IMG/VR virus record: IMGVR_UViG_3300045988_183163
Reading direction: 5' to 3' (one strand)
Source of the DNA: a virus
DNA: 64,000 bases
The notes beneath the pieces are model-generated. The model was not told where the DNA came from. It made no database searches and worked only from the letters and a program-made list of their open reading frames with translations. Numbering within the stretch: the first letter of the stretch is position 1; each line of letters begins with the position of its first letter. Positions 1 through 64,000 of this stretch are shown here, in pieces. The translations under genes and the position numbers were made by a program.

Positions 1-665
1 TCCGGGGTGACAGACGAATAATAGAGACCGTCAAGGAACGCATCACCAATATCGATACCGTCGTCATTGGCTGCACGACCGTCCAGCATCAAGGTCAGTG
101 AGCCGCCGTTATATCCAATCGGATAATAGTCACAGCCGTCATCCTTGCTGGCAGTGTGAATGGAAAAATCACTGATTTCCTTTTCTACGCCTTCGCCTGT
201 GGATTCTGCATTGATTTCACCAATGACTGTATCACCGTTTTCAAGTTCGTTCAATTTCAGATATCCCTTTACAGGCAAATCCCGTACATCCTGTAATGCA
301 ACGTCCGTGATATCCAGTGTCTTGCCGGTATCAACGCTGCGCAGCGAATAGAACTTGCTGCCGTCATCGTAAGACAAAGGACTCTGCCCCATCGGAATAC
401 CGTCCGGCCAGGTAGTGTCAGGATTGTCCAGCGTGCCGGGCGTGAAATCCGGGAGATTCGACAACAAAGACCAGGCATTGATGGGTTCCGGGGTCGGTTC
501 TGCTGTCGGTTCCGGTGTTGCTGTGACGGCAGCCTGTGCTGCTTCTGCGCTTGCTGCTGCGGCTGCCTGGTCTTTCCGTTCCTGAACCACAGCTGTGGCG
601 CAGCCGGAAAGTGTCACGGCGAGTGCCATGGCAGCTGCGGTGATATTGATAATCTTTTTACTCAT
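1..665 (-). CDS. Lipoprotein, N-terminal part; gene runs off the window start
   Basis: ATG at 665..663 on minus overlaps the stop of the next gene (ATGA). The N-terminus MSKKIINITAAAMALAVTLSGC is lipobox-like, followed by an Ala/Pro/Glu-rich linker. The frame stays open to position 1. Confidence 0.55.
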   Translation of the reverse strand, partial: MSKKIINITAAAMALAVTLSGCATAVVQERKDQAAAAASAEAAQAAVTATPEPTAEPTPEPINAWSLLSNLPDFTPGTLDNPDTTWPDGIPMGQSPLSYDDGSKFYSLRSVDTGKTLDITDVALQDVRDLPVKGYLKLNELENGDTVIGEINAESTGEGVEKEISDFSIHTASKDDGCDYYPIGYNGGSLTLMLDGRAANDDGIDIGDAFLDGLYYSSVTP

Positions 666-910
666 GCGCGTTTTACCTCCTTATGTTTGCGGTTTTGCCT
701 AATGCCGAGGAGTGAGAGACCCACCACGCCGATAAGCAAAGTGAGGAGTCCAAGTCCAAAAGCAAAGGCAATATATTGAATTACGTCGATGAGTTTAAAC
801 CATTTTGCGACTGCAGCGCCTAAAACAATCAACAGGCCAAAGCAGCCGGTCAGATAAATGAGCAAGCCAAACTGTGCAGTTCTGCTAAAAAAGGATTCAA
901 GTGTTTTCAT
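662..910 (-). CDS. small membrane protein
   Basis: 82-aa ORF with three hydrophobic helices; in the same strand block as neighbouring genes. Confidence 0.45.
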   Translation of the reverse strand: MKTLESFFSRTAQFGLLIYLTGCFGLLIVLGAAVAKWFKLIDVIQYIAFAFGLGLLTLLIGVVGLSLLGIRQNRKHKEVKRA

Positions 911-1018
911 GATAAACTCCTTTCATACTTTTTATGGTATACAATTCGCAAGAGCCTGCAACAGGAAAATAAAAAAAGCTGCCCAACCGAAGCTGGACAG
1001 CCTATTTATGATTATGTA

Positions 1019-1399
1019 TTATCGTCTGTTATCTCGTTCTTGTCTTCTGTGCTCACGTTCCTCGTATTCTTTTTTCTGATACTTGAGACGTTCATTCAGT
1101 AGGAAGGAGTTTTCATCGCGAGTCATTTGCAGTTTTACCTCGTACCAGCAGCCGTAAAGAAAGGCTGCCAGAATGCAGAAGCCAACGATTTTGACTAAGA
1201 GGTTGAAAAGAACGTTCACAATAACCGGGAAAATATAGCCGATGGCTTTGGCGATAAGCAGGATGAGCCCACCGAAGACAACGATTTTTGCGATTGTCTG
1301 AACAACGGGCGGGAAATCGCCCAGGACTTTGGAAATGGTATCGTTGATTTTGGTGATGATATTAGTGTTTTTGCCACCGTTGTTATTATTTTCTGCCAT
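1019..1399 (-). CDS. membrane protein
   Basis: Start moved to the internal ATG (MAENNNNGG) which has an AAAGGAGG RBS. Two hydrophobic helices and a charged C-terminus. Confidence 0.5.
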   Translation of the reverse strand: MAENNNNGGKNTNIITKINDTISKVLGDFPPVVQTIAKIVVFGGLILLIAKAIGYIFPVIVNVLFNLLVKIVGFCILAAFLYGCWYEVKLQMTRDENSFLLNERLKYQKKEYEEREHRRQERDNRR

Positions 1400-1533
1400 G
1401 TCGGTTCCTCCTTTTTGTGCCAATTATAGCATATATCTGTACAAAACGCTATATCCCACATGAGGAATCTCGATGTTTGAGCAATGGCTCAACAAAAAAA
1501 TGCCGCCACCCTTTCGGATGACGGCAAGTGATG

Positions 1534-3114
1534 TTATTTCTTCACGGGGATATTCTGGTCAAGAATAACATCGAAGTTGTAGTGCGGCATCTTAGATGCA
1601 TCACCACCAGCAGCTTCGAGGGTCATGTAGAAGTCCTCGTCATTCATAGCCTGCACGAGAGTATTCATCTCGTCGCAGGTATGTTTGAGCATAGGACCGC
1701 GCTTATTGCAGAACATCACAGCCGAAACAGGCTGAATGCCCTGTGCAACCATGCCATCCCAATGAGTCCGCAGCTCGGTTACAGACTTCAAAGTAGCAAC
1801 GCCGCTCATGAAGTCATAAATCTTGCAGTGGGACTCGTCGATATGTTCCAGAACGTCGATACGAGTCCGGTTTGCGTACAGAGGGAACTGGAGTTCAACT
1901 TCATTCCCGGTGTCTGCAACCAGCCGATTTGCAAAATCCTGCGCATATTTCTCAAGAGTGAGAGGCTCGCTTTCGAGAGGCTTCACGTTTTCGGCAATAG
2001 CGTCGAAAATTTTACGCCATCCCTTGTCGCTCAGGTCGATATCCGACTTGTTGGCGAGGGTATTCAAGAACCCACGCGGCAGACCGGAAATATCAACAGC
2101 AACAACGCCGGTGAAAGCGTTGAAGGCCGGGTGACGAGCCTTGTCCCAGATGGTATCAAACTGAGCGGTGGCGATAACACGCTCGCCGAGCTGGATATCC
2201 AAGCCCTGCGTAAGCATGTTGTTCTGGTAGAAATGCTTCAAGTCATAGCCACCAGTAACAACACCTTTGGTCGCATCCGTATCCAGCTGACCACACTCAA
2301 CCTTGACAGGAATCTCGTACCCATCATAGTCAACAGTGAAGTTCTTTTCCTTCTGCTTCTCCTTATACGGCTGGAAAATGGGCTTGACGAGCACATCGCA
2401 CGTCTTGCCATTCGCCATATGGAAATCAGGAATCAGGATACGGGCGGGAGCAACGCCGGTAGCGTCAGGTGCCAAGTAATTGCGGTACTTGACACCAAAG
2501 TGCTCAGCCAGGCAGGTACGCAGCACGTTCAGGCTGGTGACCCGGCTCTCAGCGCAGCTGCCGTTCTTGGTCAGCATGGTGCTGGCGGTAGCCTTGTCCA
2601 TCTCCACATAGATGATGGTAGAAGGAGCGCCAAGAGCCTTAAACTGCTCACGCATAACGACATCTGCCATAGGAATCTCTTCCTGCTCGGACATCGTCAT
2701 GGTCGTGGCGAACGGGCCGTCAACGCGGTGATAGCTGTCCTCTCCAGGCTGCTTGGAAGCGATGAACCAGGGATACTTGTTGCGGGTGGCAACCAAAATG
2801 AAATTATTCAGGCCAACGCCATGGATGCACAGCGGGCCCTCATTGCTGTGGCCGTTGCCAAACTGTAGGTTTTCCGGCAGCTTTTCCTTAGACATACCAT
2901 TGCCCCAGTCGGCAATAACCACACCGATTAGGTTTTTGGCATGGCCTTTCACAATCGCGACCAAGATGTTAATGGCATCTTTGCAATTAGAGATGGCATT
3001 ATCAACCGGTTCACAAGCGGCATCGCTCATGGGTAACTTCTGGCGCGAAATAGCGTCAAAGTAATGGTTGGTGATGCCGACGTTGAAAGTGACGTTGTTA
3101 TTCTTCTTAGCCAT
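1534..3114 (-). CDS. GHKL-superfamily ATPase (Bergerat fold, HATPase_c_3-like)
   Basis: N-box-like EPVDNAISNCKDA, G1 box IADWGNGM, G2-like IHGVGLNNF; 526 aa. The antisense 446-aa ORF 1528..2868 is rejected. Confidence 0.5.
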   Translation of the reverse strand: MAKKNNNVTFNVGITNHYFDAISRQKLPMSDAACEPVDNAISNCKDAINILVAIVKGHAKNLIGVVIADWGNGMSKEKLPENLQFGNGHSNEGPLCIHGVGLNNFILVATRNKYPWFIASKQPGEDSYHRVDGPFATTMTMSEQEEIPMADVVMREQFKALGAPSTIIYVEMDKATASTMLTKNGSCAESRVTSLNVLRTCLAEHFGVKYRNYLAPDATGVAPARILIPDFHMANGKTCDVLVKPIFQPYKEKQKEKNFTVDYDGYEIPVKVECGQLDTDATKGVVTGGYDLKHFYQNNMLTQGLDIQLGERVIATAQFDTIWDKARHPAFNAFTGVVAVDISGLPRGFLNTLANKSDIDLSDKGWRKIFDAIAENVKPLESEPLTLEKYAQDFANRLVADTGNEVELQFPLYANRTRIDVLEHIDESHCKIYDFMSGVATLKSVTELRTHWDGMVAQGIQPVSAVMFCNKRGPMLKHTCDEMNTLVQAMNDEDFYMTLEAAGGDASKMPHYNFDVILDQNIPVKK

Positions 3115-3198
3115 AATATAACCCCGTAACGTGGGGCTGCCGTGCTGCTCTCGAATTTATCTCCACAGCAATGTGAGCCCCATATATCGGGGATGTTA

Positions 3199-3438
3199 TT
3201 ATTCTTTTTTGTTGTTTGTTTTGCAGGAGCCGCTGGCGATATCAGAAATCGCTTCTTTGACAGCTCCGAAAACGTCAGCTGATTTCAGAAAGTCTTCGGC
3301 CAATCCTTTGATGTGGCTGTAATTTTTGAAGACTTTCTTGACAAGAAATGCGCCAGCGATTGATACTACTGCCAAAAGCAGCAGAAATTTCGCGGCATCG
3401 GTCAGTTTCACTTGCTCCAGCAGGAGCGCGAGTATCAC
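3199..3438 (-). CDS. small membrane protein
   Basis: 79-aa ORF with two hydrophobic segments. Confidence 0.35.
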   Translation of the reverse strand: MILALLLEQVKLTDAAKFLLLLAVVSIAGAFLVKKVFKNYSHIKGLAEDFLKSADVFGAVKEAISDIASGSCKTNNKKE

Positions 3439-3805
3439 ACCATCTTTGCTCAGCTAGGTCTTAATTAGACCGTGAACGAATGAACCATAGTCAGCTGTAT
3501 ATTGTTTGGCTTTGGCTTCGTGGCTGCTGATGATGGCGTCTACTCGCTAAATTATGTTTCGAATCATGGTAAAGTCCTCCTTGAAGGTTTGTAATTGTTA
3601 TACGGTATATATAAATACGCTCTTAACGCGGCGTTCGCGTGCAGGAACATTTATATAAACACATTGACGCTGTGTACGCGTGCTATGTTGATTAGCATAG
3701 CAATTCTATATAATCAGCCTTTCCTTCGGCTGTCAGAAGTCCACATTCCGTGGGATGAATCTATATTAAACGCAGAAAATCTGCGGGAATCCTCAAAAAG
3801 AAAAA

Positions 3806-3834
3806 GGACAGAAACCCAATATGGGCATCTGTCC
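3806..3834. terminator. bidirectional intrinsic terminator hairpin
   Basis: GGACAGAAACCCAATATGGGCATCTGTCC. On the minus strand it is followed by TTTTTCTTTTTG; on the plus strand by TTCTTCC. Confidence 0.5.
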
Positions 3835-4224
3835 TTCTTCCAGGAGGTATATGAACTATGGCAAATCAATGATATCTCTGTTACATTATCTATTTTATGG
3901 GTGTCGCACACGCCGTCAAGAAGCTGTATAAACTTTTTTGAAAAAAGTTTGCACGCGTGTTAGTGGCTTTTTAGAATGTTACAACATCGTGCAAAGTCGT
4001 GCAACATTGTGTTTAGTTCTCCGATACAGAGCAAACAAAAGATACTGTACCACTCCAATCACCTGGAGTCAGATTTGCTTTCACCGTATAGTTTGAGGTG
4101 ATACTAGCCAAGGCATCGTCACGTTTTCACGTTGTTTTGGGTGTTTCCACTATTATCGGGAAATCGCAAAAAATGTCAAAAAGAAAAAGCCGTCCACCAA
4201 ACGGTGAACGGCTTTCGTGACAAT

Positions 4225-4827
4225 TTATACTGCGGCGAGAACTTCTTTCAAAGTCATTTTGTCAATGCCTGCAAATTCTACAGCGGCAGTAGCCCAAAAG
4301 AAATCGCTGGCGCGGCATTCGTCGTATATCGGGTCAAATTCGTTACATTCGGTTTTGATGTCGAAAAATTCTTCACGGGAGAATCGTTCACACGGAATCC
4401 CTGCATTCCTCTGTACGAAATCTTTAATTCCATCGGTCATAATGGAGCAGCCAATCTCAAGGGTGTCGTCCGAGAGACTATCCCCATATGTGTTATATGA
4501 TAGACCATAGTGAGATACATAGGTTGCGCGGCTTGCACCAGTATATTCGCTCTCGAGAAATTCACTAACAGTCTGCTCCAAAGATACCTTTCCATCTTCG
4601 TACAATTCACCAGAATAATCATACGGGCAATCATTGCTGCGCCATTCATAATGAGTGGGAATGGGGTTCAGCATTGCTGCCAAACTCTCCAAAAGCTGCT
4701 CTCTAATTACATCCTTCTGAGCAAGAAAAAGCGAATTCACATATTCTGCGATTTCATCTTCATTCTGCTTGATATAGTCGATACATTGCTGCATGCTTTC
4801 GGTAACAGGAGCTTCATGTGATTTCAT
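4225..4827 (-). CDS. hypothetical protein
   Basis: 200-aa ORF; a promoter copy lies at 4845..4871 just upstream on minus. Confidence 0.55.
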   Translation of the reverse strand: MKSHEAPVTESMQQCIDYIKQNEDEIAEYVNSLFLAQKDVIREQLLESLAAMLNPIPTHYEWRSNDCPYDYSGELYEDGKVSLEQTVSEFLESEYTGASRATYVSHYGLSYNTYGDSLSDDTLEIGCSIMTDGIKDFVQRNAGIPCERFSREEFFDIKTECNEFDPIYDECRASDFFWATAAVEFAGIDKMTLKEVLAAV

Positions 4828-4844
4828 TATTGATGCCTTCTTTC

Positions 4845-4871
4845 TATTATTTTAGTGTACGCGATTCGCAC
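4845..4871 (-). promoter_or_regulatory. conserved promoter family copy (TTGCTA-N16-TACACT with GTGCGAATCGCG in the spacer)
   Basis: Read on the minus strand: TTGCTAatatGTGCGAATCGCGTACACT. Confidence 0.5.
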
Positions 4872-4917
4872 ATATTAGCAAAAGCCGCTCACCCTGTGAA
4901 GGGCAAGCGGCAAGAGG

Positions 4918-7244
<2,327 letters not shown>

Positions 7245-7334
7245 TTACCTCACATATGTATTGTTTTGTTTTTTTGTGAACCTCCCCACCTAAGCCTTAC
7301 GGCTATAGACGGGGCGTGCGCTCTTCATGGTTCA

Positions 7335-8144
7335 TCAAAGGGTAATGGTTTGAGATTCCGTTGTGGCCTGGCTGACATCTTCAATACCATCCACGAAAAC
7401 TGTTGTTCTGATAAGGATACGGAAAGGGATGCCCTTTTGCCAGGTGGTGTTTGCACGGAGTTCATCCACCAGGCCAATCAGTGCCTGCATCTTGAGCATT
7501 TCGATGGTATAGCGAGTCGGAATCATGGTTCGGGTCGTCTCGAGATAAAAATGCCGATTTTTCTCATTGTATCCGAGAGAATCGTTCGTAACATCCATTT
7601 TTGCAACAACGGTGTAGTCGCTCTGCGGGACATCGTTGAACGGCGTGAGAGAATCATTGAGAATCTGCATGCGAGCGTCGAACTCTTTGATGATGCGAGC
7701 CTTCTCTTTCTCATAAATCTCGTTTGCCTGTCGAACCTGCTCCCGATAGCACTTCACGCACTCTTCTTTCGTGTAGAAGATGTTGACGGAAGTGCCGGAG
7801 CAGCAGCGATACCCGGTGTTGTCCAATGGGGCAATGACGGTTGAAGAAATCTTACCCCGATTTACCGGCCGAAAATAGACCGGAGAATAATAGATGGTTT
7901 TGCTCGTTTCTTTTGCGTCCGTTACAACAACCGGGGTAGGTTTGATGTTACGAATCGGCTTTTTGGTCGGGTCCGCATTTGCGCGATAATCGCAAATCCA
8001 GACCATTTTGCCGAGGACGCTTTCAAGGTTCTCAACATAATCGTACATGCCGAGGTCATTGGTCTGGCGCGTAGGATTCTTTTCTCCAGAGCCCTTAATC
8101 ATCAGCTTGACGGCATTTTTAGCGAGGTATTCATTCAGCTTCAT
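7335..8144 (-). CDS. hypothetical protein
   Basis: Start moved to the internal ATG (MKLNEYLAK) with RBS AAAGAAAGGAAAATACC; the long N-terminal extension of the ORF track has no RBS. Confidence 0.5.
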   Translation of the reverse strand: MKLNEYLAKNAVKLMIKGSGEKNPTRQTNDLGMYDYVENLESVLGKMVWICDYRANADPTKKPIRNIKPTPVVVTDAKETSKTIYYSPVYFRPVNRGKISSTVIAPLDNTGYRCCSGTSVNIFYTKEECVKCYREQVRQANEIYEKEKARIIKEFDARMQILNDSLTPFNDVPQSDYTVVAKMDVTNDSLGYNEKNRHFYLETTRTMIPTRYTIEMLKMQALIGLVDELRANTTWQKGIPFRILIRTTVFVDGIEDVSQATTESQTITL

Positions 8145-8160
8145 GGTATTTTCCTTTCTT

Positions 8161-8565
8161 TCAACGAGCGTTTGTGAATACGGCAACAACCAGCTCCTCG
8201 TAGTCTTCGATGGCACAGTAGATGTCAGCGAAACCATAGGCGTGGCCACGGTCGTAGGCTTTTTGCCAGAGGATGGTTGCAGCCTTTTTGGAAATGCTGC
8301 GTTTCGTTTCGGCTTTGATGTCTTCCTGAATTTGAAGTTCGATAGCTTCCGAGATGTGTTCGATTTCTGCATTCTGCGCCTTCTTCAGCCGAGAGCATTC
8401 CGCATCCCAGGCTTTCTGTCGGCGAACGACCTCTTCCCTGTTCCAGCGCACCGATTTCTCTTCGTCGATGATTTCACCGTCTTTCGGGCGTTTAGAGTTG
8501 GGCCTTGTTGGTCTTTTCCAAGCAGTTTCGAGTCGGTTGCCAAGATTTGTCCATACGTTATCCAT
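8161..8565 (-). CDS. hypothetical protein
   Basis: Start at MDNVWTNLG with RBS AAGGAG; charged, helical. Confidence 0.5.
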   Translation of the reverse strand: MDNVWTNLGNRLETAWKRPTRPNSKRPKDGEIIDEEKSVRWNREEVVRRQKAWDAECSRLKKAQNAEIEHISEAIELQIQEDIKAETKRSISKKAATILWQKAYDRGHAYGFADIYCAIEDYEELVVAVFTNAR

Positions 8566-8583
8566 AGTTAAACTCCTTTTTTG

Positions 8584-8632
8584 TACGCAAAAAGGCGAAC
8601 CTCCCGGTGTGTGAAGTCCGCCTAAAAGCGAA
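8584..8632 (-). terminator. intrinsic terminator inside a promoter-proximal leader
   Basis: Minus-strand RNA forms the hairpin GGCGGACUUCACACACCGGGAGGUUCGCC followed by UUUUUGCG. It lies between promoter 8691..8718 and gene 8161..8565. Confidence 0.55.
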
Positions 8633-8635
8633 GTG

Positions 8636-8698
8636 TGAATTGTACGAGCACACAGTGTGCTTAGTAGATGGTATCTATCGTACAAGCTAAATTATACG
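8636..8698 (-). promoter_or_regulatory. conserved about 63-nt leader element (TTGTACGAtAGATAccATCTACT..GCACA....GTGCTCGTACAATTC), copy A
   Basis: It starts about 6 nt after the -10 box. It contains the inverted repeats TTGTACGA/TCGTACAA and two inner hairpins. A near-identical copy lies at 19182..19251. Confidence 0.5.
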
Positions 8699-8718
8699 GG
8701 TCTCGCACGAAAGCGCAA
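8691..8718 (-). promoter_or_regulatory. conserved promoter family copy (TTGCGC-N16-TATAAT)
   Basis: Minus strand reads TTGCGCtttcGTGCGAGacccgTATAAT. Confidence 0.5.
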
Positions 8719-8724
8719 GATTAT

Positions 8725-9579
8725 TCATCCATTGCTACAGTCACCAAACAGCAAATTATATGCTTTTTCGATTTCAGAATCAGACATGGCCTTCCCTTTT
8801 TCTTCAATGCTGTGCAGAATTAGAGTCTTGTCGCTCACATCCAGTTTGTTGCGATTTTCGTCCTGCGCAAGATACTCTTTGATTTCGGACCACTGCGCAT
8901 CACGCTGGTTCAGAGCGTCAACGTTCTGGACACAGAACGGGTACTCACTTTGCGGCATAGCACCGGAAAGGTATTTGGTATCGTCGCAATACATCTTGAT
9001 AAGCCGGACAATATAGTTCCGCTCTGCTTTGGTTCTCGCAGTCAGAATGTTGCTTGCGCTCTGGTACTTGTAGTTATCCCCAACAGCTTCCAACGACTCT
9101 GCAATCTGTCGAAAACTCAGCATTTCGTTTGTGGCCTTGTCATGCTGCGACACGGTGGAAGCATAGTATCCTTGTTCCGTTTCGTTTGCTTCTACCACGG
9201 CAGCGAGATTCGAGTCAATATGGATGAGCCGTTCACTGTTATCCCCTTGCGCACGAATTGTGTTGTTCACTTTCGCAATCCAACTGTCAGTTTCCGTAGC
9301 ATCATCGCCCGCATAGAGGTAGGTTACAATATCCGGGTTAGTAGGGTTCGGAAGTTCCGCACAAGCCAAGGTCAGATTTCGCCCGTATTCTTTTGCCTGA
9401 AGGTACATGTTCGGATAATCGTCTTGTATTGTCTGAGCGATTGCCTCAACCTCGGCCTCGTCTTTTTCAATGACAAGGCCGACAGTGGCTACCTGCTCTT
9501 CAATGTTGAGCTGCTTCAAAATATCCTCAAGGTCGAATACAATAGCTTCTTTGTTGTTTGTATAGAATCGGATTTTCAT
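8725..9579 (-). CDS. hypothetical protein
   Basis: Start at MKIRFYTNN with RBS AGGAGGAAAATCT. Confidence 0.5.
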   Translation of the reverse strand: MKIRFYTNNKEAIVFDLEDILKQLNIEEQVATVGLVIEKDEAEVEAIAQTIQDDYPNMYLQAKEYGRNLTLACAELPNPTNPDIVTYLYAGDDATETDSWIAKVNNTIRAQGDNSERLIHIDSNLAAVVEANETEQGYYASTVSQHDKATNEMLSFRQIAESLEAVGDNYKYQSASNILTARTKAERNYIVRLIKMYCDDTKYLSGAMPQSEYPFCVQNVDALNQRDAQWSEIKEYLAQDENRNKLDVSDKTLILHSIEEKGKAMSDSEIEKAYNLLFGDCSNG

Positions 9580-9662
9580 AGATTTTCCTCCTGGCAACAA
9601 TAAAAAAGGCAGGCCCTCGGTTGGAAGGTCTGCCAAAAAACAGTTTGAGAATTGCAAAAAGG

Positions 9663-9863
9663 TCATTGTGCGGCTTTGACAGCTGCGTTTATCATTGTGT
9701 AGGCAATATCCAGGAGCCGAAACGCAAGAACTCCAAAAGATAATGCTACCAGCAAAAAGCAAAACACAAATTTTTGTTTGTTCTCACCCTGGAAATAGTA
9801 CATTCCAAAGCAGGACGCGATGAGAACGCAGAGAAACACAACGACCCAAATAATATCAGCCAT
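9663..9863 (-). CDS. small membrane protein
   Basis: 66 aa, two TM helices. Its ATG overlaps the stop of the upstream gene (ATGGCTGA), suggesting translational coupling. Confidence 0.4.
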   Translation of the reverse strand: MADIIWVVVFLCVLIASCFGMYYFQGENKQKFVFCFLLVALSFGVLAFRLLDIAYTMINAAVKAAQ

Positions 9864-10473
9864 TGTCCTGATTTTGATTTTGCTGAGTCGGCTGGGTCTT
9901 GACTTCAGCAGGAGCATTCGGAGTTTGATACTGAACATTCTGGCTCGGCTCTTTGGGAGTTTCGGGAGCCTGGTACTGAACAGTACTGGGGTTGTTCTGC
10001 TGTTCGGCTTTCTTTTCCTCATATTTGGTCTTGAGCTGAGAATAGGAATAGCCATCCTGCGGGATACCGTGATACTCATAATGGCCGAAAGCAAGAATCA
10101 TGTTGAACACCGGATTCAGAAGGCAAAGACCAATCGTGAAACCAATACCTTCACCGAACGCAACAGCTTTCTTGTAGTTGGTGATAGCACCGATGATGAG
10201 AGCAACGACCAGGAACAGATTGCCGAACAGCGGGATACCGGACAAAAGGCTCAGCACGACCGGAATCAGAAACAACCAGCCGTTCCCCCAGTAAATGTTG
10301 AATTCGATGTAGTTGCTGTAGAACGGGACGATGGATGCCCAGCCAGGCTGCCCGGCCTTCTCAAAAATTTTCCAATTGGCGACGATTTTGAGCACAAAAT
10401 ACGCTACCACCAGAAGAATCACCGTATAGAGCATACCGCCCAAAAGATTCAATGCGCTGTAAGAATTATACAT
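9856..10473 (-). CDS. membrane protein with four TM helices and a Gln/Pro-rich C-terminal tail
   Basis: 205 aa with four hydrophobic helices and a low-complexity QYQAPETPKEPSQNVQYQTPN tail. Confidence 0.5.
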   Translation of the reverse strand: MYNSYSALNLLGGMLYTVILLVVAYFVLKIVANWKIFEKAGQPGWASIVPFYSNYIEFNIYWGNGWLFLIPVVLSLLSGIPLFGNLFLVVALIIGAITNYKKAVAFGEGIGFTIGLCLLNPVFNMILAFGHYEYHGIPQDGYSYSQLKTKYEEKKAEQQNNPSTVQYQAPETPKEPSQNVQYQTPNAPAEVKTQPTQQNQNQDNG

Positions 10474-10507
10474 TTTATATCCTCCTCTTTCGGCATATGA
10501 AGCCGGA

Positions 10508-10837
10508 TTATTCCTTCACTAAGTTCTTTGCCTGTCGCTGCCGCTCTGCAAGTTCTTTGCCGCGTCTGACCAGTTCCGCATATTGCTCTTCGGTCAGCTT
10601 GCGAGGCGGCTTGATTTTGACCCATTTCTTGGGCATATCTGCCTCCATACACCAGTCCTCATCCCGCGTGATTTTAACAGCATCAGGGTACTCTTTGGCA
10701 AGCTCTTTTAGCTGTTCCATACGAGCTTTGTTGCAGGTGTAGTAGGATGCTTTCTTCTCCGCATCGTTGAACGTGATGATGGTTTCGCGTTCCCAGGGTC
10801 TATCAGATGCCTGCGTGGCCACTTTTTTATCGGGCAT
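10508..10837 (-). CDS. hypothetical protein
   Basis: 109-aa charged ORF. Confidence 0.45.
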   Translation of the reverse strand: MPDKKVATQASDRPWERETIITFNDAEKKASYYTCNKARMEQLKELAKEYPDAVKITRDEDWCMEADMPKKWVKIKPPRKLTEEQYAELVRRGKELAERQRQAKNLVKE

Positions 10838-10851
10838 GATTTTTTCTCACC

Positions 10852-11067
10852 TCAATCGAATAAAATTGCCGACATAGCAGGGCCTTCGAAGATATACCCG
10901 CTCGCCTCGGCCCATTTCGGCGTCATGAGCTTGCCATTTGCTTTCACAAGCACCATCTTCCGAGCAGAGGTATTCAGGAATTCCGCCGGAGCCCAGTTAT
11001 TTCGCACAACGACGATAGCGTTGTCGTCCGCGTTCTCAAGCATATGCTTCAGCTCTTTTACCGTCAC
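10852..11067 (-). CDS. hypothetical protein
   Basis: 71-aa ORF. Confidence 0.4.
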   Translation of the reverse strand: MTVKELKHMLENADDNAIVVVRNNWAPAEFLNTSARKMVLVKANGKLMTPKWAEASGYIFEGPAMSAILFD

Positions 11068-11071
11068 CGTG

Positions 11072-11368
11072 TCACCTCCCGTTCAACACATCATCCAGTG
11101 CCTGCAAGAAAACTCTGGATTCCTCATTGATTCCGCCGCGACACAGAACTTTCGCAATATCATCAAATCCTACCAAGTACATATTTTCTTCACCCATGTA
11201 CCCTTGCGGCCAGGGAACCGCATAGTAGTTGTGCGGAACAGAACTTGTGTCATAGCCGACCACAATATATTTCTGGTCTGCAACATTTTTCACCGTCAGG
11301 ATAGTCCCAAGCGGTAACGCGTCTTTCATGGAATGAGTAGTTGCAGGCATGATTCTCTGAATTTTCAA
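11072..11368 (-). CDS. hypothetical protein
   Basis: 98-aa ORF; promoter copy at 11390..11417 lies upstream. Confidence 0.45.
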   Translation of the reverse strand: MKIQRIMPATTHSMKDALPLGTILTVKNVADQKYIVVGYDTSSVPHNYYAVPWPQGYMGEENMYLVGFDDIAKVLCRGGINEESRVFLQALDDVLNGR

Positions 11369-11389
11369 AACAGCACCTCCCTAATTTTC

Positions 11390-11417
11390 ATTTTATGAGA
11401 CTCGCACATTTGCGCAA
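11390..11417 (-). promoter_or_regulatory. conserved promoter family copy (TTGCGC-N16-TAAAAT)
   Basis: Minus strand reads TTGCGCaaatGTGCGAGtctcaTAAAAT. Confidence 0.45.
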
Positions 11418-11539
11418 GGAAACTGAAAACAAAAAAAGCGGCCGCTCCAAAAGGAACGACCGCAAAGATACGAGTCAGATATTATTCATTGAGCTGGGCA
11501 AGGATACCCGTGACTTCAGTCATGGGAGGAATTGTTCCT

Positions 11540-12802
11540 TCACCTTCTTTCTGTAATATAATTTGTTGCGACTTCTAGTAGCCGCATTTTTTTGTAGGAC
11601 GCGCTATTAGAAACAACAGTACCGTCCAATTTTTTAAGAGCGAAGTATCCAGAAGTTCGTCTGCCTGTGATAAAGCATTCTGAGCCATTATAGGATACTT
11701 TGTCCCAAAGACGATAACCCTTTACGGTGTACGGAGCTTGATTAGCCTTGCGTATACCACCTTTTAGGATAGTTGCTTTGTGCAGCTGTCTGTTATGGTG
11801 GCGTATAGCCTTCGTGTAGTAGCAAGTATCGCAAGGTATGGCCAATGGGTTCTTGCTAATGCAGCGTGCATCGTTGGTGTGACTTTTAGGAATACTATGC
11901 TTCTCACGCAAGTACTTGGTTATGTAGCCATAAGTCCCTTGTACCGGAATCTTCAGCTCTTTAAGCAAGCGTTCCATAAGTGTCTTACGCATAACCCCCA
12001 TAAAAGCTGCATCTTTGAGAGACCTGCCACGTTTTTTGCCGTCAAGTGTTACTTTTCCAGCGTGTAGAGCTTTATGGCAAGCTGTGCATAGCGTGATAAG
12101 GTTGTTTGGCGCATTGCCACCTGTTCTACGGGTCTCGATATGATGCACATGCAGCTTTACAGCTTTTGTTTTTGTTGGATGCGCACCGCAGCATTGGCAC
12201 GTATAATTGTCACGCTTTAACACATACTGGCGTACATTGTACTCATCGTACATTTCACCAAGCTGATAGTCTGTGCCTACCGGCAGAGGTTTACCTTCCA
12301 GCATTGCTTTTAGACGTTGTGTGTCAAACTCTGCTGTTTCTACTCTGACGAACGTAACAGGCAAAATACGACATACTCGCTTGATAAGCGTAATGTGTTC
12401 TTGAATCTTGACCTCCACTGATGGCGCTAACCAGCCCTTATGCTTGCTATGCACTCTGTTGTTGAAACGCGGCGCACGGTAACGGGTTTTGCGGTTTCGC
12501 CTGCTGCGTCTGAAAGCACGGCGTGCAGAAAGCAAATCAACCACATCATTGCGTGGAGTTGCCTCTTCGCAATAGAGTTCGTACTTTTCAGTGGCAGCAG
12601 ATATGCCAATATGTTTGCTGCCTGCATCTACGCCCAAAGTAATAGGTTGTTTGTATCCTGTACTTCCATACAGGAGCTTGATTGTAAACGGTGTGCGTTT
12701 TACAACGCATGCTTTCTTCTGCTTTAACAATAAGCGAGCCTTGCGTGGAGAGCACGGCATCAAAGGTTCGCCGTGTTTGTTAAGCACATACACATATTGC
12801 AT
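11540..12802 (-). CDS. iscB: IscB, OMEGA RNA-guided nuclease (PLMP, split RuvC, HNH domains)
   Basis: PLMP motif HGEPLMPCSPRKARLL; RuvC-I LGVDAGSKHIG; Arg-rich bridge helix RRAFRRSRRNRKTRYR; RuvC-II VRVETAEFD; HNH CQCCG...HHIE...NLITLCTACH; RuvC-III SHTNDARC. 420 aa; RBS AAGGAG. Confidence 0.8.
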   Translation of the reverse strand: MQYVYVLNKHGEPLMPCSPRKARLLLKQKKACVVKRTPFTIKLLYGSTGYKQPITLGVDAGSKHIGISAATEKYELYCEEATPRNDVVDLLSARRAFRRSRRNRKTRYRAPRFNNRVHSKHKGWLAPSVEVKIQEHITLIKRVCRILPVTFVRVETAEFDTQRLKAMLEGKPLPVGTDYQLGEMYDEYNVRQYVLKRDNYTCQCCGAHPTKTKAVKLHVHHIETRRTGGNAPNNLITLCTACHKALHAGKVTLDGKKRGRSLKDAAFMGVMRKTLMERLLKELKIPVQGTYGYITKYLREKHSIPKSHTNDARCISKNPLAIPCDTCYYTKAIRHHNRQLHKATILKGGIRKANQAPYTVKGYRLWDKVSYNGSECFITGRRTSGYFALKKLDGTVVSNSASYKKMRLLEVATNYITERR

Positions 12803-13091
12803 GATACCATGCTCCTTTCTATTTGTGTGACAGCTAATGATAAGCTGTCCTCTCCTCCGAAGAGGAGTTACTTCCGAAGAAGCTAATCCTTCCCCAAAGT
12901 TATAAGCGGTTTAATGCAGCCACACCTGTTGTCTTTACCTCAGATTTCTTTGATGTGTTGCCTTAGAGCGTGCAGTTAGGATTAACGCCGCACGGTAACT
13001 ATCTATTCGCTTATAACGGAGTGCTCGAAGCACTTAGGGTAGTCAACATATCCTTTCGGACATTTCTAAAGCGTAGACTCGCTGATGCAAG
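12803..13091 (-). ncRNA. candidate omega-RNA of IscB (located 5' of iscB up to the LE hairpin)
   Basis: 290 nt with no ORF between the LE hairpin and the iscB start. It contains several GC-rich stems (for example GGAAGTAACTCCTCTTCGGAGGAG). The position matches the known IscB omega-RNA layout. Confidence 0.4.
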
Positions 13092-13111
13092 CCCGCGACT
13101 TTAGTCGTGGG

Positions 13112-13597
13112 TTATTGACGGGAATCAGCTTTCCTGAAATCAGAAAGTTGATTCTCAGTGGAACACTGCACGAAAGGAATTCCCGTGCGCGAATTCACAA
13201 AAACGTCTGTGGTAGCAAACGCATTGCCAAAACTCATGTCACAGAAAACGACGTGAGAACTTTCGTCACCAGATGCACGGGGCGCAAAGCTGGTACATGC
13301 AAACCAATCCAATTCATCCTGCCCCTGTTCATCATAAAGATAAATGACGGGAGCCGGAATGTTGGGCGTCGGCATAGCCAGTGAGCCAACCTGCATTTCA
13401 TTGACACAGAGGTCAATGGGCGGGTTCCCGTTCTGATAATCCCATTTGGGGTATGACTGAGCCCTGATGGTGGTGTCGCCATCATCTACCTCGATGCCAA
13501 GAGCAGCGATATCGAATGGAATACCGAGCTTTTCCTTGATTTCTTCCGGGGTGAAAGTTAGGAGCTTACCGTGTTCGCCTTGGATGTAGAGTCTCAT
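13112..13597 (-). CDS. hypothetical protein
   Basis: 161-aa ORF. Confidence 0.5.
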   Translation of the reverse strand: MRLYIQGEHGKLLTFTPEEIKEKLGIPFDIAALGIEVDDGDTTIRAQSYPKWDYQNGNPPIDLCVNEMQVGSLAMPTPNIPAPVIYLYDEQGQDELDWFACTSFAPRASGDESSHVVFCDMSFGNAFATTDVFVNSRTGIPFVQCSTENQLSDFRKADSRQ

Positions 13598-13600
13598 GGC

Positions 13601-14173
13601 TTACTTTTCCTCCTTTTTCTTGTCGGCGTTCAGAATCTTTTCCAGAACGTCGTTATAAAAATCGTCAAGGAACAGACCGGTTTCTTCATCCGCTTCCGGA
13701 GCAGTGAAAACACCGTCTCCTTCAGCTGAATCCTGTACAGCGTCGAAGACACCGATTGTGCCCCTAAGTTCATCGGCCAGAAGGTCATAGCCGAGGTCCT
13801 TCACTTTTGCCGAGAGGTCAATCAGCAGCATTTTCTGCCGAAAGAACTCGTTCATATCCAAGCCAATGTAGGGTTTCGCTGCAACATTGTTTTTCTGAGA
13901 CTTTACTTTGAAAATGCCCCAGTCAAAGTTGCTGTCTGCGCCGTACATATACCCGGACGCAAGGCAGAAACCGTCTGCTGCACTGTCCTCAACGTTGATA
14001 CCGACTTCAAAATCGCTGCCGGAATCTTCATCCAGGTTAATCGCAGAGCCTGTTGCCTTTTCGTACTCTGCCTCAACGTCAGTTTTCATGGCTGCCAGTA
14101 GAGCGTTGAAATCGGTATTCTGGGAAAGCAAGTTCATGCTTTCGCCTTCCTGGTTTTTAATGAGAATGTACAT
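13601..14173 (-). CDS. hypothetical acidic protein
   Basis: 190-aa ORF with RBS AGGAGGTAAATACT. Confidence 0.5.
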   Translation of the reverse strand: MYILIKNQEGESMNLLSQNTDFNALLAAMKTDVEAEYEKATGSAINLDEDSGSDFEVGINVEDSAADGFCLASGYMYGADSNFDWGIFKVKSQKNNVAAKPYIGLDMNEFFRQKMLLIDLSAKVKDLGYDLLADELRGTIGVFDAVQDSAEGDGVFTAPEADEETGLFLDDFYNDVLEKILNADKKKEEK

Positions 14174-14192
14174 AGTATTTACCTCCTAACAA

Positions 14193-14432
14193 TCAAATCA
14201 TGCTATCAGACAATTTGTCGATAGCTGCCGTGATGGCTTCGTTTTCCATCTGAGCAATACGCTCAAACAAATGAGACCAGTCGATGGCATCATAGACACG
14301 CTTGACAAACGCATCATAGGTGCCACCGGCCTTCATCATTTCAATTTCAGATTCATAGCAGCCGGGCTCCTCAAGTATGAACTTGATATCGTCGGTTGGG
14401 TTGATTTGTATTGTTGCTTCGTACTCATTCAT
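14193..14432 (-). CDS. hypothetical protein
   Basis: Start at MNEYEATIQ (RBS GAAAGGAAATAATC). The upstream ATG sits inside the terminator hairpin. Confidence 0.45.
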   Translation of the reverse strand: MNEYEATIQINPTDDIKFILEEPGCYESEIEMMKAGGTYDAFVKRVYDAIDWSHLFERIAQMENEAITAAIDKLSDSMI

Positions 14433-14455
14433 TTTGATTATTTCCTTTCTTTTAT

Positions 14456-14492
14456 ACGCAAAAAGGCGAACCACCCAAATGGGAAGTTCGCC
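14456..14492 (-). terminator. intrinsic terminator in a promoter-proximal leader
   Basis: Hairpin GGCGAACUUCCCAUUUGGGUGGUUCGCC followed by UUUUUGCG on the minus strand; it lies downstream of promoter 14562..14590. Confidence 0.55.
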
Positions 14493-14561
14493 TAAAGCGC
14501 ATTGTTAAGTGTGCGAAGGGCAGGGTGCCTTTTCGATAACTGTTATCTATCGTACATTTTT

Positions 14562-14590
14562 GATTATAGGCCGTTCGCATAAATCCGCAA
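14562..14590 (-). promoter_or_regulatory. conserved promoter family copy (TTGCGG-N16-TATAAT), followed by a diverged ATGTACGATAGATAAC element
   Basis: Minus strand reads TTGCGGatttATGCGAACggccTATAATcaaaaATGTACGATAGATAAC. Confidence 0.5.
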
Positions 14591-14619
14591 CAAAAAACCG
14601 CCACCCAAATGGGAAGCGG
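14591..14619 (-). terminator. intrinsic terminator ending the upstream operon
   Basis: Hairpin CCGCUUCCCAUUUGGGUGGGCGG followed by UUUUUU on the minus strand. Confidence 0.5.
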
Positions 14620-14629
14620 TAATGAAAAA

Positions 14630-14914
14630 TTAAATTTCAGCGCAGAACATCGCGAGTTTCTGCCACAGCAAATAGGTGCTGTATCTCATGCGTACCTTTT
14701 CAGGAACACCAGTAACCAAACACCATTTGTGAGCAGTGGCTTTGATGCGGGGAATCTGCCTCTGTTCGGCTTCGGTAAACGTCTTGCTGTATAGTCTGCG
14801 ACGGCGTCCGGAATTCCAAAAGGCTCCTTGCATCGTTTCGCAAATCAGAGCGTACGCCAAATAGCTTTGGGCTTCTTCGTGAGTCAATGTAACCATCGTT
14901 TTCATGGCTGTCAC
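14630..14914 (-). CDS. hypothetical protein
   Basis: 94-aa ORF; its ATG overlaps the upstream stop (ATGA). Confidence 0.4.
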   Translation of the reverse strand: MTAMKTMVTLTHEEAQSYLAYALICETMQGAFWNSGRRRRLYSKTFTEAEQRQIPRIKATAHKWCLVTGVPEKVRMRYSTYLLWQKLAMFCAEI

Positions 14915-15495
14915 CCTGCCTTTCTCTCATTGCGAGCCATGTGCAATGCATAATCAAGAGCATCGGGGTCATCGGCCAAGAATTTGGCTTCCCGAATCGT
15001 ACCAAACTTCGGGTGCTTCACGATTGGATATTTATCAAAGACTTCCCGTTCCTGAATGAGCGTGCCATTCTTGTATATTACCTCAACGTTATGGGACGGA
15101 ACCGCGTAATGACGGATGCGGTCACATTCGCCCTTATAGTTGATAGGAGTGATACAGCCGATAGGCTTTCTCTCTTCCATCCCTGTAACGGTGACTAGAA
15201 AAGCCTTAATGGTTCGAGCTTCATCTTCCGTATTTTCATCGTAGTACTTGAATGTATTGAACATCGAAGTACCTACTTTGTAAGCATCTTCTTCGAGACA
15301 AAGATACGTTCCGTTGTAACGGCAGAACCAGAGCATTGGCACCGCTTTTCCAGTTTCCTGTGCTTCTTTTGCATAGCGCTTGAAAATCTTTATGTCCAGC
15401 TTGAAATCCTCGGTGTAATGCTTCACCGTGCTTTTCACGATGAGTTTCAGGAAATCACAGATGGAAATAGCGGTCATAGTCATATTGGAAGTCAT
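14911..15495 (-). CDS. hypothetical protein
   Basis: 194-aa ORF. Confidence 0.5.
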   Translation of the reverse strand: MTSNMTMTAISICDFLKLIVKSTVKHYTEDFKLDIKIFKRYAKEAQETGKAVPMLWFCRYNGTYLCLEEDAYKVGTSMFNTFKYYDENTEDEARTIKAFLVTVTGMEERKPIGCITPINYKGECDRIRHYAVPSHNVEVIYKNGTLIQEREVFDKYPIVKHPKFGTIREAKFLADDPDALDYALHMARNERKAG

Positions 15496-15510
15496 AATAA
15501 AATCTCCTTT

Positions 15511-16512
15511 TTAGTCAACTATAACTTTAGAAATATTCATGTCATAGCGGTTGAATTTAGAAATATAGTCAAAAATGGTATTTACTTGAGCTTTTGTTGC
15601 GGTTTTGGTCTCATCCATATCGAGGAATGTATTGCCCATCGAAGGATTACGAATGGCAATCCAACCGCGTTTATATAGGAAATCGAGACCCTTGCCGCTC
15701 CAGTCATACGCCATATTTAGAACTTCATGGTCAGAAAGACCAAACGCTTCTCGATTGCGCATGATGATGCGGCCAGCCAGGGCAGCGTGCTCGCCAAACT
15801 CGCAGGCATACCAAGTGCCATCGGGAGCAATCAGACCATATTCGGTCAGCTGATGCTGAATGGGTCTATCACTGATATAGCTGTTGTACAGTCGCTGACG
15901 GCGTTCAACGGATGTGCCTTTCATGTTTGCTTCAATCCAAGAGGCAAGCTTGGTCCAAAAATCGGTTTTGTAGAATTCCGGGTTGGATTCCTGCTCAGGA
16001 AGCGGTTCGCCGTTGAATTCTGCCACAAGGTCAGGACGGTTGAGCAGCCACGCACCATTGTTAAAGGTATCGGGGTAACCCGCATCGCCAATAACATAGT
16101 CCTTGATGCTGTCATAGCTATAATCGATATAATGACGCTCTACATCCTTACAAAGCGTATCATAATCGAATGACATAGCGAAACGGTCGATGTACTTGAG
16201 TGGATGCACAATCATATCCTCACGAATCTGACTGACCAGCATCTTGTGTTGAAGCTCCTCAACCTTCTGCCCGAGGGAACGAACACGAACATTGTCATCG
16301 ACAAGTTCAAACTCATTGATACCAACAAGTTTTTTCCGGCCTTCGATAATGTCCTGGCAAACATGCCTTTTTTCTTCCTCGTTGCCACCCATCATGCAGG
16401 AGAGCAGCAGCTCCTCACACTTTTTATACGGCTTGTCCATATTCCAGAACCAGTCACGTGCAATGGCGGTGAGGAACTCACCATCCATACTGAAATGTAG
16501 TTGTTCACCCAT
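15511..16512 (-). CDS. hypothetical protein
   Basis: Start at MGEQLHF with RBS GAGGAGG. Confidence 0.5.
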   Translation of the reverse strand: MGEQLHFSMDGEFLTAIARDWFWNMDKPYKKCEELLLSCMMGGNEEEKRHVCQDIIEGRKKLVGINEFELVDDNVRVRSLGQKVEELQHKMLVSQIREDMIVHPLKYIDRFAMSFDYDTLCKDVERHYIDYSYDSIKDYVIGDAGYPDTFNNGAWLLNRPDLVAEFNGEPLPEQESNPEFYKTDFWTKLASWIEANMKGTSVERRQRLYNSYISDRPIQHQLTEYGLIAPDGTWYACEFGEHAALAGRIIMRNREAFGLSDHEVLNMAYDWSGKGLDFLYKRGWIAIRNPSMGNTFLDMDETKTATKAQVNTIFDYISKFNRYDMNISKVIVD

Positions 16513-16533
16513 GTTGGGTAACCTCCTCAATTG

Positions 16534-17061
16534 TTATGTGTTGTTCTCGACAAAGTCTTCGCATTCCTCGCTGGTCAAAACCACGCCGAAATAGGCAACA
16601 CGCTTGACGGTGGTTTCCCACACGCGAACGGTGCGTGCCATTGGCTGAACGACCCAGGAATGACAGCGCCAGAGCCCGTCTTCGGAAAGAGCATAGCCCG
16701 TTGCAATAAAGCACCGGTCTTTGTTTTTATACCAAAGCCGTGCAGAATTGTAATGGCACTGGCAATCCTGGCCTTTCCTCATATAGCTGCTGCCATAAAA
16801 GAACCGGCCGCGTTCAAGGATTTTTGGTGCATCTTCATCGAACATCGTCATGCAGACTTCATCCCCGCCAAATGTGAGGATTTTGTCATGCAGCTTCTTC
16901 ATAGCATCGAGCGTTTGAGTATCGAAACCAGAAGAGGTGTTGTAAATCTGGCTTTTGGTAAGCCGCATTTTCCAATCCTCGTTCATTGGGTTCCAATGAA
17001 TCGGCGCAGGCATCCGGTTTGCGGTGAGAATGGGGTGTTTAGAACTGTTCCAGCCTTTCAT
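16534..17061 (-). CDS. hypothetical protein
   Basis: 175-aa ORF; the antisense ORF 16531..17118 is rejected because of the strand block. Confidence 0.45.
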   Translation of the reverse strand: MKGWNSSKHPILTANRMPAPIHWNPMNEDWKMRLTKSQIYNTSSGFDTQTLDAMKKLHDKILTFGGDEVCMTMFDEDAPKILERGRFFYGSSYMRKGQDCQCHYNSARLWYKNKDRCFIATGYALSEDGLWRCHSWVVQPMARTVRVWETTVKRVAYFGVVLTSEECEDFVENNT

Positions 17062-17642
17062 TACAATTTCTCCCTGATAGAACGCAGACAGCTCAGGATT
17101 TTTGCATACAAACGGTAACGATTTTCGCCGCTCGGTACAAAGTCACCAAGCTTTTTGGAAATGAGAAGTTTATCAAATGCCTCCATAATATCAAAGACGG
17201 TGAACAGCTTGTATTGTGCATTTATATGATTCACACGGAACTCGACATCTTCGACAAGATGCCAATATTCCATGCCATACAACATCGCGCCGCTTTCGTT
17301 TGCTTTTCGGTCTTGCTCTTCGTCTGCATCGTCACACACAATATAGACACCGTTTTCGTCGAGATAGTTCTCGAAGACGTCGCAGATATCGGAGGCAACA
17401 GAACGGATATCGGAATTTGCCTTCACCTCAGGTTCAGGCTGGGCGGCTTCAACTTTGTACTCGATACTGTCGTGACGAAGTGACTCTTCGATGCCATCAA
17501 AAACGATGTCCGCGCAGTCGTTATCATCCCGACACGCTTCGAAAATGTTTTTGACGAATTCGATTGCCTCTTTGGAATCGGAGCTTCCCTCAACAGAGAA
17601 CTCCAAAGGAACCAAGGCAACAACTTTGTATTTATTCTTCAT
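17061..17642 (-). CDS. hypothetical acidic protein
   Basis: 193-aa ORF. Confidence 0.5.
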   Translation of the reverse strand: MKNKYKVVALVPLEFSVEGSSDSKEAIEFVKNIFEACRDDNDCADIVFDGIEESLRHDSIEYKVEAAQPEPEVKANSDIRSVASDICDVFENYLDENGVYIVCDDADEEQDRKANESGAMLYGMEYWHLVEDVEFRVNHINAQYKLFTVFDIMEAFDKLLISKKLGDFVPSGENRYRLYAKILSCLRSIREKL

Positions 17643-17852
17643 GATTTTTTCTCCTTAGTTTAACAGGATGCCGCAGCATTTGTTCAAGGCAAGTGCGCTT
17701 GCAGCGAGAGCAGCAACCTTCTCAAAGGTAATGCTCTCCGCAATTGCACAGACGCTCATAACAATGAGCAGAACAGCTGCCACAGCAGATACTATTACTA
17801 TCTGACTTTTGATGCCGGTTTTCATGAGCTTTTTCTCTTTCTGTTTATGCCC

Positions 17853-18188
17853 TTATCGGAGCATATCAATGATTTTTCCAACCAACTCATCATTGGTCAC
17901 GAACTGATTACGTCCTTTTGCGCCGAGCGATACAGAGGAGTAATCTTTCATACTGGCGGCATAGCGAACCATGTTCTTGTCAGACAAGAGCTGATAGCAA
18001 CTCTTTTCAGTGCTGACGTAAACGCACTTATTGTTGAGAACGTTCTGAATGTGGCCAGAGCAGCCAACACGCTTACCGTTGATGATGATGTTGTGTAGGT
18101 TATGGGTTAGCATAAGGTCTTTGCTTTCGGTTTCTTTTACCTTTAACTGGTTCAAGAGTTTTCGGGACAGATAAACGGTTGCTTTCAT
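17853..18188 (-). CDS. hypothetical protein
   Basis: 111-aa ORF. Confidence 0.4.
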   Translation of the reverse strand: MKATVYLSRKLLNQLKVKETESKDLMLTHNLHNIIINGKRVGCSGHIQNVLNNKCVYVSTEKSCYQLLSDKNMVRYAASMKDYSSVSLGAKGRNQFVTNDELVGKIIDMLR

Positions 18189-18205
18189 TGTGACTTCCTC
18201 CTAAT

Positions 18206-19033
18206 TCAAATGAAGTATTTGTAAGCGGCAGTTAAGCGTTTGCGGTACAGGTCTAACGTGGTCAGCCCTCCTGCATAGACTTTGCGGGAAGAGATTATCA
18301 CGTTGGTTCCTGCTTCCATATGGGAGAAGAACATCGAAAGGCAATCTTCCAGGCTGTCGCTTGTAGTGAGAGTTTCGTACACCGGATATGAGTATTTGGC
18401 GGCTTTGCTGTATGTGCTATTGAGCTCATACACGAAGAACATCACCTGTCCCGTAACGGTGTTGGGGTCATAGCCATTGCCATAACACCAGTTGAAAAGG
18501 TCTGTCTTTCGGCTATAAGTCCATTGCAGGAGTCCATAGCCGCCATCCGAAGGGTTTTCGGCCGAGGCTTTAAGACCGCTTTCCATCGACATGCAGCCCA
18601 TCACTGCGGCAGTACCGGCCTTTGAAAGGCCAGCGGACCGCAGAGCTGTGTAGATTTCAAGCTCATTGTCGTTGAGATTATCTGGAATTGTTTCGGGTTT
18701 CGGTTCAGCTTCTTCGATGGCTGCTTCTGCGGTCTCAATCCGTGGTTCCGGTTCTGCAGCATCGGAAGATTCGACCTCAGCAGTTGTAATTTCCTCCTGT
18801 GCTTCTTCGGAAGTTTCCGTTATCGGGAACGCTTTATCGAGCTCATTCACCGTTTCAATGGGAGTGGAAAAAGCGATAGGTTCGGTTTTGGGAGCTATGT
18901 TTTCCTCTGCGTGTGCAGGAACAGAAAGCATAAAACCCATGCAGGCGATGATGGTAAAAATACACATCACCGCGACGACAACCAGGACATGCTTGTTCCG
19001 AAAAATGCTGTTATTATTCTTTTCGACTTTCAT
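18206..19033 (-). CDS. membrane-anchored lysozyme-like peptidoglycan hydrolase (phage tail lysozyme-type domain)
   Basis: N-terminal TM helix, acidic linker, and a C-terminal region AVMGCMSMESG...GYGLLQWTYSRK typical of phage lysozyme-2 type domains. Confidence 0.45.
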   Translation of the reverse strand: MKVEKNNNSIFRNKHVLVVVAVMCIFTIIACMGFMLSVPAHAEENIAPKTEPIAFSTPIETVNELDKAFPITETSEEAQEEITTAEVESSDAAEPEPRIETAEAAIEEAEPKPETIPDNLNDNELEIYTALRSAGLSKAGTAAVMGCMSMESGLKASAENPSDGGYGLLQWTYSRKTDLFNWCYGNGYDPNTVTGQVMFFVYELNSTYSKAAKYSYPVYETLTTSDSLEDCLSMFFSHMEAGTNVIISSRKVYAGGLTTLDLYRKRLTAAYKYFI

Positions 19034-19123
19034 TTTGTGACTCCTTTTTTGTGTCTTTTCCTTGTAGCGGAAGATTGTGATTTGAGATTTGTGGTTTGTT
19101 TTGAATTCCTCCTTTTTCTGTAA

Positions 19124-19172
19124 ACAAAAAAAGGCAGGCCCATCATGAAGATGAGTCTGCCTTGAATGAGAA
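19124..19172 (-). terminator. intrinsic terminator in a promoter-proximal leader
   Basis: Hairpin AGGCAGACUCAUCUUCAUGAUGGGCCUGCCU followed by UUUUUUUG on the minus strand; it sits between the leader element and gene 18206..19033. Confidence 0.55.
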
Positions 19173-19181
19173 CAGAATTAT

Positions 19182-19251
19182 GAATTGTACGAGCACGCGG
19201 TGTGCAAAGTAGATGTTATCTGTCGTACAACTTTAATACTATGGAATTCGC
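19182..19251 (-). promoter_or_regulatory. conserved leader element copy B (TTGTACGAcAGATAacATCTACT..GCACA....GTGCTCGTACAATTC)
   Basis: About 85 percent identical to 8636..8698, with compensatory changes in the inner stems. Confidence 0.5.
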
Positions 19252-19263
19252 AAGGATGTGCAA
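19236..19263 (-). promoter_or_regulatory. conserved promoter family copy (TTGCAC-N16-TAGTAT)
   Basis: Minus strand reads TTGCACatccTTGCGAATTCcaTAGTAT. Confidence 0.45.
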
Positions 19264-19285
19264 GAGCTTTTGATGTGCTTCTTTT

Positions 19286-19825
19286 TCAGGCTTCGTTAAG
19301 CCATTTCTGAGTGATATCCATGATTTGATTCTGAAATTCCGGGTCCGGCAAGGTTTTGCTGTCTGCCCAAATTGAGTTACGGACGATTGGGTAATCGTAC
19401 ACGACGCCGTCAACGATATAGGGCCAAAGAACAACTTCACCACCCACAAGCCAGAGCTTTTGGACTTTGACAGGCTTCTCATATCTTGTGAGCCAGCATT
19501 CACTGGTCACGACAGAATCCGCCACATATTTCTGTGTTTCTTCCTCAGTTAAGAGATTCGGGTCTTCGTCCTTGATGTTGTACATTCGGACAATGAACGG
19601 TAACGGCATGTCCTTGGAGTATTTTTTGTTCTGACGCAGCTCAGCGAGCAGGAATTTTGAGACAAAATGCGCAATGCCGATGCTGGTCAGGCAGTCGTCA
19701 AGGGTATGCCCAAGACAAATTCTTGGGATTTCCTGGTCCTCCCCTTTCATCCGATTCGTTGGTATCTGCGGAACAACATCGTCCGGCAGGCATCCGGTGT
19801 CTGCCATGATATGATAAAGAATCAT
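19286..19825 (-). CDS. hypothetical protein
   Basis: Start at MILYHIMADTG with RBS AGGAGGAAACATC. Confidence 0.5.
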   Translation of the reverse strand: MILYHIMADTGCLPDDVVPQIPTNRMKGEDQEIPRICLGHTLDDCLTSIGIAHFVSKFLLAELRQNKKYSKDMPLPFIVRMYNIKDEDPNLLTEEETQKYVADSVVTSECWLTRYEKPVKVQKLWLVGGEVVLWPYIVDGVVYDYPIVRNSIWADSKTLPDPEFQNQIMDITQKWLNEA

Positions 19826-19978
19826 TGATGTTTCCTCCTGAAATAAAAAAAATAGCAGGCCCTCAAGAATCGAGAGTCTGCGTTGTTCGCACGATGAATC
19901 ATTCATTCGAGTGTGTTTTTATCGTGTAGTTGATATTTTGTTTGGCTTGTACACGTAGCCAGCCCAAACAGACATCGT

Positions 19979-20461
19979 TCAGAACGTCTTGTTATCAGGA
20001 ATCCGCAGATACATCCAGGACTGTGGTGCTCGCTTAACGCCGAGCTCTCGCAGCGACATATCCATAGATTGGACATCAGAAACGTTCCAGCAATAAAGAG
20101 TGCCGGACTTATTGCCGTATGCAATCAGCTCATTTGCGGTAAGGCAGCTGTCCTTCACGAATTGAGCGGTCTTTTCGGTCACTTCCGTGCCAATAGCATA
20201 TGCCGGAAGCTCACGCAGGCAATCGAGTGTATTGATGGCACGGCAAACAAATGCGGCAGTCACTTTTCCAGCACCACCGTTAGCTTTGGTTTCGTAGCAA
20301 AATACTACAAAAGGATAGCTAATTTCCCACGGCATAGTTTTTCGGACCTCAACAGTCTTTTCTCCGCTCAGAATTTTTTCAAGCCATTGCTTCTTGATGC
20401 TGAGAAGAACGGCTTTATTCGAGTTGATTTCAAGGGTTTTATTGATATTTGAATTAAGCAT
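19979..20461 (-). CDS. ASCH-domain-like protein
   Basis: 160 aa; the N-terminus (LLSIKKQWLEKILSGEKTVEVRK) resembles the ASCH beta-barrel. Confidence 0.4.
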   Translation of the reverse strand: MLNSNINKTLEINSNKAVLLSIKKQWLEKILSGEKTVEVRKTMPWEISYPFVVFCYETKANGGAGKVTAAFVCRAINTLDCLRELPAYAIGTEVTEKTAQFVKDSCLTANELIAYGNKSGTLYCWNVSDVQSMDMSLRELGVKRAPQSWMYLRIPDNKTF

Positions 20462-20515
20462 TGTTATGCTCCTTTCACACTTCGGGTATTTTTTATTTTT
20501 GGTGGGATTTCTTAC

Positions 20516-20553
20516 TGACGCAAGCCCACGACTTTAGTCGTGGGTTATTGACT
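20516..20553. repeat. solo IS200/IS605-type subterminal hairpin (LE-like remnant)
   Basis: TGACGCAAGCCCACGACTTTAGTCGTGGGTTATTGAC is nearly identical to the IscB-element LE at 13085..13120. No transposase or nuclease gene is attached. Confidence 0.5.
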
Positions 20554-20566
20554 TGTTTTTGGAGCG

Positions 20567-20809
20567 TCACCATTTATGGAACGGGTTCAAAAGTCCGGGA
20601 CGGTATTCGTTATCGACATACATCTTGATGTCGTTATCGTCCAGGGCATCCAAAATGTTCATCCAGCATTCCGCTTCGACGTGCATCTCGCCGTCCATTT
20701 TCAAGGCCCTGTCGCACTGAACTAAGTCTGCGCGAAAAGAATTCACATAGAAGCAATCTTTTGCGGCAGCTGCGAACCTGGTAAAGCTGTTCTTGGTATT
20801 TGTGGTCAT
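20567..20809 (-). CDS. hypothetical protein; paralog of 4918..5187
   Basis: Start at MTTNTKNSF (RBS GAAAGGATG...); C-terminus ...EAECWMNILDALDDNDIKMYVDNEYRPGLLNPF. Confidence 0.45.
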   Translation of the reverse strand: MTTNTKNSFTRFAAAAKDCFYVNSFRADLVQCDRALKMDGEMHVEAECWMNILDALDDNDIKMYVDNEYRPGLLNPFHKW

Positions 20810-20963
20810 AGTATTCATCCTTTCTGAAATATTTTTGTTTCTAATCAGTACATACAAAAAAAGAAGCAGGCCCTCAAAAGAGAGTCTGCTTACTTGTGCA
20901 TGACAGATTGTTAATTTAATGTTCAATTAGGAGGTAAGTGATGGTATCTGTTATGCAATTATT

Positions 20964-20991
20964 ATTTTAGGCGGTTCGCACATTTGTGCAA
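20964..20991 (-). promoter_or_regulatory. conserved promoter family copy (TTGCAC-N16-TAAAAT)
   Basis: Minus strand reads TTGCACaaatGTGCGAACcgccTAAAAT. Confidence 0.45.
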
Positions 20992-21000
20992 GTGGCTTTT

Positions 21001-21540
21001 TCAGCTTCGTTTGTTTTTGGTGGAAGTACTGTTCCAACCCTTAGACTTGTGCTTTTCAGAGCTGTCGCCTTTGAACATTTCGGATGCTTTACTGCCATCG
21101 TCTTCCGCATGAGCAATATATTCAGCCGCAAGAATTTCATACTGTGCGCGAGAAATCCCGGTTTGCTCTGTAAAATTTATGAATTCATGTTCAAACGCCA
21201 AACTGAGTGTTATTAAGACGCGATTGGCAAGTTCTTGCCGGAATTCATCAACGGTGCCATCAAATTTTATTGTGCTGTCGTCCTCATCATCATTTGTGAA
21301 ATCATCAGCCGCAGCATTGACGGCGTCGCCAAAGAAAGTGGTCATCTCGTATGCCATATCCACAGGGCTGATATTCGGGATACCATTCTCATCTTTTTCG
21401 TTCAGTTTAACCTGAAGCAGTCCCTGTATGATGCTATAGCGCATTAGCAGTACTGACATTGTGCTGGTAGGTTCGAAGTTTTCGATTTCTTTTTCGAGCA
21501 TCTTTTGCTTGTTTGCGACAATTTTGTAGTTTGCTTTCAT
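21001..21540 (-). CDS. hypothetical acidic protein
   Basis: 179-aa ORF. Confidence 0.5.
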   Translation of the reverse strand: MKANYKIVANKQKMLEKEIENFEPTSTMSVLLMRYSIIQGLLQVKLNEKDENGIPNISPVDMAYEMTTFFGDAVNAAADDFTNDDEDDSTIKFDGTVDEFRQELANRVLITLSLAFEHEFINFTEQTGISRAQYEILAAEYIAHAEDDGSKASEMFKGDSSEKHKSKGWNSTSTKNKRS

Positions 21541-21551
21541 GTGAAACTCCT

Positions 21552-22628
21552 TTAAGCGCCTAAAACCCGTCTAACGGTAGCAACCGGAACCTCACGTTTT
21601 CCTTCCGGCAGCACAAAAGTCGGCTCAATCCAGCGAACTTCCAGGCGAGTTCGGCCTTCTCCGACCCAATAATGATGCCAATGAGCGCGGCGGACGTGAG
21701 GTCTGACCGTACGGCCCGTGCCGGTTGCTGTGGACTTCTGATATTCCGTGCCAGAAGCCAGCTGCTTTTCAAAGCTCTTTCCGATGACAAAGCCTACATT
21801 ATAGGTCTTGACGTTGACTTTTTTAGGAGTTGCACCAGGTTTAGAAACAAGAATAGGCCGCTTCTCTTTCGGGATTTTTACCTCTTTGATTTCAGCATTC
21901 TTGGATGCAAGGTAATAAGCTGCAGAAACCGCAACACGAAGATACGGCTCAACGCCGGCGTTGAATTCCCGCTGCTTTTCCAGCTCTTCTTCACTGAGAA
22001 CGGCACCGGGTACATTTGAAATCGTGGCGTCATTGACAGTGGCGGAATCAGTTCCGTTCTGAAATGCCTGCTCGCGAGCATCATTGTTGCGCCGATAGGA
22101 CTCAATCAGCTTCTTGCCGTTGAGACACCACTGCATGCACTGGCAAAGTTCGATATTGTCAAAGTTGAGATTTGCCTTAAAAGGAACAATTAGGAAGAGT
22201 GTATCCACATCGTTCTGGCCGTGGGAAGCATCAAACTCGATGTGTACGAACATCGCATCGTGATGAGAGCCAGCGGGCAGATTCATGACAAAATCCCTAT
22301 ATGGCAGCCGCATCATGATATCGGAATAAATCGGTGCGTCCTCAGTCTCTGCCAATGTTCTGAGAAATTCCGGCGCAAAATTGTATACGGTTTTCGCTGA
22401 CCGCCAATAGTTTGCAACATACGCCATTGAGAACTGCGCGGCAAGTTCCCCATCCATCGCATCGGCGGCAATCTGACCGTTTTGGATAAGGCGGTGCCCA
22501 AGTGGAATAAATTCTTTCACATAATAGTCATAGCCCTTATCCAGCAGCTTGTTGGCCCCAGAATTCAAAAGAAACTGACTGCTCTGCTCGGCATACCAAA
22601 GAGCGCTGTTCACAATGATATTGTCCAC
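21552..22628 (-). CDS. hypothetical protein, paralog family A (RLPxRDF...MFVH[IV]EFD...KTY.VG...HYW.G.GR)
   Basis: 358 aa; shares several motifs with 42104..42991. Confidence 0.55.
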   Translation of the reverse strand: MDNIIVNSALWYAEQSSQFLLNSGANKLLDKGYDYYVKEFIPLGHRLIQNGQIAADAMDGELAAQFSMAYVANYWRSAKTVYNFAPEFLRTLAETEDAPIYSDIMMRLPYRDFVMNLPAGSHHDAMFVHIEFDASHGQNDVDTLFLIVPFKANLNFDNIELCQCMQWCLNGKKLIESYRRNNDAREQAFQNGTDSATVNDATISNVPGAVLSEEELEKQREFNAGVEPYLRVAVSAAYYLASKNAEIKEVKIPKEKRPILVSKPGATPKKVNVKTYNVGFVIGKSFEKQLASGTEYQKSTATGTGRTVRPHVRRAHWHHYWVGEGRTRLEVRWIEPTFVLPEGKREVPVATVRRVLGA

Positions 22629-22637
22629 AATGATACC

Positions 22638-22865
22638 TCACTGCCAATACAGTTTTATTGTTCCGTTAACAAAAAGAATCTGGCTGTACTCCTCGCCGTC
22701 AAGGACAATGCAGCGGTCCGCTCCTCGCTTGTGAGCTCCGGTACAATACACGGTTTTATTATCGATAGCCGGAATGGACGGTGCTTTTGCCAAAACCAAC
22801 TGACCGCGCATGGCGCAGATGTCTAAGAAAGAAATGATGTGGTCGCCCACCCTGGAAGCCTCCAA
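22638..22865 (-). CDS. hypothetical protein
   Basis: 75-aa ORF. Confidence 0.35.
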   Translation of the reverse strand: MEASRVGDHIISFLDICAMRGQLVLAKAPSIPAIDNKTVYCTGAHKRGADRCIVLDGEEYSQILFVNGTIKLYWQ

Positions 22866-22870
22866 TCTAA

Positions 22871-23542
22871 TTACAGTGCTCTAATTGGGAAAGAACCTTC
22901 AGCACGCGGCAGCGGCTCGTTTGTCACTTTCAGAACGGAGCTATCTCGTTTCTCTGTCGCATATCGAATGGTTTTAAGAATCTCGTATGCCAGTTTGCTG
23001 TTGTAGGCAAGTTCTGAATTTGAAATACCAAAGTTCCCATTCCAACCAAGCCTTATCTTTTTGAGCTGTGGAATCAGAAGGTCACGGGCTTCGAGGACCC
23101 CCACCCCATTCCAGCGTGCATCATGATACGCCTGGAAGTGCTGCTCATCGTTACCAGAAATATCGAGGGCTTCATAAATGACGCCAAATTGCCCCATCAA
23201 AATACGTGAGTATGTATCCAACGCATCAGCAACTACTTTCCAGGAAGAGACATCTAAGCTAACACTGTATTTATATGGAGCGTCCTTTCCCGGCAGTTCT
23301 CGTGCATGATGCAGTATATCTTCCAGAATGTCGCTGCACTTGTTAGATAAACTTTTGACAGGTGCCGTTACGTTCACAGCTGTCAGAGCAGCGCAAGCAC
23401 TTGCAATGTCTGCTTCGCTTGTTCCATAAGCCTCTCCAACCTCTTTGCAGATAGAGGAAAAATCGTTGCTATAAAACGTTATCATAACAGCAAGAGCGTG
23501 CAGAATGAAGAAGTACTGCTTGCTCGTGAAATCAATGTACAT
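22871..23542 (-). CDS. hypothetical protein
   Basis: 223 aa; promoter copy 23575..23603 lies upstream. Confidence 0.5.
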   Translation of the reverse strand: MYIDFTSKQYFFILHALAVMITFYSNDFSSICKEVGEAYGTSEADIASACAALTAVNVTAPVKSLSNKCSDILEDILHHARELPGKDAPYKYSVSLDVSSWKVVADALDTYSRILMGQFGVIYEALDISGNDEQHFQAYHDARWNGVGVLEARDLLIPQLKKIRLGWNGNFGISNSELAYNSKLAYEILKTIRYATEKRDSSVLKVTNEPLPRAEGSFPIRAL

Positions 23543-23574
23543 ACGGCAAAAATCCTTTCACTTTTTACCCTTTC

Positions 23575-23603
23575 ATTATACCGCGATTCGCAATTTCTCA
23601 CAA
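23575..23603 (-). promoter_or_regulatory. conserved promoter family copy (TTGTGA-N17-TATAAT)
   Basis: Minus strand reads TTGTGAgaaatTGCGAATCGCGgTATAAT. Confidence 0.5.
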
Positions 23604-23831
23604 CGGAAAGCGTTAAATGGTAACAGTTTATACACATTCTTTTGCAATTGACATTCTCCCCCGCCTAAGCCCAACGGCTATAGACGGGGTACTCTGCCTT
23701 CAAATTTCATAGATGAATTAGTGGCAAATGAAGGGACTTTTGCTTCCTGGACAATTTTGTTGCTTTGCTGTATGATTAAAGTACAACAATTAGGGCAATA
23801 CAAAAATCGATAACGGCGAGGTACTAACAAG

Positions 23832-24203
23832 ATGGACGCGACAATGCAGACGGTTCTCCGGCTCCATGAGCAAGGTATACCTAGAAGAACCATTGCCAAA
23901 CGTGCAGGCATCTCATTGCAGAAAGTGCGCAAAATACTGATTACGGCCGGGGCCTGGTCAGATGAAACATCAGAAAAAATCGGGAAGCTGCGTGCGAACG
24001 GTATGTCAGTTCCTGAAATTGCAGAAGAATTGGGTGTAAAAACCAATACTGTTTGGAGCTATTTGCCATACAGCAAAGGCATGTATAATCAAGAATATCC
24101 GACCATTAACGCCATTCGAGTCCGAAATTCGAAGCGAAAAGCAAAAGAAAAAGCCCTCACCTGCACGGATACCGCACAGAATGAGGGCAGTGGCGCTTGC
24201 TGA
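23832..24203 (+). CDS. helix-turn-helix DNA-binding protein (two HTH-like segments)
   Basis: IAKRAGISLQKVRKIL and MSVPEIAEELGVKTNTVWSYL. It is the only plus-strand gene in the first 50 kb. Confidence 0.45.
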   Translation: MDATMQTVLRLHEQGIPRRTIAKRAGISLQKVRKILITAGAWSDETSEKIGKLRANGMSVPEIAEELGVKTNTVWSYLPYSKGMYNQEYPTINAIRVRNSKRKAKEKALTCTDTAQNEGSGAC

Positions 24204-24278
24204 AGGATTCGAACCTTCGGACAGTCTCCCATCGTCGGTTTTCTGGACCGATTTCATCAACCACTCGAACAAGCAAGC
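24191..24278 (-). tRNA. type-II tRNA, Ser-like, with non-canonical anticodon loop CCAGAAA (C33; anticodon reads AGA)
   Basis: Acceptor GCUUGCU/AGCAAGC, G73, CCA encoded, T arm GAAGG-UUCGAAU-CCUUC, long variable arm, anticodon stem UCGGU/ACCGA. Confidence 0.5.
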
Positions 24279-24282
24279 AGAT

Positions 24283-24371
24283 GGCGCAGAGGGTGAGATT
24301 CGAACTCACATGCCGCGATTTCCGCGACGGCAGCTTAGCAAGCTGCTGCCCTACCGTTAGGCGACCTCTGC
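24283..24371 (-). tRNA. tRNA-Ser(GCU)
   Basis: Acceptor GCAGAGG, D stem 3 bp, anticodon arm GCAGC-UUGCUAA-GCUGC, long variable arm, T arm GUGAG-UUCGAAU-CUCAC, G73, CCA. Confidence 0.75.
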
Positions 24372-24403
24372 ATAATGCACCTTTTAACGTAGGTGCGACG
24401 TAG

Positions 24404-24478
24404 TGACCCCTGGCAGACTCGAACTGCCGACTTCAGCTTGAGAGGCTGGCGACTTGGACCAACTTGTCGAAGGGGCCT
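24404..24478 (-). tRNA. tRNA-Glu(CUC)
   Basis: Overall E. coli tRNA-Glu-like architecture; anticodon loop CUCUCAA; T arm GGCAG-UUCGAGU-CUGCC; A73; no CCA encoded. Confidence 0.65.
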
Positions 24479-24481
24479 TAT

Positions 24482-24565
24482 GGTGTGCCGGGCTGGATTC
24501 GAACCAGCGAACCGAAACGGAGCGGTTTTACAGACCGCCTGCTTTAACCTCTTGCATACCGACAC
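24482..24565 (-). tRNA. tRNA-Tyr(GUA)
   Basis: Type II; anticodon arm GCGGU-CUGUAAA-ACCGC; long variable arm; T arm GCUGG-UUCGAAU-CCAGC; A73; CCA. Confidence 0.75.
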
Positions 24566-24568
24566 ATA

Positions 24569-24644
24569 TGGTGCTCCCGGCCGGAATCGAACCAGCGACA
24601 CGCGGTTCTTCAGACCGCTGCTCTACCAACTGAGCTACAGAAGC
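24569..24644 (-). tRNA. tRNA-Phe(GAA)
   Basis: D arm GCUC-AGUUGGUAG-AGC; anticodon arm GCGGU-CUGAAGA-ACCGC; T loop UUCGAUU; A73; CCA. Confidence 0.8.
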
Positions 24645-24645
24645 A

Positions 24646-24725
24646 TGGTGACCCGTGTGGGTTTCGAACCCACAATAACCTCCGCCGTGAAAGGGCGGCA
24701 ACTCTACCAATTCGTCCAACGGGCC
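24646..24725 (-). tRNA. tRNA-Glu(UUC)
   Basis: Anticodon arm CCGCC-CUUUCAC-GGCGG, the same as E. coli tRNA-Glu; T arm GUGGG-UUCGAAA-CCCAC; G73; CCA. Confidence 0.65.
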
Positions 24726-24754
24726 ATATATAGCCGCAATCCTGCGGCGAGGGT

Positions 24755-24976
24755 TTATGCGATGACAAGGATGTCATCTATCTTGGTATCCAGCATCGCT
24801 GCCAATATCACAAGGTTGTCGATGGTGGGGAGCGCTGTTCCAGCTTGCCATTTGGCAACTGCCTGCGTGGATACGCCGAGTGTATCTGCCACATCTTTCA
24901 CCTTGATACCTGCTGCCTTTCGCAGTGTCTTAATGTTGGCACCAGTTTTCTGAATATCAATAGTAGGAACGTTCAT
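24755..24976 (-). CDS. XRE-family helix-turn-helix transcriptional regulator (Cro/CI-type)
   Basis: 73 aa; IKTLRKAAGIKVKDVADTLGVSTQAVAKWQAG matches the HTH_3 pattern. Confidence 0.7.
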   Translation of the reverse strand: MNVPTIDIQKTGANIKTLRKAAGIKVKDVADTLGVSTQAVAKWQAGTALPTIDNLVILAAMLDTKIDDILVIA

Positions 24977-25344
24977 TTTTTCTTGCTGCCTTTCTGTATT
25001 GCAGGCAACAAAAAAGCTGCCTGCCGAAATCTCGACAAGCAGCTATGACATGCAGTTATCGCTTAGAAGACGCACCGCATCTGTACATGGTCTGTTTTTG
25101 CCTGTCGAGGAGTATGAGAAATAAAACTGCGTTCATAAGAGCTGAACTCAGATTCATAACTATACTCATACGACATTACATTAACAGTGTTGCACAGCAT
25201 TTTGGGGTATCTCCTTTCGTTTCGTTCTGATATTATTATAGCATGTTTTTGCACATTTGCAATCAACTTGTGGTTTAGTTTTTTGGTCTGTATACTCTCC
25301 AAAACAAAAAGCCGCCTCTTATGTGAGGACGGCTTTTCTTATTG

Positions 25345-25420
25345 TGGCAGGGGTAACACGACTCGAACATGCAACACGCGGTTTTGGAGACCGCTGCTCT
25401 ACCACTTGAGCTACACCCCT
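25345..25420 (-). tRNA. tRNA-Trp(CCA)
   Basis: Anticodon arm GCGGU-CUCCAAA-ACCGC; D arm GCUC-AAGUGGUAG-AGC; G73; CCA. Confidence 0.75.
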
Positions 25421-25427
25421 ATATAGA

Positions 25428-25492
25428 TACTCCAGTTGGGAGTCGAACCCAGAGTAAAACGGGACTTAAAGCCGCCGCGTTTGCCAGTTTCG
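25428..25492 (-). tRNA. aberrant tRNA-like sequence (acceptor, D and T arms fold; no regular anticodon arm; loop region contains UUUAAGU)
   Basis: Acceptor GCUCCAG/CUGGAGU (G1-U72), D arm GCG-AAACUGGCAAA-CGC, T arm CUGGG-UUCGACU-CCCAA, A73. The anticodon region GGCGGCUUUAAGUCCCGUU cannot form a 5-bp stem. Confidence 0.35.
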
Positions 25493-25505
25493 CCACTGGA
25501 GCATA

Positions 25506-25581
25506 TGGCGGGTTGTACAGGGTTTGAACCTGCGGCCCACGGATTAACGGTCCGTTGCTCTACCAGCTGAGCTAACAACCC
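25506..25581 (-). tRNA. tRNA-Asn(GUU) with C33 (loop CCGUUAA)
   Basis: Anticodon arm ACGGA-CCGUUAA-UCCGU (E. coli Asn has CUGUUAA); T arm GCAGG-UUCAAAC-CCUGU; G73; CCA. Confidence 0.65.
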
Positions 25582-25610
25582 ATAAATGGCAGTTGTTGTA
25601 CTGCCGGACA

Positions 25611-25688
25611 TGGTACTCCCCGAGGGATTCGAACCCTCAAAACGGTGCGGTTTGAGCGCACTGTGTCTGCCAATTTCACCAGAGGAGC
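25611..25688 (-). tRNA. type-I tRNA with anticodon CAA (Leu-like decoding, A73, short variable loop)
   Basis: Anticodon arm GUGCG-CUCAAAC-CGCAC; T arm GAGGG-UUCGAAU-CCCUC; acceptor GCUCCUC/GGGGAGU; CCA. Confidence 0.5.
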
Positions 25689-25691
25689 TTA

Positions 25692-25767
25692 TGGCGGGCG
25701 TAGCAGGATTTGAACCTGCGACAAACGGATTAACGGTCCGCCGCTCTGCCTACTGAGCTATACACCC
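25692..25767 (-). tRNA. tRNA-Asn(GUU) with C33, second copy
   Basis: Anticodon arm GCGGA-CCGUUAA-UCCGU; T arm GCAGG-UUCAAAU-CCUGC; G73; CCA. Confidence 0.65.
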
Positions 25768-25798
25768 ACAAAAGTGGCAGATAATGCTCTGCCGGGCA

Positions 25799-25874
25799 TG
25801 GTGCGCTCGCGGGAAATCGAATCCCGAACACCCCGATTAAAAGTCGGGTACTCTACCGATTGAGTTACGAGCAC
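25799..25874 (-). tRNA. tRNA-Lys(UUU)
   Basis: Anticodon arm CCCGA-CUUUUAA-UCGGG; T arm CGGGA-UUCGAUU-UCCCG; A73; CCA. Confidence 0.75.
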
Positions 25875-26138
25875 TTGTCGCGCATCTTCCGTGCCATGCT
25901 TATGGGAACACAGCTTTGAGGAATCTCACTTCCGATGCGCATGAAAGTGAGCGTTGGCCGAGAATGGTCGAGTCGAACAACCGTTGTCAGGGTGAATCCT
26001 CCCACGACTAAAGTCGCGGGCTTCCCCTCTTTTAAGGAGAGGAACTTGCTAACGAAATGGTACAGCAATCCCTCAGCAAGTAAGTCCCGAAGAACAAACT
26101 CACCGCAAGAAAGCTAATTGTCACAGTTAGCCTACATC

Positions 26139-27080
26139 TTACGCTGCCTGTGTACTGAGTTTTTTGAGCTCAGGATACAGAACTTTAAGCGTGGCAAGTG
26201 TAACTTGGATTCTACGCTCAACATCCGGAACATTAGCCGAAAACTGAGACCTTACCATCGCTGGCAAGGGTTTTAGCAACTCTCTGACAAAGTAGCGAGC
26301 GCCAATATTGTAGCTCGCACTTAGGTCGCAGTTGTATTGTTTGCCGCTTGCAAACGTTGCAAGGGCACGATTGGTTTCATCACGCTCAAGAGCACCACTG
26401 CCATCAAAGGCGAGTTTGCTTGTGCCCCAAGCGCAGATACGCGAAATCCGGATACCACAGCGGTGTGCCTTCTGTGTCACATAATCCTGTATGGAATTAC
26501 GTTTCCACATTGTCAGCTTTTGTGCTTTACTGCCGCCGTGCTTTTTGCCTGTAAATGACAAATGTTCAAAAACAATCACATCTACAGAATAAAGCACAGC
26601 AAATTCAGTAATCGCAGCAGCAACCTTTTTCGCTATATCGTTATTCAAGGCTTTGGCGTAACGCCACATAGCTGCGGCGCTGTTGGAACCGTGCTCCCTT
26701 TGCTTACGCTTGATACGGTTAAGCACATGATACAGATGGTCTTTTTCACTCGGAAAATTGATAAATTTTCTTGCAAGGACAGTTCCATCGGCAGTCATGA
26801 TGCTGCACACGGCGTCAGTATTGAGACCAAGGTCTACAGCGCAGATACGCCTGTCTTGAATTTCAGTTTCAGAGAGTTCTACCTTCTCCACGAAAGCGAA
26901 GCGGAGAAAATATTTTCCGTACTTCTTTTCGAGGGAGGGAGCGCTCTTTTCGCAATGTGACCAGTATTTCGTGATGTATTTGACATCGGTGGCACGCATT
27001 GCAATAGGAATCCAAACCCAGTCATTGTTTTTATACAGCTTCAGATAGCACTGGTTTGGTTTGTTGCTTTCCTCATACAT
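26139..27080 (-). pseudogene. tnpB: TnpB-like (RuvC-I ICAVDLGLN, RuvC-II VIVFEHL, RuvC-III NCDLSASYNIGARY), lacking about 100 N-terminal residues and the CxxC...CxxC zinc finger
   Basis: 313-aa ORF. A 400-nt gap to tnpA has no ORF of 60 aa or more, while the frame stays open upstream of the first ATG. The zinc-finger cysteines are replaced (CAWGTSKLAFDGS). Confidence 0.5.
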
Positions 27081-27488
27081 AACGGTCTTATAAAAAGCCG
27101 GGAAGCAAAATCTATCGCATTGAAGTTTTGGCTCCCTGTCAACCTTGCCGTTTGCTTCCCAGTTCTTATGGCTACTGTAGTAGCTGCTTACAGAGCCGAG
27201 TGCTGCTTGAATAGCCGCTCTGCGCAGGTAACTAGGGAACTTATAAAACTTGGCATCGAAATCATATTTAGCAGTGCTGTATTTTGTAGTATGAATTAAC
27301 TTCTCGGCAAAACTCTTTCGAGATTTGGCACCCTCTACTTTTTGAATAGAATCCCATTCTTTGTTAAATCAACCAATCAAGAAAGAAACGGCTTCGCGAT
27401 AAATCTTTATAGTATTGTCGAACATTTTCTGCTTTTTGATTTCCACAGCATAGCTGGAAGTGATTTTCACTGCGAAGCCCCCCTTTCA

Positions 27489-27869
27489 TCAGTTTCTTAT
27501 TTTTTGAGATGCAATGTATTCTTGTACTTGTTTGCGCGTGTTATCACTGACGGTTGCAATAAAGTAGCTTGGGTTCCAAAGATGCCCGCCCCAAAGTTGC
27601 TTCTTCAAGTCCGGATTGGCGATAAAAATAGCTCTTGCACTGTTGCCTTTAAGCACTTTTATCATATCCGGGATAAAATGCTGCGGTGAACACTCCACCA
27701 ACAGGTGAATATGGTCAGGCATGCATTCCATTTCTACAATATTGATTTTTATGGTTTCGGCGGTCTGCTGCAGAGACTCTTTTAGCGATTGTTCCGTTTC
27801 GTTTGTCAAAGCCTGATGCCTTACCGTCTGGCGAATCCTCGAATATACATTATGTATAATAGCATACAC
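27489..27869 (-). CDS. tnpA: IS200/IS605 family Y1 (HuH) transposase TnpA
   Basis: 126 aa; HuH motif MPDHIHLLVE; C-terminal region LKGNSARAIF...GHLWNPSYFIATV with the catalytic Tyr region. Confidence 0.7.
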   Translation of the reverse strand: MYAIIHNVYSRIRQTVRHQALTNETEQSLKESLQQTAETIKINIVEMECMPDHIHLLVECSPQHFIPDMIKVLKGNSARAIFIANPDLKKQLWGGHLWNPSYFIATVSDNTRKQVQEYIASQKIRN

Positions 27870-28486
27870 TTTAATAAGCCTGGCTGGAATTCACTCCAGC
27901 GGCATTAGAGTGACCTGATTCTGATTTTCTGCATCAAAAAAGCACCCATCAGGCGTTGTGCGTCTGACAGGTGCTCATATCGTGCAGAGTATGGAAAACA
28001 ACCGATACTTGGATGATTTTATTCAACCATCACTGCACTATGATTTGCACAAACAGACAACACAAAACAGCTGAAGAGATTCCAATTGCTCCACAGCTTT
28101 TGCAATTTATTCTGTTTGTTCATCATAGCAGCAAACATCGTGCAGTTTTCCTTTCATCAAATTCAGCGTCTTAATTATACAATATGTAAAAGCCAAAGTC
28201 AAGGCTTTTCGTAAAAATAATGGCAGGCCCGTGCTCATTGTTCGACCGGTCTCCAAGCAGCAATCCGCGCTATTGCATTCGAGAACGGTATGTCCTCACA
28301 CGAACACAACTCGCTTAAAGCCTTAGCCATCCTGGACTCATAGTCAGCCAAAGCCAGGTCGATGGGCACCGTGATTGCAGCAGAGTCATCTGGCGTTTCC
28401 AGAACGGGAGTCCTGGTATTTTCACCTGGCATTCCCTCTTGACACCACTCACAAAAACAAAAAGCCGGGAAACCCCGGCAAAAATT

Positions 28487-28575
28487 TGGCGGTCAGAGTG
28501 GGATTCGAACCCACGGACGTTTTTGGCGTCGCTGGTTTTCAAGACCAGTTCCTTAAACCACTCGGACATCTGACC
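28487..28575 (-). tRNA. tRNA-Ser(UGA)
   Basis: Type II; anticodon arm CUGGU-CUUGAAA-ACCAG; T arm GUGGG-UUCGAAU-CCCAC; G73; CCA. Confidence 0.8.
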
Positions 28576-28658
28576 ACAAAAGGATGGGGCGGGACCGAAA
28601 TCCCGCCCCATAGCAAGGAGAAAAAACTATCGATTACCGTTAGTTAGAGGATGGCAAA

Positions 28659-29792
28659 TTAGTGGATGCCCAGGGAAGCGGCATAAGCAGCTTCACGAGC
28701 GGCAACCTGTGCCTGCAGAGCAGCGATGGAAGCGGCATAAGCGGCTTCACGCTTTTCAGCAGCAGCCTGAGCTTCAGAGGTAGAAGCGTACTGGGGCTCG
28801 TTGCCAGCCAGAGTACCAGCATAGCCCTTGACGCCATCAGCGCCCTTAACAGTCAGGACTTCATGACCACAATGGTCACAGACGTAAACGTTACCCTTGC
28901 GGGTCCAGTTGTGATAGCCACAGCTGGTACAGACGGTGTACTCATTGCCCCAGGTGCCATTGGCAATAGCGGCGGCAATTTCACCGTGCTCAGAGACTTC
29001 AACGTTCTTGCGAGGAGCGGTCGGAGTAGTGGTGGTAGTACCGTTGCCCTTGTTGGAGCCGGTAGAAGTGTTGTCCTTACCGGTGTTGTCCTTATCGGGG
29101 GCCACTACGTCGCCCTTGTCATCGGGAGTGGTGGTGCCGTTGTCACCGGTATTGTCACCAGTGTTGTCGTCCTTATCGTCGGGTTTGGTAACATCACCCT
29201 TGTCATCGCCCTTGTTGTCATCCTTGCCGTCGTCGGGAGTGGATGCAGAAGTGGCTTTCAGGGTCAGGACGTTGTCGTGGATGTCGTCGCCCAGGTAGTA
29301 GAACAGGCGGTCATGGTTCAGGCTCTTGCTGGATGCGGTGTAAGTATCACCGGAATCCGTGGTCCAGGCTTCAACACTCTGACCATCAACACTGCCCGGG
29401 AAAGTGGCGGTGTCAGTCTCGGTCAGCACCGTGTTGCCGTCAATCTGGTAGTTGATGGTGATGGAACGCGGATTGCCCTCAGCCGCATAGCAGGAAGTGA
29501 TGCCGTCAGCGGTGAACCACTGGTCAACTGCATCGTACGGCAGAGTGTCGCCGGGATAGTAGTTGTAGGTATACCCGCCATGGCCTTGCAGGGTAATCCA
29601 GTAGCCGTAGTCATACTGACTTGCCGGGAACGTCATAGAGCCGCCCGGAGCCAGGTCCTGGGAAGAACCATTGCTGAAAGAGAAATGGTAGGTGTCACCG
29701 GTGGCTGCGAACGCTGCGACAGGCAGACAAGTTGCCATCATACCGGCTGCTGCAATCCCTGCGATTGCTTTCATGATTTTCTGATTGCTCAT
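28659..29792 (-). CDS. secreted Asp/Gly/Thr-rich protein with a C-terminal zinc-ribbon
   Basis: Signal peptide MSNQKIMKAIAGIAAAGMMATCLPVAAFA; low-complexity DDKGD repeats; CTSCG...CDHCGHEV zinc-ribbon. The antisense 388-aa ORF is rejected. Confidence 0.55.
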   Translation of the reverse strand: MSNQKIMKAIAGIAAAGMMATCLPVAAFAATGDTYHFSFSNGSSQDLAPGGSMTFPASQYDYGYWITLQGHGGYTYNYYPGDTLPYDAVDQWFTADGITSCYAAEGNPRSITINYQIDGNTVLTETDTATFPGSVDGQSVEAWTTDSGDTYTASSKSLNHDRLFYYLGDDIHDNVLTLKATSASTPDDGKDDNKGDDKGDVTKPDDKDDNTGDNTGDNGTTTPDDKGDVVAPDKDNTGKDNTSTGSNKGNGTTTTTPTAPRKNVEVSEHGEIAAAIANGTWGNEYTVCTSCGYHNWTRKGNVYVCDHCGHEVLTVKGADGVKGYAGTLAGNEPQYASTSEAQAAAEKREAAYAASIAALQAQVAAREAAYAASLGIH

Positions 29793-29894
29793 GCTGTGTA
29801 CTCCTTTGTTCTTTTAATTTTTTTATGATTATCTATCTGCATTTATTCAGATACCGATTTAAGGAGAAATCAGCCGCAGCTTTGCTGCGTTGCC

Positions 29895-29935
29895 CACCAT
29901 CCGCCGCGTGGAGGCTTTCTCATGGATGGTTGACG
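29895..29935 (-). promoter_or_regulatory. structured motif copy 1 (stem CCATCC/GGATGG around AGCCTCCACGCGGC, then TGGGCAAC)
   Basis: One of three copies with compensatory stem changes; it lies in the leader of gene 28659..29792. Confidence 0.4.
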
Positions 29936-30154
29936 AAGCAGATATGTGCTTCGCCAGTGCCGCAACCGTCTTCGCCACTCGACACAATTTCGGTTTGAAT
30001 TTATCCCCGTAAAATCGCATGTCCATGCTGCGCGGAGAGGATAAAATTCTTCGTGGTATGGTTTCGGAGTTCCGCGCCTGATTGGCCGTACTACACGCAA
30101 TGCAGTACAATACCCCAGATACCTTTGGCGGAAGGAAGCGAAAGGGTGTCTGGA

Positions 30155-30230
30155 TGGAGAAGGGAGATGGCCTCGAACCATCGATACCCTGCTTTGCGGC
30201 AGGTGCTTTATCCAGCTAAGCTATCCCTCC
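30155..30230 (-). tRNA. tRNA-Cys(GCA)-like with a 6-nt anticodon loop CGCAAA (U33 absent)
   Basis: Acceptor GGAGGGA/UCCCUUC, U73 (typical of Cys), D arm GCUU-AGCUGGAUAA-AGC, T arm GAUGG-UUCGAGG-CCAUC, anticodon stem CCUGC/GCAGG. Confidence 0.45.
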
Positions 30231-30260
30231 ATGATGGCGGGTCAAGCCCGCCAAATAGCG

Positions 30261-30644
30261 TTACGCAAACTGGAAGTCGCCGTACTGAGTCACGGCGCGT
30301 TCCAGGCGCAGAGGAATGGTTTTTGTGCTCTTCTGAGTGATGTCCTCGCGTGCTACCTGAGCTTCACTCACGCCAGCCGCCTGCAGGACTTCATACAGAT
30401 TGGAAGGACCAGTACCAGCATAACCACAGGTCAAGCCATTAACCTGAAGCGTGAAGCCGTGCAGATGCGGTGCCAAACCGGGAACGAAATCGAGTTCAAC
30501 AATGACCTCGTCGCTCTTGTCGTTTACACGGTTGACAGCGATGGCGCGGATGTTCCGGTTGCCAAACATTTCAATCAGCTTTTTTGCCGCTGCAGCGGTT
30601 TCTATGGTAGTCGTACCTTCAACATTGATAATTGCCTGTTCCAT
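30261..30644 (-). CDS. hypothetical protein
   Basis: Start at MEQAIINVEG (RBS AGGAAGGAG). The longer ORF-track version runs through tRNA-Thr and is rejected. Confidence 0.45.
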   Translation of the reverse strand: MEQAIINVEGTTTIETAAAAKKLIEMFGNRNIRAIAVNRVNDKSDEVIVELDFVPGLAPHLHGFTLQVNGLTCGYAGTGPSNLYEVLQAAGVSEAQVAREDITQKSTKTIPLRLERAVTQYGDFQFA

Positions 30645-30685
30645 AGAATTCATCTCCTTCCTATTATCGCTTAATTTGGTGATGG

Positions 30686-30758
30686 GGCTTGATGGCAGGT
30701 TCGAACTGCCGACCTGCGCGTTACGAATGCGCTGCTCTACCAACTGAGCTAATCGAGC
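30686..30758 (-). tRNA. tRNA-Thr(CGU)
   Basis: Anticodon arm GCGCA-UUCGUAA-UGCGC; D arm GCUC-AGUUGGUAG-AGC; T arm GGCAG-UUCGAAC-CUGCC; no CCA encoded. Confidence 0.7.
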
Positions 30759-31030
30759 ACGATAGGGTGTTTTATGCTGGTCACCCCTTGAGCGAGAAGC
30801 CAACTCGCATCCAGCACCATTCGGCAGCCACGCCGATAGATTCTGTATTGTACCCTCTTCACCGTTTTCCGGTCTTATTCGCGACTAACACCGGGACTTT
30901 CGAATACTTTCAGGCACAGCACCTGTTTGTCTATTATTTTTGAGGCTGTCTCATCGACATTCGGACAGCGGACCACAAGTGGACCATGCTCACCAAGTTT
31001 AACGTCGTGGCGTACGGTGACTGCGACGTG

Positions 31031-31105
31031 TGGAGCAAGTAGCGGGGGTCGAACCCGCGTCTCCGCCTTGGAGGGGCGGAGTATTAGCCGTTATACGATA
31101 CCTGC
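31031..31105 (-). tRNA. tRNA-Gly(UCC) with C33 (loop CCUCCAA)
   Basis: D arm GUAU-AACGGCUA-AUAC as in E. coli Gly(UCC); anticodon arm CCGCC-CCUCCAA-GGCGG; U73; CCA. Confidence 0.6.
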
Positions 31106-31581
31106 ATAAGATTGCGGGTGAACCCTCACTTAGCCCCGCCATGACATCCGTTTAGTAGGTCGTCATCCCCGGATGTCATCTTCACACCACCTGACAATCT
31201 TGCGAACCTCATCGTTGACGATACGCGAGAATCCAAGAAAGCGCTTGGGTGTTGGTCAACTTCAAATTTTGAGCCCTGTCGTTGATTCCCTGTCAAATCG
31301 GGTTAACGGTTGTCGTTGGGCTGTGTGTGAGACTGCAGCGAAACTTACCAGTTGCCGTGCAGCAATCTCGCCTTTACGGCTGTGTCGCGTCTGGATGCGC
31401 CCCGACTTGACGGGGATGCTCGTACGTTTGCATGCTTCTAAGACATTCGTCAGCAGCCGCAAGAGCCGCTGTCCGCCACCCGCCACGAGGAGGCCGCCTT
31501 AATGGGTGGCATGCTGTCCGCCAGATGTTGTGTATAGCATCGTATCATGTGATTTCGATACATCCAACGGATAGCGTCTGG

Positions 31582-31654
31582 AGCTGGAAATCGGACTTGA
31601 ACCGATGACCGACTGATTACAAATCAGTTGCTCTACCAGCTGAGCTAAACCAGC
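31582..31654 (-). tRNA. tRNA-Thr(UGU)
   Basis: Anticodon arm ACUGA-UUUGUAA-UCAGU; T arm AUCGG-UUCAAGU-CCGAU; two U-U mismatches at the base of the acceptor stem. Confidence 0.6.
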
Positions 31655-31696
31655 AAATACAAACATTAGCCAGATGCCCGGAACACGGAAACATCT

Positions 31697-31735
31697 GTTG
31701 CCCACCGTCCGCCGCGTGGAGGCTGTTTGCTTGGA
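31697..31735 (-). promoter_or_regulatory. structured motif copy 2 (stem CCGTCC/GGACGG around AGCCTCCACGCGGC, then TGGGCAAC)
   Basis: Lies immediately 5' of tRNA-Thr(UGU) on the minus strand. Confidence 0.4.
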
Positions 31736-32026
31736 CGGCTGGCGCGGAGTTACCCGCGCCAAATGGGAAATAAAGAGGTATGAAAGGAAGGATATTACTA
31801 TGAAACGGATGATTTTCACGCTTCACCTGTGTCAGCTCAAATGAAGCCATGCGACCAAGATTGGGGAAAGGAAAACCTTGATGTCTCAGGAGCCGTTCCT
31901 CTTCCTGAGAACAATTGTATTATACCATATATGTGGTATCCGGTCAATGAAAAGACACAATATATAGTGTCTAAATTGTAAACAAACATTAAGATACCAC
32001 TATATCTAGTGGTTGGGGCAAGCGCA

Positions 32027-32920
32027 TCAAAAATGCCTTGTGGTTCCGGCAGATTGCAGGAAAGTCAGCAAATCCTGCGTTAAACTTACCCGGCAGACCG
32101 TCGCCCCACTCTTGGCGAACAGGTCGGCGATTGAGTCCCCTTGTCCCCACTTGTTCAGCGGGTCGGGATTCAGAACGAAGAAGTTGGATGCCCGCTTAGA
32201 GAGCCATTCGACCTCTTCCACGCCAGAATAGTTCTTGTTATTTCGGCAGTCCCCCAGCATGACAATAGTGGTATCCTTGTTGATGATGCCGGTATTGTTG
32301 TAGCGCAGTTCTTTGAGAGGCACACCGTAGTTCGAGTAGATACCTCGGCTTGGAACGCTCTTGTTGATGCTCTCCACAGCGGATGTTACGTTCTCATTTG
32401 AGAAATAACGGTCAACAGGAACTAAGTGGTTCACAAAAACGAACAGGTGGCAGCCACCGGGAAATACTTCCCTCATCAGACCCATGTACGTCAGAGCGAG
32501 AGAAGTCATAGCGCGGCATGACCCGGAAATATCCGCCAGCATCACGACATTTGCTTTGGACTTTATCGGCTTTTTGTAGTACAGTCGTGCAATCTCGCCA
32601 TCACACTGGACGGATTTCTCAATCGTTTTTTTGACGTCGATTTGCTTTTTCTGCTGGGTTATGTACAGCTTACGAAGCTTTTGGCGGAAAGTCTCGGCGT
32701 TTGTGCGGATAAAAGTGAGGACCTTCTCAATATCGGCATTAGAGAGCTTCGAGACATCCTCGTTGAGAAGTGCATCCGTTTGCTTTTTGCTTCTTACCGC
32801 ATTATGACCTCCGGAGAATACTTCTCGATGTCGGAGCGACTGCTCCTTCTCAATGCTTTGCATTTGCTTCTCTTGCTGGGCTTTCCGAATGTTCGTAAGA
32901 ATTGCATCGTAAGAAGTCAC
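32027..32920 (-). CDS. VWA-domain protein (CoxE-like); GTG start overlapping the stop of a 24-codon upstream ORF
   Basis: MIDAS-like VMLADISGSC and a VWA core. GTG at 32920 sits in the quartet GTGA with the stop of the small ORF MSSEPKVITSFEEAPQSFELAKRE. Confidence 0.55.
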   Translation of the reverse strand: MTSYDAILTNIRKAQQEKQMQSIEKEQSLRHREVFSGGHNAVRSKKQTDALLNEDVSKLSNADIEKVLTFIRTNAETFRQKLRKLYITQQKKQIDVKKTIEKSVQCDGEIARLYYKKPIKSKANVVMLADISGSCRAMTSLALTYMGLMREVFPGGCHLFVFVNHLVPVDRYFSNENVTSAVESINKSVPSRGIYSNYGVPLKELRYNNTGIINKDTTIVMLGDCRNNKNYSGVEEVEWLSKRASNFFVLNPDPLNKWGQGDSIADLFAKSGATVCRVSLTQDLLTFLQSAGTTRHF

Positions 32921-33066
32921 TCTCTTTTCGCGAGTTCGAACGATTGCGGTGCTTCCTCAAAGGAAGTGATTACTTTTGGTTCACTGCTCATGCTTTCACC
33001 CAATTGACATTCTCCCCACAGCTAAACTCGATAAAGCACCTTTTTGCCAATACTCTTTAATGCAAC

Positions 33067-33879
33067 CTAGTGGACAGTGGTGTGACCATCCACATCCACA
33101 CCGACGCAATACGCATCGACATAGTCATTGTTGGTTACCTCCATTTCGTTGAGCTTTTTGAGCCATTTCGTTTTGACGATGTGTTCCAAGTAATCCGCAT
33201 TATATTTGGGATTCGATGAAATCACAGAGAACGGTCTACCAAGCTCTTTCTCTCTCAATTCTTCCGTTTCCCGCATTTTTTCAAGCATATACCGGAAATT
33301 TTCGGGGTAGTATTTATAGAGATAGGCAAAGTTAAGAAACGAGGACATCGGGCAATACATACAACCGCAGCGCTTGTTGGTTTTGTAGTAGTTGTTGAAA
33401 ATAGGCTGTGTCTTTGCCCATTCCAAAATCACATCTTCGTTAATGCCGTTTTCTGCGAGAGGGTATATCTCTAACTTTTTGGCACTCAACCGCTTGTTGA
33501 AACGGCGTTCTTCGTCGGCACAATAGCCTATGTAATTTACTACATAAAAACCGACTTCGTTCAGCCATTCGGATAGTTGCCGCTTTGCATCAAGTTTATA
33601 GTGACCGTTACACCATCTTACTTTTCTTGTTGGGAAACCGCATTTATCATACAATTCTTCCCACGTTTTCCTCGGCTTGATTCGCACAAATTGGATGCCA
33701 GCTCGCTTGCACTCCGTTTCCATATAGTCGATAACGTTATGTATAAACGGGTAGTCGATTTCGAGTTCAAAGTGAACCACGCCGTCAAGCGGGTATCTGT
33801 CCAGATTGTGCAGTATGTAATTGAGCATATACAGGCTATCTTTTCCGCCAGATACGCTTGCCCAGTATGATGGGCGCAA
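33067..33879 (-). CDS. PAPS-reductase / DndC-like PP-loop ATP pyrophosphatase family protein
   Basis: PP-loop SGGKDS near the N-terminus; 270 aa; C-terminal Cys cluster CGCMYCP. Confidence 0.65.
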   Translation of the reverse strand: MRPSYWASVSGGKDSLYMLNYILHNLDRYPLDGVVHFELEIDYPFIHNVIDYMETECKRAGIQFVRIKPRKTWEELYDKCGFPTRKVRWCNGHYKLDAKRQLSEWLNEVGFYVVNYIGYCADEERRFNKRLSAKKLEIYPLAENGINEDVILEWAKTQPIFNNYYKTNKRCGCMYCPMSSFLNFAYLYKYYPENFRYMLEKMRETEELREKELGRPFSVISSNPKYNADYLEHIVKTKWLKKLNEMEVTNNDYVDAYCVGVDVDGHTTVH

Positions 33880-33898
33880 TGCAATTGCTTTGTCTGCG

Positions 33899-34099
33899 TT
33901 AGTTATCGTTCGTTACCTCCGTTCTGTGATTCCACAACTCAATCGCGTCCTGTTCGTTTTTTATGAGGACAGTTCCGATGCGGCAGTAGTTGCACCGCAC
34001 TGCATACATGCCTTCATAGCTTGCATATAACCCGGCTGTAGAACCACAGAACGGGCAAGGCTTTAGTTCGATATCATCATCATCAATAAACGTTACCAT
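33899..34099 (-). CDS. Lar-family restriction alleviation-like zinc-ribbon protein
   Basis: 66 aa; LKPCPFCGS...VRCNYCRIG matches the Lar family CPFCG...C..C pattern. Confidence 0.55.
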   Translation of the reverse strand: MVTFIDDDDIELKPCPFCGSTAGLYASYEGMYAVRCNYCRIGTVLIKNEQDAIELWNHRTEVTNDN

Positions 34100-34284
34100 T
34101 GTCGGTTACCTCCGTGAGCCAGTAGTCTTTGCGGCACTCTCGATAAAAAAGCCCACACTGAACTGGGTAGAACTTCTTATTTTGATTTTCTTAGATGTGT
34201 GGGAACACCTCATATACGCTGACATACAGCATCCCCGGTTTATAATCCGCATATTCTACCGGACGCTTCTGGTCGTAGGCTTTG

Positions 34285-35680
34285 ACATTGACACACTCCC
34301 ACGATTAAAATCGTGGGATTCTACTTCAACGAGGCCGCTGGCTGACCCAGTCTTACGCCTCTCGGTAACGGCATGGTGCCCCATCCGTGAGAGTATTTTT
34401 ACGCAGTGTAGCCCGTTTGAGTTAATCCCATACGGCATATATTGATAGCTGCATTGACGTCTCTTTCGTGGTGCGTGCCGCAAGATGGGCAATTCCACTG
34501 CCGCTGCTTGAGTGTGAGCTTCGGGTAGATGTACCCGCAGCGACTGCAGCACTTGCTGGATGGAGCGAAACGGTCAATTTTCACGACCTCCGTGCCACAG
34601 TTGGATGTTGTCCACTCAAGGATTTTGACAAACTCACCAAACGCTATATCATTGATTTTGCGTCCCCAGAGTTTTTGCATCCCTGCAAGATTTAAGTTTT
34701 CAATGCAGATGATAGCGTAATCCGCTATCAGTTGGTAAGCAACCTTAAAGAACCAATCGGTGCGTTGGTTACATATTTTTCGATAGATACGTTCCAACTC
34801 TTTAATTGCTTTCTTACGGTTATTACTTCCCGGCTTACAGCGTGAAATATGTCTTTGCACTCGCTGCAGCTCTTTCAGAGAGGCTTTATACCATTCAGGG
34901 GAATCTATCACGCTGCCGTCATCCAAGTTGAGGAAGTGCTTCAAGCCAAAATCCATCCCGACAGCTTTACCTGCTCGTGGAAGAATTTCATTACATTCCT
35001 CTTGGGTGACGACAAAGAGGTAGACATCACCTAAATTGTCGCGCTTGACGGTTAAGGTTTTCACTTTACCCTTCAAAGGACGAGAATCGAAATAGCGATA
35101 CTTCTTACCATTGATGGTGACGCTGCCTTTGCCGTCAAACTTATAGCCTGCCTGTTTGAGCGTGAAGCTTTTATACATCTCGCGCTTCTTAAATTTCGGC
35201 AGCGACTTCTTGGTAGGATGCGCCTTTTTCTTATTATCAAAATAGGCTTTATAGGCGCGGTCAACGCGCTCCACCACATCCTGAATAGCTTGGCTGCCAA
35301 GATTGTGCCAGTGACCCCACTTGCGGCGCTTGCAGATTTTAGCAATGTACTTTTTCAAATCATTGGCTTTAAGCGTTTTGCCATAGACCAAATAGTACAT
35401 ACGCCGCATAGCAATGCAAAAATTCCAAATCTCGGAGGCTATTTCTATCTGCTGAACAAGATACTTGTTCTTCTTGTTGTTATACAGTTTGTACTTGTAG
35501 GTTTTCATTACAAGACGAATGAGTAGTAGCCTCCTTTTCTTTAGAATCTACTATCTATGGTACGCAATTCGCACGCTTTGACAGCAAAAAATGCTGTCCA
35601 TCTTGCGGATATGCAGCGTGAATTGATTCGTTCTTAACGCCTTTCATCCCACGACTAAAGTCGTGGGTTTTCCCGGCTTG
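34285..35680 (-). mobile_element. IS200/IS605-like element carrying tnpB only
   Basis: LE hairpin CCCACGACTAAAGTCGTGGG at 35648..35667 and RE hairpin CCCACGATTAAAATCGTGGG at 34298..34317 flank an intact tnpB. Confidence 0.65.
34399..35508 (-). CDS. tnpB: TnpB (RuvC-like RNA-guided nuclease, IS605 OrfB family)
   Basis: 369 aa; N-terminus MKTYKYKLYNN; RuvC-I GMDFGLK; RuvC-II IICIENL; zinc finger CSRCG...CPSCG; RuvC-III HERDVNAAINI. Its omega-RNA is expected to overlap the 3' end and RE (about 34290..34520). Confidence 0.8.
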   Translation of the reverse strand: MKTYKYKLYNNKKNKYLVQQIEIASEIWNFCIAMRRMYYLVYGKTLKANDLKKYIAKICKRRKWGHWHNLGSQAIQDVVERVDRAYKAYFDNKKKAHPTKKSLPKFKKREMYKSFTLKQAGYKFDGKGSVTINGKKYRYFDSRPLKGKVKTLTVKRDNLGDVYLFVVTQEECNEILPRAGKAVGMDFGLKHFLNLDDGSVIDSPEWYKASLKELQRVQRHISRCKPGSNNRKKAIKELERIYRKICNQRTDWFFKVAYQLIADYAIICIENLNLAGMQKLWGRKINDIAFGEFVKILEWTTSNCGTEVVKIDRFAPSSKCCSRCGYIYPKLTLKQRQWNCPSCGTHHERDVNAAINICRMGLTQTGYTA

Positions 35681-35858
35681 TTTTTATAAAATCGACGTGA
35701 GTTTTGAACTTCTGCTCGTCACCTCCACGATGCGCTTCAATGAGTTTCCCAATCGTGACAACGTTGATTTGGTTCATGCTTTTTTCCTCTCTTTCTACTA
35801 CAATTATACTCTTCCGCTGAACTGAAATGTGATTTTTTGTCGATTGTTAGCGGAAAAT

Positions 35859-36650
35859 TCATAATTTGAAAGGGCAAAAGCTGAACGTTGGGACGTCTGA
35901 ATTCGGGTTCTCAACCTGGTATTTAATGACTCTTTTTTGCGCCCCTAAAGCCTTGTATGTCTGCTCAGCATTCACGCATAAGCCGTTGGCAAAGAAGAGA
36001 GTGGAACCATTGCGTTCACTGATATTTTCGGCAGAATACATTTTTGGCTTTCTGATTCCGGGGTCGAGATGAATTCCACCGCGCATCAGCTTTTCAGCAT
36101 AGAACCAGACATCAACGCGGGAGAAAATGTAAAGCAGCTGCGTGGTTCTGAAATAATAGAGAATCTGGTCCGCACCACTCCTGTATACCCAGCCCGGGGT
36201 GTGCCATAAAGGGTCGATGCCATCCCGATACCGCCGCGCTACCCGCTGTTCGTTCAGAGCGTCAGGCACCATGGAGAAGTAGTCCACCGAGGTTTCCAGG
36301 TAGAAATTTCCGGTATTGTGACTGTCCACTTTCGCTTCCAGGCCAAAGGTCTTACCATTCTTCTTCCAGACAATGAAATCGGTATCTTTGTCTTGATATG
36401 ATTTATCCTGAGTCACGTCATCGTAATGGCTAATGCCATGATTCACTTTGATAATCGGGTCGTTAAGGAATTTGCGAGCCAAGTCTTCTCCGAATTTTCC
36501 CTCATCGAGTTGCTTGGACATCTTAAACTGACGAGGGCTTTCTTCCCAGGCTATCATACTTTTACACGGCATCTGCCGAATTTTCAGGCAGCTGCGATAC
36601 GATATGTGTAACGATACGTTCTGTACAGGCATTGACAGCGGCCCCGTCAA
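35859..36650 (-). CDS. PD-(D/E)xK-like nuclease-fold protein (start uncertain; possibly 36521)
   Basis: Motif DTDFIVWKK...GLEAKVD is consistent with a restriction-endonuclease-like fold. Confidence 0.4.
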   Translation of the reverse strand: MTGPLSMPVQNVSLHISYRSCLKIRQMPCKSMIAWEESPRQFKMSKQLDEGKFGEDLARKFLNDPIIKVNHGISHYDDVTQDKSYQDKDTDFIVWKKNGKTFGLEAKVDSHNTGNFYLETSVDYFSMVPDALNEQRVARRYRDGIDPLWHTPGWVYRSGADQILYYFRTTQLLYIFSRVDVWFYAEKLMRGGIHLDPGIRKPKMYSAENISERNGSTLFFANGLCVNAEQTYKALGAQKRVIKYQVENPNSDVPTFSFCPFKL

Positions 36651-36759
36651 CTACTTCATGATGTGTGACCCGAAATATGCAAACGACCTTGGCGAGATTG
36701 TGCAGTGAATCGTTCTGAACGCGGTAAGGTGATTTGCTACCATATTGGCTGACACAATC

Positions 36760-36786
36760 AAAAAAAGAAGGCTGCTACCCGTGATG
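36760..36786. terminator. bidirectional intrinsic terminator between promoter 36877..36904 and gene 35859..36650
   Basis: GGCTGCTACCCGTGATGGGCGGCAGCC, flanked by an A-run upstream and TTTTGTCTT downstream. Confidence 0.5.
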
Positions 36787-36876
36787 GGCGGCAGCCTTTT
36801 GTCTTAAAAAAGAAAACGAGAACGCCGTCGGCAACGGAGTCTTCGCAAAAGATAGTTCTTTTTGATTGCGGTTTTA

Positions 36877-36904
36877 ATTATATGGAACCCGCAATGCATT
36901 GCAA
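36877..36904 (-). promoter_or_regulatory. conserved promoter family copy (TTGCAA-N16-TATAAT)
   Basis: Minus strand reads TTGCAAtgcaTTGCGGGTtccaTATAAT. Confidence 0.45.
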
Positions 36905-36907
36905 GCA

Positions 36908-37360
36908 TTATTTGCCCGCTTGCTTTTTCAGCTTATCCCTCGTTTCCATGAGAATGATTCCGAGCCGATTCTGACCTGGGATGTTCTGGCATTTCGGGCA
37001 GTGGCAGTTGCCCCAGTAATTGTCATGCCAGCTGGTCGTGTCTTCCTCAATAGGCTGCGTACCCGTTTCGAGGAGGCGCTGTTTGAGGTCCTCATTCTGC
37101 TCGAATTTGGCCATCACCACGCGGCGCATTACATCGTCCCGGGTTTCGTCCCAGTTGGCAGGAAAAGCCACATGACGGCCAAAATGCTTAGCCGTTGCCG
37201 GAGGCATGTCTGAAAATTGTTTGCGCTCTTCCAGCGGAACCTTGTGGCTCTGAAACGCTGCTTCGGCATTCTTGTAACGAATCCCATCCATCACGAATTC
37301 GCAAGGATAATAGTTACTCATAAACCAGTAGCGAGGGGTATCTTTTCTGAATCGAATCAT
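36908..37360 (-). CDS. NADAR-family protein (YbiA-like, DUF1768)
   Basis: 150 aa; hallmark WGNC...G.N.LG..LM..R segment (YWGNCHCPKCQNIPGQNRLGIILMETR) and the N-terminal MSNYYPCEF...AEAAFQ. Confidence 0.65.
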   Translation of the reverse strand: MIRFRKDTPRYWFMSNYYPCEFVMDGIRYKNAEAAFQSHKVPLEERKQFSDMPPATAKHFGRHVAFPANWDETRDDVMRRVVMAKFEQNEDLKQRLLETGTQPIEEDTTSWHDNYWGNCHCPKCQNIPGQNRLGIILMETRDKLKKQAGK

Positions 37361-37382
37361 ACAAATTCTCCTAATTTATAGC

Positions 37383-37937
37383 TCAGGCAGCGCTTTTATC
37401 GCTGTCGTTCTTCTTTTCTGTCGCCGCATCCGAAAGGCCATCGAACAGCTCAACCGCCGTGGACACAAACAGCTGGCTCTGAACCGTGATTTTCCCCGGC
37501 TCCGGAGTCCGCTCTTTCATGTGCGCAGCAGCATTATAAATTGCCGCCAAAACCCCATGCTTCATCAAAACCACTTCTCTGATATCCGCATTTTCAGCGG
37601 CAAGGAAGCTGGCGAGGTTGTAGGCCCGCCCAAGCATCGGCTCATCGTACAAAGGAGCATTGCGCTGAACCATGGTAGTATAAACAGCGGGTTGTTTCCC
37701 GGTATCGCTGAACCGAATGCCTCGAAAGCCAGAACTGACCTCATACAAAAGCGTGAGGCGTTCGGTCAGAAACACCGCCGTCTCGGCAATTCTCTTTGCC
37801 GTTTCATCAGGGAACGGAACGGCATTGTCCTGCTGTGCCGCGTGCAGAATTTTTTTGGCTAAAAGCCGTTTCGCATATTCCTGCACATCGTGGTCAAGCT
37901 CGTAGCAAATGTGGCTTGCCGTCTTGTCTGTACGCAT
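37383..37937 (-). CDS. hypothetical protein
   Basis: Start at MRTDKTASH with RBS TAGGAGGTAATC. Confidence 0.45.
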   Translation of the reverse strand: MRTDKTASHICYELDHDVQEYAKRLLAKKILHAAQQDNAVPFPDETAKRIAETAVFLTERLTLLYEVSSGFRGIRFSDTGKQPAVYTTMVQRNAPLYDEPMLGRAYNLASFLAAENADIREVVLMKHGVLAAIYNAAAHMKERTPEPGKITVQSQLFVSTAVELFDGLSDAATEKKNDSDKSAA

Positions 37938-37941
37938 ATGA

Positions 37942-40137
37942 TTACCTCCTAGTTCTTGCGGCCTTCTGCTTGTCAACCCACGCTTCAGCTTCCTCTACTG
38001 TGGCATACACAGCCGTCTCACCGCGCCGGGCAATCTGCTTTCGGGCATTCTGTGCTGCCTGCTCACTCTTGTAAGTTTCATAGCCAATGTAGGACCCATC
38101 CCATCGGGCAAGGCAGCAGTAATATTCGTGGCTCTTGGCGGGAGCTGTCGGGACAAAGGGAGGAGGTACTGCGGGTGTTGCCTGAGTCGGCTGTGCGGCA
38201 GAAATCGGTGTTCCGGTCTTTCTGGCAATTAGATTCTGCTTTTCTGCCATCCAGGCATCAGCTTCCTTCATATAATAGAAGTACTTTGCTTCACAATTGT
38301 TGAACAGCGAATAATACATATTAAGCATTTCTTTCTCGCTGCTGCAGACCTTCTTGCGTGCTAAATTATACCCTGCATCGTAGTAGCAGCAGATGAAAGC
38401 ATCCCCACGCGGTGCTTTCTTCGTCTCATCCTCCTTGTAGTCTGGATACAGCTTGGCGAGGTCGTCCGCCGTATTCTTTTCCGGGTCCAGCGTAGATGCG
38501 TCGAACCCATTTGGAAGCTCCCAGTCATGAGAACTGATGACGTTCAGGAAACTGCTTGCATACTGCATTGTCCAGCGCCCAACATGGACGAACCCAAAAC
38601 TTTCAAGACACCGAATCTGTTTCGGGGTAGCCATTCCGCTGGCTCTGCGAGCAATGAGTCGTTTGAGAATTGCAGCGGCAAGGCCCTGAGATTTGATGGC
38701 ATCCCCTTTTACGCCGTAGCACGAAATACTATCGATGATGTCATCGGAAGGCTCCTGCCTCTCACTCTCAAACATCGGCTGATAGTCGTTGAGTTCCGGC
38801 GCTTCGATGCTGAAGATATACTGCAGAGGGTCAACGAGCCCTCTCGGCTTTTGACGCTGTGCCTGGAGTTTACGCTGAATCGTATCCTGCTTTTCGAGTT
38901 CACACAGTGCTTTCCGCTTTTCCTCGTCCAGCTCAGTCTGTGCTTCCTCGATTGCCTCAATCAGCCCCAATTCAGGACTCCCGAAATTCTCCTGGCTATT
39001 CGAACCGGTGAGTGCCGCATCCGCCAGCATATCGGTGGTCTTTTGTGCCACTTCTTGGTCTTCACAGAAAATATCAGCAGGATGGCAAAGACTATGTTTC
39101 TTTGTCAGCCACAGGAAATCCAGCACGAGAAGATTCTTTTTCCCTTCACACAGACGTGTTCCGCGTCCCACAATCTGCGCATACAGGCTGCGGCTCCTGG
39201 TAGGACGCAGGCAAATGATGCAGTCAACGGTCGGGCAATCCCAGCCTTCCGTCAGAAGCATCGCGTTCGTGAGCGCCTTGTACTCGCCGTTGTCGAATCC
39301 TTTCAGAACGTCCTCGCGGTCCGCAGACGCGCCATTGACTTCTGCAGTCTTGAAGTTCCGCTTATTGAGGATATTGCACAGTCTTTTGCTGATTCGTACC
39401 AGAGGCGTAAAGATAACGGTCTTTCGGTTCTGGCATTCTCGTACAATGGCATCCGCAATCGTGTCCAGATACAGGTCAAGAACATTGCCGAGGTCCTGAG
39501 CACTGAAATCACCGGCGTTGATATGGACTTTGCTGATATCCACCTTGACAGGAATCGTCTTCGTGTTGATTTTGCAGAGATAACCTTCCCGAATTGCATC
39601 CGGAAGCTTATATTCAAATGCAAGACTATCAAAGATATCAGATAGGGATTTCATGTCGCTTCGGTCGGGTGTTGCGGTCACGCCCAACACTTTGGCATCG
39701 ATGAAATGCTCGAGAATTCCCTTGTAAGTTTTGGTTGCCGTGTGATGCGCTTCATCAATGATGATAGTCCCGAAATAATCACGCGGATACTTCATTAACC
39801 GATTCTGCTTAGAGAGAGTCTGTACACTGGCAACCACGACCATCTTATCGGAATCGAGCGCCGAGCTTTGTGCTTTCTCTAACGCGGTCTCTAGCCCCGT
39901 CACCATCTTGAGCTTGTCGCTTGCCTGCTGTAAAAGCTCTTCCCGGTGCGCAAGAATCAAAACGTGTTCGCCCTTTGCCACCTGGTCGTTCACGATGCTT
40001 GCAAACACAATAGTTTTGCCGGTTCCGGTCGGCATCACAACCAGCGTTTTCTTATTCCCGGCATCCCACTCCCTGTGAATCGCTGCAGCAGCTTCCTGTT
40101 GGTAGGGCCGGGAGTCAATCTTCTTTGTCATTGTCAT
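37942..40137 (-). CDS. SF2 DEAD/DEAH-box helicase with a long C-terminal extension
   Basis: Walker A VVMPTGTGKT, DEAH box IIIDEAHH, motif III-like GVTATP, motif VI QIVGRGTRL; 731 aa. Confidence 0.75.
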   Translation of the reverse strand: MTMTKKIDSRPYQQEAAAAIHREWDAGNKKTLVVMPTGTGKTIVFASIVNDQVAKGEHVLILAHREELLQQASDKLKMVTGLETALEKAQSSALDSDKMVVVASVQTLSKQNRLMKYPRDYFGTIIIDEAHHTATKTYKGILEHFIDAKVLGVTATPDRSDMKSLSDIFDSLAFEYKLPDAIREGYLCKINTKTIPVKVDISKVHINAGDFSAQDLGNVLDLYLDTIADAIVRECQNRKTVIFTPLVRISKRLCNILNKRNFKTAEVNGASADREDVLKGFDNGEYKALTNAMLLTEGWDCPTVDCIICLRPTRSRSLYAQIVGRGTRLCEGKKNLLVLDFLWLTKKHSLCHPADIFCEDQEVAQKTTDMLADAALTGSNSQENFGSPELGLIEAIEEAQTELDEEKRKALCELEKQDTIQRKLQAQRQKPRGLVDPLQYIFSIEAPELNDYQPMFESERQEPSDDIIDSISCYGVKGDAIKSQGLAAAILKRLIARRASGMATPKQIRCLESFGFVHVGRWTMQYASSFLNVISSHDWELPNGFDASTLDPEKNTADDLAKLYPDYKEDETKKAPRGDAFICCYYDAGYNLARKKVCSSEKEMLNMYYSLFNNCEAKYFYYMKEADAWMAEKQNLIARKTGTPISAAQPTQATPAVPPPFVPTAPAKSHEYYCCLARWDGSYIGYETYKSEQAAQNARKQIARRGETAVYATVEEAEAWVDKQKAARTRR

Positions 40138-40193
40138 ATTTCACCTAAAAAAACAAGCAGGCCCGAAATGAGCCTGCCTTACATTTTCCCAAT

Positions 40194-40394
40194 TTAGTTC
40201 ATTGCCCGCTGCATCACAAATATGATGCCGGTTGCCAAAACCATAACGCCAATGTCTCTGACAACGGTTCCGACCCGTTTATCATTGGTAATGTCCTGAT
40301 TCCATTCAAATCCCCAACCAATCATAGCGACACCAACCACAATCAAAATAACACCAACAATCGTTAAGCTCTCTTCTGATAAACCGTACATCAT
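40194..40394 (-). CDS. small membrane protein
   Basis: Start at MMYGLSEES (RBS GGAAAGGAAATGC); two TM helices. Confidence 0.4.
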   Translation of the reverse strand: MMYGLSEESLTIVGVILIVVGVAMIGWGFEWNQDITNDKRVGTVVRDIGVMVLATGIIFVMQRAMN

Positions 40395-40478
40395 GCATTT
40401 CCTTTCCGCAAACAAAAAGCCCCGCACAAGCAATTCATGCGGGGCAGCGATTCGATATACTTCTACTTTATATTTGCT

Positions 40479-40506
40479 ATTGTACGCAATTCGCACAGAT
40501 TAGCAA
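40479..40506 (-). promoter_or_regulatory. conserved promoter family copy (TTGCTA-N16-TACAAT)
   Basis: Minus strand reads TTGCTAatctGTGCGAATTGCGTACAAT. Confidence 0.5.
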
Positions 40507-40563
40507 TAGAAAATTACAAAAAATTCCCGCATGAGCGCTATCACTCACGCGGGAAAATGCTGC

Positions 40564-41172
40564 TTAGTACTCGGTGCAGAGAACCGTCAAAAGGCTGGAG
40601 AAGTAGTACATTGCGATGGTCGTGATTTTCACAGCATCGCTTCCCTGCCCGTTTGCAAGGCGTGTAAAAGTTCCGCCGTTCTTGAGTCGGGTCATGGTCA
40701 GGTACATGAGCATATAGGTGTTCACATAGACGTCTGTATATCGCTGACCGTCGTCCTCGTAGCGCTGCGGGATACATTCCTGACTCAACATTTCAATGAG
40801 CTGATACCAGGATTTCAGGAACAGCGGGCTCTTCGGCTCATTCAGAGCATTCTGAGCCTGCTTCTGGTATTCCTTCAAAGTCTCCTCTTTCAGAGGCATA
40901 AACTCAACGTTCGCAAACTTATCGCGGTTGTAGTAGAGCCACAGCGTAGCGTTGGACAGGTCCATGCAGATACCGGCGAGCTTCTCCGCCTTTTCATCTT
41001 CCAGCTGAGTCACCGGAACGCTCGGGTCATCGATTTCGGCATCTTCGGAAGTCATGTCCACAATCCGGTAGCTGTTCTCCTCTGCCCGAATTTCAGAACT
41101 GACGAAGCGCTTGAAATCGTCAACGAGAGTCCGATAAGCTTCGAGCTGAGCATTTTCTTTCTGTTCACTCAT
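40564..41172 (-). CDS. hypothetical protein
   Basis: 202-aa ORF. Confidence 0.5.
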   Translation of the reverse strand: MSEQKENAQLEAYRTLVDDFKRFVSSEIRAEENSYRIVDMTSEDAEIDDPSVPVTQLEDEKAEKLAGICMDLSNATLWLYYNRDKFANVEFMPLKEETLKEYQKQAQNALNEPKSPLFLKSWYQLIEMLSQECIPQRYEDDGQRYTDVYVNTYMLMYLTMTRLKNGGTFTRLANGQGSDAVKITTIAMYYFSSLLTVLCTEY

Positions 41173-41211
41173 GTTTATATCTCCTATTCGTTCTATCTTG
41201 GATTTTTATTT

Positions 41212-41239
41212 ATTGTATGCGTATCGCACGTTTTTGCAA
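41212..41239 (-). promoter_or_regulatory. conserved promoter family copy (TTGCAA-N16-TACAAT)
   Basis: Minus strand reads TTGCAAaaacGTGCGATAcgcaTACAAT. Confidence 0.45.
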
Positions 41240-41377
41240 GAGTTCTGGCCCTAAGCACATTTTTGGCAGTTTGTCAATGGCCGCAGAATATCAAAGTGCT
41301 GTTAAAGTTCAGGCGGAAAAACGTTCTGGAACCAACAAACCCGGGCTCCCGCCTCTTGCATTTGTTTACCGCCTTTT

Positions 41378-42085
41378 TCAGCCTGTGTTCTGGCTGTTCT
41401 TCTTGACATCGGCTGCAACCTTCAAGCGGCGTATGTACTCTTCCAGTTCCTCCAGCGTATAGGTCTCTTCCATCTCAATCGGATTCTTAGCGTCTTTGGG
41501 CAGGTAGCTTTTCGTGCAGACGAATTCAGGAGTTGTCACGGGACAATCCAGAACCGTTTCATCGTACAGTTCCTTCTCAATGTTGCGGTAGAGAAAGAAC
41601 GGGATATGCCGTCCGCAATCGTCATCCGATTCCGTCCATTCCGGGAGTTCCTGAATCTCGCGGCCATATGTTTCATACAATACCGTGTTTGCCCGAGCAT
41701 TGCCAAGCAGGGTATTGTACAGCTTGAAGTTTTCCCTCACTTCACGGCGAAAGAACTTCGGGAGCGAGAACTCCTCGAATTCCAGCTTCGTATCAGAACG
41801 TAGATAGTAGCGGTACTGCGCCTCGACCGGCATGAATTCAGTCGTGTTGTTCAGTTCTTTCAAAGCGTTGAGTCGTTCACTCGTTTTTTTGACATTATGC
41901 CTTGCATAGCACAGATACGCTGAAACCAGAATCATCAGAAGAAGAGCTGCAAGGATAATGACAATGAGCCATTCCTCGCCTTCCATATGCGGCAGGTGTT
42001 TCAGAATACTATCCTGGATAGCATAAGGAAGGTCATCGAACCATTCATAGAACCCAATCGGGTCCTGATAAGTATGGGGAGCCAT
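41378..42085 (-). CDS. membrane-anchored hypothetical protein
   Basis: 235 aa with one N-terminal TM helix. Confidence 0.5.
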   Translation of the reverse strand: MAPHTYQDPIGFYEWFDDLPYAIQDSILKHLPHMEGEEWLIVIILAALLLMILVSAYLCYARHNVKKTSERLNALKELNNTTEFMPVEAQYRYYLRSDTKLEFEEFSLPKFFRREVRENFKLYNTLLGNARANTVLYETYGREIQELPEWTESDDDCGRHIPFFLYRNIEKELYDETVLDCPVTTPEFVCTKSYLPKDAKNPIEMEETYTLEELEEYIRRLKVAADVKKNSQNTG

Positions 42086-42103
42086 GATTCACCCTCACCG
42101 CCA

Positions 42104-42991
42104 TCAGTAAATAAACTTGCATTCCCGGCGTTCCCGGCCATTGCCGCACCAGTAATGCCGCCAGCGGGGAGTTTTGCCTTCCCCATTCTTTTTGTATTCT
42201 TTGGCCGCATTCTCACCAACGGTATATGTCTTGACGTTGATTCGCTGTGCCTTTCCCTGAAACACGAATACCGGGCGGTCACGCTTTTTGGAAGTTTCCA
42301 AGCAGACATCAGGGTTCTTGCTGGCAAGATAGTTGGCGCACAGGATTGCCAGCCGGACATAAGGTGTGCCGCCGTCAAAGACCGAAGGGACTGCTTCCAT
42401 CACAGCCGGTACGCTGATACCATTTACTTGCCGCTGCCCTGCTGCCTTTTCCAGGTATTCTTTCGTGCTCCGAGTTGCTTCCGTCAAACTCTGATTTTCC
42501 TTGGCCCAGGCAGGCAGAGTCAGGAACGTGAAATCATCGTGGCTGCCCTTAGTGGGGCCGACAAGAACGATACCGAAAGCTGTGGTTTTCTCTTTTTCGT
42601 CGAATTCCACATGCACGAACATACCGTTGTAGTCGTAGCTGTCATACACCGGGATAAAGAAATCACGAACCGGGAGTCGCTGCAGGATATCCTGATGAAT
42701 TGCCACGTCATCCGTATCCATCAGCATTTTCTGAAACTCGTAGTCAAAATCATAGACCGTCTTCGTCTGATTCCAGCAGCCAATGGTAAAGCAGGGAAAA
42801 ATCTGCGCAGCCAAAACACGCTCAAAACCCGGCGTGTTCATTCTCTGCGCCGCTGTCATGCAGCACAGCATCGCGGACTTGTTGTATTCTTCCAGCGTTT
42901 TTCCACACGGGTCACTGAATCCAAAATGGTTTCGGGTTTGTTTGGTAACGGCATTCGCCGTCAATGCGATTCTCAGCTGTTCATTGGTCAT
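42104..42991 (-). CDS. hypothetical protein, paralog family A (second copy)
   Basis: 295 aa; shares RLPVRDF..., MFVHVEFD, KTYTVG and HYWCGNGR motifs with 21552..22628. Confidence 0.55.
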   Translation of the reverse strand: MTNEQLRIALTANAVTKQTRNHFGFSDPCGKTLEEYNKSAMLCCMTAAQRMNTPGFERVLAAQIFPCFTIGCWNQTKTVYDFDYEFQKMLMDTDDVAIHQDILQRLPVRDFFIPVYDSYDYNGMFVHVEFDEKEKTTAFGIVLVGPTKGSHDDFTFLTLPAWAKENQSLTEATRSTKEYLEKAAGQRQVNGISVPAVMEAVPSVFDGGTPYVRLAILCANYLASKNPDVCLETSKKRDRPVFVFQGKAQRINVKTYTVGENAAKEYKKNGEGKTPRWRHYWCGNGRERRECKFIY

Positions 42992-43587
42992 TTGTTATCC
43001 TCCAAATTATTTTTGATTTTTGCCATATGCAAACAGCGCTGGACCATCCCAATGGTGAATTTGCGAGTCGTCAGTACTGTCATGAGCTTGCCTTCATTAC
43101 CCTTGATAGTTCGTTCCAAAATGTTCCAGGATTCGCTTTCGGGCTTGACATTGGTATATAAGTCCAGCGGAACATACAGCCACGCGATTTCACTGTCCTG
43201 CATCACGGCATAGGATTGTAGGATTTTATCAATTGCCTCCACGCCGACCTTCCAGCTGGTGATTATGGTCCGGCTGATATCGTATACAATCAGGTGCGGT
43301 GCTTCATTTGCTTCCGTATCAACTTCAATGACATGAGCAATATACGGTTTCCCGTCCACCAGCTTATACCGATAAATGATGGACGGGATTTTCTCTCGAA
43401 TCAATCTGTCATGTTCAAGCGCCAAGTCCGCGTACTCGCCCGTTGCATCAATGATGATGACTCGTCCCTGACAGGTCCTCAGTGTCGCTCTAATTTGCTT
43501 GCGGCACCAGGCAGAGCTGCTCTCTTTGTACTCCGTCGAGACAAGAAAGAAATTCCTGCCCGGTGTGATAATGGGTTCATAGCTCAT
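42988..43587 (-). CDS. hypothetical protein
   Basis: 199 aa; its ATG overlaps the upstream stop. Confidence 0.5.
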   Translation of the reverse strand: MSYEPIITPGRNFFLVSTEYKESSSAWCRKQIRATLRTCQGRVIIIDATGEYADLALEHDRLIREKIPSIIYRYKLVDGKPYIAHVIEVDTEANEAPHLIVYDISRTIITSWKVGVEAIDKILQSYAVMQDSEIAWLYVPLDLYTNVKPESESWNILERTIKGNEGKLMTVLTTRKFTIGMVQRCLHMAKIKNNLEDNK

Positions 43588-43626
43588 TGTTTATCCTCTG
43601 TAGCTTTTGTAATTCATTCACTTTTA

Positions 43627-43654
43627 ATTGTCTGCAATTCGCACAGTTTCGCAA
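43627..43654 (-). promoter_or_regulatory. conserved promoter family copy (TTGCGA-N16-GACAAT)
   Basis: Minus strand reads TTGCGAaactGTGCGAATTGCAGACAAT. Confidence 0.45.
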
Positions 43655-43687
43655 CATGATATTGTCTGTGAATACCAGTTATCGGAG

Positions 43688-44326
43688 TCATAGTCCTTTG
43701 ACAAAATTCGGGTCGTAGTGGGACAGGACTTCCTCGTTCAAGCTGTATTCGCAGTTGATAGTCGTTGCGTCATCCACATACATGCCTCGGTTTGCGTAGT
43801 ATATTCCATCAATATAAATGGCGAACATGACGGACGGCATCAGTGCCTTTTCATTCACTGCGTAAATCAGGTATTCATCCAGATTATCCTTGACCACCGC
43901 GCTCTTATTGATTTGGGCGATTTGCTGTCCGCCAAGAAATACAGGGCAGCATACTCCTTCTTTTCCAAAACCAATTTTGTAGCTCTGGTATTCCTCGCCA
44001 TACAGCTGCATGGCGATAGAATTGTATCCTTGGAGGAATCCGGTTTTTGTATGGATGACGGAAATCTCGCCTACCGTGCAGTTGTTCTCACGGATAGCAA
44101 AAGGGTGTCTCAGAATATCTTTTGTGTTGATGCCGCGCATGTACGCCCTTGCGTCAGCAGCTGGCATGTATTGCAGCAGGAACTTGGAATCATTCAGCCG
44201 GATGCCATAACCCTGCCGTAGCAATTTCGGGATATAGTGTGCCTGCCCGATAACGGCCTTGCCTTTCACGATATCGAAGGTGAACTCATATCCTTTCGAT
44301 TTGGTTTGCTTCACAATCCATTGCAA
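43688..44326 (-). CDS. hypothetical protein
   Basis: 212-aa ORF. Confidence 0.5.
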   Translation of the reverse strand: MQWIVKQTKSKGYEFTFDIVKGKAVIGQAHYIPKLLRQGYGIRLNDSKFLLQYMPAADARAYMRGINTKDILRHPFAIRENNCTVGEISVIHTKTGFLQGYNSIAMQLYGEEYQSYKIGFGKEGVCCPVFLGGQQIAQINKSAVVKDNLDEYLIYAVNEKALMPSVMFAIYIDGIYYANRGMYVDDATTINCEYSLNEEVLSHYDPNFVKGL

Positions 44327-44753
44327 GACTCATCGCCTCCTTTTGCCTTCTCACTCGCTGGATAACCTTGTAAATACCAGGAACCGAGAGCTGATATTTT
44401 TCGGATAGTTTCTGCACCGGCACACCACTCTCGTATTCTCGAAAGATATTCTCATTGCGGGGTTTTTGCCGAATTTTGATGCGCTCATTTCTACGGTTTT
44501 CAGTCAGGCCCGCATCGTTGGCAACCATGCTGCAATATCCTTCTGCCACGTTAAATTTCGCAATCATTTCCTTGAGAGGGACACTGTTCTTGTATGCCGC
44601 AAGAATTTCGGCCTTTCTAGCATCCTCTACCTGCGCCAACTGAATTCTGGCCTCCTGTTTCGCGTCGTCTAACGCTCGATAGCATGTACGGACGCTCAAC
44701 CTGTATTTTGCGGCAAGCTCCTCAATGGAATAGCCGTTGCCGTAGTCTTTCAT
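44286..44753 (-). CDS. DNA-binding protein with two sigma-70 region-4-like / resolvase-type HTH repeats (start uncertain)
   Basis: Repeats YSIEELAAKYRLSVRTCYRAL and VPVQKLSEKYQLSVPGIYKVI. The ORF-track start at 44864 lies upstream of promoter 44837..44864, so it was trimmed to the next ATG. Confidence 0.4.
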   Translation of the reverse strand: MKDYGNGYSIEELAAKYRLSVRTCYRALDDAKQEARIQLAQVEDARKAEILAAYKNSVPLKEMIAKFNVAEGYCSMVANDAGLTENRRNERIKIRQKPRNENIFREYESGVPVQKLSEKYQLSVPGIYKVIQRVRRQKEAMSLAMDCEANQIERI

Positions 44754-44836
44754 GATATTGCAATTTCGCTCAATCAACTTTTTGCTTGCAAATTTTGAGA
44801 TGGTACTCAACTCCTTTGCTTTACGCTTTATTTCTG

Positions 44837-44864
44837 ATTGTCTGCAATTCGCACAAATGGGCAA
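44837..44864 (-). promoter_or_regulatory. conserved promoter family copy (TTGCCC-N16-GACAAT)
   Basis: Minus strand reads TTGCCCatttGTGCGAATTGCAGACAAT. Confidence 0.45.
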
Positions 44865-44922
44865 CTATTTTTGCGAAATAAGAAGGCAGGCTCCGAAAAG
44901 AACCTGCCATGCATATTAGAGG

Positions 44923-45261
44923 TTAAAGATGCCCAGCCAGCGCCGAAACTTGATGCCGAACAATTCCTGTGCCTGCTCGTAGTTCATGATAAGCTGGTTG
45001 CCGCCAGAAATCAACACTATGCCGTCCGGCGTATAAGCCGTTTCCGTAAGCTTTATTGACGGCCTTTTTGAGCTCCTCTTGAAACTCCTGCTCTTCCATT
45101 TCGTTCTTTCTGAATGCTTCCGCAAACGCCTTGTACAAGTCATAGGTCTCTTTGTCGGGGTTAAATGGTGCGGTTCTGTAGTATTCTGTTACGAACCACT
45201 TTTTGCCATCGATGCTGGTCAGATAAAATCTTGTATTCGGAATCGGAATGCTTCCCATCAT
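44923..45261 (-). CDS. hypothetical protein (start uncertain)
   Basis: 113-124-aa ORF; a GGAGG RBS lies near the internal ATG pair. Confidence 0.35.
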   Translation of the reverse strand: MMGSIPIPNTRFYLTSIDGKKWFVTEYYRTAPFNPDKETYDLYKAFAEAFRKNEMEEQEFQEELKKAVNKAYGNGLYAGRHSVDFWRQPAYHELRAGTGIVRHQVSALAGHL

Positions 45262-45266
45262 GTCAA

Positions 45267-45656
45267 TCACCATCCTCCACGACCAAGGCGAACCCACTCG
45301 GTTTTCGTGGTGTGCGAAGTATGATGAGCATATACTTCATATTGCAGCTTGCGCTCATACTCTGCTCTTGACGCTTGTTCTTCCTTCAGCTCCTTGACTG
45401 TGGCGAGCAGCTTATCTTCTCGACCTTCCGCTTCACCCTTGGCAAAAGCTGCTTTTTCGGCTTCTTCGATGCGCTGGTATCTGCTCTTTCGCTCTTTCTC
45501 GATGTAGAGTAACCCGTTGGCTACTGCATCAAGGAACGCTTGCATCTCAGATTCCGGGATAGGTTCTTGGCTTTCTCTGCTTTTGGATATACAGCAAAAG
45601 CCCTCATCGTCGTAATGGATGAAATAGGGTGAGTTCGGAACCTGTTGTACTCGCAT
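45267..45656 (-). CDS. hypothetical protein
   Basis: 129-aa ORF. Confidence 0.4.
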   Translation of the reverse strand: MRVQQVPNSPYFIHYDDEGFCCISKSRESQEPIPESEMQAFLDAVANGLLYIEKERKSRYQRIEEAEKAAFAKGEAEGREDKLLATVKELKEEQASRAEYERKLQYEVYAHHTSHTTKTEWVRLGRGGW

Positions 45657-45711
45657 AGGGCACTTCTTCCTTCCGTCTCAAAGACAATTTGCCGGGACTG
45701 TCTCCCGTTGC

Positions 45712-45745
45712 CCGCTGCTCGCCGCGTGGAGGCTGTCTTTTGGAG
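45712..45745 (-). promoter_or_regulatory. structured motif copy 3 (stem GCTGCTC/GAGCAGC around AGCCTCCACGCGGC, then GGGCAAC)
   Basis: Lies between the VWA gene stop and the next gene. Confidence 0.4.
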
Positions 45746-45775
45746 CAGCTGCGCGGACAAAACCGCGCTTTTGAG

Positions 45776-47470
45776 TTACATCTCTGCGTTAAACAGGTTG
45801 CGGAGCTTGTAGGTGATATCCTCGCTGTTGCCGACGATAGCTGCCGCTTCGTTGATGGAAGCGAGCTCCGAAAGACTATCCGCTGCGTAGTTGTAGCTGA
45901 TGGTGTAAATGGGGATATCCATACCGGCTATGATGTTCTTCGTATCGGAGAAGCCATATCCGGTATTGTTGTCACCGTCCGTGAGCACAAAGATGATGGG
46001 CGTGCAATTCCCACCCAGTTCCTGAGATTTCTGGTAGATGCGGTCCATAGCAACGCAAAGACCGTTGTACATTGCGGTGCTGCCGTTCGCATCGAGGGAG
46101 TTCACGGCACCCTTATACAGAGTTTTCTGGGTCAGAGAGAACTGGTTAATGGGCAGGTATTCCCTGACATCTGAATCAAAGCCAATGATGCCGATATAGT
46201 TGTCGTCATTGATATACTGGATGGTGTTTATCATCGCGGTTTTCAGGGCATTCAGGGGTTCGCCGCGCATCGAGCCGGAAGTATCGACAACGAACTCTGC
46301 CACAATAGGAATGCCTGAGTCCTTCTCTTCTTTCCAGACACTCTGAGCCTGTGCGATGGTGTTGCCATCGTATGCCTTGCCTGTATAAGCATAGTCGTCA
46401 AGACCATTGAATCCGTCCTTGGTCGCCTCTGCCTGGTTCTGAGCGCAGAAGGAAACGAAGGCAGCAATAACTTCCTTCTTCTCCGCAGAGACATTCCCGA
46501 TGGAATACAGAGGATTATCGTGCCGTACACCGAACGGGATGAACTCGTAGTTGCGCTGTAAGGTCGGGTCATTCTGATAAGACTGATACTCCATGACAAC
46601 GCCGTCCACGATGCCCTTGTCTGCCGACTGGACCATCTGCTGGGTCGTGAAGGATACGAGAGGGACGTTCGCTTGAAATTTCTGGAAATTCTCAACAGCA
46701 GCCGTATCGACAATCGTATCGCTGCCGCTGCTCGCAAGAGCCTCAAGCAGAAAATTAAGACCCGTAGCACTTGTGTAGGGGTTCGAGTATCCCATCATGA
46801 GTTTGCCATCGATGGTTGCGTTCAGAACGGAAGAAACAGACGCTTCACCGTATTCAGAGCGAAGCATATCCCCTGTCTTCTTTGATACGAGAATACCCGC
46901 CACATTGCCGACCAGACGGTCAGCCTCAACGGTCAATTCTACGCCCTCGTTCTTCACCAGCTCGCCAAAGAGCGTATTTGAGGGGGTATAGCACTCGGGC
47001 TGATACTTTCCCGTCGAGATGTACTCAGCCGCCGTACCGGACGGAATGGAGCGCAGGGAGACACTCATAGTCTTGTCTCCGGAAGTCTTGTTGTGCTGGG
47101 CGTTGAACTTCTTTGCCATTTCGGTCAGGAAAGAATCTGAGCCGGACTCTGCTGCTTTCTCGCCAGAGGAAAAGATTTCGATGTTCACATCTCCGTTTCC
47201 TACGACCACGAATGGGTAGGAGGATTCAATGTCGGGCAGTTCATCCTTTGCATCAAGGAATTCAGAGACATCCAGCTGCTGAGGATTGACCTTGACCTCC
47301 TGCACGCCGATGCGCTTCATCTTGCTGCTCAAGTTGGCATATGCCTGCTCGGACGTCATTGTACTAATGCTGACGTTTGAGTCCCTCATCACCGTCATCG
47401 AAAATACTCCGAGAACAACGCCTACCACAGCAATGGTTGCAACCACAGGGAAAATGTTCTTTTTTGTCAC
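45776..47470 (-). CDS. membrane-anchored protein with a periplasmic binding-protein-like region and C-terminal VWA domain
   Basis: N-terminal TM helix. The VWA MIDAS motif VVDTSGSMRGEP...GST...VLTDGDNN is clear. Confidence 0.65.
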   Translation of the reverse strand: MTKKNIFPVVATIAVVGVVLGVFSMTVMRDSNVSISTMTSEQAYANLSSKMKRIGVQEVKVNPQQLDVSEFLDAKDELPDIESSYPFVVVGNGDVNIEIFSSGEKAAESGSDSFLTEMAKKFNAQHNKTSGDKTMSVSLRSIPSGTAAEYISTGKYQPECYTPSNTLFGELVKNEGVELTVEADRLVGNVAGILVSKKTGDMLRSEYGEASVSSVLNATIDGKLMMGYSNPYTSATGLNFLLEALASSGSDTIVDTAAVENFQKFQANVPLVSFTTQQMVQSADKGIVDGVVMEYQSYQNDPTLQRNYEFIPFGVRHDNPLYSIGNVSAEKKEVIAAFVSFCAQNQAEATKDGFNGLDDYAYTGKAYDGNTIAQAQSVWKEEKDSGIPIVAEFVVDTSGSMRGEPLNALKTAMINTIQYINDDNYIGIIGFDSDVREYLPINQFSLTQKTLYKGAVNSLDANGSTAMYNGLCVAMDRIYQKSQELGGNCTPIIFVLTDGDNNTGYGFSDTKNIIAGMDIPIYTISYNYAADSLSELASINEAAAIVGNSEDITYKLRNLFNAEM

Positions 47471-47471
47471 G

Positions 47472-48284
47472 TTAAATTTCTCCTTTCAAGTTGTTATATC
47501 GTTTCATAGCCTCACGACTGATATCTTCATCCTGTTCAATATCCTGCGTCGTCTTGTTAATGACAGCATCGAGCTTTGACATTGCGAGCACAACCTCTGT
47601 ATCCCACGGATTCTGGGCAGAACGTTGGTTCAGAGCGTATGCTAAAGAATCCAATCGGAGGATTAAGCGCTCATTGTCATGAACTACCTTATCCACGGTA
47701 CTTACGATACCATTGTAGATTTCTTTCTTTTTCTGCGCTTCTTCTTTGTTTCCAAACGAGATAGAGCCTTGACAGAAAGCCTTGTATTCCGTTTCATCAA
47801 ACATTGAAGCCGAGCGAATCGCGTCATCCAGTCGGTCATAGAAGATACGTTCTGCGGATTCCAATAACGTTAGGCACTTGGTTTGTTCCCCGGATGTCTT
47901 GCTATCCTGGGTCATGCTGTAGGCAACGGCCATTTTTTGCCCGAAGCGCCGTACCTGATACAGCATTTGGTCAGCCTGCTCTGAGAAGACGCTTTTTGTC
48001 TTTACTGCCGTTTGAATTTTGTTGGTATACAGCTCTTCTTTGCTTGTAGGCCGTTCAGATGCAGCAGAAGCCGCAGCTTTCTGCTTTTTGAGAAAATTGC
48101 GATATGCAATGTAGGCGCAGAGCAGCAGGAACAGGACTGGCGTGCCATATTTCGCAAGGAGGATAAGGAACAGCGATGTTCCGTGCATGTATTCGATAGT
48201 GTAATAGGTGCTGATATAGGTTTCGACCATGTAGACTATAGCCGCTGCTATGATAATCAAACTCACGCCGAGCATTAACTTCAC
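47472..48284 (-). CDS. membrane protein (2 TM) with a cytoplasmic coiled-coil domain, XpaC/TelA-like
   Basis: Two N-terminal TM helices followed by a helical domain; the overall pattern resembles the XpaC/TelA toxic-anion-resistance families. This is a weak call. Confidence 0.35.
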   Translation of the reverse strand: MKLMLGVSLIIIAAAIVYMVETYISTYYTIEYMHGTSLFLILLAKYGTPVLFLLLCAYIAYRNFLKKQKAAASAASERPTSKEELYTNKIQTAVKTKSVFSEQADQMLYQVRRFGQKMAVAYSMTQDSKTSGEQTKCLTLLESAERIFYDRLDDAIRSASMFDETEYKAFCQGSISFGNKEEAQKKKEIYNGIVSTVDKVVHDNERLILRLDSLAYALNQRSAQNPWDTEVVLAMSKLDAVINKTTQDIEQDEDISREAMKRYNNLKGEI

Positions 48285-48345
48285 CTCTCCGGTTTTACTC
48301 TATTTGCTATCAAGAGGGCTTGATACGAAGTATCTTTTGCTTCTA

Positions 48346-48373
48346 ATTATCTTCGATTCGCACGATTCAGCAA
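48346..48373 (-). promoter_or_regulatory. conserved promoter family copy (TTGCTG-N16-GATAAT)
   Basis: Minus strand reads TTGCTGaatcGTGCGAATCGAAGATAAT. Confidence 0.45.
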
Positions 48374-48495
48374 CAAAGCCTTAACATGCAAAAAAGACAG
48401 TCACCCTAATTGGATGGCTACCATGAACTTTTCGTTTGCGTCACAACAGAAAAAAGGATGGCTCTTTCGAGTCACCCTCTTTTTATTCGTTGTCT

Positions 48496-50139
48496 TTAAT
48501 CTTTGGCCTTTTTGTCTTTCATGATAGCCTTCTCTTCTTCGGTCACATCCGGTCGAAAATGAGTGACTTCCTCACCGTTGAGACTCTTCTCATGAATTAG
48601 ATAGCCGCCTTCTACGCGTTCCATAGCATTGACACCTCCTTCCTTTTCACTATTCACAGGCTGTTCGCCTTGATTCATGATGTTGATGTTGCGGTCGGTC
48701 TTTGCCTGGATGCTGTTGGCACGGACAATTTCGCCCATGTCGATTCCGGTCGCTTCTTTCACCGTCTGCATGGTTTGAGCCATCAGGATAGGAACGTTCC
48801 CGGAAACGCCGGATACGCCGGAGGCGTCACCGCCAATGATAGAAACCTTATCAATGCTGGACAAAGGCTGAGCCACGCTTTTGGCAATGTCAGGAAGAAC
48901 CTTGATGAGCATTTCAGCCACAGCCGCATCGTTATACTGCTTATATGCCTCTGCTTTCTGTTTCATGGCTTCCGCTTCAGCCAAGCCTTTCTGACGAATC
49001 GCTTCAGCTTCTGCCTTACCGACAAGTTCAATGCCTTCTGCTTCCTGCTGCTTGGAGAACTTCTGTGCCTCAGCTGCACGTTCCGCCTCATATTTCTTGG
49101 CTTCTGCCTCTTTCTGGCGGCGGTACAGGTCAGCATCTGCCTGTTTGCGGACTTCCGCATCCAGTTTGCGTTGCTGGACCTCGGCTTCCTGTGCGGCAAG
49201 GTCTACCATTTTCTTCTGCTTGGCGATTTCAGCATCCGCTTCCGCTTCTTTGATTTCTTTGGCGCGGAGATTCATCTGAATCTGACCGGCAGCATCTGCG
49301 TCAGCCGCAGCTTTATCAGCTTCAGCTTTCAGCTTTGCCTTGGCGAGCTGCAATTCATTGTTGCGTTTTGCAATCGCAGTCTGCGCTTCAACTTCCTTGG
49401 CATTTGCAGCCATCTCAGCATCGGCCTTCGCGCAGGCTACATCACGGGCAGCCTGAGCACGGGCAATTTCAGCCTGTTTTTTCACAAGCTCTTCCTGTTC
49501 AATGCCGATAGCCTCAATGACGCCGTGGTTGTGGCCCTGAACATCCACCGCATCCCTGATATCCTGGACGTTAAAAGTCACGACCTCAAGTCCCATCTTA
49601 GCAAGGTCGGGGCGAGCATTCTCGATAACGCTCACAGCCATCTGCTTGCGGTTCGTCAGAATTTGGTCGACGGTCATGTCAGAGACAATCTCACGCAAAT
49701 TGCCCTGCAGAACGTCATTAACTTTCTCATTGATGCCCTGCTCGTTCATGCCCAGAAAGTTCGAGATGGCTGCCTGTTGGCGGGACATGATGTACGCCTT
49801 GGCGTCTTTCAGACCGGATGCCTTCACTTCTTCATCCAGAACGGTAGAGTTTTCGCTGTAGACTTGAATCGTGACAACAGAGTCAATCCAGAGACTTACG
49901 CCGTTCTTCGTCTTAACACCTGTTTCAGGAGTTTTGACGTCAATTTTCAGAAGGCGCATATTTAGCCGGTCAGCCCGCTGAAGAACGGGCAGAACAAATG
50001 TACCTTTTCCGCAAACTACTTTAGGCTTAGACAGACCAAAGCCGGTCACAACGATAGCCTCCGTGGGCGGAGCTTTCTTGTAGCAGAGAAATCCAAAGAG
50101 AATAATCAGGGCTGCCACAATCGCAATCACATATACCAT
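48496..50139 (-). CDS. flotillin-like SPFH/band-7 domain protein
   Basis: N-terminal TM helix, SPFH domain (VVTGFG...KIDVKTPE...), a long Ala/Glu-rich coiled coil, and a C-terminal flotillin-type region; 547 aa. Confidence 0.75.
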   Translation of the reverse strand: MVYVIAIVAALIILFGFLCYKKAPPTEAIVVTGFGLSKPKVVCGKGTFVLPVLQRADRLNMRLLKIDVKTPETGVKTKNGVSLWIDSVVTIQVYSENSTVLDEEVKASGLKDAKAYIMSRQQAAISNFLGMNEQGINEKVNDVLQGNLREIVSDMTVDQILTNRKQMAVSVIENARPDLAKMGLEVVTFNVQDIRDAVDVQGHNHGVIEAIGIEQEELVKKQAEIARAQAARDVACAKADAEMAANAKEVEAQTAIAKRNNELQLAKAKLKAEADKAAADADAAGQIQMNLRAKEIKEAEADAEIAKQKKMVDLAAQEAEVQQRKLDAEVRKQADADLYRRQKEAEAKKYEAERAAEAQKFSKQQEAEGIELVGKAEAEAIRQKGLAEAEAMKQKAEAYKQYNDAAVAEMLIKVLPDIAKSVAQPLSSIDKVSIIGGDASGVSGVSGNVPILMAQTMQTVKEATGIDMGEIVRANSIQAKTDRNINIMNQGEQPVNSEKEGGVNAMERVEGGYLIHEKSLNGEEVTHFRPDVTEEEKAIMKDKKAKD

Positions 50140-50403
50140 AATTTTTGTTTCTCCATTCGTAAAATAGTAATAAAACTATAAGTCAGGACTTGCGTCCTGT
50201 GGTCCACTTCGCCAATGTTATGCACTGTTTTAGCCTTTCGACATGACGCTCGCACTTCTCCTCCCCTCGGAGATGTTTAACGAAACGCCTGCAGAGCTCA
50301 CCACTTGTGGAGCATGGATAAGGTGCCTATATTATTAGTACACAACGTAGTTTTCCCCACTGCCGGAGCAATGGGCTTAGGCTAACCAACCGGGCTTACG
50401 GGT

Positions 50404-50458
50404 TGCCCCGCAAGCCCCGTCTATAACCGGCGAGCCGGTTTAGGCGGGGTTGTTGACA
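50404..50458. repeat. 55-bp inverted-repeat arm (partner at 63946..64000), including the last 6 codons of the lipoprotein gene and a GNRA-tetraloop hairpin
   Basis: 54/55 identity to the reverse complement of 63946..64000. It contains GGGCUUGCGGG-GCAA-CCCGUAAGCCC. Confidence 0.6.
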
Positions 50459-50784
50459 TCACTTGCTTTGTCGATTTCACGCATGAAAACCTCATTGCCG
50501 TTCTCATCGTACTTATGGACGGTAACAACGCCATCTTCATCATCAGCACTGTAGTGCATTGTCTCAGTGCTCAACAGCAGGTCCTCTGCAGCAGCTTCGT
50601 CTACATCAGTGACCTCAGAAGGCGCTTCCTCCGGCGTAGTCTCCTCAACCACAGAACTTTCAGCCGGGGCGGTAGAAGCTGCTTCGGAAGAGGAAGCGGC
50701 AGGCTTCTGAGTAGCGCATCCGGCAAGCATCAGGGCTGCAGCGGTTGCCACAGCAGCGGCAGCGGTCAGGTTTTTGTTTCTCAT
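50440..50784 (-). CDS. lipoprotein
   Basis: Start at MRNKNLTAAAAVATAAALMLAGC (lipobox) with RBS GAAGGAGAACG. Confidence 0.55.
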   Translation of the reverse strand: MRNKNLTAAAAVATAAALMLAGCATQKPAASSSEAASTAPAESSVVEETTPEEAPSEVTDVDEAAAEDLLLSTETMHYSADDEDGVVTVHKYDENGNEVFMREIDKASDVNNPA

Positions 50785-51116
50785 GTTCTTTCGTTCTCCT
50801 TCGTTTGGATAGTTTTTGCACAAATACTTCAATGTAGTATTTGTTGTACAACTACTATTGTACCGAGCTCGCATATTCCGGCAAGCAAACAACCATTACA
50901 AATTGGTAACCATTCGTGCAGCAGCTGACGATAACCGCCGGTTGTAGAAGCAGCGGACGGAACAGTGTATTACATTGACCCGACGTTCAACAGCGACGGG
51001 GACTACGAACGGTTCTTCTGGAAAGAAGAGCTGGAAGACCACAATATCGAAATCGACATTGTGCGCATCCGTGCTATGACGAACTGCTGCCGCAAGTTCA
51101 AGACGATGTAACTACA

Positions 51117-51147
51117 AGCCGTCTGCTTTCGGATGGGCGGCTTTTTT
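51117..51147 (+). terminator. intrinsic terminator following a short gene remnant
   Basis: GCCGTCTGCTTTCGGATGGGCGGC followed by TTTTTTT. Confidence 0.5.
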
Positions 51148-51157
51148 TGAAAAAATG

Positions 51158-51205
51158 TTTGACGAAACTTGCGAACAGCATACAATAAGTGTTGTACGAC
51201 AGATA
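51158..51205 (+). promoter_or_regulatory. conserved promoter family copy on the plus strand (TTGACG-N16-TACAAT), followed by TTGTACGACAGATAA
   Basis: TTGACGaaacTTGCGAACagcaTACAATaagtgTTGTACGACAGATAA; a terminator hairpin at 51244..51276 follows. Confidence 0.5.
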
Positions 51206-51243
51206 ATAAACCGACATCAACCATTCATAATCTGACAAATTCA

Positions 51244-51276
51244 GACAGGCACCAATCGGGTGACCTGTCTTTTTTG
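51244..51276 (+). terminator. leader terminator downstream of promoter 51158..51185
   Basis: GACAGGCACCAATCGGGTGACCTGTC followed by TTTTTTG; it precedes gene 51316..51666. Confidence 0.5.
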
Positions 51277-51315
51277 TTATGAGACCGCGTAATGCGGAGA
51301 AAGATGAGGATTACC

Positions 51316-51666
51316 ATGACCACTATTATGAACACCGCCGAATTCATCCGCGTTACCGACCTTCTGAAGAAGGAAAAGATTGCCAAGAGCAGCGGCAACA
51401 TATTTGCTGCTATGATGGCGATGCGCGAGAACCGCCCCGAAGCAATCTGCGCAGATGGCTTCAAGATGTCCATTCAGGCATCCGATGAGCACTACTGCCA
51501 GAAGACCGATGACGGGAGCTATGCGAGCGTAGAAATCGGGTTTCCGTCTTCGTCCGAGTCCCTGCTCGACGATTATGGTGATGACGGAGTGTACGGCTAT
51601 GTGCCGCTCACTGTTGTCGATGCCATCATCGCCAAGCACGGTGGAATCCTGCTCGATGAGCAGTAA
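51316..51666 (+). CDS. hypothetical protein
   Basis: Start at MTTIMNTAEF (RBS GAGGA); 116 aa. Confidence 0.4.
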   Translation: MTTIMNTAEFIRVTDLLKKEKIAKSSGNIFAAMMAMRENRPEAICADGFKMSIQASDEHYCQKTDDGSYASVEIGFPSSSESLLDDYGDDGVYGYVPLTVVDAIIAKHGGILLDEQ

Positions 51667-51815
51667 GCCACTCTATCCAATTCCAGCATGACATCCGGCT
51701 GCACGCCGTTTGTTCATATATGAAGCAGTTATCATTCCTCTTAATGAGAACAAAAATGATAGCTGCTATTTTTATTTTACAAGCCTCGAAAATACGAGGA
51801 GAAAGAGAGTTTGTT

Positions 51816-52988
51816 ATGAAAACCGCTATGAACACCAACATCAACACTAACATCAACACCAACACTACCAATTCCAAGAAAGTTATCCCCGGCATCAATG
51901 ACGTGGCTACCAAATGCCCTATGGCTGCTACCATGTGGAGTGACAAGAACACCTTCTCTCCCAGTAAAGTGGCTGCGGGAAGCAGAAGAAAGTTCACATT
52001 TGTTTGCCCAGACTGTGGGCAGGAATTTGAAAGCAAAATCTTTAGTGTTGTTCGTTCGGTAATGAACGGTAACACTGGTTGCCCTGTTTGTGCAGGTAAA
52101 AAGATTGTTTCCGGCATCAACGATTTGGCTACCAAATGCCCGAAAGCAGCCGCCATGTGGAGCAACAAGAATGCTTGCTCTCCCAGCGAAGCACCTGCAG
52201 GCAGCCACAAAAAGGCCGTCTTTGTATGTCCTGATTGCGGACAAGAGTTTGAGTCTTCCATTTGCAATGTCGTCAACTCTTTGATGCATTACCGCACCGG
52301 TTGTCCCGTTTGTCGTGGTTTGAAAGTGGTTTCCGGAATCAACGACTTGGCTACTAAGTGCCCTGCAGCAGCCAACATGTGGGGCAGCAAAAACGCTTGC
52401 TCTCCAAATGAGGTATCTGCAGGCAACAACAAAATGGCATGGTTTGTCTGTCCCGACTGCAAACAGGAGTTTAAGGCTCCCGTTTGCAATGTCGTCAATT
52501 CTTTGTTGCATGACAATACCGGTTGCCCTGTTTGTGCAGGTCGCAAGGCTGTTTCCGGCGTCAACGATTTGGCGACCATGTATCCAAAAGCCGCTGCTAT
52601 GTGGAGCGGCAAGAACGATTACGCCCCAAGCGAAATTCCTGCTCGTTCGTCCAGACGCGCCATTTTTGTGTGCCCCGATTGCAAACAAGAGTTTGTGACA
52701 AGCATCCACAACATGACGCGGGCTATTGCGTCCGGTGTTACTTGCTGCCCCAATTGCAGACTGCGGGGGCGTGCCATCAACGCAGCTCGCAAGGACGAGT
52801 ACGGTTCTCCGAAATCTGTCGGCACTACGATGACGATGAAGGATGGCAGCAAAGCCACCTGCACCGCTTATCATGGTGTCAACAACATCACGGTGGAGTT
52901 TGAAGACGGGTTCGTTTTGTACCATGCTCGCTGGAACCAATTTGTCCGTGGTGCTCTTCACCACGGTCAGAAAACCACTGAAGAATAA
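51816..52988 (+). CDS. zinc-ribbon tandem-repeat protein (four about 75-aa repeats GINDLATKCP...W..KN...FVCPDCGQEF...GCPVC)
   Basis: Start at MKTAMNTNIN (RBS GAGGAGAAAGAGAG). Four repeats, each with CxxC...CxxC. The antisense 420-aa ORF is rejected. Confidence 0.6.
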   Translation: MKTAMNTNINTNINTNTTNSKKVIPGINDVATKCPMAATMWSDKNTFSPSKVAAGSRRKFTFVCPDCGQEFESKIFSVVRSVMNGNTGCPVCAGKKIVSGINDLATKCPKAAAMWSNKNACSPSEAPAGSHKKAVFVCPDCGQEFESSICNVVNSLMHYRTGCPVCRGLKVVSGINDLATKCPAAANMWGSKNACSPNEVSAGNNKMAWFVCPDCKQEFKAPVCNVVNSLLHDNTGCPVCAGRKAVSGVNDLATMYPKAAAMWSGKNDYAPSEIPARSSRRAIFVCPDCKQEFVTSIHNMTRAIASGVTCCPNCRLRGRAINAARKDEYGSPKSVGTTMTMKDGSKATCTAYHGVNNITVEFEDGFVLYHARWNQFVRGALHHGQKTTEE

Positions 52989-53112
52989 TAAAAAAAGCCA
53001 TCTAATACGAAGTTGGCTTATAAATGTAGCAGCTATCATCTTCCTGCAAGGGGGGATGGTGGCTGCTTTTTATTGCAAGCCTCGAATGTTACGAGGAGAA
53101 AAGAGGATAATT

Positions 53113-54672
53113 ATGAATACTTTTGTGAAGGTTATGCATGCCAACACCTGCAATTGCGCTGCTTGCGCATCTGTTCCGACTCTTGGCATTAAGATGCCGT
53201 ATGAGGAAGAGGAAAAGAAAGCTACTAAAACTAGAAAGACTCGCCAAAAACTGATTGTTGGAGAAAACGATTTGGCTACGGTCGCTCCTGAAATCGCCGC
53301 AATGCTGAGTGAGAAAGATAAGCACTTTGCTTTTGAAGTTACTGCTGGAAGCAACAGGAAACTTACTTTTGTCTGCCCTGTCTGCAAGAAAGAGTTTGAG
53401 GCTAAAATTTGCAGTGTCACAATAGCAGTTTGCCCATGTCCTTATTGCCGCAAAGTAAAAAAAGCGCGTCGCAATTCGAAACCTATTGTTGGAGTTAATG
53501 ATTTGGCTTCGCAATGCCCGCAGGCTGTAGCAATGTGGAGCGAAAAGAATAAATGCTACCCAACAGAAGTTTTCGCCCAAAGCACTAAGACTGCAATTTT
53601 CAATTGCCCAAAATGTAAGCACGAATTTGAGACGACTGTCACATCCTTTGTGAAAAGCATCAAAAAATCGAAAGGCAATACTACTGGCTGCCCTATCTGT
53701 AATGGGACTAAAGTTGTTGTTGGCTACAATGATTTAGCTACGACCTGCCCCCAAGTAGCTGCTATGTTAAGCAAAAAAAACGCTGGCTTTGCAACAAAGT
53801 ACACTATGGGAAGCAATGCAGTTGCAAGTTTTACTTGTCCTGATTGCAAAAAAGAATTTGAGGCTAAAATTTGCAAAGTCACAAATGTAGTTTACCCATG
53901 TCCTTATTGCCGCGATACAAAAATTCTCGCTAATCATATGGATTTGGAAACTTACTTAAAGAAAAATAATCGAGAGGATATTCTTAACTGTATTCGTCCA
54001 GATAGTCCGTATCAGGCAAGTGAAGTTTCTTATTCCAGCAACAAAACATTATTTCTTAATTGCCCTGAATGTGGTAATAAATGGGTGATTTCAGCTAATT
54101 ATCTGACTGCACAAGGCATTAGTTATATGTGTGGTAATTGTAATCAAACGACAAATTTTATTTCCAAGCCAGAGCAGTATGCTGTTCGTATTGCAATGGG
54201 TTTTGCAAGGGAAAACGGAGTTCCAAATGCATTCGATGAAGTTCGTCACATTTTTGGCTATAACAACAAATATGGTGTAGATTTTGTCGATAACACTCGC
54301 AAGATTTGCATGGAGTACAATGGTGTATATTGGCATAAAGACAAAAAAAGAGTTGATTGCTATAAATTCATCAAAATCCATAATGCCGGATATACTTTTA
54401 TTCGTATACTGGAACCGGGCTTAAAAGCTTTTGACAAAAAATATGACATTGTATTGCCAAAAAACTACAAACACGGTAACGAGTATGAATCAAAAATCAT
54501 GGAGGACCTTGGCTATAAGCTTATTTCTTTATTTGAGGAAATCTATAATTACAAGGCCACTCCTGAAATTCAAAAATTAGTCGATTTTAAAGAATTCGAA
54601 AAGTGGTACGATATTCATCGCAAAAGAATTTCTGCAAAAGCTACCGAAAACGCAGCAAAGAAAGCTGCCTGA
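53113..54672 (+). CDS. zinc-ribbon tandem-repeat protein with a C-terminal DUF559/Vsr-like endonuclease-type domain
   Basis: Start at MNTFVKV, with the same leader as the upstream gene. It has zinc-ribbon repeats and a C-terminal GVDFVD...CMEYNGVYWHKD...D motif reminiscent of DUF559 PD-(D/E)xK nucleases. Confidence 0.55.
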   Translation: MNTFVKVMHANTCNCAACASVPTLGIKMPYEEEEKKATKTRKTRQKLIVGENDLATVAPEIAAMLSEKDKHFAFEVTAGSNRKLTFVCPVCKKEFEAKICSVTIAVCPCPYCRKVKKARRNSKPIVGVNDLASQCPQAVAMWSEKNKCYPTEVFAQSTKTAIFNCPKCKHEFETTVTSFVKSIKKSKGNTTGCPICNGTKVVVGYNDLATTCPQVAAMLSKKNAGFATKYTMGSNAVASFTCPDCKKEFEAKICKVTNVVYPCPYCRDTKILANHMDLETYLKKNNREDILNCIRPDSPYQASEVSYSSNKTLFLNCPECGNKWVISANYLTAQGISYMCGNCNQTTNFISKPEQYAVRIAMGFARENGVPNAFDEVRHIFGYNNKYGVDFVDNTRKICMEYNGVYWHKDKKRVDCYKFIKIHNAGYTFIRILEPGLKAFDKKYDIVLPKNYKHGNEYESKIMEDLGYKLISLFEEIYNYKATPEIQKLVDFKEFEKWYDIHRKRISAKATENAAKKAA

Positions 54673-54728
54673 TAGATTACAAGACCTCTGACGAACTCAG
54701 TCGTCTTTTTACATAGATAGCGTTTCCT

Positions 54729-54766
54729 GCCGTTCACCCATAACCGGGTGGGCGGCTTTTTCTTTT
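54729..54766 (+). terminator. intrinsic terminator after the zinc-ribbon genes
   Basis: GCCGTTCACCCATAACCGGGTGGGCGGC followed by TTTTTC. Confidence 0.5.
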
Positions 54767-55000
54767 GCCAACTACTTGCCATACGTCAATTTCATGCATG
54801 AATTACAAAATAGTAACCGTTCCATACAACCGCTGGCGATAACTACCAGTTGTAGTGTATTTGATTGGACTTCCAAATTCTATTTTAGTCGCACATATTG
54901 CAACTTACGGTTGTATTTGCTATACTAATAACAACCGATAACAACCAACGAAGCACAAATAACAACTAATAGGTGTTACCGCGAACCGAGGAGGCCAATC

Positions 55001-56302
55001 ATGGCGAGCGAACGAGCGATACTTCACTGTGACATGAACTCTTTTTACGCAAGCTGCGAGGCGGCTTATAACCCAAAGCTGCAGGGTAAGCCGATTGCAG
55101 TATGTGGTGACCCGGAAAGGCGAAACGGCATTGTGTTGACTGCCTCGTATCCGGCCAAACGGATGGGCGTGAAAACCGGGATGGCACTCTGGGAAGCGCA
55201 GCAGCATTGCCGTGACATCATCTTTGTTCCGGCTCATTATGACCTATATACCAGGTACAGTGGGTATACCAGAGAGATATTCCTCAGATACTCTGACATG
55301 GTCGAACCGTTTGGCTTGGATGAAGCATGGCTCGATTGTACCGCAAGCCGGTCTCTCTTTGGAAGCGGGGAAGAGATAGCCAAGAAAGTATCTGATACCG
55401 TGAAGAATGAACTGGGCATTACCTGTTCCATCGGAGTGAGCTGGAATAAAGTCTTTGCCAAGTTGGGGTCTGATTACAAGAAGCCAGATGCCACCACCGT
55501 TATATCAAGGTCAAACTGGAAAGATATTGTGTTCCCGCTGCCTGCCACGGACCTTCTGTATGTTGGGTCCAGAACGGGGAAAAAGTTATCAAGCTACTGT
55601 ATCCATACAATCGGTGATTTGGCGACCGCCAATCCAAACTTTCTGAAAGAAAAATTCGGGAAAATCGGCCCGATGCTTTGGGGATTCGCCAATGGCCTTG
55701 ACACGGGAGCAGTGGCGAAATACGAGGGAAGGAAAGCTCAGGTACCTATCAAGAGCATCGGAAACAGCTGGACAACGCCACGGGACTTGAAGACTAACCG
55801 GGATGTCTGGATTGTTATTTATCTGCTCGCGGAAAGTGTCGCTGCGCGGCTCAGAGAGAACCATTTCCGATGCCGAGGCGTAGAGGTGAGTCTCCGGGAT
55901 TCCAGCCTTTTCTCTTTTGAGAGACAGTGCAAGCTCGGCCAGCCAACGATGCAGGAAAAGGATATTGCGGAGGCAGCTTACCAGCTGTATAAGAAGAACT
56001 ACCGGTGGAGTGAGCACCTACGCTCAGTTGGCGTGCGTGCCATTGACCTGCGGCCAGATACGGAACCAAACCAGATATCTTTTGAGTACAGCGCCGAAAA
56101 GCAGGAAGAGACCGAGCGGCTTGAATCCGCGATTGACGGGATACGGAACCGGTTCGGATACTATTCCGTACAACGAGCCGTCATGTACAAAGACCGGTTT
56201 CTCTCTCATTGTGACGCCAAGGGAGACCACACCATACACCCACACGGGTATTTGCAGGGAAGCACAGGGGAGCATCTAATCTATGTCAGAACCAAGAATT
56301 AA
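55001..56302 (+). CDS. Y-family DNA polymerase (DinB/UmuC-like)
   Basis: ILHCDMNSFYASCE and the catalytic DE region; 433 aa; RBS GAGGAGG. Confidence 0.8.
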   Translation: MASERAILHCDMNSFYASCEAAYNPKLQGKPIAVCGDPERRNGIVLTASYPAKRMGVKTGMALWEAQQHCRDIIFVPAHYDLYTRYSGYTREIFLRYSDMVEPFGLDEAWLDCTASRSLFGSGEEIAKKVSDTVKNELGITCSIGVSWNKVFAKLGSDYKKPDATTVISRSNWKDIVFPLPATDLLYVGSRTGKKLSSYCIHTIGDLATANPNFLKEKFGKIGPMLWGFANGLDTGAVAKYEGRKAQVPIKSIGNSWTTPRDLKTNRDVWIVIYLLAESVAARLRENHFRCRGVEVSLRDSSLFSFERQCKLGQPTMQEKDIAEAAYQLYKKNYRWSEHLRSVGVRAIDLRPDTEPNQISFEYSAEKQEETERLESAIDGIRNRFGYYSVQRAVMYKDRFLSHCDAKGDHTIHPHGYLQGSTGEHLIYVRTKN

Positions 56303-56555
56303 GAAATATGTCGAGGTCATTGCCGATTTCTCTCCTGAAGGCATATTAACGCCTCAGACAGTCATCTGGGACACGGGCCAGAGATTCGATATCACCTGCA
56401 TCTCGGAAGTGTTGCCCCGGAAATACTCGAAAACTGGCGGAGTAGGAGTTCGCTATACCTGCCAGATAGGAAGAGCCAAAACATATCTGTTCTTTGAGGA
56501 GGACAGGTGGTTCGTGGAAGCAAAGGAAAATGCTGCAGCCGGAGACCCCTGCTAA
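56283..56555 (+). CDS. small protein downstream of the Y-family polymerase (YolD-like position)
   Basis: 90 aa; overlaps the polymerase stop. Gene order resembles the uvrX-yolD / yqjW-yqzH pairs of Bacillus prophages. Confidence 0.35.
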   Translation: MSEPRIKKYVEVIADFSPEGILTPQTVIWDTGQRFDITCISEVLPRKYSKTGGVGVRYTCQIGRAKTYLFFEEDRWFVEAKENAAAGDPC

Positions 56556-56959
56556 AAATCGAAGAAATAATCGCCCGTCAAGACTCCACCAACTTCCATG
56601 GTCGAGTTTGGGTCGGGCTTGCAACCAGATTTGCAGCAGAATGACTCCATTTCGGGCGTCAACACAGATTGGATAATAATGCGGTGTACGCCGTTTTCTT
56701 CGCAGATTTTCTTTAAGGCAAAAAGTATCGCTGTCATCGTACCACAACGTTTGTGAGCAAACTCAACGCGAGAAAGAACCAATGCAAAATTTCCAAGGAA
56801 AGCAACACGCAGCTCATTTTCCCCGTCGCTAGAAGTAATCCAAATAGTACGCATACTGTTGGAAACACTGCAATGACAGTCTTGCTTGCTCTCGATAGTA
56901 TCTACAAGTTGTTGTATTTGCTCTTTCGTAAGCTCAAGCATACCTAAAGCCTCCATCAT
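56552..56959 (-). CDS. hypothetical protein (possibly GNAT-like; start uncertain)
   Basis: The ORF-track version begins with TTG. The ATG pair at 56959 is preceded by TATAAT 16 nt upstream with no SD, so it may be near-leaderless. Confidence 0.3.
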   Translation of the reverse strand: MMEALGMLELTKEQIQQLVDTIESKQDCHCSVSNSMRTIWITSSDGENELRVAFLGNFALVLSRVEFAHKRCGTMTAILFALKKICEENGVHRIIIQSVLTPEMESFCCKSGCKPDPNSTMEVGGVLTGDYFFDF

Positions 56960-57036
56960 TTTTTGGTTGTAAAAATTATACCACAAACAGTGTCAAGCAG
57001 ACGAAGTGATTTTGCAACGAAAGGAGAAGAAACAAG

Positions 57037-57567
57037 GTGAATAGCAAATACCGAGAGCAAACCTGCTGCTTTGTTGGGCACAAGGATATCCCACCGGGCG
57101 AGCAGCTCAAAATATTGGCCAGGGTGGAACACCGGCTTATTCCACTTATCCAGCAGGGAGTCACTTACTTTGGTATCGGCGGTTCTTTAGGTTTTGATAC
57201 TCTTATGGCGGATATGCTGGTTTCGTTGAAAGCAGCACATCCCCGAATTCGCGTTATTGAGGTTTTGCCTTTTGAGGGATACCGTTCTAAATGGAGCTTA
57301 GAACAGCAGCGGCATGCCGAGAAAATAGACAAGCAGGTAGACAAAATAGTATATGCTGCGAAAGAACCAGGCAGGGGAGTATACCTTCTAAGAGACCGAC
57401 ATCTAGTCGATTACTCTGCTTATTGTATCTCCTATTGCACAAGGACTACCGGCGGCACGGCATATACGGTGAAATACGCTCTGGAACACGGCATAACGGT
57501 GTACAACGCCTCCAGTTTCGATGTGAGCGCCTTGCTTCAGGCCCGACCGCTTGCGAAGAACGGATGA
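57037..57567 (+). CDS. DUF1273 / SLOG-superfamily protein (YoqJ-like)
   Basis: 176 aa; N-terminus CCFVGHKDIP... and a Rossmann-like pattern typical of SLOG proteins. Confidence 0.45.
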   Translation: MNSKYREQTCCFVGHKDIPPGEQLKILARVEHRLIPLIQQGVTYFGIGGSLGFDTLMADMLVSLKAAHPRIRVIEVLPFEGYRSKWSLEQQRHAEKIDKQVDKIVYAAKEPGRGVYLLRDRHLVDYSAYCISYCTRTTGGTAYTVKYALEHGITVYNASSFDVSALLQARPLAKNG

Positions 57568-58517
57568 AAAAGCGCCCTTGCACAAAACATGAGGGAGATT
57601 TCCGGGCGTTTGGAGAAATACCCATAGGACTTTGAGCTTTGCTGCACAAAAACAAGCCTCCGCTCTTTGGCGGGGGCTCTTCTTGTATTCTCAAAAACGT
57701 TGAATTTAATTTCACTGAATTCCGATTCAGCATTATTTGGCGTGGCTCAGCTTGGCCCGACAGCACGATACCATGGCGGCCGAACACAATGATTCTCCAG
57801 AACGGAATTCTCGACATTCGGTGCGAATCGTATATAATCTAAATAATAAAACAGTATAGGAATATAGCTAAGCCGCCAAGCGAGTGAAATCGTTTGGTGG
57901 CTTTTCTTTTTGCTACGGAAAAGTAGACATTGTACTTGTCATGAGCTTGTTGCATACTTGCTACGAACTTGCTAAAAACTTGCTAAGCACTTGCTACGCT
58001 TCACCTCGAAGCAAGTTCATTTTTTTTGCGCGAAAGAATATCGGATAAGTGACGCTTCTTACTCGTATGACCGAGAGAAAACATGCAAAGACTCTACCAT
58101 TCTGGTAGGGCTTTTTTGCTGCCCAAAAAGTTGGAAAAATGTCGCAAGCGAGCCGCTGAAACCTCGGAATTTTGTCGCAGCCTTTCCGAATATGAGATGT
58201 ATCTCACAAAAGCGAAATGCGCTGCTTCGTATCTGTGGTGAGACAATCGGAACAGGCAAATAGCAAAATCTCAGCTGCCGCAAATGCTGTCAAGTTCAAA
58301 TCACAACTCCCAAAAGTTTCGTTTGGGAAAGCCTGCATTAAAAGTTTCGTTCTGGAAAATGCAGAGGGGAAAGGAAAATGTCGAAGCATATATGCACTGA
58401 TTTTCTTCTTGCTATTTGTGCAATCCGCTCAAATTGGCGATAAATATTCCCAAAATAAATAAGTCAAAGTGCTTTTGGTGTATAATGGCTCTGACAAACA
58501 GAAAAAAGGAGAACACT

Positions 58518-59600
58518 ATGAAAAAGGTTGTATCATTAGCACTTTCGACTTTGCTCGTCCTCTCGTTGGCTGCCTGCGGCAAGGCGAATAGTTCCGCTGC
58601 AACAGCCGCAAGTGAATCCAAGTCAAGTGCTTCGTCAAATAGCACTTCCAATAGCACGCAAGATTACAGCCCTGACGGGATTAAAGTAGGAGAGACATAT
58701 ACTACAGAAGACGGCAAAACATATGAAAGGGTGTGGAACGGCACAGGCAGCGATTTACCTACGCCGTCCCCCGAACCCAAAATTACATACGATAATGATT
58801 TCCAGGCACAGACACTTGTTGATAATGAAGAATGCACCATTATCTTGCAGAGCGTAGGCTACGATGATGATTACGGCTATTATTGGAAGCTTTACTTCAA
58901 GAATAAGACATCAGATAAAAAACTCGGTTACTCGTTTGGCGACTGCACATTGAATGGCGTAGGTGCGAGCCTTTGGCTTACGAGTGTTGAACCTGGTCAA
59001 GAGGAAACGGAGATTCATCATTGGGAAAGTTCCGGGCTTAAAATTTATAACATCAATCCGCAGGATATCAATACGGTAAGTTTTTATCTCGATGTCTATA
59101 ACGAATTAGATTATGATGTTATCCCACGGCATGACTTTGTTGATGACGATTTCGTGGTTTATCCAAAAGGGGAAGAAAACGCAACCGAGCCAAAGCATGA
59201 AACCCAACCCACAGACCTCGTACTGGCCGACAATGACGCTTGCACTCTGATGATTTGTGGATTTGACCCCGATGGCCTGCACGGTTATACGACCAAAGCT
59301 TACATAGAAAACAAGACGGATAAAGAAATCATGTTTGCCTTTAGAAGCGGAGGCTCTATAAACGGTTTTGAGTGCTTCCCTGAAACAGATACAATGGGAA
59401 TTGATGCGCACACTAATGCCTATGTAGACATCTACTATTACGATTATTTAGATACTTATGAGGCCAACGGTAAAGACCCCACCTCTGTCACCGAAATGGT
59501 GATGCCAATCGTTATAAACAATTCCAGCACTCGGGACATCTATGTAGATGAGACTTTCACTATTAACCCTCAGACAAATTCCGTGACAACATCGGAATAA
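58518..59600 (+). CDS. lipoprotein with an internally duplicated about 140-aa domain
   Basis: Start at MKKVVSLALSTLLVLSLAAC (RBS AAAGGAG). Two homologous domains: ...DNEECTIILQSVGYDDD... and ...DNDACTLMICGFDPDG... Confidence 0.6.
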   Translation: MKKVVSLALSTLLVLSLAACGKANSSAATAASESKSSASSNSTSNSTQDYSPDGIKVGETYTTEDGKTYERVWNGTGSDLPTPSPEPKITYDNDFQAQTLVDNEECTIILQSVGYDDDYGYYWKLYFKNKTSDKKLGYSFGDCTLNGVGASLWLTSVEPGQEETEIHHWESSGLKIYNINPQDINTVSFYLDVYNELDYDVIPRHDFVDDDFVVYPKGEENATEPKHETQPTDLVLADNDACTLMICGFDPDGLHGYTTKAYIENKTDKEIMFAFRSGGSINGFECFPETDTMGIDAHTNAYVDIYYYDYLDTYEANGKDPTSVTEMVMPIVINNSSTRDIYVDETFTINPQTNSVTTSE

Positions 59601-59689
59601 TTTGACGCCCTCCTGCGATTAAAATTATTAACTTTCCCGGGCTTCGTTTGCAACTTTGTAAATAAAGGTTTCGTTCTGGAAAACACGGT

Positions 59690-59740
59690 GGAAAATTGAC
59701 ACCTCCCACGATTGAAATCGTGGGATTCCTGGGCGGCGCG
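59690..59740. repeat. solo IS200/IS605-type hairpin (RE-like remnant)
   Basis: ATTGACACCTCCCACGATTGAAATCGTGGGATTCCTGG is nearly identical to the TnpB-element RE at 34287..34322. Confidence 0.5.
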
Positions 59741-59814
59741 GCAAGGTTCATCGCCAAATCGTGTCTGAAACAGCGAGTTATGCGGTTTCCCATCATACGC
59801 TACGGGTGTAGCGC

Positions 59815-60282
59815 ATGACGAGCATCCAGCCAAAATATCCGAAAGGTGAAGAGAAAGCGACAAAACCAAAACACGAGATTCAGCCCACGGATATTGTGCT
59901 GTTCGACAATAATGCCTGCAGCATGGTCGTTTGCGGATTTTATTCTGATAGTTTCATGGGCTATACGGCAAAAGCCTACTACGAAAACAAAACCAACGAC
60001 CGTATCGATGTCATTCTGGACAAAGGCTCTATCAATGGTTTTGAGTGTACCCCGGAAGGGACAACGCTGCTGGAACCACATTCTAACGCCTATATTGATA
60101 TTCGTTGGCAGGAATATGCCGAAACCTACGCAGAAAATGGCAATGACCCAACATCCATCACAAAAATTGTAATGCCAGTTTTTGTGAGAAAAGACACAGG
60201 GAGCAATACGGTATACATTGACGCCACTTATTCCATTGACCCGCAGGCAAGAACTGCAACGCCGATAGTGAACCCCCAATGA
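59815..60282 (+). pseudogene. 5'-truncated paralog of the lipoprotein domain (single domain, no signal peptide)
   Basis: 155 aa, homologous to residues about 255-394 of the 58518..59600 product. An IS-type hairpin lies immediately upstream. Confidence 0.4.
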
Positions 60283-60451
60283 TAGTCGCATGATTTTCCG
60301 AAACCAAAAACTACTGGAAAAGCAGCAAAATTTTTCTGAGTTCAGAAAACTTTTGGTACTTTGGGGAAAAGTTTTCTGGAATGGGAAAACTCTCCGACTT
60401 TTTGGAATAAAAAAATAAAAGCGCTCACCATTTTTCGGTGGGCGCTTTTCT

Positions 60452-61981
60452 TCATTCTTCGGTTTTCTTTTTCAGCCACTGCCTTCTAACGAACGGCGTT
60501 ACATAGGTTTCATCACTCTTCAGCTCATAGCCATAGCTTTCAGCTATCAGGATGGCACGTTCGCTTGCTTTCTGTCCGGCAGGCAGGTGGCGAATGAAAC
60601 CATTGATGTTTTTGGACGAAGCATCATATTTGGACTTGTCGAACACCCGCAGCGGCTCGTCGTCATCATTGCCTTTCTTGCGATAATCGCGGGGCTTTCC
60701 GCCAATCATCAGACAACGAATCCCGAATGGAGTATCCGCGTGTGTCACAAACGAAGACCGGAACGACGCATCAGTGGGCAGGACATCCGGCAAATCACAG
60801 GCGAGAGAAGTGTACAGCCAGAGAATCAGATTCGTGACGCTGTCAACCAGCTCTGGAAATTGAGCCCGGTCAGTCAAAATATAAAACCACTCGGTGCTTG
60901 TGTTATAGTATCCGGCCAGGTCACCAAACTTGGTTACGATTTTATACAGACACACAATCTCGTTGTCGCGGCAAGTCTCTTTCAGCTTAATTTCCTGTAT
61001 CAGCTGGCAGGCATCAAACTGAAACAATGCACCGTTGGCGGGAAGAGTTCTGCGGCGATGGTGCAGCGTATCTTTCAGAAACTCTGTCGTATATTTGGGT
61101 GAGATGGGCTTTGGCCACCAGGACCACATGTTCGGAGTATTCTCAATCAGCGGCTTGTCCGGCAGCATGTCCACGGTATACTCGTTCACATAGGTAGCCA
61201 TCGAAAGGACTGTGTTCGTATACAAATGTGAGAGCAAAGCAAGGTTGTTGATGCTGTCGAAGTCGGCAACGCCCTCATAACCATAACGCTTATAGTACGA
61301 AAAGACCATATCCAAGCGTCTGTCTTCAGAAATCTGAGATTCACATTTGTCGTATGGCCGATTGTTGAAAAGAGCATCACTATAATAGACAGGAACATCG
61401 GCGAGGGGATAGGGGTCCCGGATGATGATTGGCTCGTTCTCAGTTGAGATACCGACAATGTTGTTCACAATATCGAATTCCTGAGGCTTGAGGTATTCGC
61501 TCCCCTGCATCAGCATATCGATTACCGCGTACAGGACAGAATCATTACGTTCCACATTTCCGTCAATGGATAATCCTGAATGAACACATTCCTGCACATA
61601 AGCAATGGTCTTAAAGTACAGAGCATAGTCCTTATTCTTCTTGATGGGCTTTGTGAGCTCCTGCATGAGCCGATGATATCCCTTGATGAATTTGTCAGAG
61701 TTCGCCATAGCAAGCTCTATCTGAGAGTTAATGGCCTCAATGATAGGCTTACATTCCTCGGCTTCACGAGCCAAGTGAAAAAGGAAAGTGGACGCTTTCC
61801 CGAAATCTGCATCATGCAGCGTCGCCACGACCTGGCAAGCACTGGACAGGGTTCTTCTCTGAAATACCCAGATAGACTCGCCTTTGCTCCGATACTTCTT
61901 ATCCCATACCGGTGCGTATTTATCGACTAAGGCATTACCGAAATCTTCCTGCACTGCCAAAACACCATTTTCGTTCTGCAC
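60452..61981 (-). CDS. large hypothetical protein
   Basis: 509 aa; lies 10 nt downstream of the HD-domain gene on the same strand. Confidence 0.5.
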   Translation of the reverse strand: MQNENGVLAVQEDFGNALVDKYAPVWDKKYRSKGESIWVFQRRTLSSACQVVATLHDADFGKASTFLFHLAREAEECKPIIEAINSQIELAMANSDKFIKGYHRLMQELTKPIKKNKDYALYFKTIAYVQECVHSGLSIDGNVERNDSVLYAVIDMLMQGSEYLKPQEFDIVNNIVGISTENEPIIIRDPYPLADVPVYYSDALFNNRPYDKCESQISEDRRLDMVFSYYKRYGYEGVADFDSINNLALLSHLYTNTVLSMATYVNEYTVDMLPDKPLIENTPNMWSWWPKPISPKYTTEFLKDTLHHRRRTLPANGALFQFDACQLIQEIKLKETCRDNEIVCLYKIVTKFGDLAGYYNTSTEWFYILTDRAQFPELVDSVTNLILWLYTSLACDLPDVLPTDASFRSSFVTHADTPFGIRCLMIGGKPRDYRKKGNDDDEPLRVFDKSKYDASSKNINGFIRHLPAGQKASERAILIAESYGYELKSDETYVTPFVRRQWLKKKTEE

Positions 61982-61991
61982 GGTATCCTCC

Positions 61992-63389
61992 TTACAACTT
62001 TAACTGCCCCACACAACTCTGCGCAGTGGGCAGTAGTTTGTGGGCCATCTCGTTGCGGAAATACTTAGGGTCTACGGCTCGCATCCCGAACCGCACACGG
62101 TCTAAAGCATCTGCGTCTTTCAGAATCGTATACAGCAGCCACACCCGTTCTTTGTCCCGGATATTGGATGCTTTGAGGTCTGCAAGAGCTTTGCGGTCGT
62201 CTAAGCAATGATATTTGATGAGGAAAGCAGTTGCCGAATTGCAGTCGGAGTCTGCGTCATAATAAATGTCCCTGGACTTTGCTCCGTGACTGTCATCGAC
62301 ATCATCATTCGTCCGCCCAATATCATGATAAAGAATCGCATCACATAGCTGGTGGGATTCTTTTTTTGTTAAGGCAATGCCCTGAACCTGGACAAGGAGC
62401 AGAGCATCAAAGAGAACCCGCAGCGTGTGCTCGGCATTGTGCTCCTCGTCATCAATCCGGCCATAATCATCGTACAGTGCGGAGATACGGCTCCGGTAGC
62501 GCTGGTAGAGAGGGTAGAACGCCTGAATTTCATCTGTCAGAGCGTTAATGCCGTATAGTGTATCGACCTTTCTATCTTTTACAGCAGCCGGTGGGACAAG
62601 GACCTCTTTTTCTTCATCATTCGGAAAATACTCGATGATGTCACATTTGCTGACATGGGCAGTGATGATTCTGCTGTTCTCGAGACTCGGGATGCGGCAG
62701 GCAAAGAAACAGGCTGCCTTGTAGCTTGTGGTCCAGGAGAAAGATTTCTCGTATGGAGTTGACTTACTCCCTTCCCCACGATAGATGGTCACAATATCCG
62801 GCAGGCTGGATAGCTTCTTTTCAGTGTCCTGCTTTTGCTTCTGAGACTTTCCAGAAAAGACTTTCTGAAGGTTATCCTCTTTGAGAGCCGAGAACCCAAA
62901 ATCACTGGTACGATAGAAGTCCAGAAAAAGTGCGTATAGATTCTCACCCGGACTGGACAACTCAATGTACCTGGAAAGAACAGACACACGAAGGCTGTTT
63001 TCCAGGGAAAAGAGGTAGCTGCGAATGAAGGGGGCGTTTCCCGATGAGATTTTCTCGGCCATATCCAGAACTCTCTGCTGAAACTTTTCGTCCGATTCGC
63101 CGTTCACAGCCAGACGCTTGTCCCCGTAAATGTTCAGAGAAAGAACAATGGGAACGGTCGTGCTATCGAGCTCGCAATAATAAAGAGGAGCAAGCATATT
63201 GTGCGCAGCATAAATCTTGTCGACGGGGAGTCTCGGATACTTTTTAGCGAATTCAGTGGCCGTTATACCGATGCTGTAGCCTTCTTTGTAGTACCGTTCA
63301 ATGTCAGCACTTGTCTGCACTGCAGTGAGGGGTAGCATCGTCTCGAGACTTGCTTGGTTGATGCTTACAAGAATATCCCCGACCGTCAT
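61992..63389 (-). CDS. protein with a C-terminal HD phosphohydrolase-like domain
   Basis: H..H motif NAEHTLRVLF, HD motif ILYHDIGR, and a distal D in DADALDRV; the N-terminal 330 aa are uncharacterised. Confidence 0.5.
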   Translation of the reverse strand: MTVGDILVSINQASLETMLPLTAVQTSADIERYYKEGYSIGITATEFAKKYPRLPVDKIYAAHNMLAPLYYCELDSTTVPIVLSLNIYGDKRLAVNGESDEKFQQRVLDMAEKISSGNAPFIRSYLFSLENSLRVSVLSRYIELSSPGENLYALFLDFYRTSDFGFSALKEDNLQKVFSGKSQKQKQDTEKKLSSLPDIVTIYRGEGSKSTPYEKSFSWTTSYKAACFFACRIPSLENSRIITAHVSKCDIIEYFPNDEEKEVLVPPAAVKDRKVDTLYGINALTDEIQAFYPLYQRYRSRISALYDDYGRIDDEEHNAEHTLRVLFDALLLVQVQGIALTKKESHQLCDAILYHDIGRTNDDVDDSHGAKSRDIYYDADSDCNSATAFLIKYHCLDDRKALADLKASNIRDKERVWLLYTILKDADALDRVRFGMRAVDPKYFRNEMAHKLLPTAQSCVGQLKL

Positions 63390-63846
63390 TGTTTTTCTCC
63401 TCCCACAATTCTTTCTAACATAATTATATCATATTTTACAGATGGACGGGCCAAAATCGCAACTTTGTTCATGAATACTTAAACTTTATGCACGAGATTT
63501 ATTGTTGCCCTAATATATAAAACTAGAACCCCGTCATCTTGGATGGGGCTCTTGAGTTGTAACTGGAGGTGTATCTCATTTTGTGCCAGGGGTATTGTAT
63601 GGTAGTTTTCGAAAATGAGTGCAAAAAAACAAACACCAGAAGTCGAACTCAAAAATATCTTAGTCTTGGCAAGTTTACCCTTGCGCCGCTGTGCGAACTT
63701 CGTACAATAAGAATTGTACAAGAGAAACGGCAAGAGACATTTGTAGTGATTGTAGTTGGTCGCCACGAATCGATGCCGTGTCTGCTTGCGCATAATTACC
63801 TCTTTTCGAAGCCCACAGGTCATTCTCTCACCTGTGGGTTTTGTTT

Positions 63847-63874
63847 ATTGCGGAATCGTGCGAATTGCAGACAA
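63847..63874 (+). promoter_or_regulatory. conserved promoter family copy on the plus strand (TTGCGG-N16-GACAAT)
   Basis: TTGCGGaatcGTGCGAATTGCAGACAAT. Confidence 0.45.
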
Positions 63875-63945
63875 TTAAAGACAGAGCGATTGTGAGATGG
63901 GGCGATACCGATGCAGTAGGAATGAGAATCTTAGCAGCTAAAAGA

Positions 63946-64000
63946 GTCAACAACCCCGCCTAAACCGGTTCGCCGGTTATAGACGGGGCTTGCGGGGCAA
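63946..64000. repeat. 55-bp inverted-repeat arm (partner at 50404..50458); runs to the window edge
   Basis: GTCAACAACCCCGCCTAAACCGGTTCGCCGGTTATAGACGGGGCTTGCGGGGCAA. On the plus strand it would encode ...VNNPA-stop. Confidence 0.6.

Follow-up and report, generated by a model that had tools for sequence, protein, structure and literature searches.

What is the short element with complementary ends that occurs twice in this viral DNA, and what is it kept for? The DNA analysed, called the window below, is a stretch of 64,000 nt from the IMG/VR record IMGVR_UViG_3300045988_183163. The interval that raised the question, 19124-19263, had been described as carrying the second full copy of a "leader element" that differed from the first copy by "compensatory mutations", a pattern taken to speak for conservation of a secondary structure and against a random repeat. 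Both copies were found where the initial annotation had placed them (Table 1), and the hairpins quoted for them are correct when read on the minus strand. On that strand, copy A reads TTGTACGA-TAGATACCATCTA-CTAA-GCACACTGTGTGC-TCGTACAA and copy B reads TTGTACGA-CAGATAACATCTA-CTTT-GCACACCGCGTGC-TCGTACAA, each with perfect 8-nt inverted ends. Pairwise alignment gave an identity of 40/46, and folding gave an identical three-way junction for the two copies (-12.9 and -11.4 kcal/mol for the 46-mers). With the terminator described below included, the folding z-scores of the two copies were -4.2 and -5.6.

The pattern TTGTACGA-N30-TCGTACAA has two exact matches in the window, which are the two copies themselves. 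When up to three mismatches were allowed, three matches were obtained against 0.15 expected, a number that none of 100 shuffles reached. The third match, at 3949-3994, is an unrelated sequence.

The differences between the copies are not compensatory. They lie at sense-strand positions 9, 15, 24, 25, 32 and 34 of the 46. Four of the six are unpaired (15 and 32 in loops, 24 and 25 in the junction), and the other two each break a pair that ends a hairpin or closes its loop: position 9 turns a U-A pair of hairpin 1 into C.A, and position 34 turns an A-U pair of hairpin 2 into A.C. No pair is changed on both sides.

Similarity between the two copies reaches past the 46-mer, over some 140 nt, and takes in a promoter, a linker and a terminator. 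The flagged interval is nearly exactly one minus-strand cassette, composed of a predicted promoter, the 46-nt element, the linker and a predicted intrinsic terminator, and all genes around copies A and B are on the minus strand. The flanking promoter and terminator had gone unnoticed, but the name "leader element" was nevertheless fair. A covariance model covering the element, the linker and the terminator was built here and used to scan the window, which was found to contain three full units (A, B and C) and three remnants in total. Their parts, and the genes that follow, are listed in Table 1. The operon of unit A runs on to a NAD-dependent DNA ligase (5178-7238).

Table 1. Cassette units, their remnants and the genes behind them in the window. 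Promoters and terminators are predictions; bits are scores of the covariance model.
Feature	Coordinates	Strand	Description
Unit B promoter	19236-19263	-	TTGCAC 19263-19258, TGCGAA 19252-19247, -10 TAGTAT 19241-19236; aligns with the promoter of unit A
Unit B 46-nt leader element	19185-19230	-	99.3 bits
Unit B element structure			closing stem (U)UGUACGA/UCGUACA(A); hairpin 1 CAGAUAACAUCUA; junction C+UUU; hairpin 2 GCACACCGCGUGC
Unit B linker	19164-19184	-	UUCAUAAUUCUGUUCUCAUUC; AATTCAYAAT conserved in the family
Unit B intrinsic terminator	19126-19163	-	stem-loop 19133-19161, A-U-extended; 7-U run 19126-19132
First gene after unit B	18206-19033	-	275 aa, Phage_lysozyme2 domain, hydrophobic N-terminus (read from the translation)
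Unit A promoter	8691-8718	-	TTGCGC-5-TGCGAG-5-TATAAT
Unit A 46-nt leader element	8640-8685	-	94.6 bits
Unit A linker and terminator	8589-8639	-	linker 8625-8639, stem 8594-8622, U run 8589-8593
First gene after unit A	8161-8571	-	136 aa, phrog_10980, function unknown
Unit C	14459-14590	-	third full copy, diverged; 44.5 bits, E = 5e-8
Unit C parts	14563-14590; 14509-14557; 14495-14508; 14464-14494		promoter; element (AUGUACGAUAGAUAAC...); linker; terminator, followed by a U run
Gene after unit C	14193-14432		79 aa
Remnant, interior deleted	9602-9657	-	TTG/CAATTC joined, linker and terminator; 24.1 bits, model positions 4-43 deleted
Degenerate relative	20859-20958	-	promoter 20964-20991; UUGCAUAACAGAUACCAUC...AUCUGUCAUGCA closing stem and terminator; 21.3 bits
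Partial copy	51192-51275	+	promoter 51159-51186; 5' motif TTGTACGACAGATAAT, linker motif and terminator present; 3' arm lost

The upstream part of the cassette is predicted to be a phage-specific promoter of the sigma-70 type. Its motif, TTGN8TGCGAR-N5-TANNNT (in the form TTGC-N7-TGCGAA-N5-TAnAAT), has 20 matches in the 64 kb against 0.68 expected. Of these, 16 lie on the minus strand, up to about 51 kb, and 4 on the plus strand beyond that point, each pointing the same way as the genes, and the motif is evidently the main promoter type of the phage in this region. Each of these 20 promoters leads to a gene with its RBS or to a leader, and about half lead directly into an RBS. In several other cases an unrelated leader and a terminator come next, with no 46-nt element, meaning that the element is not the sole route through a leader terminator.

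Across the family of related units described below, the motif was found in 56 of 59 distinct contexts among the matches listed, and the spacing between the -10 and the element was 5 nt in 55 of these 56. Since the promoter ends 5 nt upstream of the element, the element should be the first part of the transcript, which probably starts at about T2 or G3. In every class the order is promoter, element, linker, terminator, RBS. The conserved linker (AATTCAYAAT...) lies 3' of the element, and the intrinsic terminator, with a G+C-rich stem of 11-13 bp and 5-7 U, follows 15-25 nt downstream of the element. The RBS of the first gene is found some 10-100 nt past this terminator. The genes concerned have no promoter of their own, so that expression of the operon would need read-through of the leader terminator. 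In several units (copy C, the L005 type and the one whose promoter begins at 51159), a separate terminator is also present 5' of the promoter, which argues that the leader terminator is a dedicated one and not merely that of the previous operon.

A scan of IMG/VR with the exact arms yielded at least 119 loci, and the covariance model recognised at least 179 units, 59 of them distinct, in 99 of the listed loci and the window. A second scan used only the promoter and the linker as anchors, and was thus blind to the element. It returned 71 distinct leaders, 70 of which carry GTACGATAGATA at a fixed position and a GTAC 3' arm. Related gut-phage contigs hold more than 100 distinct variants of the cassette, and some have 5-8 units per 15 kb, each ahead of 1-3 genes. 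Because genes of at least 23 unrelated protein families, most of them without a known function, lie behind the units, the cassette appears to be a general operon leader. An RBS-preceded ORF begins within 70 nt of the terminator in 122 of the 183 units examined; most of the others are B-type units, where the ORF lies about 95 nt downstream.

Each element variant is stably associated with its own downstream gene family, the copies being paralogous within a genome and orthologous between genomes, and a single gene family can carry two quite different element interiors. Rearrangement junctions in or at the element do occur but are rare: at locus A, rearranged contexts make up 3 of the 34 distinct ones. 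One locus (L292) is a chimera with a crossover inside the element, in another (L283) a different upstream module is joined at the unit, and in L012/L293 the rearrangement junction is flush with the 5' end of the element. A search of orthologous loci for more distant leaders added no depth, as all 80 of the 80 loci found were at least 90% identical in protein sequence.

The phage is a large, uncultivated gut phage whose host, as judged from its sequence relatives, probably belongs to the Bacillota. No match to cultured and deposited phages was obtained by blastn with the region 17000-21000. The nearest cultured relatives of the helicase are those of Faecalibacterium and Streptococcus phages, at about 51% identity. 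Scanning a genome collection with the short pattern produced 120 matches, nearly all due to chance. Genuine units were present there only in two 'Clostridiales' MAG assemblies, on contigs DYBQ01000001.1 (223,830 bp), DYBQ01000017.1 and QAMJ01000006.1, all three probably phage sequence included by binning.

Is the structure itself under selection? Covariation was measured on 59 distinct sequences, among the matches listed. The overall score was 0.256, compared to 0.154 in shuffles, none of 500 of which reached it, and about 0.07 with slid partners. In the terminator, 9 of 13 pairs showed compensatory change and 97% of cells were paired. All five pairs of hairpin 2 showed double, compensatory changes, whereas the 6-bp core of the closing stem (GUACGA/UCGUAC) and hairpin 1 had none, with 98% and 90% of cells paired, respectively. 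Ratios of G.U to A.C in the sense orientation were 94:2 for the terminator, 37:16 for hairpin 2, 11:21 for hairpin 1 and 3:14 for the outer stem. The terminator is, by these sequence criteria, a real RNA signal of the sense strand.

Genuine compensation is therefore seen once homologues are added, and none exists in the A/B pair: the idea was right for the family and wrong for the two copies on which it had been based. One example is a pair of hairpin 2 that is A-U in the A type, A.C in the B type and G-C in the B variant GCACGCCGCGTGC; in B-type orthologues, every variation falls in a loop, in the junction, or repairs A.C to G-C. As to a conserved secondary structure, covariation of hairpin 2 and retention of the closing stem speak for it, and the part that rested on the closing stem and hairpin 1 lacks covariation. 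The outer stem had moreover been drawn with 8 bp, and its two outermost positions depart by mismatches only: the variants CTG.., TCG.. and ATG.. all retain the unchanged ..AA partner. A transcript start near T2 or G3 fits with this.

What is conserved most strictly is sequence. The 5' strand GTACGAYAGATA (GTACGAYAGATAnC) is invariant even where its pairing partner is altered or lost, and the 3' arm is also sequence-invariant in the variants of related contigs. In copy C the 3' half of hairpin 1 pairs in a shifted register (GAUAA-CAG-UUAUC) and the 5' strand is unchanged. It is likewise unchanged when the interior is swapped for unrelated hairpins, or when the 3' arm is lost, as at 51192-51275. 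The closing stem is kept around inserts of about 33-52 nt that differ in sequence and shape; the interior invariably begins with UAGAUAnC and usually forms two hairpins. Complementarity of the arms at such variable separations favours an RNA helix over a double-stranded DNA site. For unit A, 77 collinear orthologous loci were compared, and the 46-mer had no variable site, against 6 of 35 in the promoter, 5 of 52 in linker and terminator, and 74 of 405 in the CDS. Nucleotide diversity in this adjacent CDS was 0.035, and 0.059 at third codon positions.

The element does not correspond to a catalogued RNA. At gathering thresholds, Rfam 15 recognised only tRNAs, two HEARO and two HDV-like ribozymes in the whole window. 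An E-value search with both copies returned chance matches only, of at most 16 bits against gathering scores of 45-95, with no riboswitch or T-box, and a full-text literature search for the exact motif found no paper. Several identities were considered and set aside. A lambda nut site was rejected, as a boxA-like CGCUCUUA was not seen on inspection of the leaders, and the Pfam families listed include none of the N, Q or NusG type. PeSLs agree in promoter and repetition and differ in the position of the stem-loop, and the variants seen here are locus-specific. A type III toxin-antitoxin locus, with tandem toxI repeats, a terminator and a ToxN/AbiQ-type endoribonuclease gene, does not suit units that each hold one element, unrepeated, ahead of at least 23 gene families; the two genes tested encode a lysozyme-domain protein and phrog_10980. 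A MITE was discarded since no target-site duplication was found (flanks ttagc...ttcac for A, taaag...ttcat for B) and the distance to the -10 is fixed in 55 of the 56 listed units.

Pause sequences resembling a -10 occur at lambda PR' and putL, and TACGAT, at +2 to +7 of the element, is -10-like; a sigma-dependent promoter-proximal pause was nevertheless rejected as a general explanation, since B-type units have TACGAC at this place. An RNA of the plus strand, on which two of the A/B changes are G.U-compatible, was dismissed in view of the G.U bias of the family in the terminator and hairpin 2, the promoter and the genes, all on the minus strand. T-box, HutP or TRAP triplet repeats, a tRNA-like fold and a CRISPR-repeat mimic were all rejected on anatomy.

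Most likely, the cassette decides whether transcription continues into the operon. How it would do so is a more tentative matter. The best-supported reading, and quite a possible one judging from the arrangement of the sequences, is that the leader RNA makes the polymerase pass its own terminator, by an antitermination of the nut or put kind. The RNA would then be a recognition signal rendering RNA polymerase resistant to the leader terminator, that is, a signal for processive antitermination. One option is that a phage or host protein is recruited to the invariant 5' strand, the closing helix and the linker, as with lambda N and nut; another is that the leader RNA binds RNA polymerase itself, as HK022 putL does. 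A sub-variant, comparable to RAT, would have a protein stabilise the weak pairing between linker and 5' strand of the terminator. This pairing involves 5-8 bp at -4 to -9 kcal/mol, with a mean z of -1.35 relative to shuffled linkers (39 distinct units). A classical alternative-structure attenuator appears less likely, given that only this weak pairing was found. No strong structure mutually exclusive with the terminator was seen in the leaders, and modification of the polymerase is favoured over alternative folding for this reason.

Under the antitermination proposal, leaderless operons with the same promoter would be expressed immediately, and leader-gated ones would be delayed or throttled, with up to eight co-regulated operons per 15 kb. 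Several observations stand against it. The partial copy at 51192-51275 has the 5' motif, the linker and the terminator but no 3' arm, and the closing stem and hairpin 1 show neither covariation nor an excess of G.U over A.C, so that what is conserved in them could be the DNA. Neither a sigma factor nor a recognisable antiterminator (N, Q, NusG/LoaP-type, ANTAR, CAT/PRD) is included in the Pfam families listed for the ORFs of the window. The promoters noted above, whose leader and terminator come without the element, also count against it, as does the lack of sequence or model similarity to any Rfam family.

Conservation at the DNA level leads to a different reading, in which the invariant GTACGAYAGATA, asymmetric, 12-14 bp long and lying at about +1 to +12, would be an operator bound by a phage regulator in the manner of a stoperator. 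The inverted TCGTAC would be included, the regulator would toggle the whole promoter set or block elongation, and RNA folding would be secondary. We regard this as unlikely, yet it retains some weight because the 5' strand is invariant and free of covariation: some 70 distinct variants keep the 5' motif whether or not its pairing partner is kept, the closing stem and hairpin 1 lack any sense-strand G.U bias, and the motif persists at 51192-51275 despite the lost 3' arm. A fixed distance to the -10, numerous copies per genome in a single orientation relative to transcription, and an HTH/Mor-type regulator encoded in the window would also suit an operator. What it does not account for is that the arms remain complementary at spacings of about 33-52 nt, which an RNA helix tolerates and a double-stranded site for a single protein does not, that hairpin 2, inside these arms, covaries, and that a change in the 3' half of hairpin 1 creates a new palindrome in another register (GATAA-CAG-TTATC, copy C), which points to folding. 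Folding could also be explained with no regulated switch at all. 5'-terminal stem-loops stabilise Bacillus mRNAs, and the element may be a constitutive stabiliser of this kind, a flush 5'-terminal helix shielding the transcript from 5'-end-dependent decay (RNase J1/RppH in Bacillota), followed by an ordinary, partly leaky, insulating terminator that damps read-in from upstream. The helix does begin at the inferred transcription start, and its interior varies freely provided that it closes. No separate terminator precedes the promoters of units A and B, and their leader terminator therefore ends the upstream operon as well. For a stabiliser, however, structure would suffice, and neither the 12 invariant nucleotides nor the invariant linker would be needed; strong terminators placed between a promoter and its own genes would waste most initiations, and some units have terminators flanking the promoter on both sides. 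We judge this explanation distinctly unlikely.

If read-through were only incidental, the cassette might instead be a multi-copy gene for a small RNA of about 95-105 nt, acting as sponge, decoy or regulator. Promoter, structured RNA and intrinsic terminator are the typical anatomy of such genes, near-identical copies are numerous in each genome, and at least one promoter-to-terminator unit of the window (63681-63846) has no ORF before the next promoter. This is improbable in view of the ORFs that closely follow the terminators (the 122 of 183 units counted above, and the B type at a slightly longer distance), and which have no promoter of their own. In addition, the conserved 5' segment lies buried in helices, and no complementary target, in antisense, was found in the window for either the single-stranded linker or the 5' motif. 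Finally, conservation might reflect recombination or gene conversion shuffling the modules of a mobile, PeSL-like cassette, rather than a function of the 46-mer. The cassette is indeed repeated between small genes, mostly of unknown function, junctions are found in or at the element in the loci named above (L292, L283, L012/L293), and the PeSLs of T4-type phages provide a precedent (PMC2839356, PMC4122927). Against shuffling, variants are stably tied to their own gene family, copies are orthologous with little exchange, the rearranged contexts at locus A are only the 3 of 34, and paralogous copies retain different hairpin 2 sequences, meaning that they are not homogenised. We consider this the least probable of the explanations, and very improbable as such.

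Returning to antitermination, a broader claim can be formulated, which we hold to be rather unlikely: that the 46-nt element represents a new class of very small antiterminator RNA acting on the polymerase of Bacillota, and commanding a genome-wide regulon. It would either be put-like and factor-independent, or a nut-like target of a phage protein, and would serve many operons, each gated by a terminator. An antitermination signal of this size would be among the smallest known, and the first used at many operons of one genome. Almost nothing is known of how the large, uncultivated phages that infect gut Bacillota time their gene expression, and the cassette supplies a promoter consensus together with a compact, invariant leader and its terminator. 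Under one and the same promoter type, operons divide cleanly into 'direct' and 'leader-gated' ones. The motif can also serve in metagenomes as a marker for operon starts and for one clade of gut phages.

How does the cassette compare with known systems? In lambda, the nut site recognised with N consists of a conserved linear sequence and a hairpin in the leader of an early promoter, and terminators gate the delayed-early genes. The present leader likewise combines a linear sequence and a hairpin in RNA with a terminator further on that would gate the operon. It differs in that neither the boxA-like sequence nor a GNRA-like boxB pentaloop was seen on reading the aligned sequences, in that an N-like protein was not found among the Pfam families listed, and in the far larger number of sites per genome. 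The mycobacteriophage stoperators, such as the 13-bp sites bound by gp71 of phage L5, share with the cassette a short, asymmetric and invariant motif that recurs many times in intergenic leaders, always with the same orientation to transcription. Stoperators, which are bound by the prophage repressor, have no flanking inverted repeats, no adjacent terminator and no fixed distance to a -10.

The likeness to the put sites of HK022 is in the position, at the start of an early transcript, and in the count of two hairpins. In the PL transcript, putL begins at A3; it spans about 70 nt and needs no protein to act on the polymerase (PMC9378689). put is a phage leader at an early promoter, a structured RNA beginning at about nucleotide 3, as predicted for the element, with two stem-loops and several copies behind separate promoters; it acts in cis on downstream terminators (PMC9378689), as the element would. 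With its roughly 70 nt, put has two long stems in a V shape with a triplex and binds the beta' zinc-binding domain of the polymerase, whereas the element has 46 nt and two short hairpins within a closing helix. There are two copies of put, in a phage of a Gram-negative host, the first terminator does not follow after 15-25 nt, and no sequence similarity is apparent. Cis-acting antiterminator RNAs are also carried by mobile elements of Gram-positive bacteria, canT in Tn916 (PMC11658703) and conAn2 in pLS20, where conAn requires ConAn1 (PMC8191782). In these, terminators placed early in operons are overcome by a cis-acting RNA of the mobile element itself. Each has a single and larger RNA region per element, with no apparent sequence relation to the cassette.

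The PeSLs of T4-type phages are motifs of about 100 bp, made of a promoter and a terminator and located between small genes of unknown function (ORFans in hyperplastic regions), with recombination between the copies and with the stem-loop within or overlapping the promoter (PMC2839356, PMC4122927). They share with the cassette a repeated composite of promoter and terminator, some breakpoints of which lie inside. The PeSL stem-loop is mostly placed between -35 and -10 or overlaps the -10, and ends upstream transcription, whereas in the cassette the terminator comes after the transcription start, with a distinct conserved leader of 46 nt. The cassette also comes from another phage group and host phylum, and shows little of the PeSL shuffling. 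In kind, the cassette belongs with put, nut and PeSL, among the promoter-proximal leader and terminator signals and repeated cassettes.

The motif TTGC-N7-(G)TGCGAA-N5-TAnAAT was found 20 times in the window, against 0.68 matches expected, and the spacer at these 20 sites carries an unusual conserved TGCGAA. Judged from their sequence, these sites are a promoter class specific to the phage. The promoter strand changes at ~51 kb, where a divergent pair (50857, minus; 51159, plus) is present. A candidate regulator of the class is the probable Mor/HTH-type activator listed in the table. A Pfam Mor match (1.2e-13) was obtained for some ORF of the 26-64 kb set, and its assignment to this particular ORF is a reading of the HTH-like sequence ...GYSIEELAAKYRLSVRTCYRAL. 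The N-terminus of the product of the first gene behind unit B appears hydrophobic and signal-like when the translation is read by eye. Since its neighbours are DNA ligase, helicase and tRNAs, the region suggests early or middle genes.

Coordinates of features in the window
Feature	Coordinates	Strand	Remark
Promoter class, examples	934-961, 4854-4881, 11390-11417, 40479-40506, 44837-44864	minus	motif match
Promoter class, examples	51159-51186, 63848-63875	plus	motif match
Promoters with other short leaders	3892-3919, 36877-36904, 40479-40506	minus	then intrinsic terminator ahead of any gene
Promoters with other short leaders	57811-57838, 63681-63708	plus	then intrinsic terminator ahead of any gene
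Probable Mor/HTH-type transcription activator	~44286-44864	minus	directly behind leaderless promoter (same class)
First gene behind unit B	18206-19033	minus	Phage_lysozyme2 domain
Linkers with UYCKGC, examples	8625-8639, 19164-19184
Fused-arm palindrome	50846-50853	minus	exactly at expected element start, behind promoter 50857-50884
Fused-arm palindrome	63714-63721	plus	exactly at expected element start, behind promoter 63681-63708
Remnant with TTG-linker junction	9602-9657	minus
Inverted repeat TTGCACG...CGTGCAA	3949-3994	plus	just upstream of promoter 3892-3919
IscB-type protein (RRXRR + HNH) with its RNA	11540-12802 / 12879-13119	minus	HEARO/omega RNA just upstream
Second HEARO RNA	50197-50457	minus	upstream of SPFH/Band-7/flotillin ORF (48496-50139); no IscB
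TnpB-like/IS200	26139-27080	minus	TNB-domain match, weak
TnpB-like/IS200	34399-35508	minus	other TnpB, from N-terminal sequence, not per-ORF match
TnpB-like/IS200	one ORF within 26-64 kb
HDV-like ribozyme	31659-31739	minus	directly adjoins tRNA-Thr (31579-31654)
HDV-like ribozyme	45680-45749	minus
17 tRNA genes	24191-31654	minus

Leader terminators seem, from these sequences, to be a general habit of the phage, as promoters with other short leaders have them too. One such stretch, 63681-63846 (plus), looks like a small-RNA gene, because no ORF lies between its promoter and the next one. The linker of the family units carries a UYCKGC motif complementary to the terminator 5′ strand at its base (UUCGC:GCGGA, UCUGC:GCAGA) and also similar to the terminator's own 3′ strand; the pairing has a mean z of -1.35 versus shuffles. 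The motif could be a weak antiterminator, or could reflect shared ancestry with the terminator strand.

The palindrome TTGTACAA corresponds to both arms (the inverted ends of the 46-nt element) fused together, and at 9655-9657 TTG runs straight into the CAATTC linker. All three sites look like derivatives whose interior would have been lost by arm-arm recombination. Among related gut-phage contigs, locus L292 is a chimera, with promoter and 5′ half of A type, and hairpin 2, linker and terminator of the type found at locus L283; the crossover lies inside GTACGATAGATACCATCTAC. L283 itself has a different module upstream, at the same gene. At L012/L293 (L293 being L012 5351-5438), a perfect 17-bp hairpin stands in the promoter's place, flush with the element, and the unit adjoins a tRNA array. 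The inverted repeat at 3949-3994, a loose match to the arm pattern, was rejected as a family member, the covariance model giving no match there.

Also encoded in the window are an IS200 Y1 transposase and TnpB-like proteins with an OrfB_IS605 / Cas12f1-like TNB domain; we infer from these that the phage genome carries IS200/IS605 elements. An IscB-type protein and two HEARO RNAs were observed as well. In one of the 17 tRNA genes (30155-30230) the anticodon loop is abnormal. Both HDV-like ribozymes are of the F. prausnitzii type ('theta'), and an HDV-like ribozyme abutting a tRNA has already been described in gut phages (PMC10879173).

What the first reader, a model, noticed from the sequence alone, without database searches (positions are those of the whole stretch)
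24191..25874. Dense tRNA island in which several tRNAs carry non-canonical anticodon loops
Twelve tRNA or tRNA-like genes lie in 1.7 kb, and five more are scattered over 28.5-31.7 kb. By manual folding, two tRNA-Asn(GUU) copies share the loop CCGUUAA and tRNA-Gly(UCC) has CCUCCAA, so both carry C33 instead of the near-universal U33. A type-II Ser-like tRNA has loop CCAGAAA. A Cys(GCA)-like tRNA has a 6-nt loop. A type-I tRNA reads anticodon CAA. Identical aberrant loops in two paralogous Asn genes argue against sequencing error. Phage tRNAs with altered anticodon loops have been reported to escape host anticodon nucleases such as PrrC/RloC-type enzymes and colicin-like enzymes that cut between positions 33-35. 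This island could be a similar counter-defence toolkit.
Basis: partly seen in the sequence, partly recalled or inferred. Interest (0 to 1): 0.65.

Follow-up and report, generated by a model that had tools for sequence, protein, structure and literature searches.

The report
Phage tRNA island with C33 loops
A large uncultured human-gut phage carries 17 tRNA genes, and five of them have lost the almost universal U at anticodon-loop position 33; the change is real and inherited, recurs in other phages and bacteria, and its benefit is still unproven.

Summary
ARAGORN and the Rfam tRNA model find 17 tRNA genes, all on the minus strand: 12 in 24191-25874 and 5 in 28487-31654. Both methods place C at position 33 in the two tRNA-Asn(GUU), tRNA-Gly(UCC) and tRNA-Ser(AGA). 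They place a one-base deletion of position 33 in a tRNA-Cys-like gene. The same loops occur in more than 70 independent gut-virome assemblies of this phage clade, so they are not sequencing errors.

The element is the tRNA island of a large gut phage whose host is probably in Oscillospirales. Its anticodons match A/U-ending codons that the phage overuses.

C33 is not unique to this phage. It occurs in about 2-3% of viral tRNAs, clusters within particular elements, is common in bacterial tRNA arrays, and is the native chromosomal tRNA-Asn of one gut Bacilli lineage. An unrelated gut phage cassette acquired C33 in the same three isoacceptors.

The counter-defence reading stays untested. Published U33C mutants are still cut by colicin E5 and gamma-toxin. 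Loss of queuosine insertion in tRNA-Asn is the only consequence that can be predicted. Selected escape from a U33-reading enzyme (0.42) and near-neutral tolerance (0.35) cannot yet be separated.

The parts
24191..24278 (-). tRNA-Ser(AGA), class II, loop CCAGAAA (C33, A34), G73, encoded CCA
   Evidence: ARAGORN; RF00005 47.6 bits; loop fixed in 68 of 68 relatives
24282..24371 (-). tRNA-Ser(GCU), loop UUGCUAA (U33 here; C33 allele UCGCUAA in 6 relatives)
24403..24477 (-). tRNA-Glu(CUC), loop CUCUCAA, no encoded CCA
24481..24565 (-). tRNA-Tyr(GUA), class II, canonical loop CUGUAAA
24569..24644 (-). tRNA-Phe(GAA), loop CUGAAGA
24646..24725 (-). tRNA-Glu(UUC), 80 nt, loop CUUUCAC (C33 allele CCUUCAC in the sister clade)
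25345..25420 (-). tRNA-Trp(CCA), loop CUCCAAA
25426..25503 (-). Short (78 nt) tRNA with anticodon UAA (Leu-like): class-II-type 3-bp D stem but no long variable arm, C-C mismatch closing the anticodon stem, G37, no encoded CCA
   Evidence: (41.6 bits)
25506..25581 (-). tRNA-Asn(GUU) copy 1, loop CCGUUAA (C33), G73, CCA
   Evidence: RF00005 67.1 bits with C aligned to the U33 column
25611..25688 (-). Short (78 nt) tRNA-Leu(CAA) without long variable arm, A73, CCA
   Evidence: (48.6 bits)
25692..25767 (-). tRNA-Asn(GUU) copy 2 (84% identical to copy 1), loop CCGUUAA (C33)
   Evidence: (68.5 bits)
25799..25874 (-). tRNA-Lys(UUU), canonical loop CUUUUAA
28487..28575 (-). tRNA-Ser(UGA), class II, loop CUUGAAA, followed by a terminator-like hairpin at 28464-28479
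30155..30230 (-). tRNA-Cys-like: GCA with U73 discriminator and a 6-nt loop CGCAAA (nucleotide 33 missing)
   Evidence: RF00005 46.4 bits with a gap in the U33 column; unchanged in 72 or more relatives
30683..30758 (-). tRNA-Thr(CGU), loop UUCGUAA
31031..31105 (-). tRNA-Gly(UCC), loop CCUCCAA (C33), U73, CCA
   Evidence: RF00005 56 bits with C in the U33 column; 72 of 72 relatives
31579..31654 (-). tRNA-Thr(UGU), loop UUUGUAA (C33 allele in L035, the same contig as L164)
31659..31739 (-). HDV-like self-cleaving ribozyme, 4 nt upstream of tRNA-Thr(UGU) and directly after a GC hairpin
   Evidence: RF02682 50 bits (gathering score 44); sequence
31919..31947 (-). Promoter-like site TTGACC-17-TATAAT with TG (11 of 12), upstream of the ribozyme/tRNA-Thr unit
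   Evidence: consensus match only
31439..31510 (-). Sub-threshold HDV-like ribozyme match, 69 nt downstream of tRNA-Thr(UGU)
   Evidence: RF02682 34.1 bits, below the gathering score
29863..29930 (-). Sub-threshold HDV-like ribozyme match upstream of the 377-aa secreted-protein gene
   Evidence: RF02682 41.7 bits (gathering score 44)
24755..24976 (-). HTH (Cro/CI-type) gene splitting the 12-tRNA block; promoter-like site at 25235-25262 and terminator-like hairpin at 25015-25044 upstream of it
   Evidence: Pfam HTH_3 2.8e-11
26139..27869 (-). IS200/IS605-type insertion inside the island: Y1 transposase (27489-27869) and a degenerate TnpB-like ORF (26139-27080)

Best explanation
This is the tRNA gene island of an uncultured large human-gut phage. 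Related contigs reach 222 kb, and the host is probably a Clostridia member of Oscillospirales.

The 17 minus-strand genes sit in several promoter-to-terminator units, some interleaved with HDV-like ribozymes. Fifteen of the 17 encode their own CCA. They supply decoders chiefly for A/U-ending codons and for Asn, which the 49.5% GC phage uses more than the ~60% GC candidate host does.

Five genes carry a heritable change at the U-turn nucleotide: U33 to C in Asn (two copies), Gly(UCC) and Ser(AGA), and loss of nucleotide 33 in a Cys-like tRNA. Everything else that defines a working tRNA is intact. I therefore infer that the four C33 tRNAs are charged and still decode.

The mechanism I favour is that C33 is kept because it changes how host proteins that read U33 handle these tRNAs while the ribosome still accepts them. 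The one consequence predictable from published specificity is that tRNA-Asn can no longer receive queuosine, because bacterial TGT needs U33-G34-U35. Escape from an unidentified anticodon-loop nuclease is the other candidate.

Shown: the genes, the loops, their inheritance, their structural conservation, and their recurrence elsewhere. Inferred: expression, charging, decoding, the host, and any selective benefit.
For: - Real genes and loops.
- Phage context and inheritance: 79 loci at 90-100% protein identity from many gut samples, with the same loops. No close cultured relative. Phage-type genes in the window.
- Integrity: U8, A14, G18-G19, the T-loop, CCA and isotype-appropriate discriminators (G73 Asn and Ser, U73 Gly and Cys) are all present. 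Across the collections, C33 tRNAs are as canonical at these sites as U33 tRNAs.
- C33 persists while stems change by compensation, both within the clade and in a sister clade whose Ser(AGA) is 77% identical.
- 126 distinct C33 tRNA-Asn sequences keep 97.5% of stem cells paired, with compensatory changes at 16 of 21 pairs.
- Codon fit: GGA 0.18 vs 0.06, TCT 0.17 vs 0.07, AAT 0.47 vs 0.25; Asn 51 vs 32 per 1000 codons.
- Hints of selection: enrichment in this island (p = 3e-4). C33 clusters within elements: 37/399 against 8/396, p = 9e-6. A second gut phage cassette, with tRNAs only 61-67% identical, has C33 in Asn (all copies), Gly(UCC) (a subclade) and Ser(AGA) (a nested subclade).
- Only C ever replaces U33, never A or G.
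- TGT requirement for UGU: cited in PMC1635277.
Against: - No enzyme has been identified.
- U33C does not protect against colicin E5 (PMC1635277) or gamma-toxin (PMC2275089).
- The queuosine argument cannot explain Gly, Ser or Cys, and the phage's own tRNA-Tyr keeps U33.
- C33 tRNA-Asn is the native chromosomal gene, next to ProRS, in a gut Bacilli lineage with 22 species-level genomes in my sample. So C33 needs no phage-specific rationale.
- The 2% background of C33 in viral tRNAs and the U/C polymorphism at position 33 in Ser(GCU), Thr(UGU) and Glu(UUC) within this phage group fit a weakly constrained pyrimidine site equally well.
- The clade is shallow, so the absence of reversion is weak evidence.
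- The isoacceptor parallelism is only p ~ 0.05-0.2.
- The host, and therefore the codon comparison, is a proxy.
Confidence: 0.42

Rival explanations
1. Near-neutral tolerance. The tRNAs work, but C33 has no role of its own. U-to-C is the mildest possible change at the U-turn. Accessory tRNAs in phages and tRNA arrays are under weaker purifying selection than housekeeping tRNAs, so C33 drifts to fixation in some lineages.
For: - C33 is a low-level background in viral tRNAs of many isotypes (8/396; tRNA-Asn 4/118).
- It reaches 16.5% in bacterial tRNA arrays.
- Only the pyrimidine swap is seen.
- Position 33 is polymorphic U/C in three further tRNAs of this phage group.
- C33 tRNA-Asn serves as a normal chromosomal tRNA in some bacteria.
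- U33C had no effect on two nucleases tested in the literature (PMC1635277, PMC2275089).
Against: - Four of 17 here against a 2% baseline (p = 3e-4) needs a lineage-specific cause.
- The same three isoacceptors changed in an unrelated cassette.
- No reversion was seen, including in the sister clade.
- Both copies of the heavily used tRNA-Asn carry C33.
Confidence: 0.35
2. Host mimicry. The host lineage itself uses C33 in these isoacceptors, and the phage copies simply reflect host tRNA conventions.
For: Whole bacterial lineages do carry C33 tRNA-Asn on the chromosome. C33 clusters by element, which could reflect the host.
Against: The phage Asn tRNAs are at most 76% identical to any bacterial C33 tRNA-Asn I recovered. 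The lineages with chromosomal C33 tRNA-Asn are Bacilli-type MAGs, Gaiellales and others. The host suggested by protein homology is different: Gemmiger, Negativibacillus or Anaerotruncus, all Oscillospirales. In those bacteria the neighbouring tRNA-Glu keeps U33.
Confidence: 0.08
3. Non-decoding RNAs. Some or all of the position-33 variants no longer translate. They are decaying genes, or tRNA-shaped decoys that bind a tRNA-targeting enzyme. This is most plausible for the Cys-like gene with its 6-nt loop.
For: A 6-nt anticodon loop is not expected to decode normally (established tRNA knowledge). Overexpressed viral tRNAs have been suggested to inhibit AriB (PMC12409363).
Against: All other invariant features, the CCA ends and the discriminators are intact. 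The C33 tRNA-Asn family shows strong compensatory evolution. C33 serves as the chromosomal tRNA-Asn in some bacteria. The Cys-like gene is unchanged in 86 or more copies, but the clade is too shallow to tell constraint from recency.
Confidence: 0.1
4. RNA editing. C33 is converted back to U after transcription by a cytidine deaminase, so the mature tRNAs are canonical.
For: None found here. C-to-U editing of tRNAs exists in other systems (own knowledge).
Against: No deaminase domain appeared in any of the about 60 ORFs of the window scanned against Pfam and PHROGs. Editing cannot restore the missing base in the Cys-like tRNA.
Confidence: 0.03

Closest known systems
Mycobacteriophage cluster C1 tRNAs with anticodon-loop substitutions proposed to evade VapC-type anticodon nucleases (van den Berg et al. 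2023, PMC10264068)
   Same: A phage-encoded tRNA set in which several members depart from the expected anticodon loop, with a proposed role as a nuclease-insensitive backup pool.
   Different: There the substitutions were defined against known host tRNAs and at positions known to affect VapC cleavage. Here the host tRNAs are unknown. The changed position is the near-invariant U33, which that paper does not mention. In another phage-host comparison the loop changes fell at positions 32 and 38 (Sf14, PMC12482277).
Phage T5 tRNA-Lys, tRNA-Thr and tRNA-Asn variants that neutralise PARIS (AriB) (PMC11464382, PMC12409363)
   Same: [quoted passage not shown]
   Different: AriB cuts the anticodon stem at 40|41, and T5 escapes through changes at positions 39 and 41. 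Here the change is at position 33 in the loop, and no PARIS link is known.
Eukaryotic cytoplasmic initiator tRNA-Met, the textbook natural tRNA with C33 (own knowledge; discussed in PMC8887486)
   Same: A functional tRNA with C at the U-turn position.
   Different: That is an initiator, not an elongator, and it is eukaryotic and unrelated in sequence. Here elongator tRNAs for Asn, Gly and Ser carry C33.
Bacterial tRNA arrays (PMC4758250, PMC5966550, PMC8421152)
   Same: Dense accessory tRNA clusters on mobile DNA. The arrays I recovered in Acidimicrobiaceae, Planctomycetota and Myxococcota MAGs carry C33 in 16.5% of their non-Asn tRNAs.
   Different: This island has 17 genes, below the 20-gene definition, and lies in a phage. 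I found no published mention of C33 in arrays within the searched library.
Theta / HDV-like ribozymes next to tRNAs in gut phages (Kienbeck et al. 2024, PMC10879173)
   Same: HDV-like ribozymes embedded among the tRNA genes of a gut Caudoviricetes-type phage.
   Different: The proposed role there is 3'-trailer removal for suppressor tRNAs in recoded phages. Here the best ribozyme lies 4 nt upstream of tRNA-Thr, and no suppressor tRNA is present.

Membership tests
tRNA (Rfam RF00005) | Cloverleaf scoring above the family gathering score (29 bits) | tested here: met
   16 of 17 score 41.6-68.5 bits with default filters. The Cys-like gene scores 46.4 bits with lax filters.
tRNA (Rfam RF00005) | Seven-base anticodon loop with U at position 33 | tested here: not met
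   C33 in four genes and a deletion of position 33 in one, by both ARAGORN and the covariance-model alignment. The other 12 genes have U33.
tRNA (Rfam RF00005) | Conserved tertiary nucleotides (U8, A14, G18-G19, GTTCRA T-loop) and stems kept by compensatory change | tested here: met
   All five position-33 variants pass every check. 126 distinct C33 tRNA-Asn sequences are 97.5% paired, with 16 of 21 pairs showing compensatory changes.
tRNA (Rfam RF00005) | Expression, aminoacylation and use on the ribosome | not testable with these tools
   Needs tRNA sequencing or biochemistry.
Phage tRNA cluster acting by codon supplementation | Located in a phage genome | tested here: met
   79 related IMG/VR contigs. 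Phage lysozyme, Mor, DNA polymerase, helicase and ligase genes in the window.
Phage tRNA cluster acting by codon supplementation | Anticodons match codons the phage uses more than its host | tested here: inconclusive
   The match holds against Gemmiger-like chromosomal loci used as a proxy host, but the real host is not established.
Nuclease-evading phage tRNAs (PMC10264068, PMC12409363, PMC11555353) | Anticodon stem-loop differs from the host's cognate tRNA | not tested
   Host tRNA genes could not be obtained: loci L080-L087 and L441-L450 held no tRNAs. The loops do differ from the universal consensus.
Nuclease-evading phage tRNAs (PMC10264068, PMC12409363, PMC11555353) | The substitution lies at a position shown to block a tRNA nuclease | tested here: inconclusive
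   Literature check only. U33C leaves colicin E5 and gamma-toxin cleavage unchanged. I found no data for PrrC, RloC, VapC, HEPN or Schlafen enzymes.
Nuclease-evading phage tRNAs (PMC10264068, PMC12409363, PMC11555353) | The host encodes a nuclease that targets these isoacceptors, and the phage tRNA resists it | not testable with these tools
   Needs the host genome and cleavage assays.
tRNA array unit (at least 20 tRNA genes at 2 or more per kb, PMC4758250) | At least 20 tRNA genes at the stated density | tested here: not met
   17 genes in total; 12 in 1.7 kb meets the density but not the number.
Theta / HDV-like ribozyme-tRNA module (PMC10879173) | HDV-like ribozyme above its Rfam threshold, next to a tRNA | tested here: met
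   RF02682 at 50 bits against a gathering score of 44, at 31659-31739, 4 nt from tRNA-Thr(UGU).
Theta / HDV-like ribozyme-tRNA module (PMC10879173) | Ribozyme immediately 3' of the tRNA (trailer removal), associated with a suppressor tRNA | tested here: not met
   The ribozyme is 5' of the tRNA. The only 3' candidate is sub-threshold and 69 nt away. There is no suppressor anticodon among the 17 tRNAs.

The most novel reading that the evidence does not exclude
U33-to-C33 is a positively selected, convergent escape substitution that marks accessory tRNAs in phage islands and bacterial tRNA arrays. It lets them evade a widespread class of host enzymes that read U33, either an anticodon-loop nuclease or the queuosine-inserting TGT, while the ribosome still accepts them. 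On this reading the repeated hits on Asn(GUU), Gly(UCC), Ser(AGA) and Cys in gut phages of different host phyla reveal which tRNAs gut bacteria attack during infection.
Probability: 0.3. Interest if true: 0.75.

Novelty: new variant of a known kind. Interest (0 to 1): 0.55.

Why it matters
U33 is among the most conserved nucleotides in biology because it makes the anticodon U-turn. This window shows elongator tRNAs that have given it up and are stably inherited. The follow-up shows that this is a recurring feature of mobile tRNA sets and of some bacterial lineages.

If C33 is selected, it gives a simple sequence signature for finding immune-evasive tRNAs, and through them the tRNA-targeting defences of unculturable gut bacteria. 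It would also separate what the ribosome needs at position 33 from what tRNA-modifying and tRNA-cleaving enzymes need there. If C33 is merely tolerated, that corrects the assumption that U33 is obligatory in bacterial elongator tRNAs, and it matters for tRNA gene annotation and for engineered tRNAs.

Tried and rejected
- Sequencing or assembly error: rejected. The same loops occur in more than 70 independent assemblies.
- Wrong stem register: rejected. ARAGORN and the Rfam covariance model agree.
- A single horizontally spread C33 tRNA-Asn family: rejected. There are 127 unique sequences in 40-71 clusters, interleaved with U33 sequences.
- Degenerate pseudogenes: rejected for the C33 genes.
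- A queuosine-only explanation: rejected as general. The phage tRNA-Tyr keeps U33, and Gly, Ser and Cys are not queuosine tRNAs. In tRNA arrays C33 is not confined to GUN anticodons.
- A phage-encoded enzyme acting on these tRNAs: none found. No deaminase, RNA ligase, TGT/Que enzyme or tRNA repair domain appears in the window. The 377-aa gene inside the island encodes a secreted, low-complexity, zinc-ribbon protein.
- Host tRNA retrieval failed.
- A cultured phage with C33 tRNA-Asn: the two checked, Alishewanella Slicko01 and Pseudomonas Phabio, have U33.
- Counting U-to-C against C-to-U events within the clade: not significant given the number of sites available.
- An Rfam run on the short stretch 24150-24290 returned nothing, although the same tRNA scores 47.6 bits in the whole-window run. 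I treat this as a filter effect.


Full report
**1.

ARAGORN reports 17 tRNA genes in the window, all on the minus strand. Twelve lie in 24191-25874 and five in 28487-31654. The drawn cloverleaves give:
- loop CCGUUAA for both tRNA-Asn(GUU);
- loop CCUCCAA for tRNA-Gly(UCC);
- loop CCAGAAA for a class-II tRNA-Ser(AGA);
- a 6-nt loop CGCAAA for a tRNA with GCA and the Cys-type discriminator U73;
- two 78-nt Leu-type tRNAs (CAA and UAA) that keep the 3-bp D stem of class-II tRNAs but lack the long variable arm.

The Rfam tRNA model, used here as a stand-in for tRNAscan-SE (which is not among the tools but also runs on Infernal, by my own knowledge), scores all 17 above threshold. Its alignments place C in the U33 column of both Asn and of Gly, and a one-base gap at position 33 in the Cys-like gene.

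**2. What carries the island**

- The window encodes NAD-dependent DNA ligase, a helicase, a DNA polymerase, a phage lysozyme, a Mor-type activator, IscB with its HEARO RNA, TnpB/IS200 elements and a NADAR protein.
- It has no close cultured relative.
- A 377-aa protein encoded inside the island retrieved 79 IMG/VR loci at 90-100% identity. Nearly all are from human-gut data sets, on contigs up to 222 kb. This is an abundant, uncultured, large gut phage.
- More distant homologues of that protein sit in ordinary chromosomal contexts of 'uncultured Gemmiger sp.'.
- The nearest named relatives of its TnpB are from Negativibacillus and Anaerotruncus.
- The host is therefore probably in Oscillospirales. 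This is an inference.

**3. The loops are inherited**

Across those loci Asn is CCGTTAA in 130 of 134 genes. The four U33 exceptions are different, additional Asn genes. Gly is CCTCCAA in 72 of 72, Ser(AGA) is CCAGAAA in 68 of 68, and the Cys-like loop is CGCAAA in 72.

Stems vary by compensation while the loops stay fixed. A sister clade whose Ser(AGA) is only 77% identical keeps C33 in Asn and Ser(AGA). It also has C33 in Glu(UUC) in four of five contigs. Within the clade, C33 alleles of Ser(GCU) (six loci) and Thr(UGU) also occur.

**4. The genes look functional**

All five position-33 variants have U8, A14, G18-G19, a GTTCRA T-loop, an encoded CCA and discriminators that fit their isotype. 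Promoter-like and terminator-like sites frame several minus-strand units.

The repertoire fits codon supplementation. Against Gemmiger-like loci (57-61% GC) the 49.5% GC phage uses more of these codons:

| Codon or residue | Phage | Proxy host |
|---|---|---|
| GGA | 0.18 | 0.06 |
| TCT | 0.17 | 0.07 |
| AAT | 0.47 | 0.25 |
| Asn per 1000 codons | 51 | 32 |

ACA, ACT, GAA and AAA are also higher in the phage.

**5. C33 is not peculiar to this phage**

Of the first 80 loci examined, 42 were from other phages and other environments. Allowing either pyrimidine at position 33 gave 4 C to 114 U (3.4%). The neighbouring non-Asn tRNAs in that unbiased sample had C33 in 8 of 396 (2%), and never A or G.

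C33 clusters within elements. In viral contigs that already have a C33 Asn, 37 of 399 other tRNAs have C33 (Fisher p = 9e-6).

*Bacterial genomes.* The same scan of 185,579 species genomes also hit its limit. Three contexts appeared:
- Large tRNA arrays in Acidimicrobiaceae, Planctomycetota, Myxococcota and Cyanobacteria MAGs, where 16.5% of non-Asn tRNAs have C33.
- A conserved Asn(C33)-Glu(U33) pair in 22 gut Bacilli-type genomes. It lies beside ProRS and an M24 peptidase, and its acceptor stem shows compensatory variation. This is a native chromosomal tRNA.
- A second gut phage cassette (Gln-Met-Asn-Gly-Ile-Ser-Ser-Arg-Cys-Trp), found among other places in a Collinsella aerofaciens isolate genome. 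Its tRNAs are only 61-67% identical to those here. Asn is always C33, Gly(UCC) is C33 in a subclade, Ser(AGA) is C33 in a nested subclade, and Cys varies at position 32.

*Diversity.* The 126 distinct C33 tRNA-Asn sequences are 97.5% paired in their stems, with compensatory changes at 16 of 21 pairs. They fall into dozens of clusters interleaved with U33 sequences.

**6. What this means for mechanism**

The C33 tRNAs are structurally constrained, so they are very probably working tRNAs. C33 can clearly support normal translation of Asn codons in some bacteria.

In favour of selection:
- this island is enriched (4 of 17 against 2%, p = 3e-4);
- C33 clusters by element;
- two unrelated gut cassettes changed the same isoacceptors.

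In favour of mere tolerance:
- the 2% background across many isotypes;
- the U/C polymorphisms within this phage group;
- the chromosomal examples;
- the shallow depth of the clade.

On the specific counter-defence idea, the general principle is established (PMC10264068, PMC12409363, PMC11555353). But the only published U33C tests I found show no protection. Colicin E5 needs only a pyrimidine before G-U (PMC1635277), and gamma-toxin is unaffected (PMC2275089). In the one phage-host comparison I read, loop changes fell at positions 32 and 38 (PMC12482277).

One consequence can be predicted. E. coli TGT requires U33-G34-U35 (Nakanishi 1994, cited in PMC1635277), so the phage tRNA-Asn should stay unmodified at G34. 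That cannot explain Gly, Ser or Cys, and the phage's tRNA-Tyr keeps U33.

No deaminase, ligase or other tRNA-directed enzyme is encoded in the window.

**7. Verdict**

This is a real, inherited, non-canonical feature in an otherwise ordinary phage tRNA island. I favour retention because it alters recognition by U33-reading host enzymes (0.42). Near-neutral tolerance follows at 0.35, with small weights for host mimicry, non-decoding RNAs (most plausible for the 6-nt-loop Cys-like gene) and RNA editing.

In kind, this is a new variant of a known kind: phage tRNAs with altered anticodon loops, with the alteration at the U-turn base. I found no description of natural C33 elongator tRNAs in phages or arrays in the searched literature.

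Noticed in passing
window 31659-31739 (-), 45680-45749 (-); sub-threshold 29863-29930 (-) and 31439-31510 (-): There are HDV-like self-cleaving ribozymes of the F. prausnitzii type (60.4 and 50 bits; two more just under threshold). One sits directly after a GC hairpin and 4 nt upstream of tRNA-Thr(UGU), on the 5' side rather than the 3'-trailer position proposed for theta ribozymes. Others lie between protein genes, which suggests general transcript processing.
   Followed up: partly
window 12879-13119 (-) and 50197-50457 (-): There are two HEARO (IscB omega-RNA) matches. The first precedes an IscB-like RRXRR+HNH gene (11540-12802). The second precedes a 547-aa SPFH/flotillin-like gene (48496-50139) with no IscB, an unusual pairing.
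   Followed up: no
window 25426-25767 (-): The Asn-Leu(CAA)-Asn-Leu(UAA) block looks like a tandem duplication of an Asn-Leu module (Asn copies 84% identical, Leu copies 69%). Both Leu-type tRNAs keep the class-II D arm but have lost the long variable arm. The UAA one also has a C-C mismatch closing its anticodon stem, G37, and no encoded CCA.
   Followed up: partly
window 24191-24278 (-); L102, L107, L115, L342, L391, L398 and others: A tRNA-Ser with anticodon AGA (A34, unusual for bacterial systems) occurs in this phage and independently in the second gut phage cassette, with U33 or C33.
   Followed up: partly
L369 6889-7051; also L325-L327, L334, L345, L350, L352, L370, L371 and others (22 loci): A gut Bacilli-type lineage (MAGs labelled Bacilli, Bacillales, Mollicutes, Enterosoma) carries a conserved chromosomal tRNA-Asn(C33)-tRNA-Glu(U33) pair next to ProRS and an M24 peptidase. 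The acceptor stem shows compensatory variation. This is a native C33 elongator tRNA.
   Followed up: partly
L323, L329, L336, L351, L359, L361, L362, L364, L366, L367 and others: Acidimicrobiaceae MAGs, including closed 4.7-5.6 Mb chromosomes, hold arrays of 20-30 tRNA genes in 8 kb. In these, Tyr, Asp, His, Asn, Glu, Leu(CAA), Thr(GGU) and Val(GAC) often have C33. Similar arrays occur in Planctomycetota and Myxococcota MAGs.
   Followed up: partly
window 26139-27869 (-) and 34399-35508 (-): An IS200/IS605 Y1 transposase plus a degenerate TnpB-like ORF is inserted inside the tRNA island. A full TnpB lies 3 kb beyond it. Its nearest named relatives (60-62%) are from Negativibacillus and Anaerotruncus, which I used as a host hint.
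   Followed up: partly
window 36908-37360 (-): A NADAR-domain protein (1.1e-26) is encoded here. NADAR enzymes are known to reverse DarT ADP-ribosylation of DNA (own knowledge), so this is a candidate counter-defence gene in the same phage.
   Followed up: no
window 28659-29792 (-): The gene inside the tRNA island encodes a protein with a signal peptide, a long D/K/T-rich low-complexity linker and a C-terminal zinc ribbon. It has 33-48% identical homologues in Gemmiger chromosomes, is preceded by a near-threshold HDV-like ribozyme, and has no known function.
   Followed up: partly
L007 7726-7876; L033, L048, L060 near 12900-13500: Some clade members carry an extra inserted block with a canonical U33 tRNA-Asn. 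In L060 the block also holds Val, Lys(CUU) and Met; in L007 the U33 Asn lies beside a tRNA-Met with loop CCCAUAC. C33 and U33 Asn genes therefore coexist in a few genomes.
   Followed up: partly
L392 (Lactonifactor longoviformis DSM 17459) and L125 (IMG/VR): A C33 tRNA-Asn lies beside a tRNA with anticodon UUA (an ochre-suppressor type). This suggests a prophage-borne suppressor in an isolate genome.
   Followed up: no

Follow-up and report, generated by a model that had tools for sequence, protein, structure and literature searches.

Four predicted HDV-like self-cleaving ribozymes between genes of an uncultured phage of gut Clostridia, three of them directly behind a stable hairpin

Ribozymes of the HDV-like family cleave 5' of helix P1, leaving a 2',3'-cyclic phosphate on the upstream product and a 5'-OH on the downstream product, and in their delta fold nucleotide +1 is buried in P1. 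For the HDV-like ribozyme of Faecalibacterium prausnitzii an involvement in metabolite-dependent regulation has been suggested, and a role in the processing of polycistronic mRNAs has been proposed for the hammerhead and twister ribozymes that lie between genes in bacteria and prophages (PMC6765202). Self-cleavage in vitro has been reported for minimal HDV-like ribozymes of gut phages (PMC10879173). The theta ribozymes described in the same work (Kienbeck et al. 2024) are about 55 nt long, lack a P4 helix and read GG/GTAACG/CTAA; those associated with tRNAs cut within +/-5 nt of the tRNA 3' end, and the function of a further 526 "isolated" occurrences was left open (PMC10879173). Here, we describe a repeated motif in a stretch of viral DNA of 64,000 nucleotides (IMG/VR record IMGVR_UViG_3300045988_183163, referred to in its full length as the window), which can be identified, with very little room for doubt as judged from sequence and predicted fold, as the core of HDV-like (delta-fold) self-cleaving ribozymes. 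Four such ribozymes are predicted that would cut their own transcripts 5' of P1 and thereby segment read-through RNA, a joint reading to which we assign a probability of roughly 0.8. As to their physiological role, we consider the functional reading developed below, taken as a whole, about evenly balanced between right and wrong.

The window has a phage-type gene content with 17 tRNAs, its relatives are IMG/VR viral contigs, and its helicase finds the best matches, at ~52% identity, in phages of Faecalibacterium and of other Bacillota. Judging from these features, the source is an uncultured phage of gut Clostridia. A close cultured relative was sought by comparing 4 kb with 50,697 phage records in megablast, which returned tRNA-sized matches only. 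The genes from 1 to 51 kb lie nearly all on the minus strand.

The constant part of the motif is a 14-mer, AGCCTCCACGCGGC, which occurs exactly three times in the window and on the minus strand only (29903-29916, 31711-31724 and 45721-45734); when up to two mismatches were allowed, three or more matches were obtained in none of 100 dinucleotide shuffles (mean 0.32). A first-pass annotation had described it as the constant loop of a hairpin whose stems differ between copies and nevertheless stay complementary. Reading the sequence bears this out: the arms are CCATCC...GGATGG in the 29.9 kb copy and CCGTCC...GGACGG in the 31.7 kb copy, both followed by the tail TGGGCAAC, and GCTGCTC...GAGCAGC in the 45.7 kb copy, followed by GGGCAAC. 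The neighbours had also been named correctly, as the copies lie upstream of gene 28659-29792, which encodes a product of 377 aa with a signal-peptide-like N-terminus, of tRNA-Thr(UGU) and of ORF 45267-45656, respectively. The dimensions of the element have to be revised, however. The arms are 7 bp long, with A or G at +1 pairing with the T or C in front of GGGCAAC; the 14-mer is not the whole of the loop, as 21-22 nt are enclosed between the arms; and the element measures 67-81 nt instead of ~40 nt, with a P4 hairpin, the catalytic cytosine and the 3' strand of P2 located 3' of GGGCAAC. Moreover, the count of three copies has to be extended by a fourth, more divergent one (ribozyme E in Table 1), which AGCCTCCACGCGGC could not reveal because its L3 and its tail, TCCTCGT and GGACAGC, differ.

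The features noted at first find their place in the delta fold. The stem is helix P1, the first nucleotide of which stands at the cleavage site, and the loop comprises the last base of the 5' strand of P2, P3 (GCC/GGC) and L3 (UCCACGC). Of the tail GGGCAAC, the GG makes up P1.1 together with the CC of L3, and what remains leads as a junction into P4. The P2 pseudoknot arises where the purine-rich stretch in front of AGCCTCCACGCGGC is paired with a segment behind P4; P4 is followed first by the catalytic cytosine (GG-C-UAA, CUGA, CAAAU or CGAA) and then by the 3' strand of P2. P1, P2, P3, P1.1 and P4 can be drawn in all four copies as a nested double pseudoknot, and the catalytic cytosine occupies the first position of J4/2 in each of them as well as in all 51 variants of the alignment. 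As the first pair of P1, G.U (or G-C) would be expected; ribozyme A has G.U, C and E have G-C, and B has A-U. The departure from G1.U at the cleavage site counts against B, although A1-U occurs in 7 of 46 phage contexts and is thus a natural variant. For A, B and C, minimum-free-energy folding of the hairpin together with the ribozyme returned the hairpin as well as P1, P3 and P4.

In detail, ribozyme A combines P1 GCCGTCC/GGACGGT with G1.U, P2 GCAAACA/TGTTTGT, P3 GCC/GGC and L3 TCCACGC with P1.1 CC/GG, a long P4 and J4/2 CTAA. Ribozyme B has P1 ACCATCC/GGATGGT, with A1-U in place of G1.U, P2 GAGAAA/TTTCTC, P4 GCAGC-aaa-GCTGC and J4/2 CTGA, and ribozyme C has P1 GCTGCTC/GAGCAGC, P2 AAAGACA/TGTCTTT, P4 CGGGA-gacag-TCCCG and J4/2 CAAAT. 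Ribozyme E consists of P1 GCCACCC/GGGTGGC, P2 TAAGGCG/TGTCTTA, an 8-bp P4 and J4/2 CGAA, in addition to the divergent L3 and tail.

Table 1. Predicted ribozymes and adjoining features of the window
Feature	Position	Strand	Details
Sigma-70-like promoter TTGACC-17-TATAAT, extended-10 TG	31919-31947	-	consensus scan only, 11/12 matches
Stable hairpin TGGCGCGGG-taac-TCCGCGCCA	31740-31761	-	-16.2 kcal/mol
HDV-like ribozyme A	31659-31739	-	RF02682 50.0 bits; own model R1 75.5 bits
tRNA-Thr(UGU), CCA encoded	31579-31654	-	begins 4 nt after ribozyme A; cut of ribozyme E 68 nt downstream
HDV-like ribozyme E	31439-31510	-	RF02682 34.1 bits
Conserved structured non-coding module	29931-30154	-	directly after tRNA-like gene 30155-30230
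Stable hairpin TGGCGAAGCA-catatc-TGCTTCGTCA	29931-29956	-	-13.9 kcal/mol
HDV-like ribozyme B	29864-29930 (Rfam match 29863-29930)	-	RF02682 41.7 bits, E 5.8e-7 locally
Hairpin GCGCGG-ttttgt-CCGCGC	45751-45768	-	about 7-8 nt after VWA stop, 1 nt before cut
HDV-like ribozyme C	45680-45749	-	RF02682 60.4 bits

The assignment is supported by searches of the window with covariance models. At curated Rfam thresholds (44 bits for RF02682) ribozymes A and C were returned, and an E-value scan of the whole window added the fourth copy, E. Among the two copies below the threshold, B is significant in a local search (Table 1) and E has an E-value of 0.015 in the whole window and of 8.8e-5 locally. With a covariance model built from phage sequences and run with filters off, the window yielded precisely these four, and the match ranked next scored 13 bits. 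A fifth candidate at 30070-30153, two nucleotides after the CCA of the tRNA-like gene, had been suggested by a loose home-made descriptor and was rejected: this descriptor yields 2-11 chance matches per shuffled window, the candidate remained without a score both in the permissive Rfam scan and with our own covariance model with filters off, its L3 is atypical, and in other phages the stretch aligns within a different conserved structured RNA.

Homologues were collected by an exact scan of IMG/VR for GCCTCCACGCGGC-N7-GGGCAAC, which returned 106 loci. Many of these are 94-99.6% identical to the tRNA island of the window and, because orthologues are this similar, covariation is mostly observed between paralogues and across phage groups and not within one orthologue. 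Parsing of the window and the IMG/VR loci gave 53 distinct ribozymes of seven paralogue types, with A, B, C and E being present in the window, and 51 of the distinct variants (window plus IMG/VR) were aligned for pair counts. For P1, this alignment shows 98.3% pairing, and six of the seven pairs have changed on both sides. P4 covaries in four of four counted pairs, and P3 and P1.1 are invariant. Over all cells of the alignment 96.9% are paired as compared to 82.4% in shuffles, none of 500 of which reached the observed value, and slid registers gave 29-68%. P2 was counted separately, as the length of J4/2 varies; of its 18 strand combinations, 16 are fully complementary and two, each seen once, carry a single mismatch. 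Relatives of type B show a compensatory change of C7-G to U7-A in P1, and in type E, represented by twelve variants in 62 loci, the changes in P2 and P4 are structure-neutral or compensatory, with G/A alternating opposite U in P2 and G-C replaced by A-U in P4.

Stems that covary around a constant sequence would also be expected from a simple regulatory or protein-binding hairpin with an anti-Shine-Dalgarno loop, and a repeat acting at the DNA level as a recombination or binding site would be in line with a deletion in one relative (L021) that was mediated by the repeated cores. We nonetheless regard either explanation as barely tenable. The HDV-like core accounts for the constant part base for base, P2 and P4 covary too even though they lie outside the span that had been noted, and the Rfam matches are significant. 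The CCUCC proposed to be displayed as an anti-Shine-Dalgarno sequence is located within P3/L3, and its two central Cs pair with the GG of GGGCAAC in P1.1; as its bases are paired in P3 and P1.1, this interpretation was ruled out. What stands of the first-pass annotation is a functional structured RNA on the minus strand with covarying stems around a conserved core, albeit as a full delta fold with Rfam matches rather than as a simple or protein-binding hairpin. As it had guessed, the copies probably have a common role, and this role is most likely RNA cleavage rather than the binding of ribosomes or proteins.

Among the described families, RF02682, represented by drz-Fpra-1 of F. prausnitzii (Webb et al. 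2009), is the closest, having the same fold and length class. The window copies share with it the 7-bp P1, the 3-bp P3, the 7-nt L3 UCCNCGN, the GG that contributes to P1.1, GCAAC as the junction, a P4 that is short yet real, a J4/2 C(U/A)AA leading into the 3' strand of P2, and a host lineage of gut Clostridia. They differ from drz-Fpra-1 in being phage-borne, in occurring four times within 64 kb, in the sequences of P1, P2 and P4, and in not being located upstream of glmM. As this nearest family is found upstream of glmM and the window copies reside in 5' leaders, they might be taken for ligand-controlled switches regulating the downstream genes, similar to glmS or to the F. prausnitzii HDV-like ribozyme modulated by glucosamine-6-phosphate. 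However, what follows the four copies are genes without relation to each other and a tRNA, and P4 and the junctions as possible aptamer sites are short and variable, with no extra conserved domain attached, which makes such a switch improbable.

The similarity extends to the HDV genomic ribozyme (RF00094), with the consensus of which the window core CAGCCUCCaCGC-GGCG...GGGCAAC aligns almost base for base: the core reads CAGCCUCCUCGCUGGCG..GGGCAAC in HDV and, nearly identically, CAGCCUCCACGC-GGCG..GGGCAAC here, and in J4/2 (GGCUAA) the catalytic cytosine is found at the same place. However, the window copies score 24-31 bits against RF00094 (threshold 50), their P4 is much shorter, and they are embedded in transcripts of a DNA phage and not in a rolling-circle RNA replicon. 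A like logic, self-cleavage between cistrons giving products of different stabilities, has been proposed for hammerhead and twister ribozymes (PMC6765202), which belong to another ribozyme class than the window copies and cleave internally.

With the theta ribozymes, which are carried by gut Caudoviricetes of Bacteroidota or Bacillota hosts, the window copies have in common this setting, the core (P3, U, CC, ACGY, P3', P1', GG), the sense orientation and the non-coding location (PMC10879173). Unlike these, they have 20-32 nt between P1.1 and the catalytic cytosine, with P4 helices of 3-8 bp, and in contrast to the tRNA-associated subgroup, the nearest among them, E, cuts 68 nt past tRNA-Thr. 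By sequence and position, their counterpart is the "isolated" class rather than theta ribozymes in the strict sense. The exact 13-mer of the core was not found in the supplementary tables of the theta-ribozyme study, one of which was covered only in part. A function as proposed for theta ribozymes, the maturation of tRNA 3' ends by removal of the trailer, might be considered because of the 17 tRNA genes of the phage, the position of three of the four ribozymes inside the tRNA island and of E downstream of tRNA-Thr(UGU), and because ribozymes of the same class are located exactly at tRNA 3' ends in other phages. In the window, all four cuts are more than 5 nt away from any tRNA 3' end; E lies 68 nt beyond a tRNA whose CCA is already encoded, A is situated upstream of its tRNA, and B and C adjoin protein genes. 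Furthermore, no suppressor tRNA is predicted and the ORFs are normal in the standard code. We accordingly see little chance that tRNA 3' maturation is what the window copies serve. A connection with the recoding of stop codons, which has been reported for many theta ribozymes, was also rejected, as no suppressor tRNA is predicted and long ORFs are normal in code 11.

All four ribozymes are intergenic and in sense orientation relative to the flanking genes, and the cuts predicted from the fold should fall at 31740/31739 (A), 31511/31510 (E), 29931/29930 (B) and 45750/45749 (C). In three of the four (A, B and C), a stable hairpin ends 0-1 nt before the cut. The hairpin of A terminates with the nucleotide directly before the cut and is not followed by a T-run; the variant GGCGTGG of a relative retains the pairing as G.U. 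The candidate promoter further upstream, which is itself preceded by a terminator-like hairpin (31953-31972), would start transcription ~170 nt upstream of the cut of A. Between the 3' end of A and tRNA-Thr(UGU) there are 4 nt, a spacing that recurs in 44 of 45 related loci. Ribozyme A would trim the ~170-nt leader and become itself the 5' leader of pre-tRNA-Thr, from which RNase P might later remove it. Ribozyme E, which in this phage has only a weak upstream hairpin (-3.2 kcal/mol), would cut the transcript 68 nt after the tRNA, so that cleavage by both A and E is predicted to give a fragment of ~229 nt with tRNA-Thr.

The hairpin of ribozyme B likewise has its last base directly before the cut and covaries across phage groups. 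It is the terminal helix of a larger non-coding module, homologues of which occur in divergent phages upstream of other ribozyme types; RNAalifold indicates compensatory changes in 14 of its 52 pairs, and Rfam scans, including permissive ones, gave no matching family. Ribozyme B, which precedes the secreted-protein gene by ~70 nt as counted to the ATG, may play a part on both sides of its cut: it would make the 3' end of the module, freeing a structured non-coding RNA, and it would start the mRNA of the secreted protein. Ribozyme C follows a VWA gene that ends with the stop codon 45776-45778, and it precedes the ribosome-binding site and the ATG (45656) of another gene. About 23-24 nt containing GGAAGGAAG separate it from this ATG, and it might detach the mRNA of the VWA protein from the next cistron. 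Behind its hairpin, a T-run appears only if the plus strand is read, and none is present on the minus strand. An interpretation of the three upstream hairpins as intrinsic terminators was discarded, as a scan of the minus strand calls none and P1 follows in the place of a T-run.

The mechanism we favour is that cleavage would be constitutive and co-transcriptional and would split read-through transcripts into independent RNAs while transcription is not terminated. The upstream product, carrying a 2',3'-cyclic phosphate, might be shielded from 3' exonucleases by its hairpin end (a tRNA in other phages), which would make the hairpin at the cut a terminator-like protective 3' end; the downstream product would have a 5'-OH with the folded ribozyme in front. 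In Firmicutes, however, a 5'-OH end can destabilise an RNA, as is known from RNase J1 and the glmS ribozyme in Bacillus, which counts against this mechanism. A Pfam search of ~30 ORFs in the window, past which the genome extends, identified no enzyme that would heal RNA ends, such as an RNA ligase, CCA-adding enzyme or kinase-phosphatase.

The resemblance of the hairpins to intrinsic-terminator stems without a T-run might also be explained by a torpedo-type termination, in which the cut follows a hairpin lacking a U-tract and RNase J enters at the 5'-OH in 5'-3' direction to dislodge the RNA polymerase. Genes with their own ribosome-binding sites and tRNAs follow 4-70 nt further on, and recognisable promoters are missing except upstream of A; in addition, burial of +1 in P1 would make for poor entry of an exonuclease. 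Termination of this kind appears very unlikely.

The stabilising role of the hairpin is our interpretation of its position, and it could equally act as a folding insulator. With the same ribozymes, the hairpin might prevent mispairing with the 5' flank and the product under selection might be the downstream RNA, which would gain a compact, nuclease-resistant ribozyme cap with 5'-OH and a defined 5' UTR, comparable to synthetic ribozyme insulators. The location of B and C at ~70 nt and about 23-24 nt upstream of start codons with ribosome-binding sites fits this idea, as does the observation that A and no fewer than four further ribozyme types precede tRNAs by 4-8 nt. Folding of the HDV ribozyme is reportedly sensitive to upstream sequence, an effect that an upstream hairpin is said to alleviate in work of Chadalavada et al. 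from 2000. On the other hand, the downstream partner varies between mRNA, tRNA and nothing recognisable, the structured element at the cut being the constant, and the published arrangement with a tRNA at the cut suggests that the upstream product is selected. We therefore rate selection for the downstream product through an insulating hairpin as a minority possibility that deserves to be kept in mind. Insulation and upstream protection are compatible with each other, and the same data fit both.

The position of the hairpin was followed beyond the window. A second, looser scan of IMG/VR yielded 114 distinct ribozymes with 48 P1 strands in 46 distinct phage contexts, in which a hairpin was counted at a dG <= -8 kcal/mol and an end within 3 nt of the cut. 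In six contexts a tRNA 3' end is located at the cut, as in the published theta arrangement; 28 of the 40 others have a hairpin and 12 have neither. This compares to hairpins at 16% of random positions in the same loci (binomial p ~4e-14, for a set in which phylogenetic independence does not hold throughout). In five distinct contexts (tRNA-Thr, tRNA-Met, tRNA-Asn and twice tRNA-Ser), the ribozyme was observed to end 4-8 nt ahead of the tRNA. The same core is found in 26 contigs of bacterial genomes and MAGs, mostly of Ruminococcus, Acutalibacteraceae, Oscillospiraceae and other Clostridia. Of these, 22 parse as full ribozymes and all but one of the 22 have a GC-rich, terminator-like hairpin at the cut; at two bacterial loci the stop codon of a giant surface protein is followed by the hairpin, the ribozyme and the next gene. 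The theta-ribozyme paper and our full-text searches, for which subscription journals were mostly outside reach, contained no mention of such a rule, and we claim no priority for it.

It might be speculated that hairpin and HDV-like ribozyme form a general two-part module of Clostridia and their phages that provides a 3' end without termination of transcription, a proposal we put forward tentatively and consider somewhat less than evenly supported. If true, the module would consist of a terminator-like hairpin minus its U-tract and a ribozyme cutting 0-3 nt after the stem; the upstream RNA would be released with a protected end, while the RNA polymerase would run on into the next gene or tRNA. 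The theta arrangement, with the acceptor stem of a tRNA at the cut, would then represent a special case. In the phage studied here, the module would define the 3' end of the RNA 29931-30154, which is unmatched in Rfam, and would provide ribozyme leaders for tRNAs.

The ribozymes themselves are of a known kind, and the regularity of their context, the hairpin at the cut, is modestly new. Through the analysis, what had been an anonymous repeat becomes a set of four sites at which RNA is predicted to be cleaved. It also explains why the stems of the repeat vary around a constant "loop", and it adds phage examples to the class of HDV-like ribozymes that are not associated with tRNAs and whose function the literature leaves open. 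Gene callers as well as operon and UTR models for such phages should treat ribozyme sites as transcript boundaries, and the compact hairpin-ribozyme units may be regarded as the natural counterpart to insulator parts in synthetic biology. Finally, a cut directly after a stable hairpin or a tRNA is a rule that can be tested and that would give these ribozymes a simple role in shaping the transcripts of phages and Clostridia.

The ribozyme that precedes the secreted-protein gene (ribozyme B, HDV-like and self-cleaving) forms one border of a conserved non-coding module, the other border being a tRNA. Several helices are predicted for this module, with compensatory changes in 14 of the 52 pairs, and its indels have lengths that are not multiples of three; a comparison with Rfam gave no family match. 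In other phages, the bordering tRNA is tRNA-Ala(UGC), and tRNA-Ser(UGA) lies 6-8 nt past the ribozyme that follows the module. The window differs from this arrangement, as the 377-aa secreted-protein gene intervenes between the module's ribozyme and the next tRNA. The position of tRNA-Ala(UGC) is taken here by a tRNA-like gene with an anticodon loop of only 6 nt (CGCAAA), for which ARAGORN gives a 2-nt 'anticodon', and which is kept in 37 related loci. This gene is either a tRNA that has degenerated or else part of the neighbouring non-coding module, as its tRNA-like 5' domain. At about 270-450 nt, the spacers of the tRNA island around the adjacent small ORF are of unusual length, and more non-coding RNAs may lie in them.

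A leader precedes ribozyme A. It carries a 7-bp hairpin (CTCAGGA...TCCTGAG) near its predicted 5' end and ends in a GC hairpin, and the sole ORF across it (31617-31850) is without a ribosome-binding site and extends into the ribozyme. The leader may be a small RNA which is freed by ribozyme A.

Coordinates of the features described (window positions unless a locus is named)
Feature	Position	Strand	Remarks
HEARO RNA 1	12879-13119	-	score above Rfam threshold
HEARO RNA 2	50197-50457	-	score above Rfam threshold
TnpB-like ORF	34399-35508	-	OrfB_IS605 and Cas12f-like TNB domain
Non-coding module, ~225 nt	29931-30154	-	homologues L119:4527-4750, L127:3065-3294, L131:2083-2310 (IMG/VR loci)
tRNA-like gene	30155-30230	-	full cloverleaf, CCA encoded
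Small ORF, ~130 aa (MNSMEQAIINVEG...)	30261-30650	-	between tRNA-Thr(CGU) and tRNA-like gene
Leader, ~170 nt	31740-31912	-	strong sigma-70-like promoter to ribozyme A cleavage site
Ribozyme core in MAGs	L206:4750-4900, L216:4270-4460		Acutalibacteraceae and Ruminococcus MAGs

Two further RNAs of the window belong to HEARO, the guide-RNA family of IscB nucleases. The first is located immediately upstream of an IscB-type ORF (11540-12802; RRXRR and HNH domains). For the second, the gene downstream is SPFH/flotillin-like (48496-50139), and no adjoining IscB was identified among the ORFs scanned. The TnpB-like ORF, located within the phage gene array, adds a second type to the RNA-guided nuclease or transposon-associated genes of the window, the first being the IscB-type ORF.

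The ribozyme core also occurs in bacterial chromosomes. In both MAG loci, a giant repeat-rich surface-protein gene (1398-1571 aa) is followed directly by a terminator-like hairpin and then by the core; the gene downstream is glycosyltransferase-like in L206, while in L216 a small gene precedes the glycosyltransferase-like one. The helix that starts at the cleavage site, P1, recurs in many Clostridia MAGs as GCCGCAC/GTGCGGC or a close variant.

Among the relatives, locus L021 (IMGVR_UViG_3300045988_181558) harbors, relative to window positions 29863-31739, a chimeric ribozyme consisting of the 5' half of A and the 3' half of B, in which the complementarity of the pseudoknot helix P2 is lost. 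The four tRNA genes that separate A and B in the window are missing from L021, and the corresponding 1.8-kb deletion apparently arose by recombination between the identical ribozyme cores.
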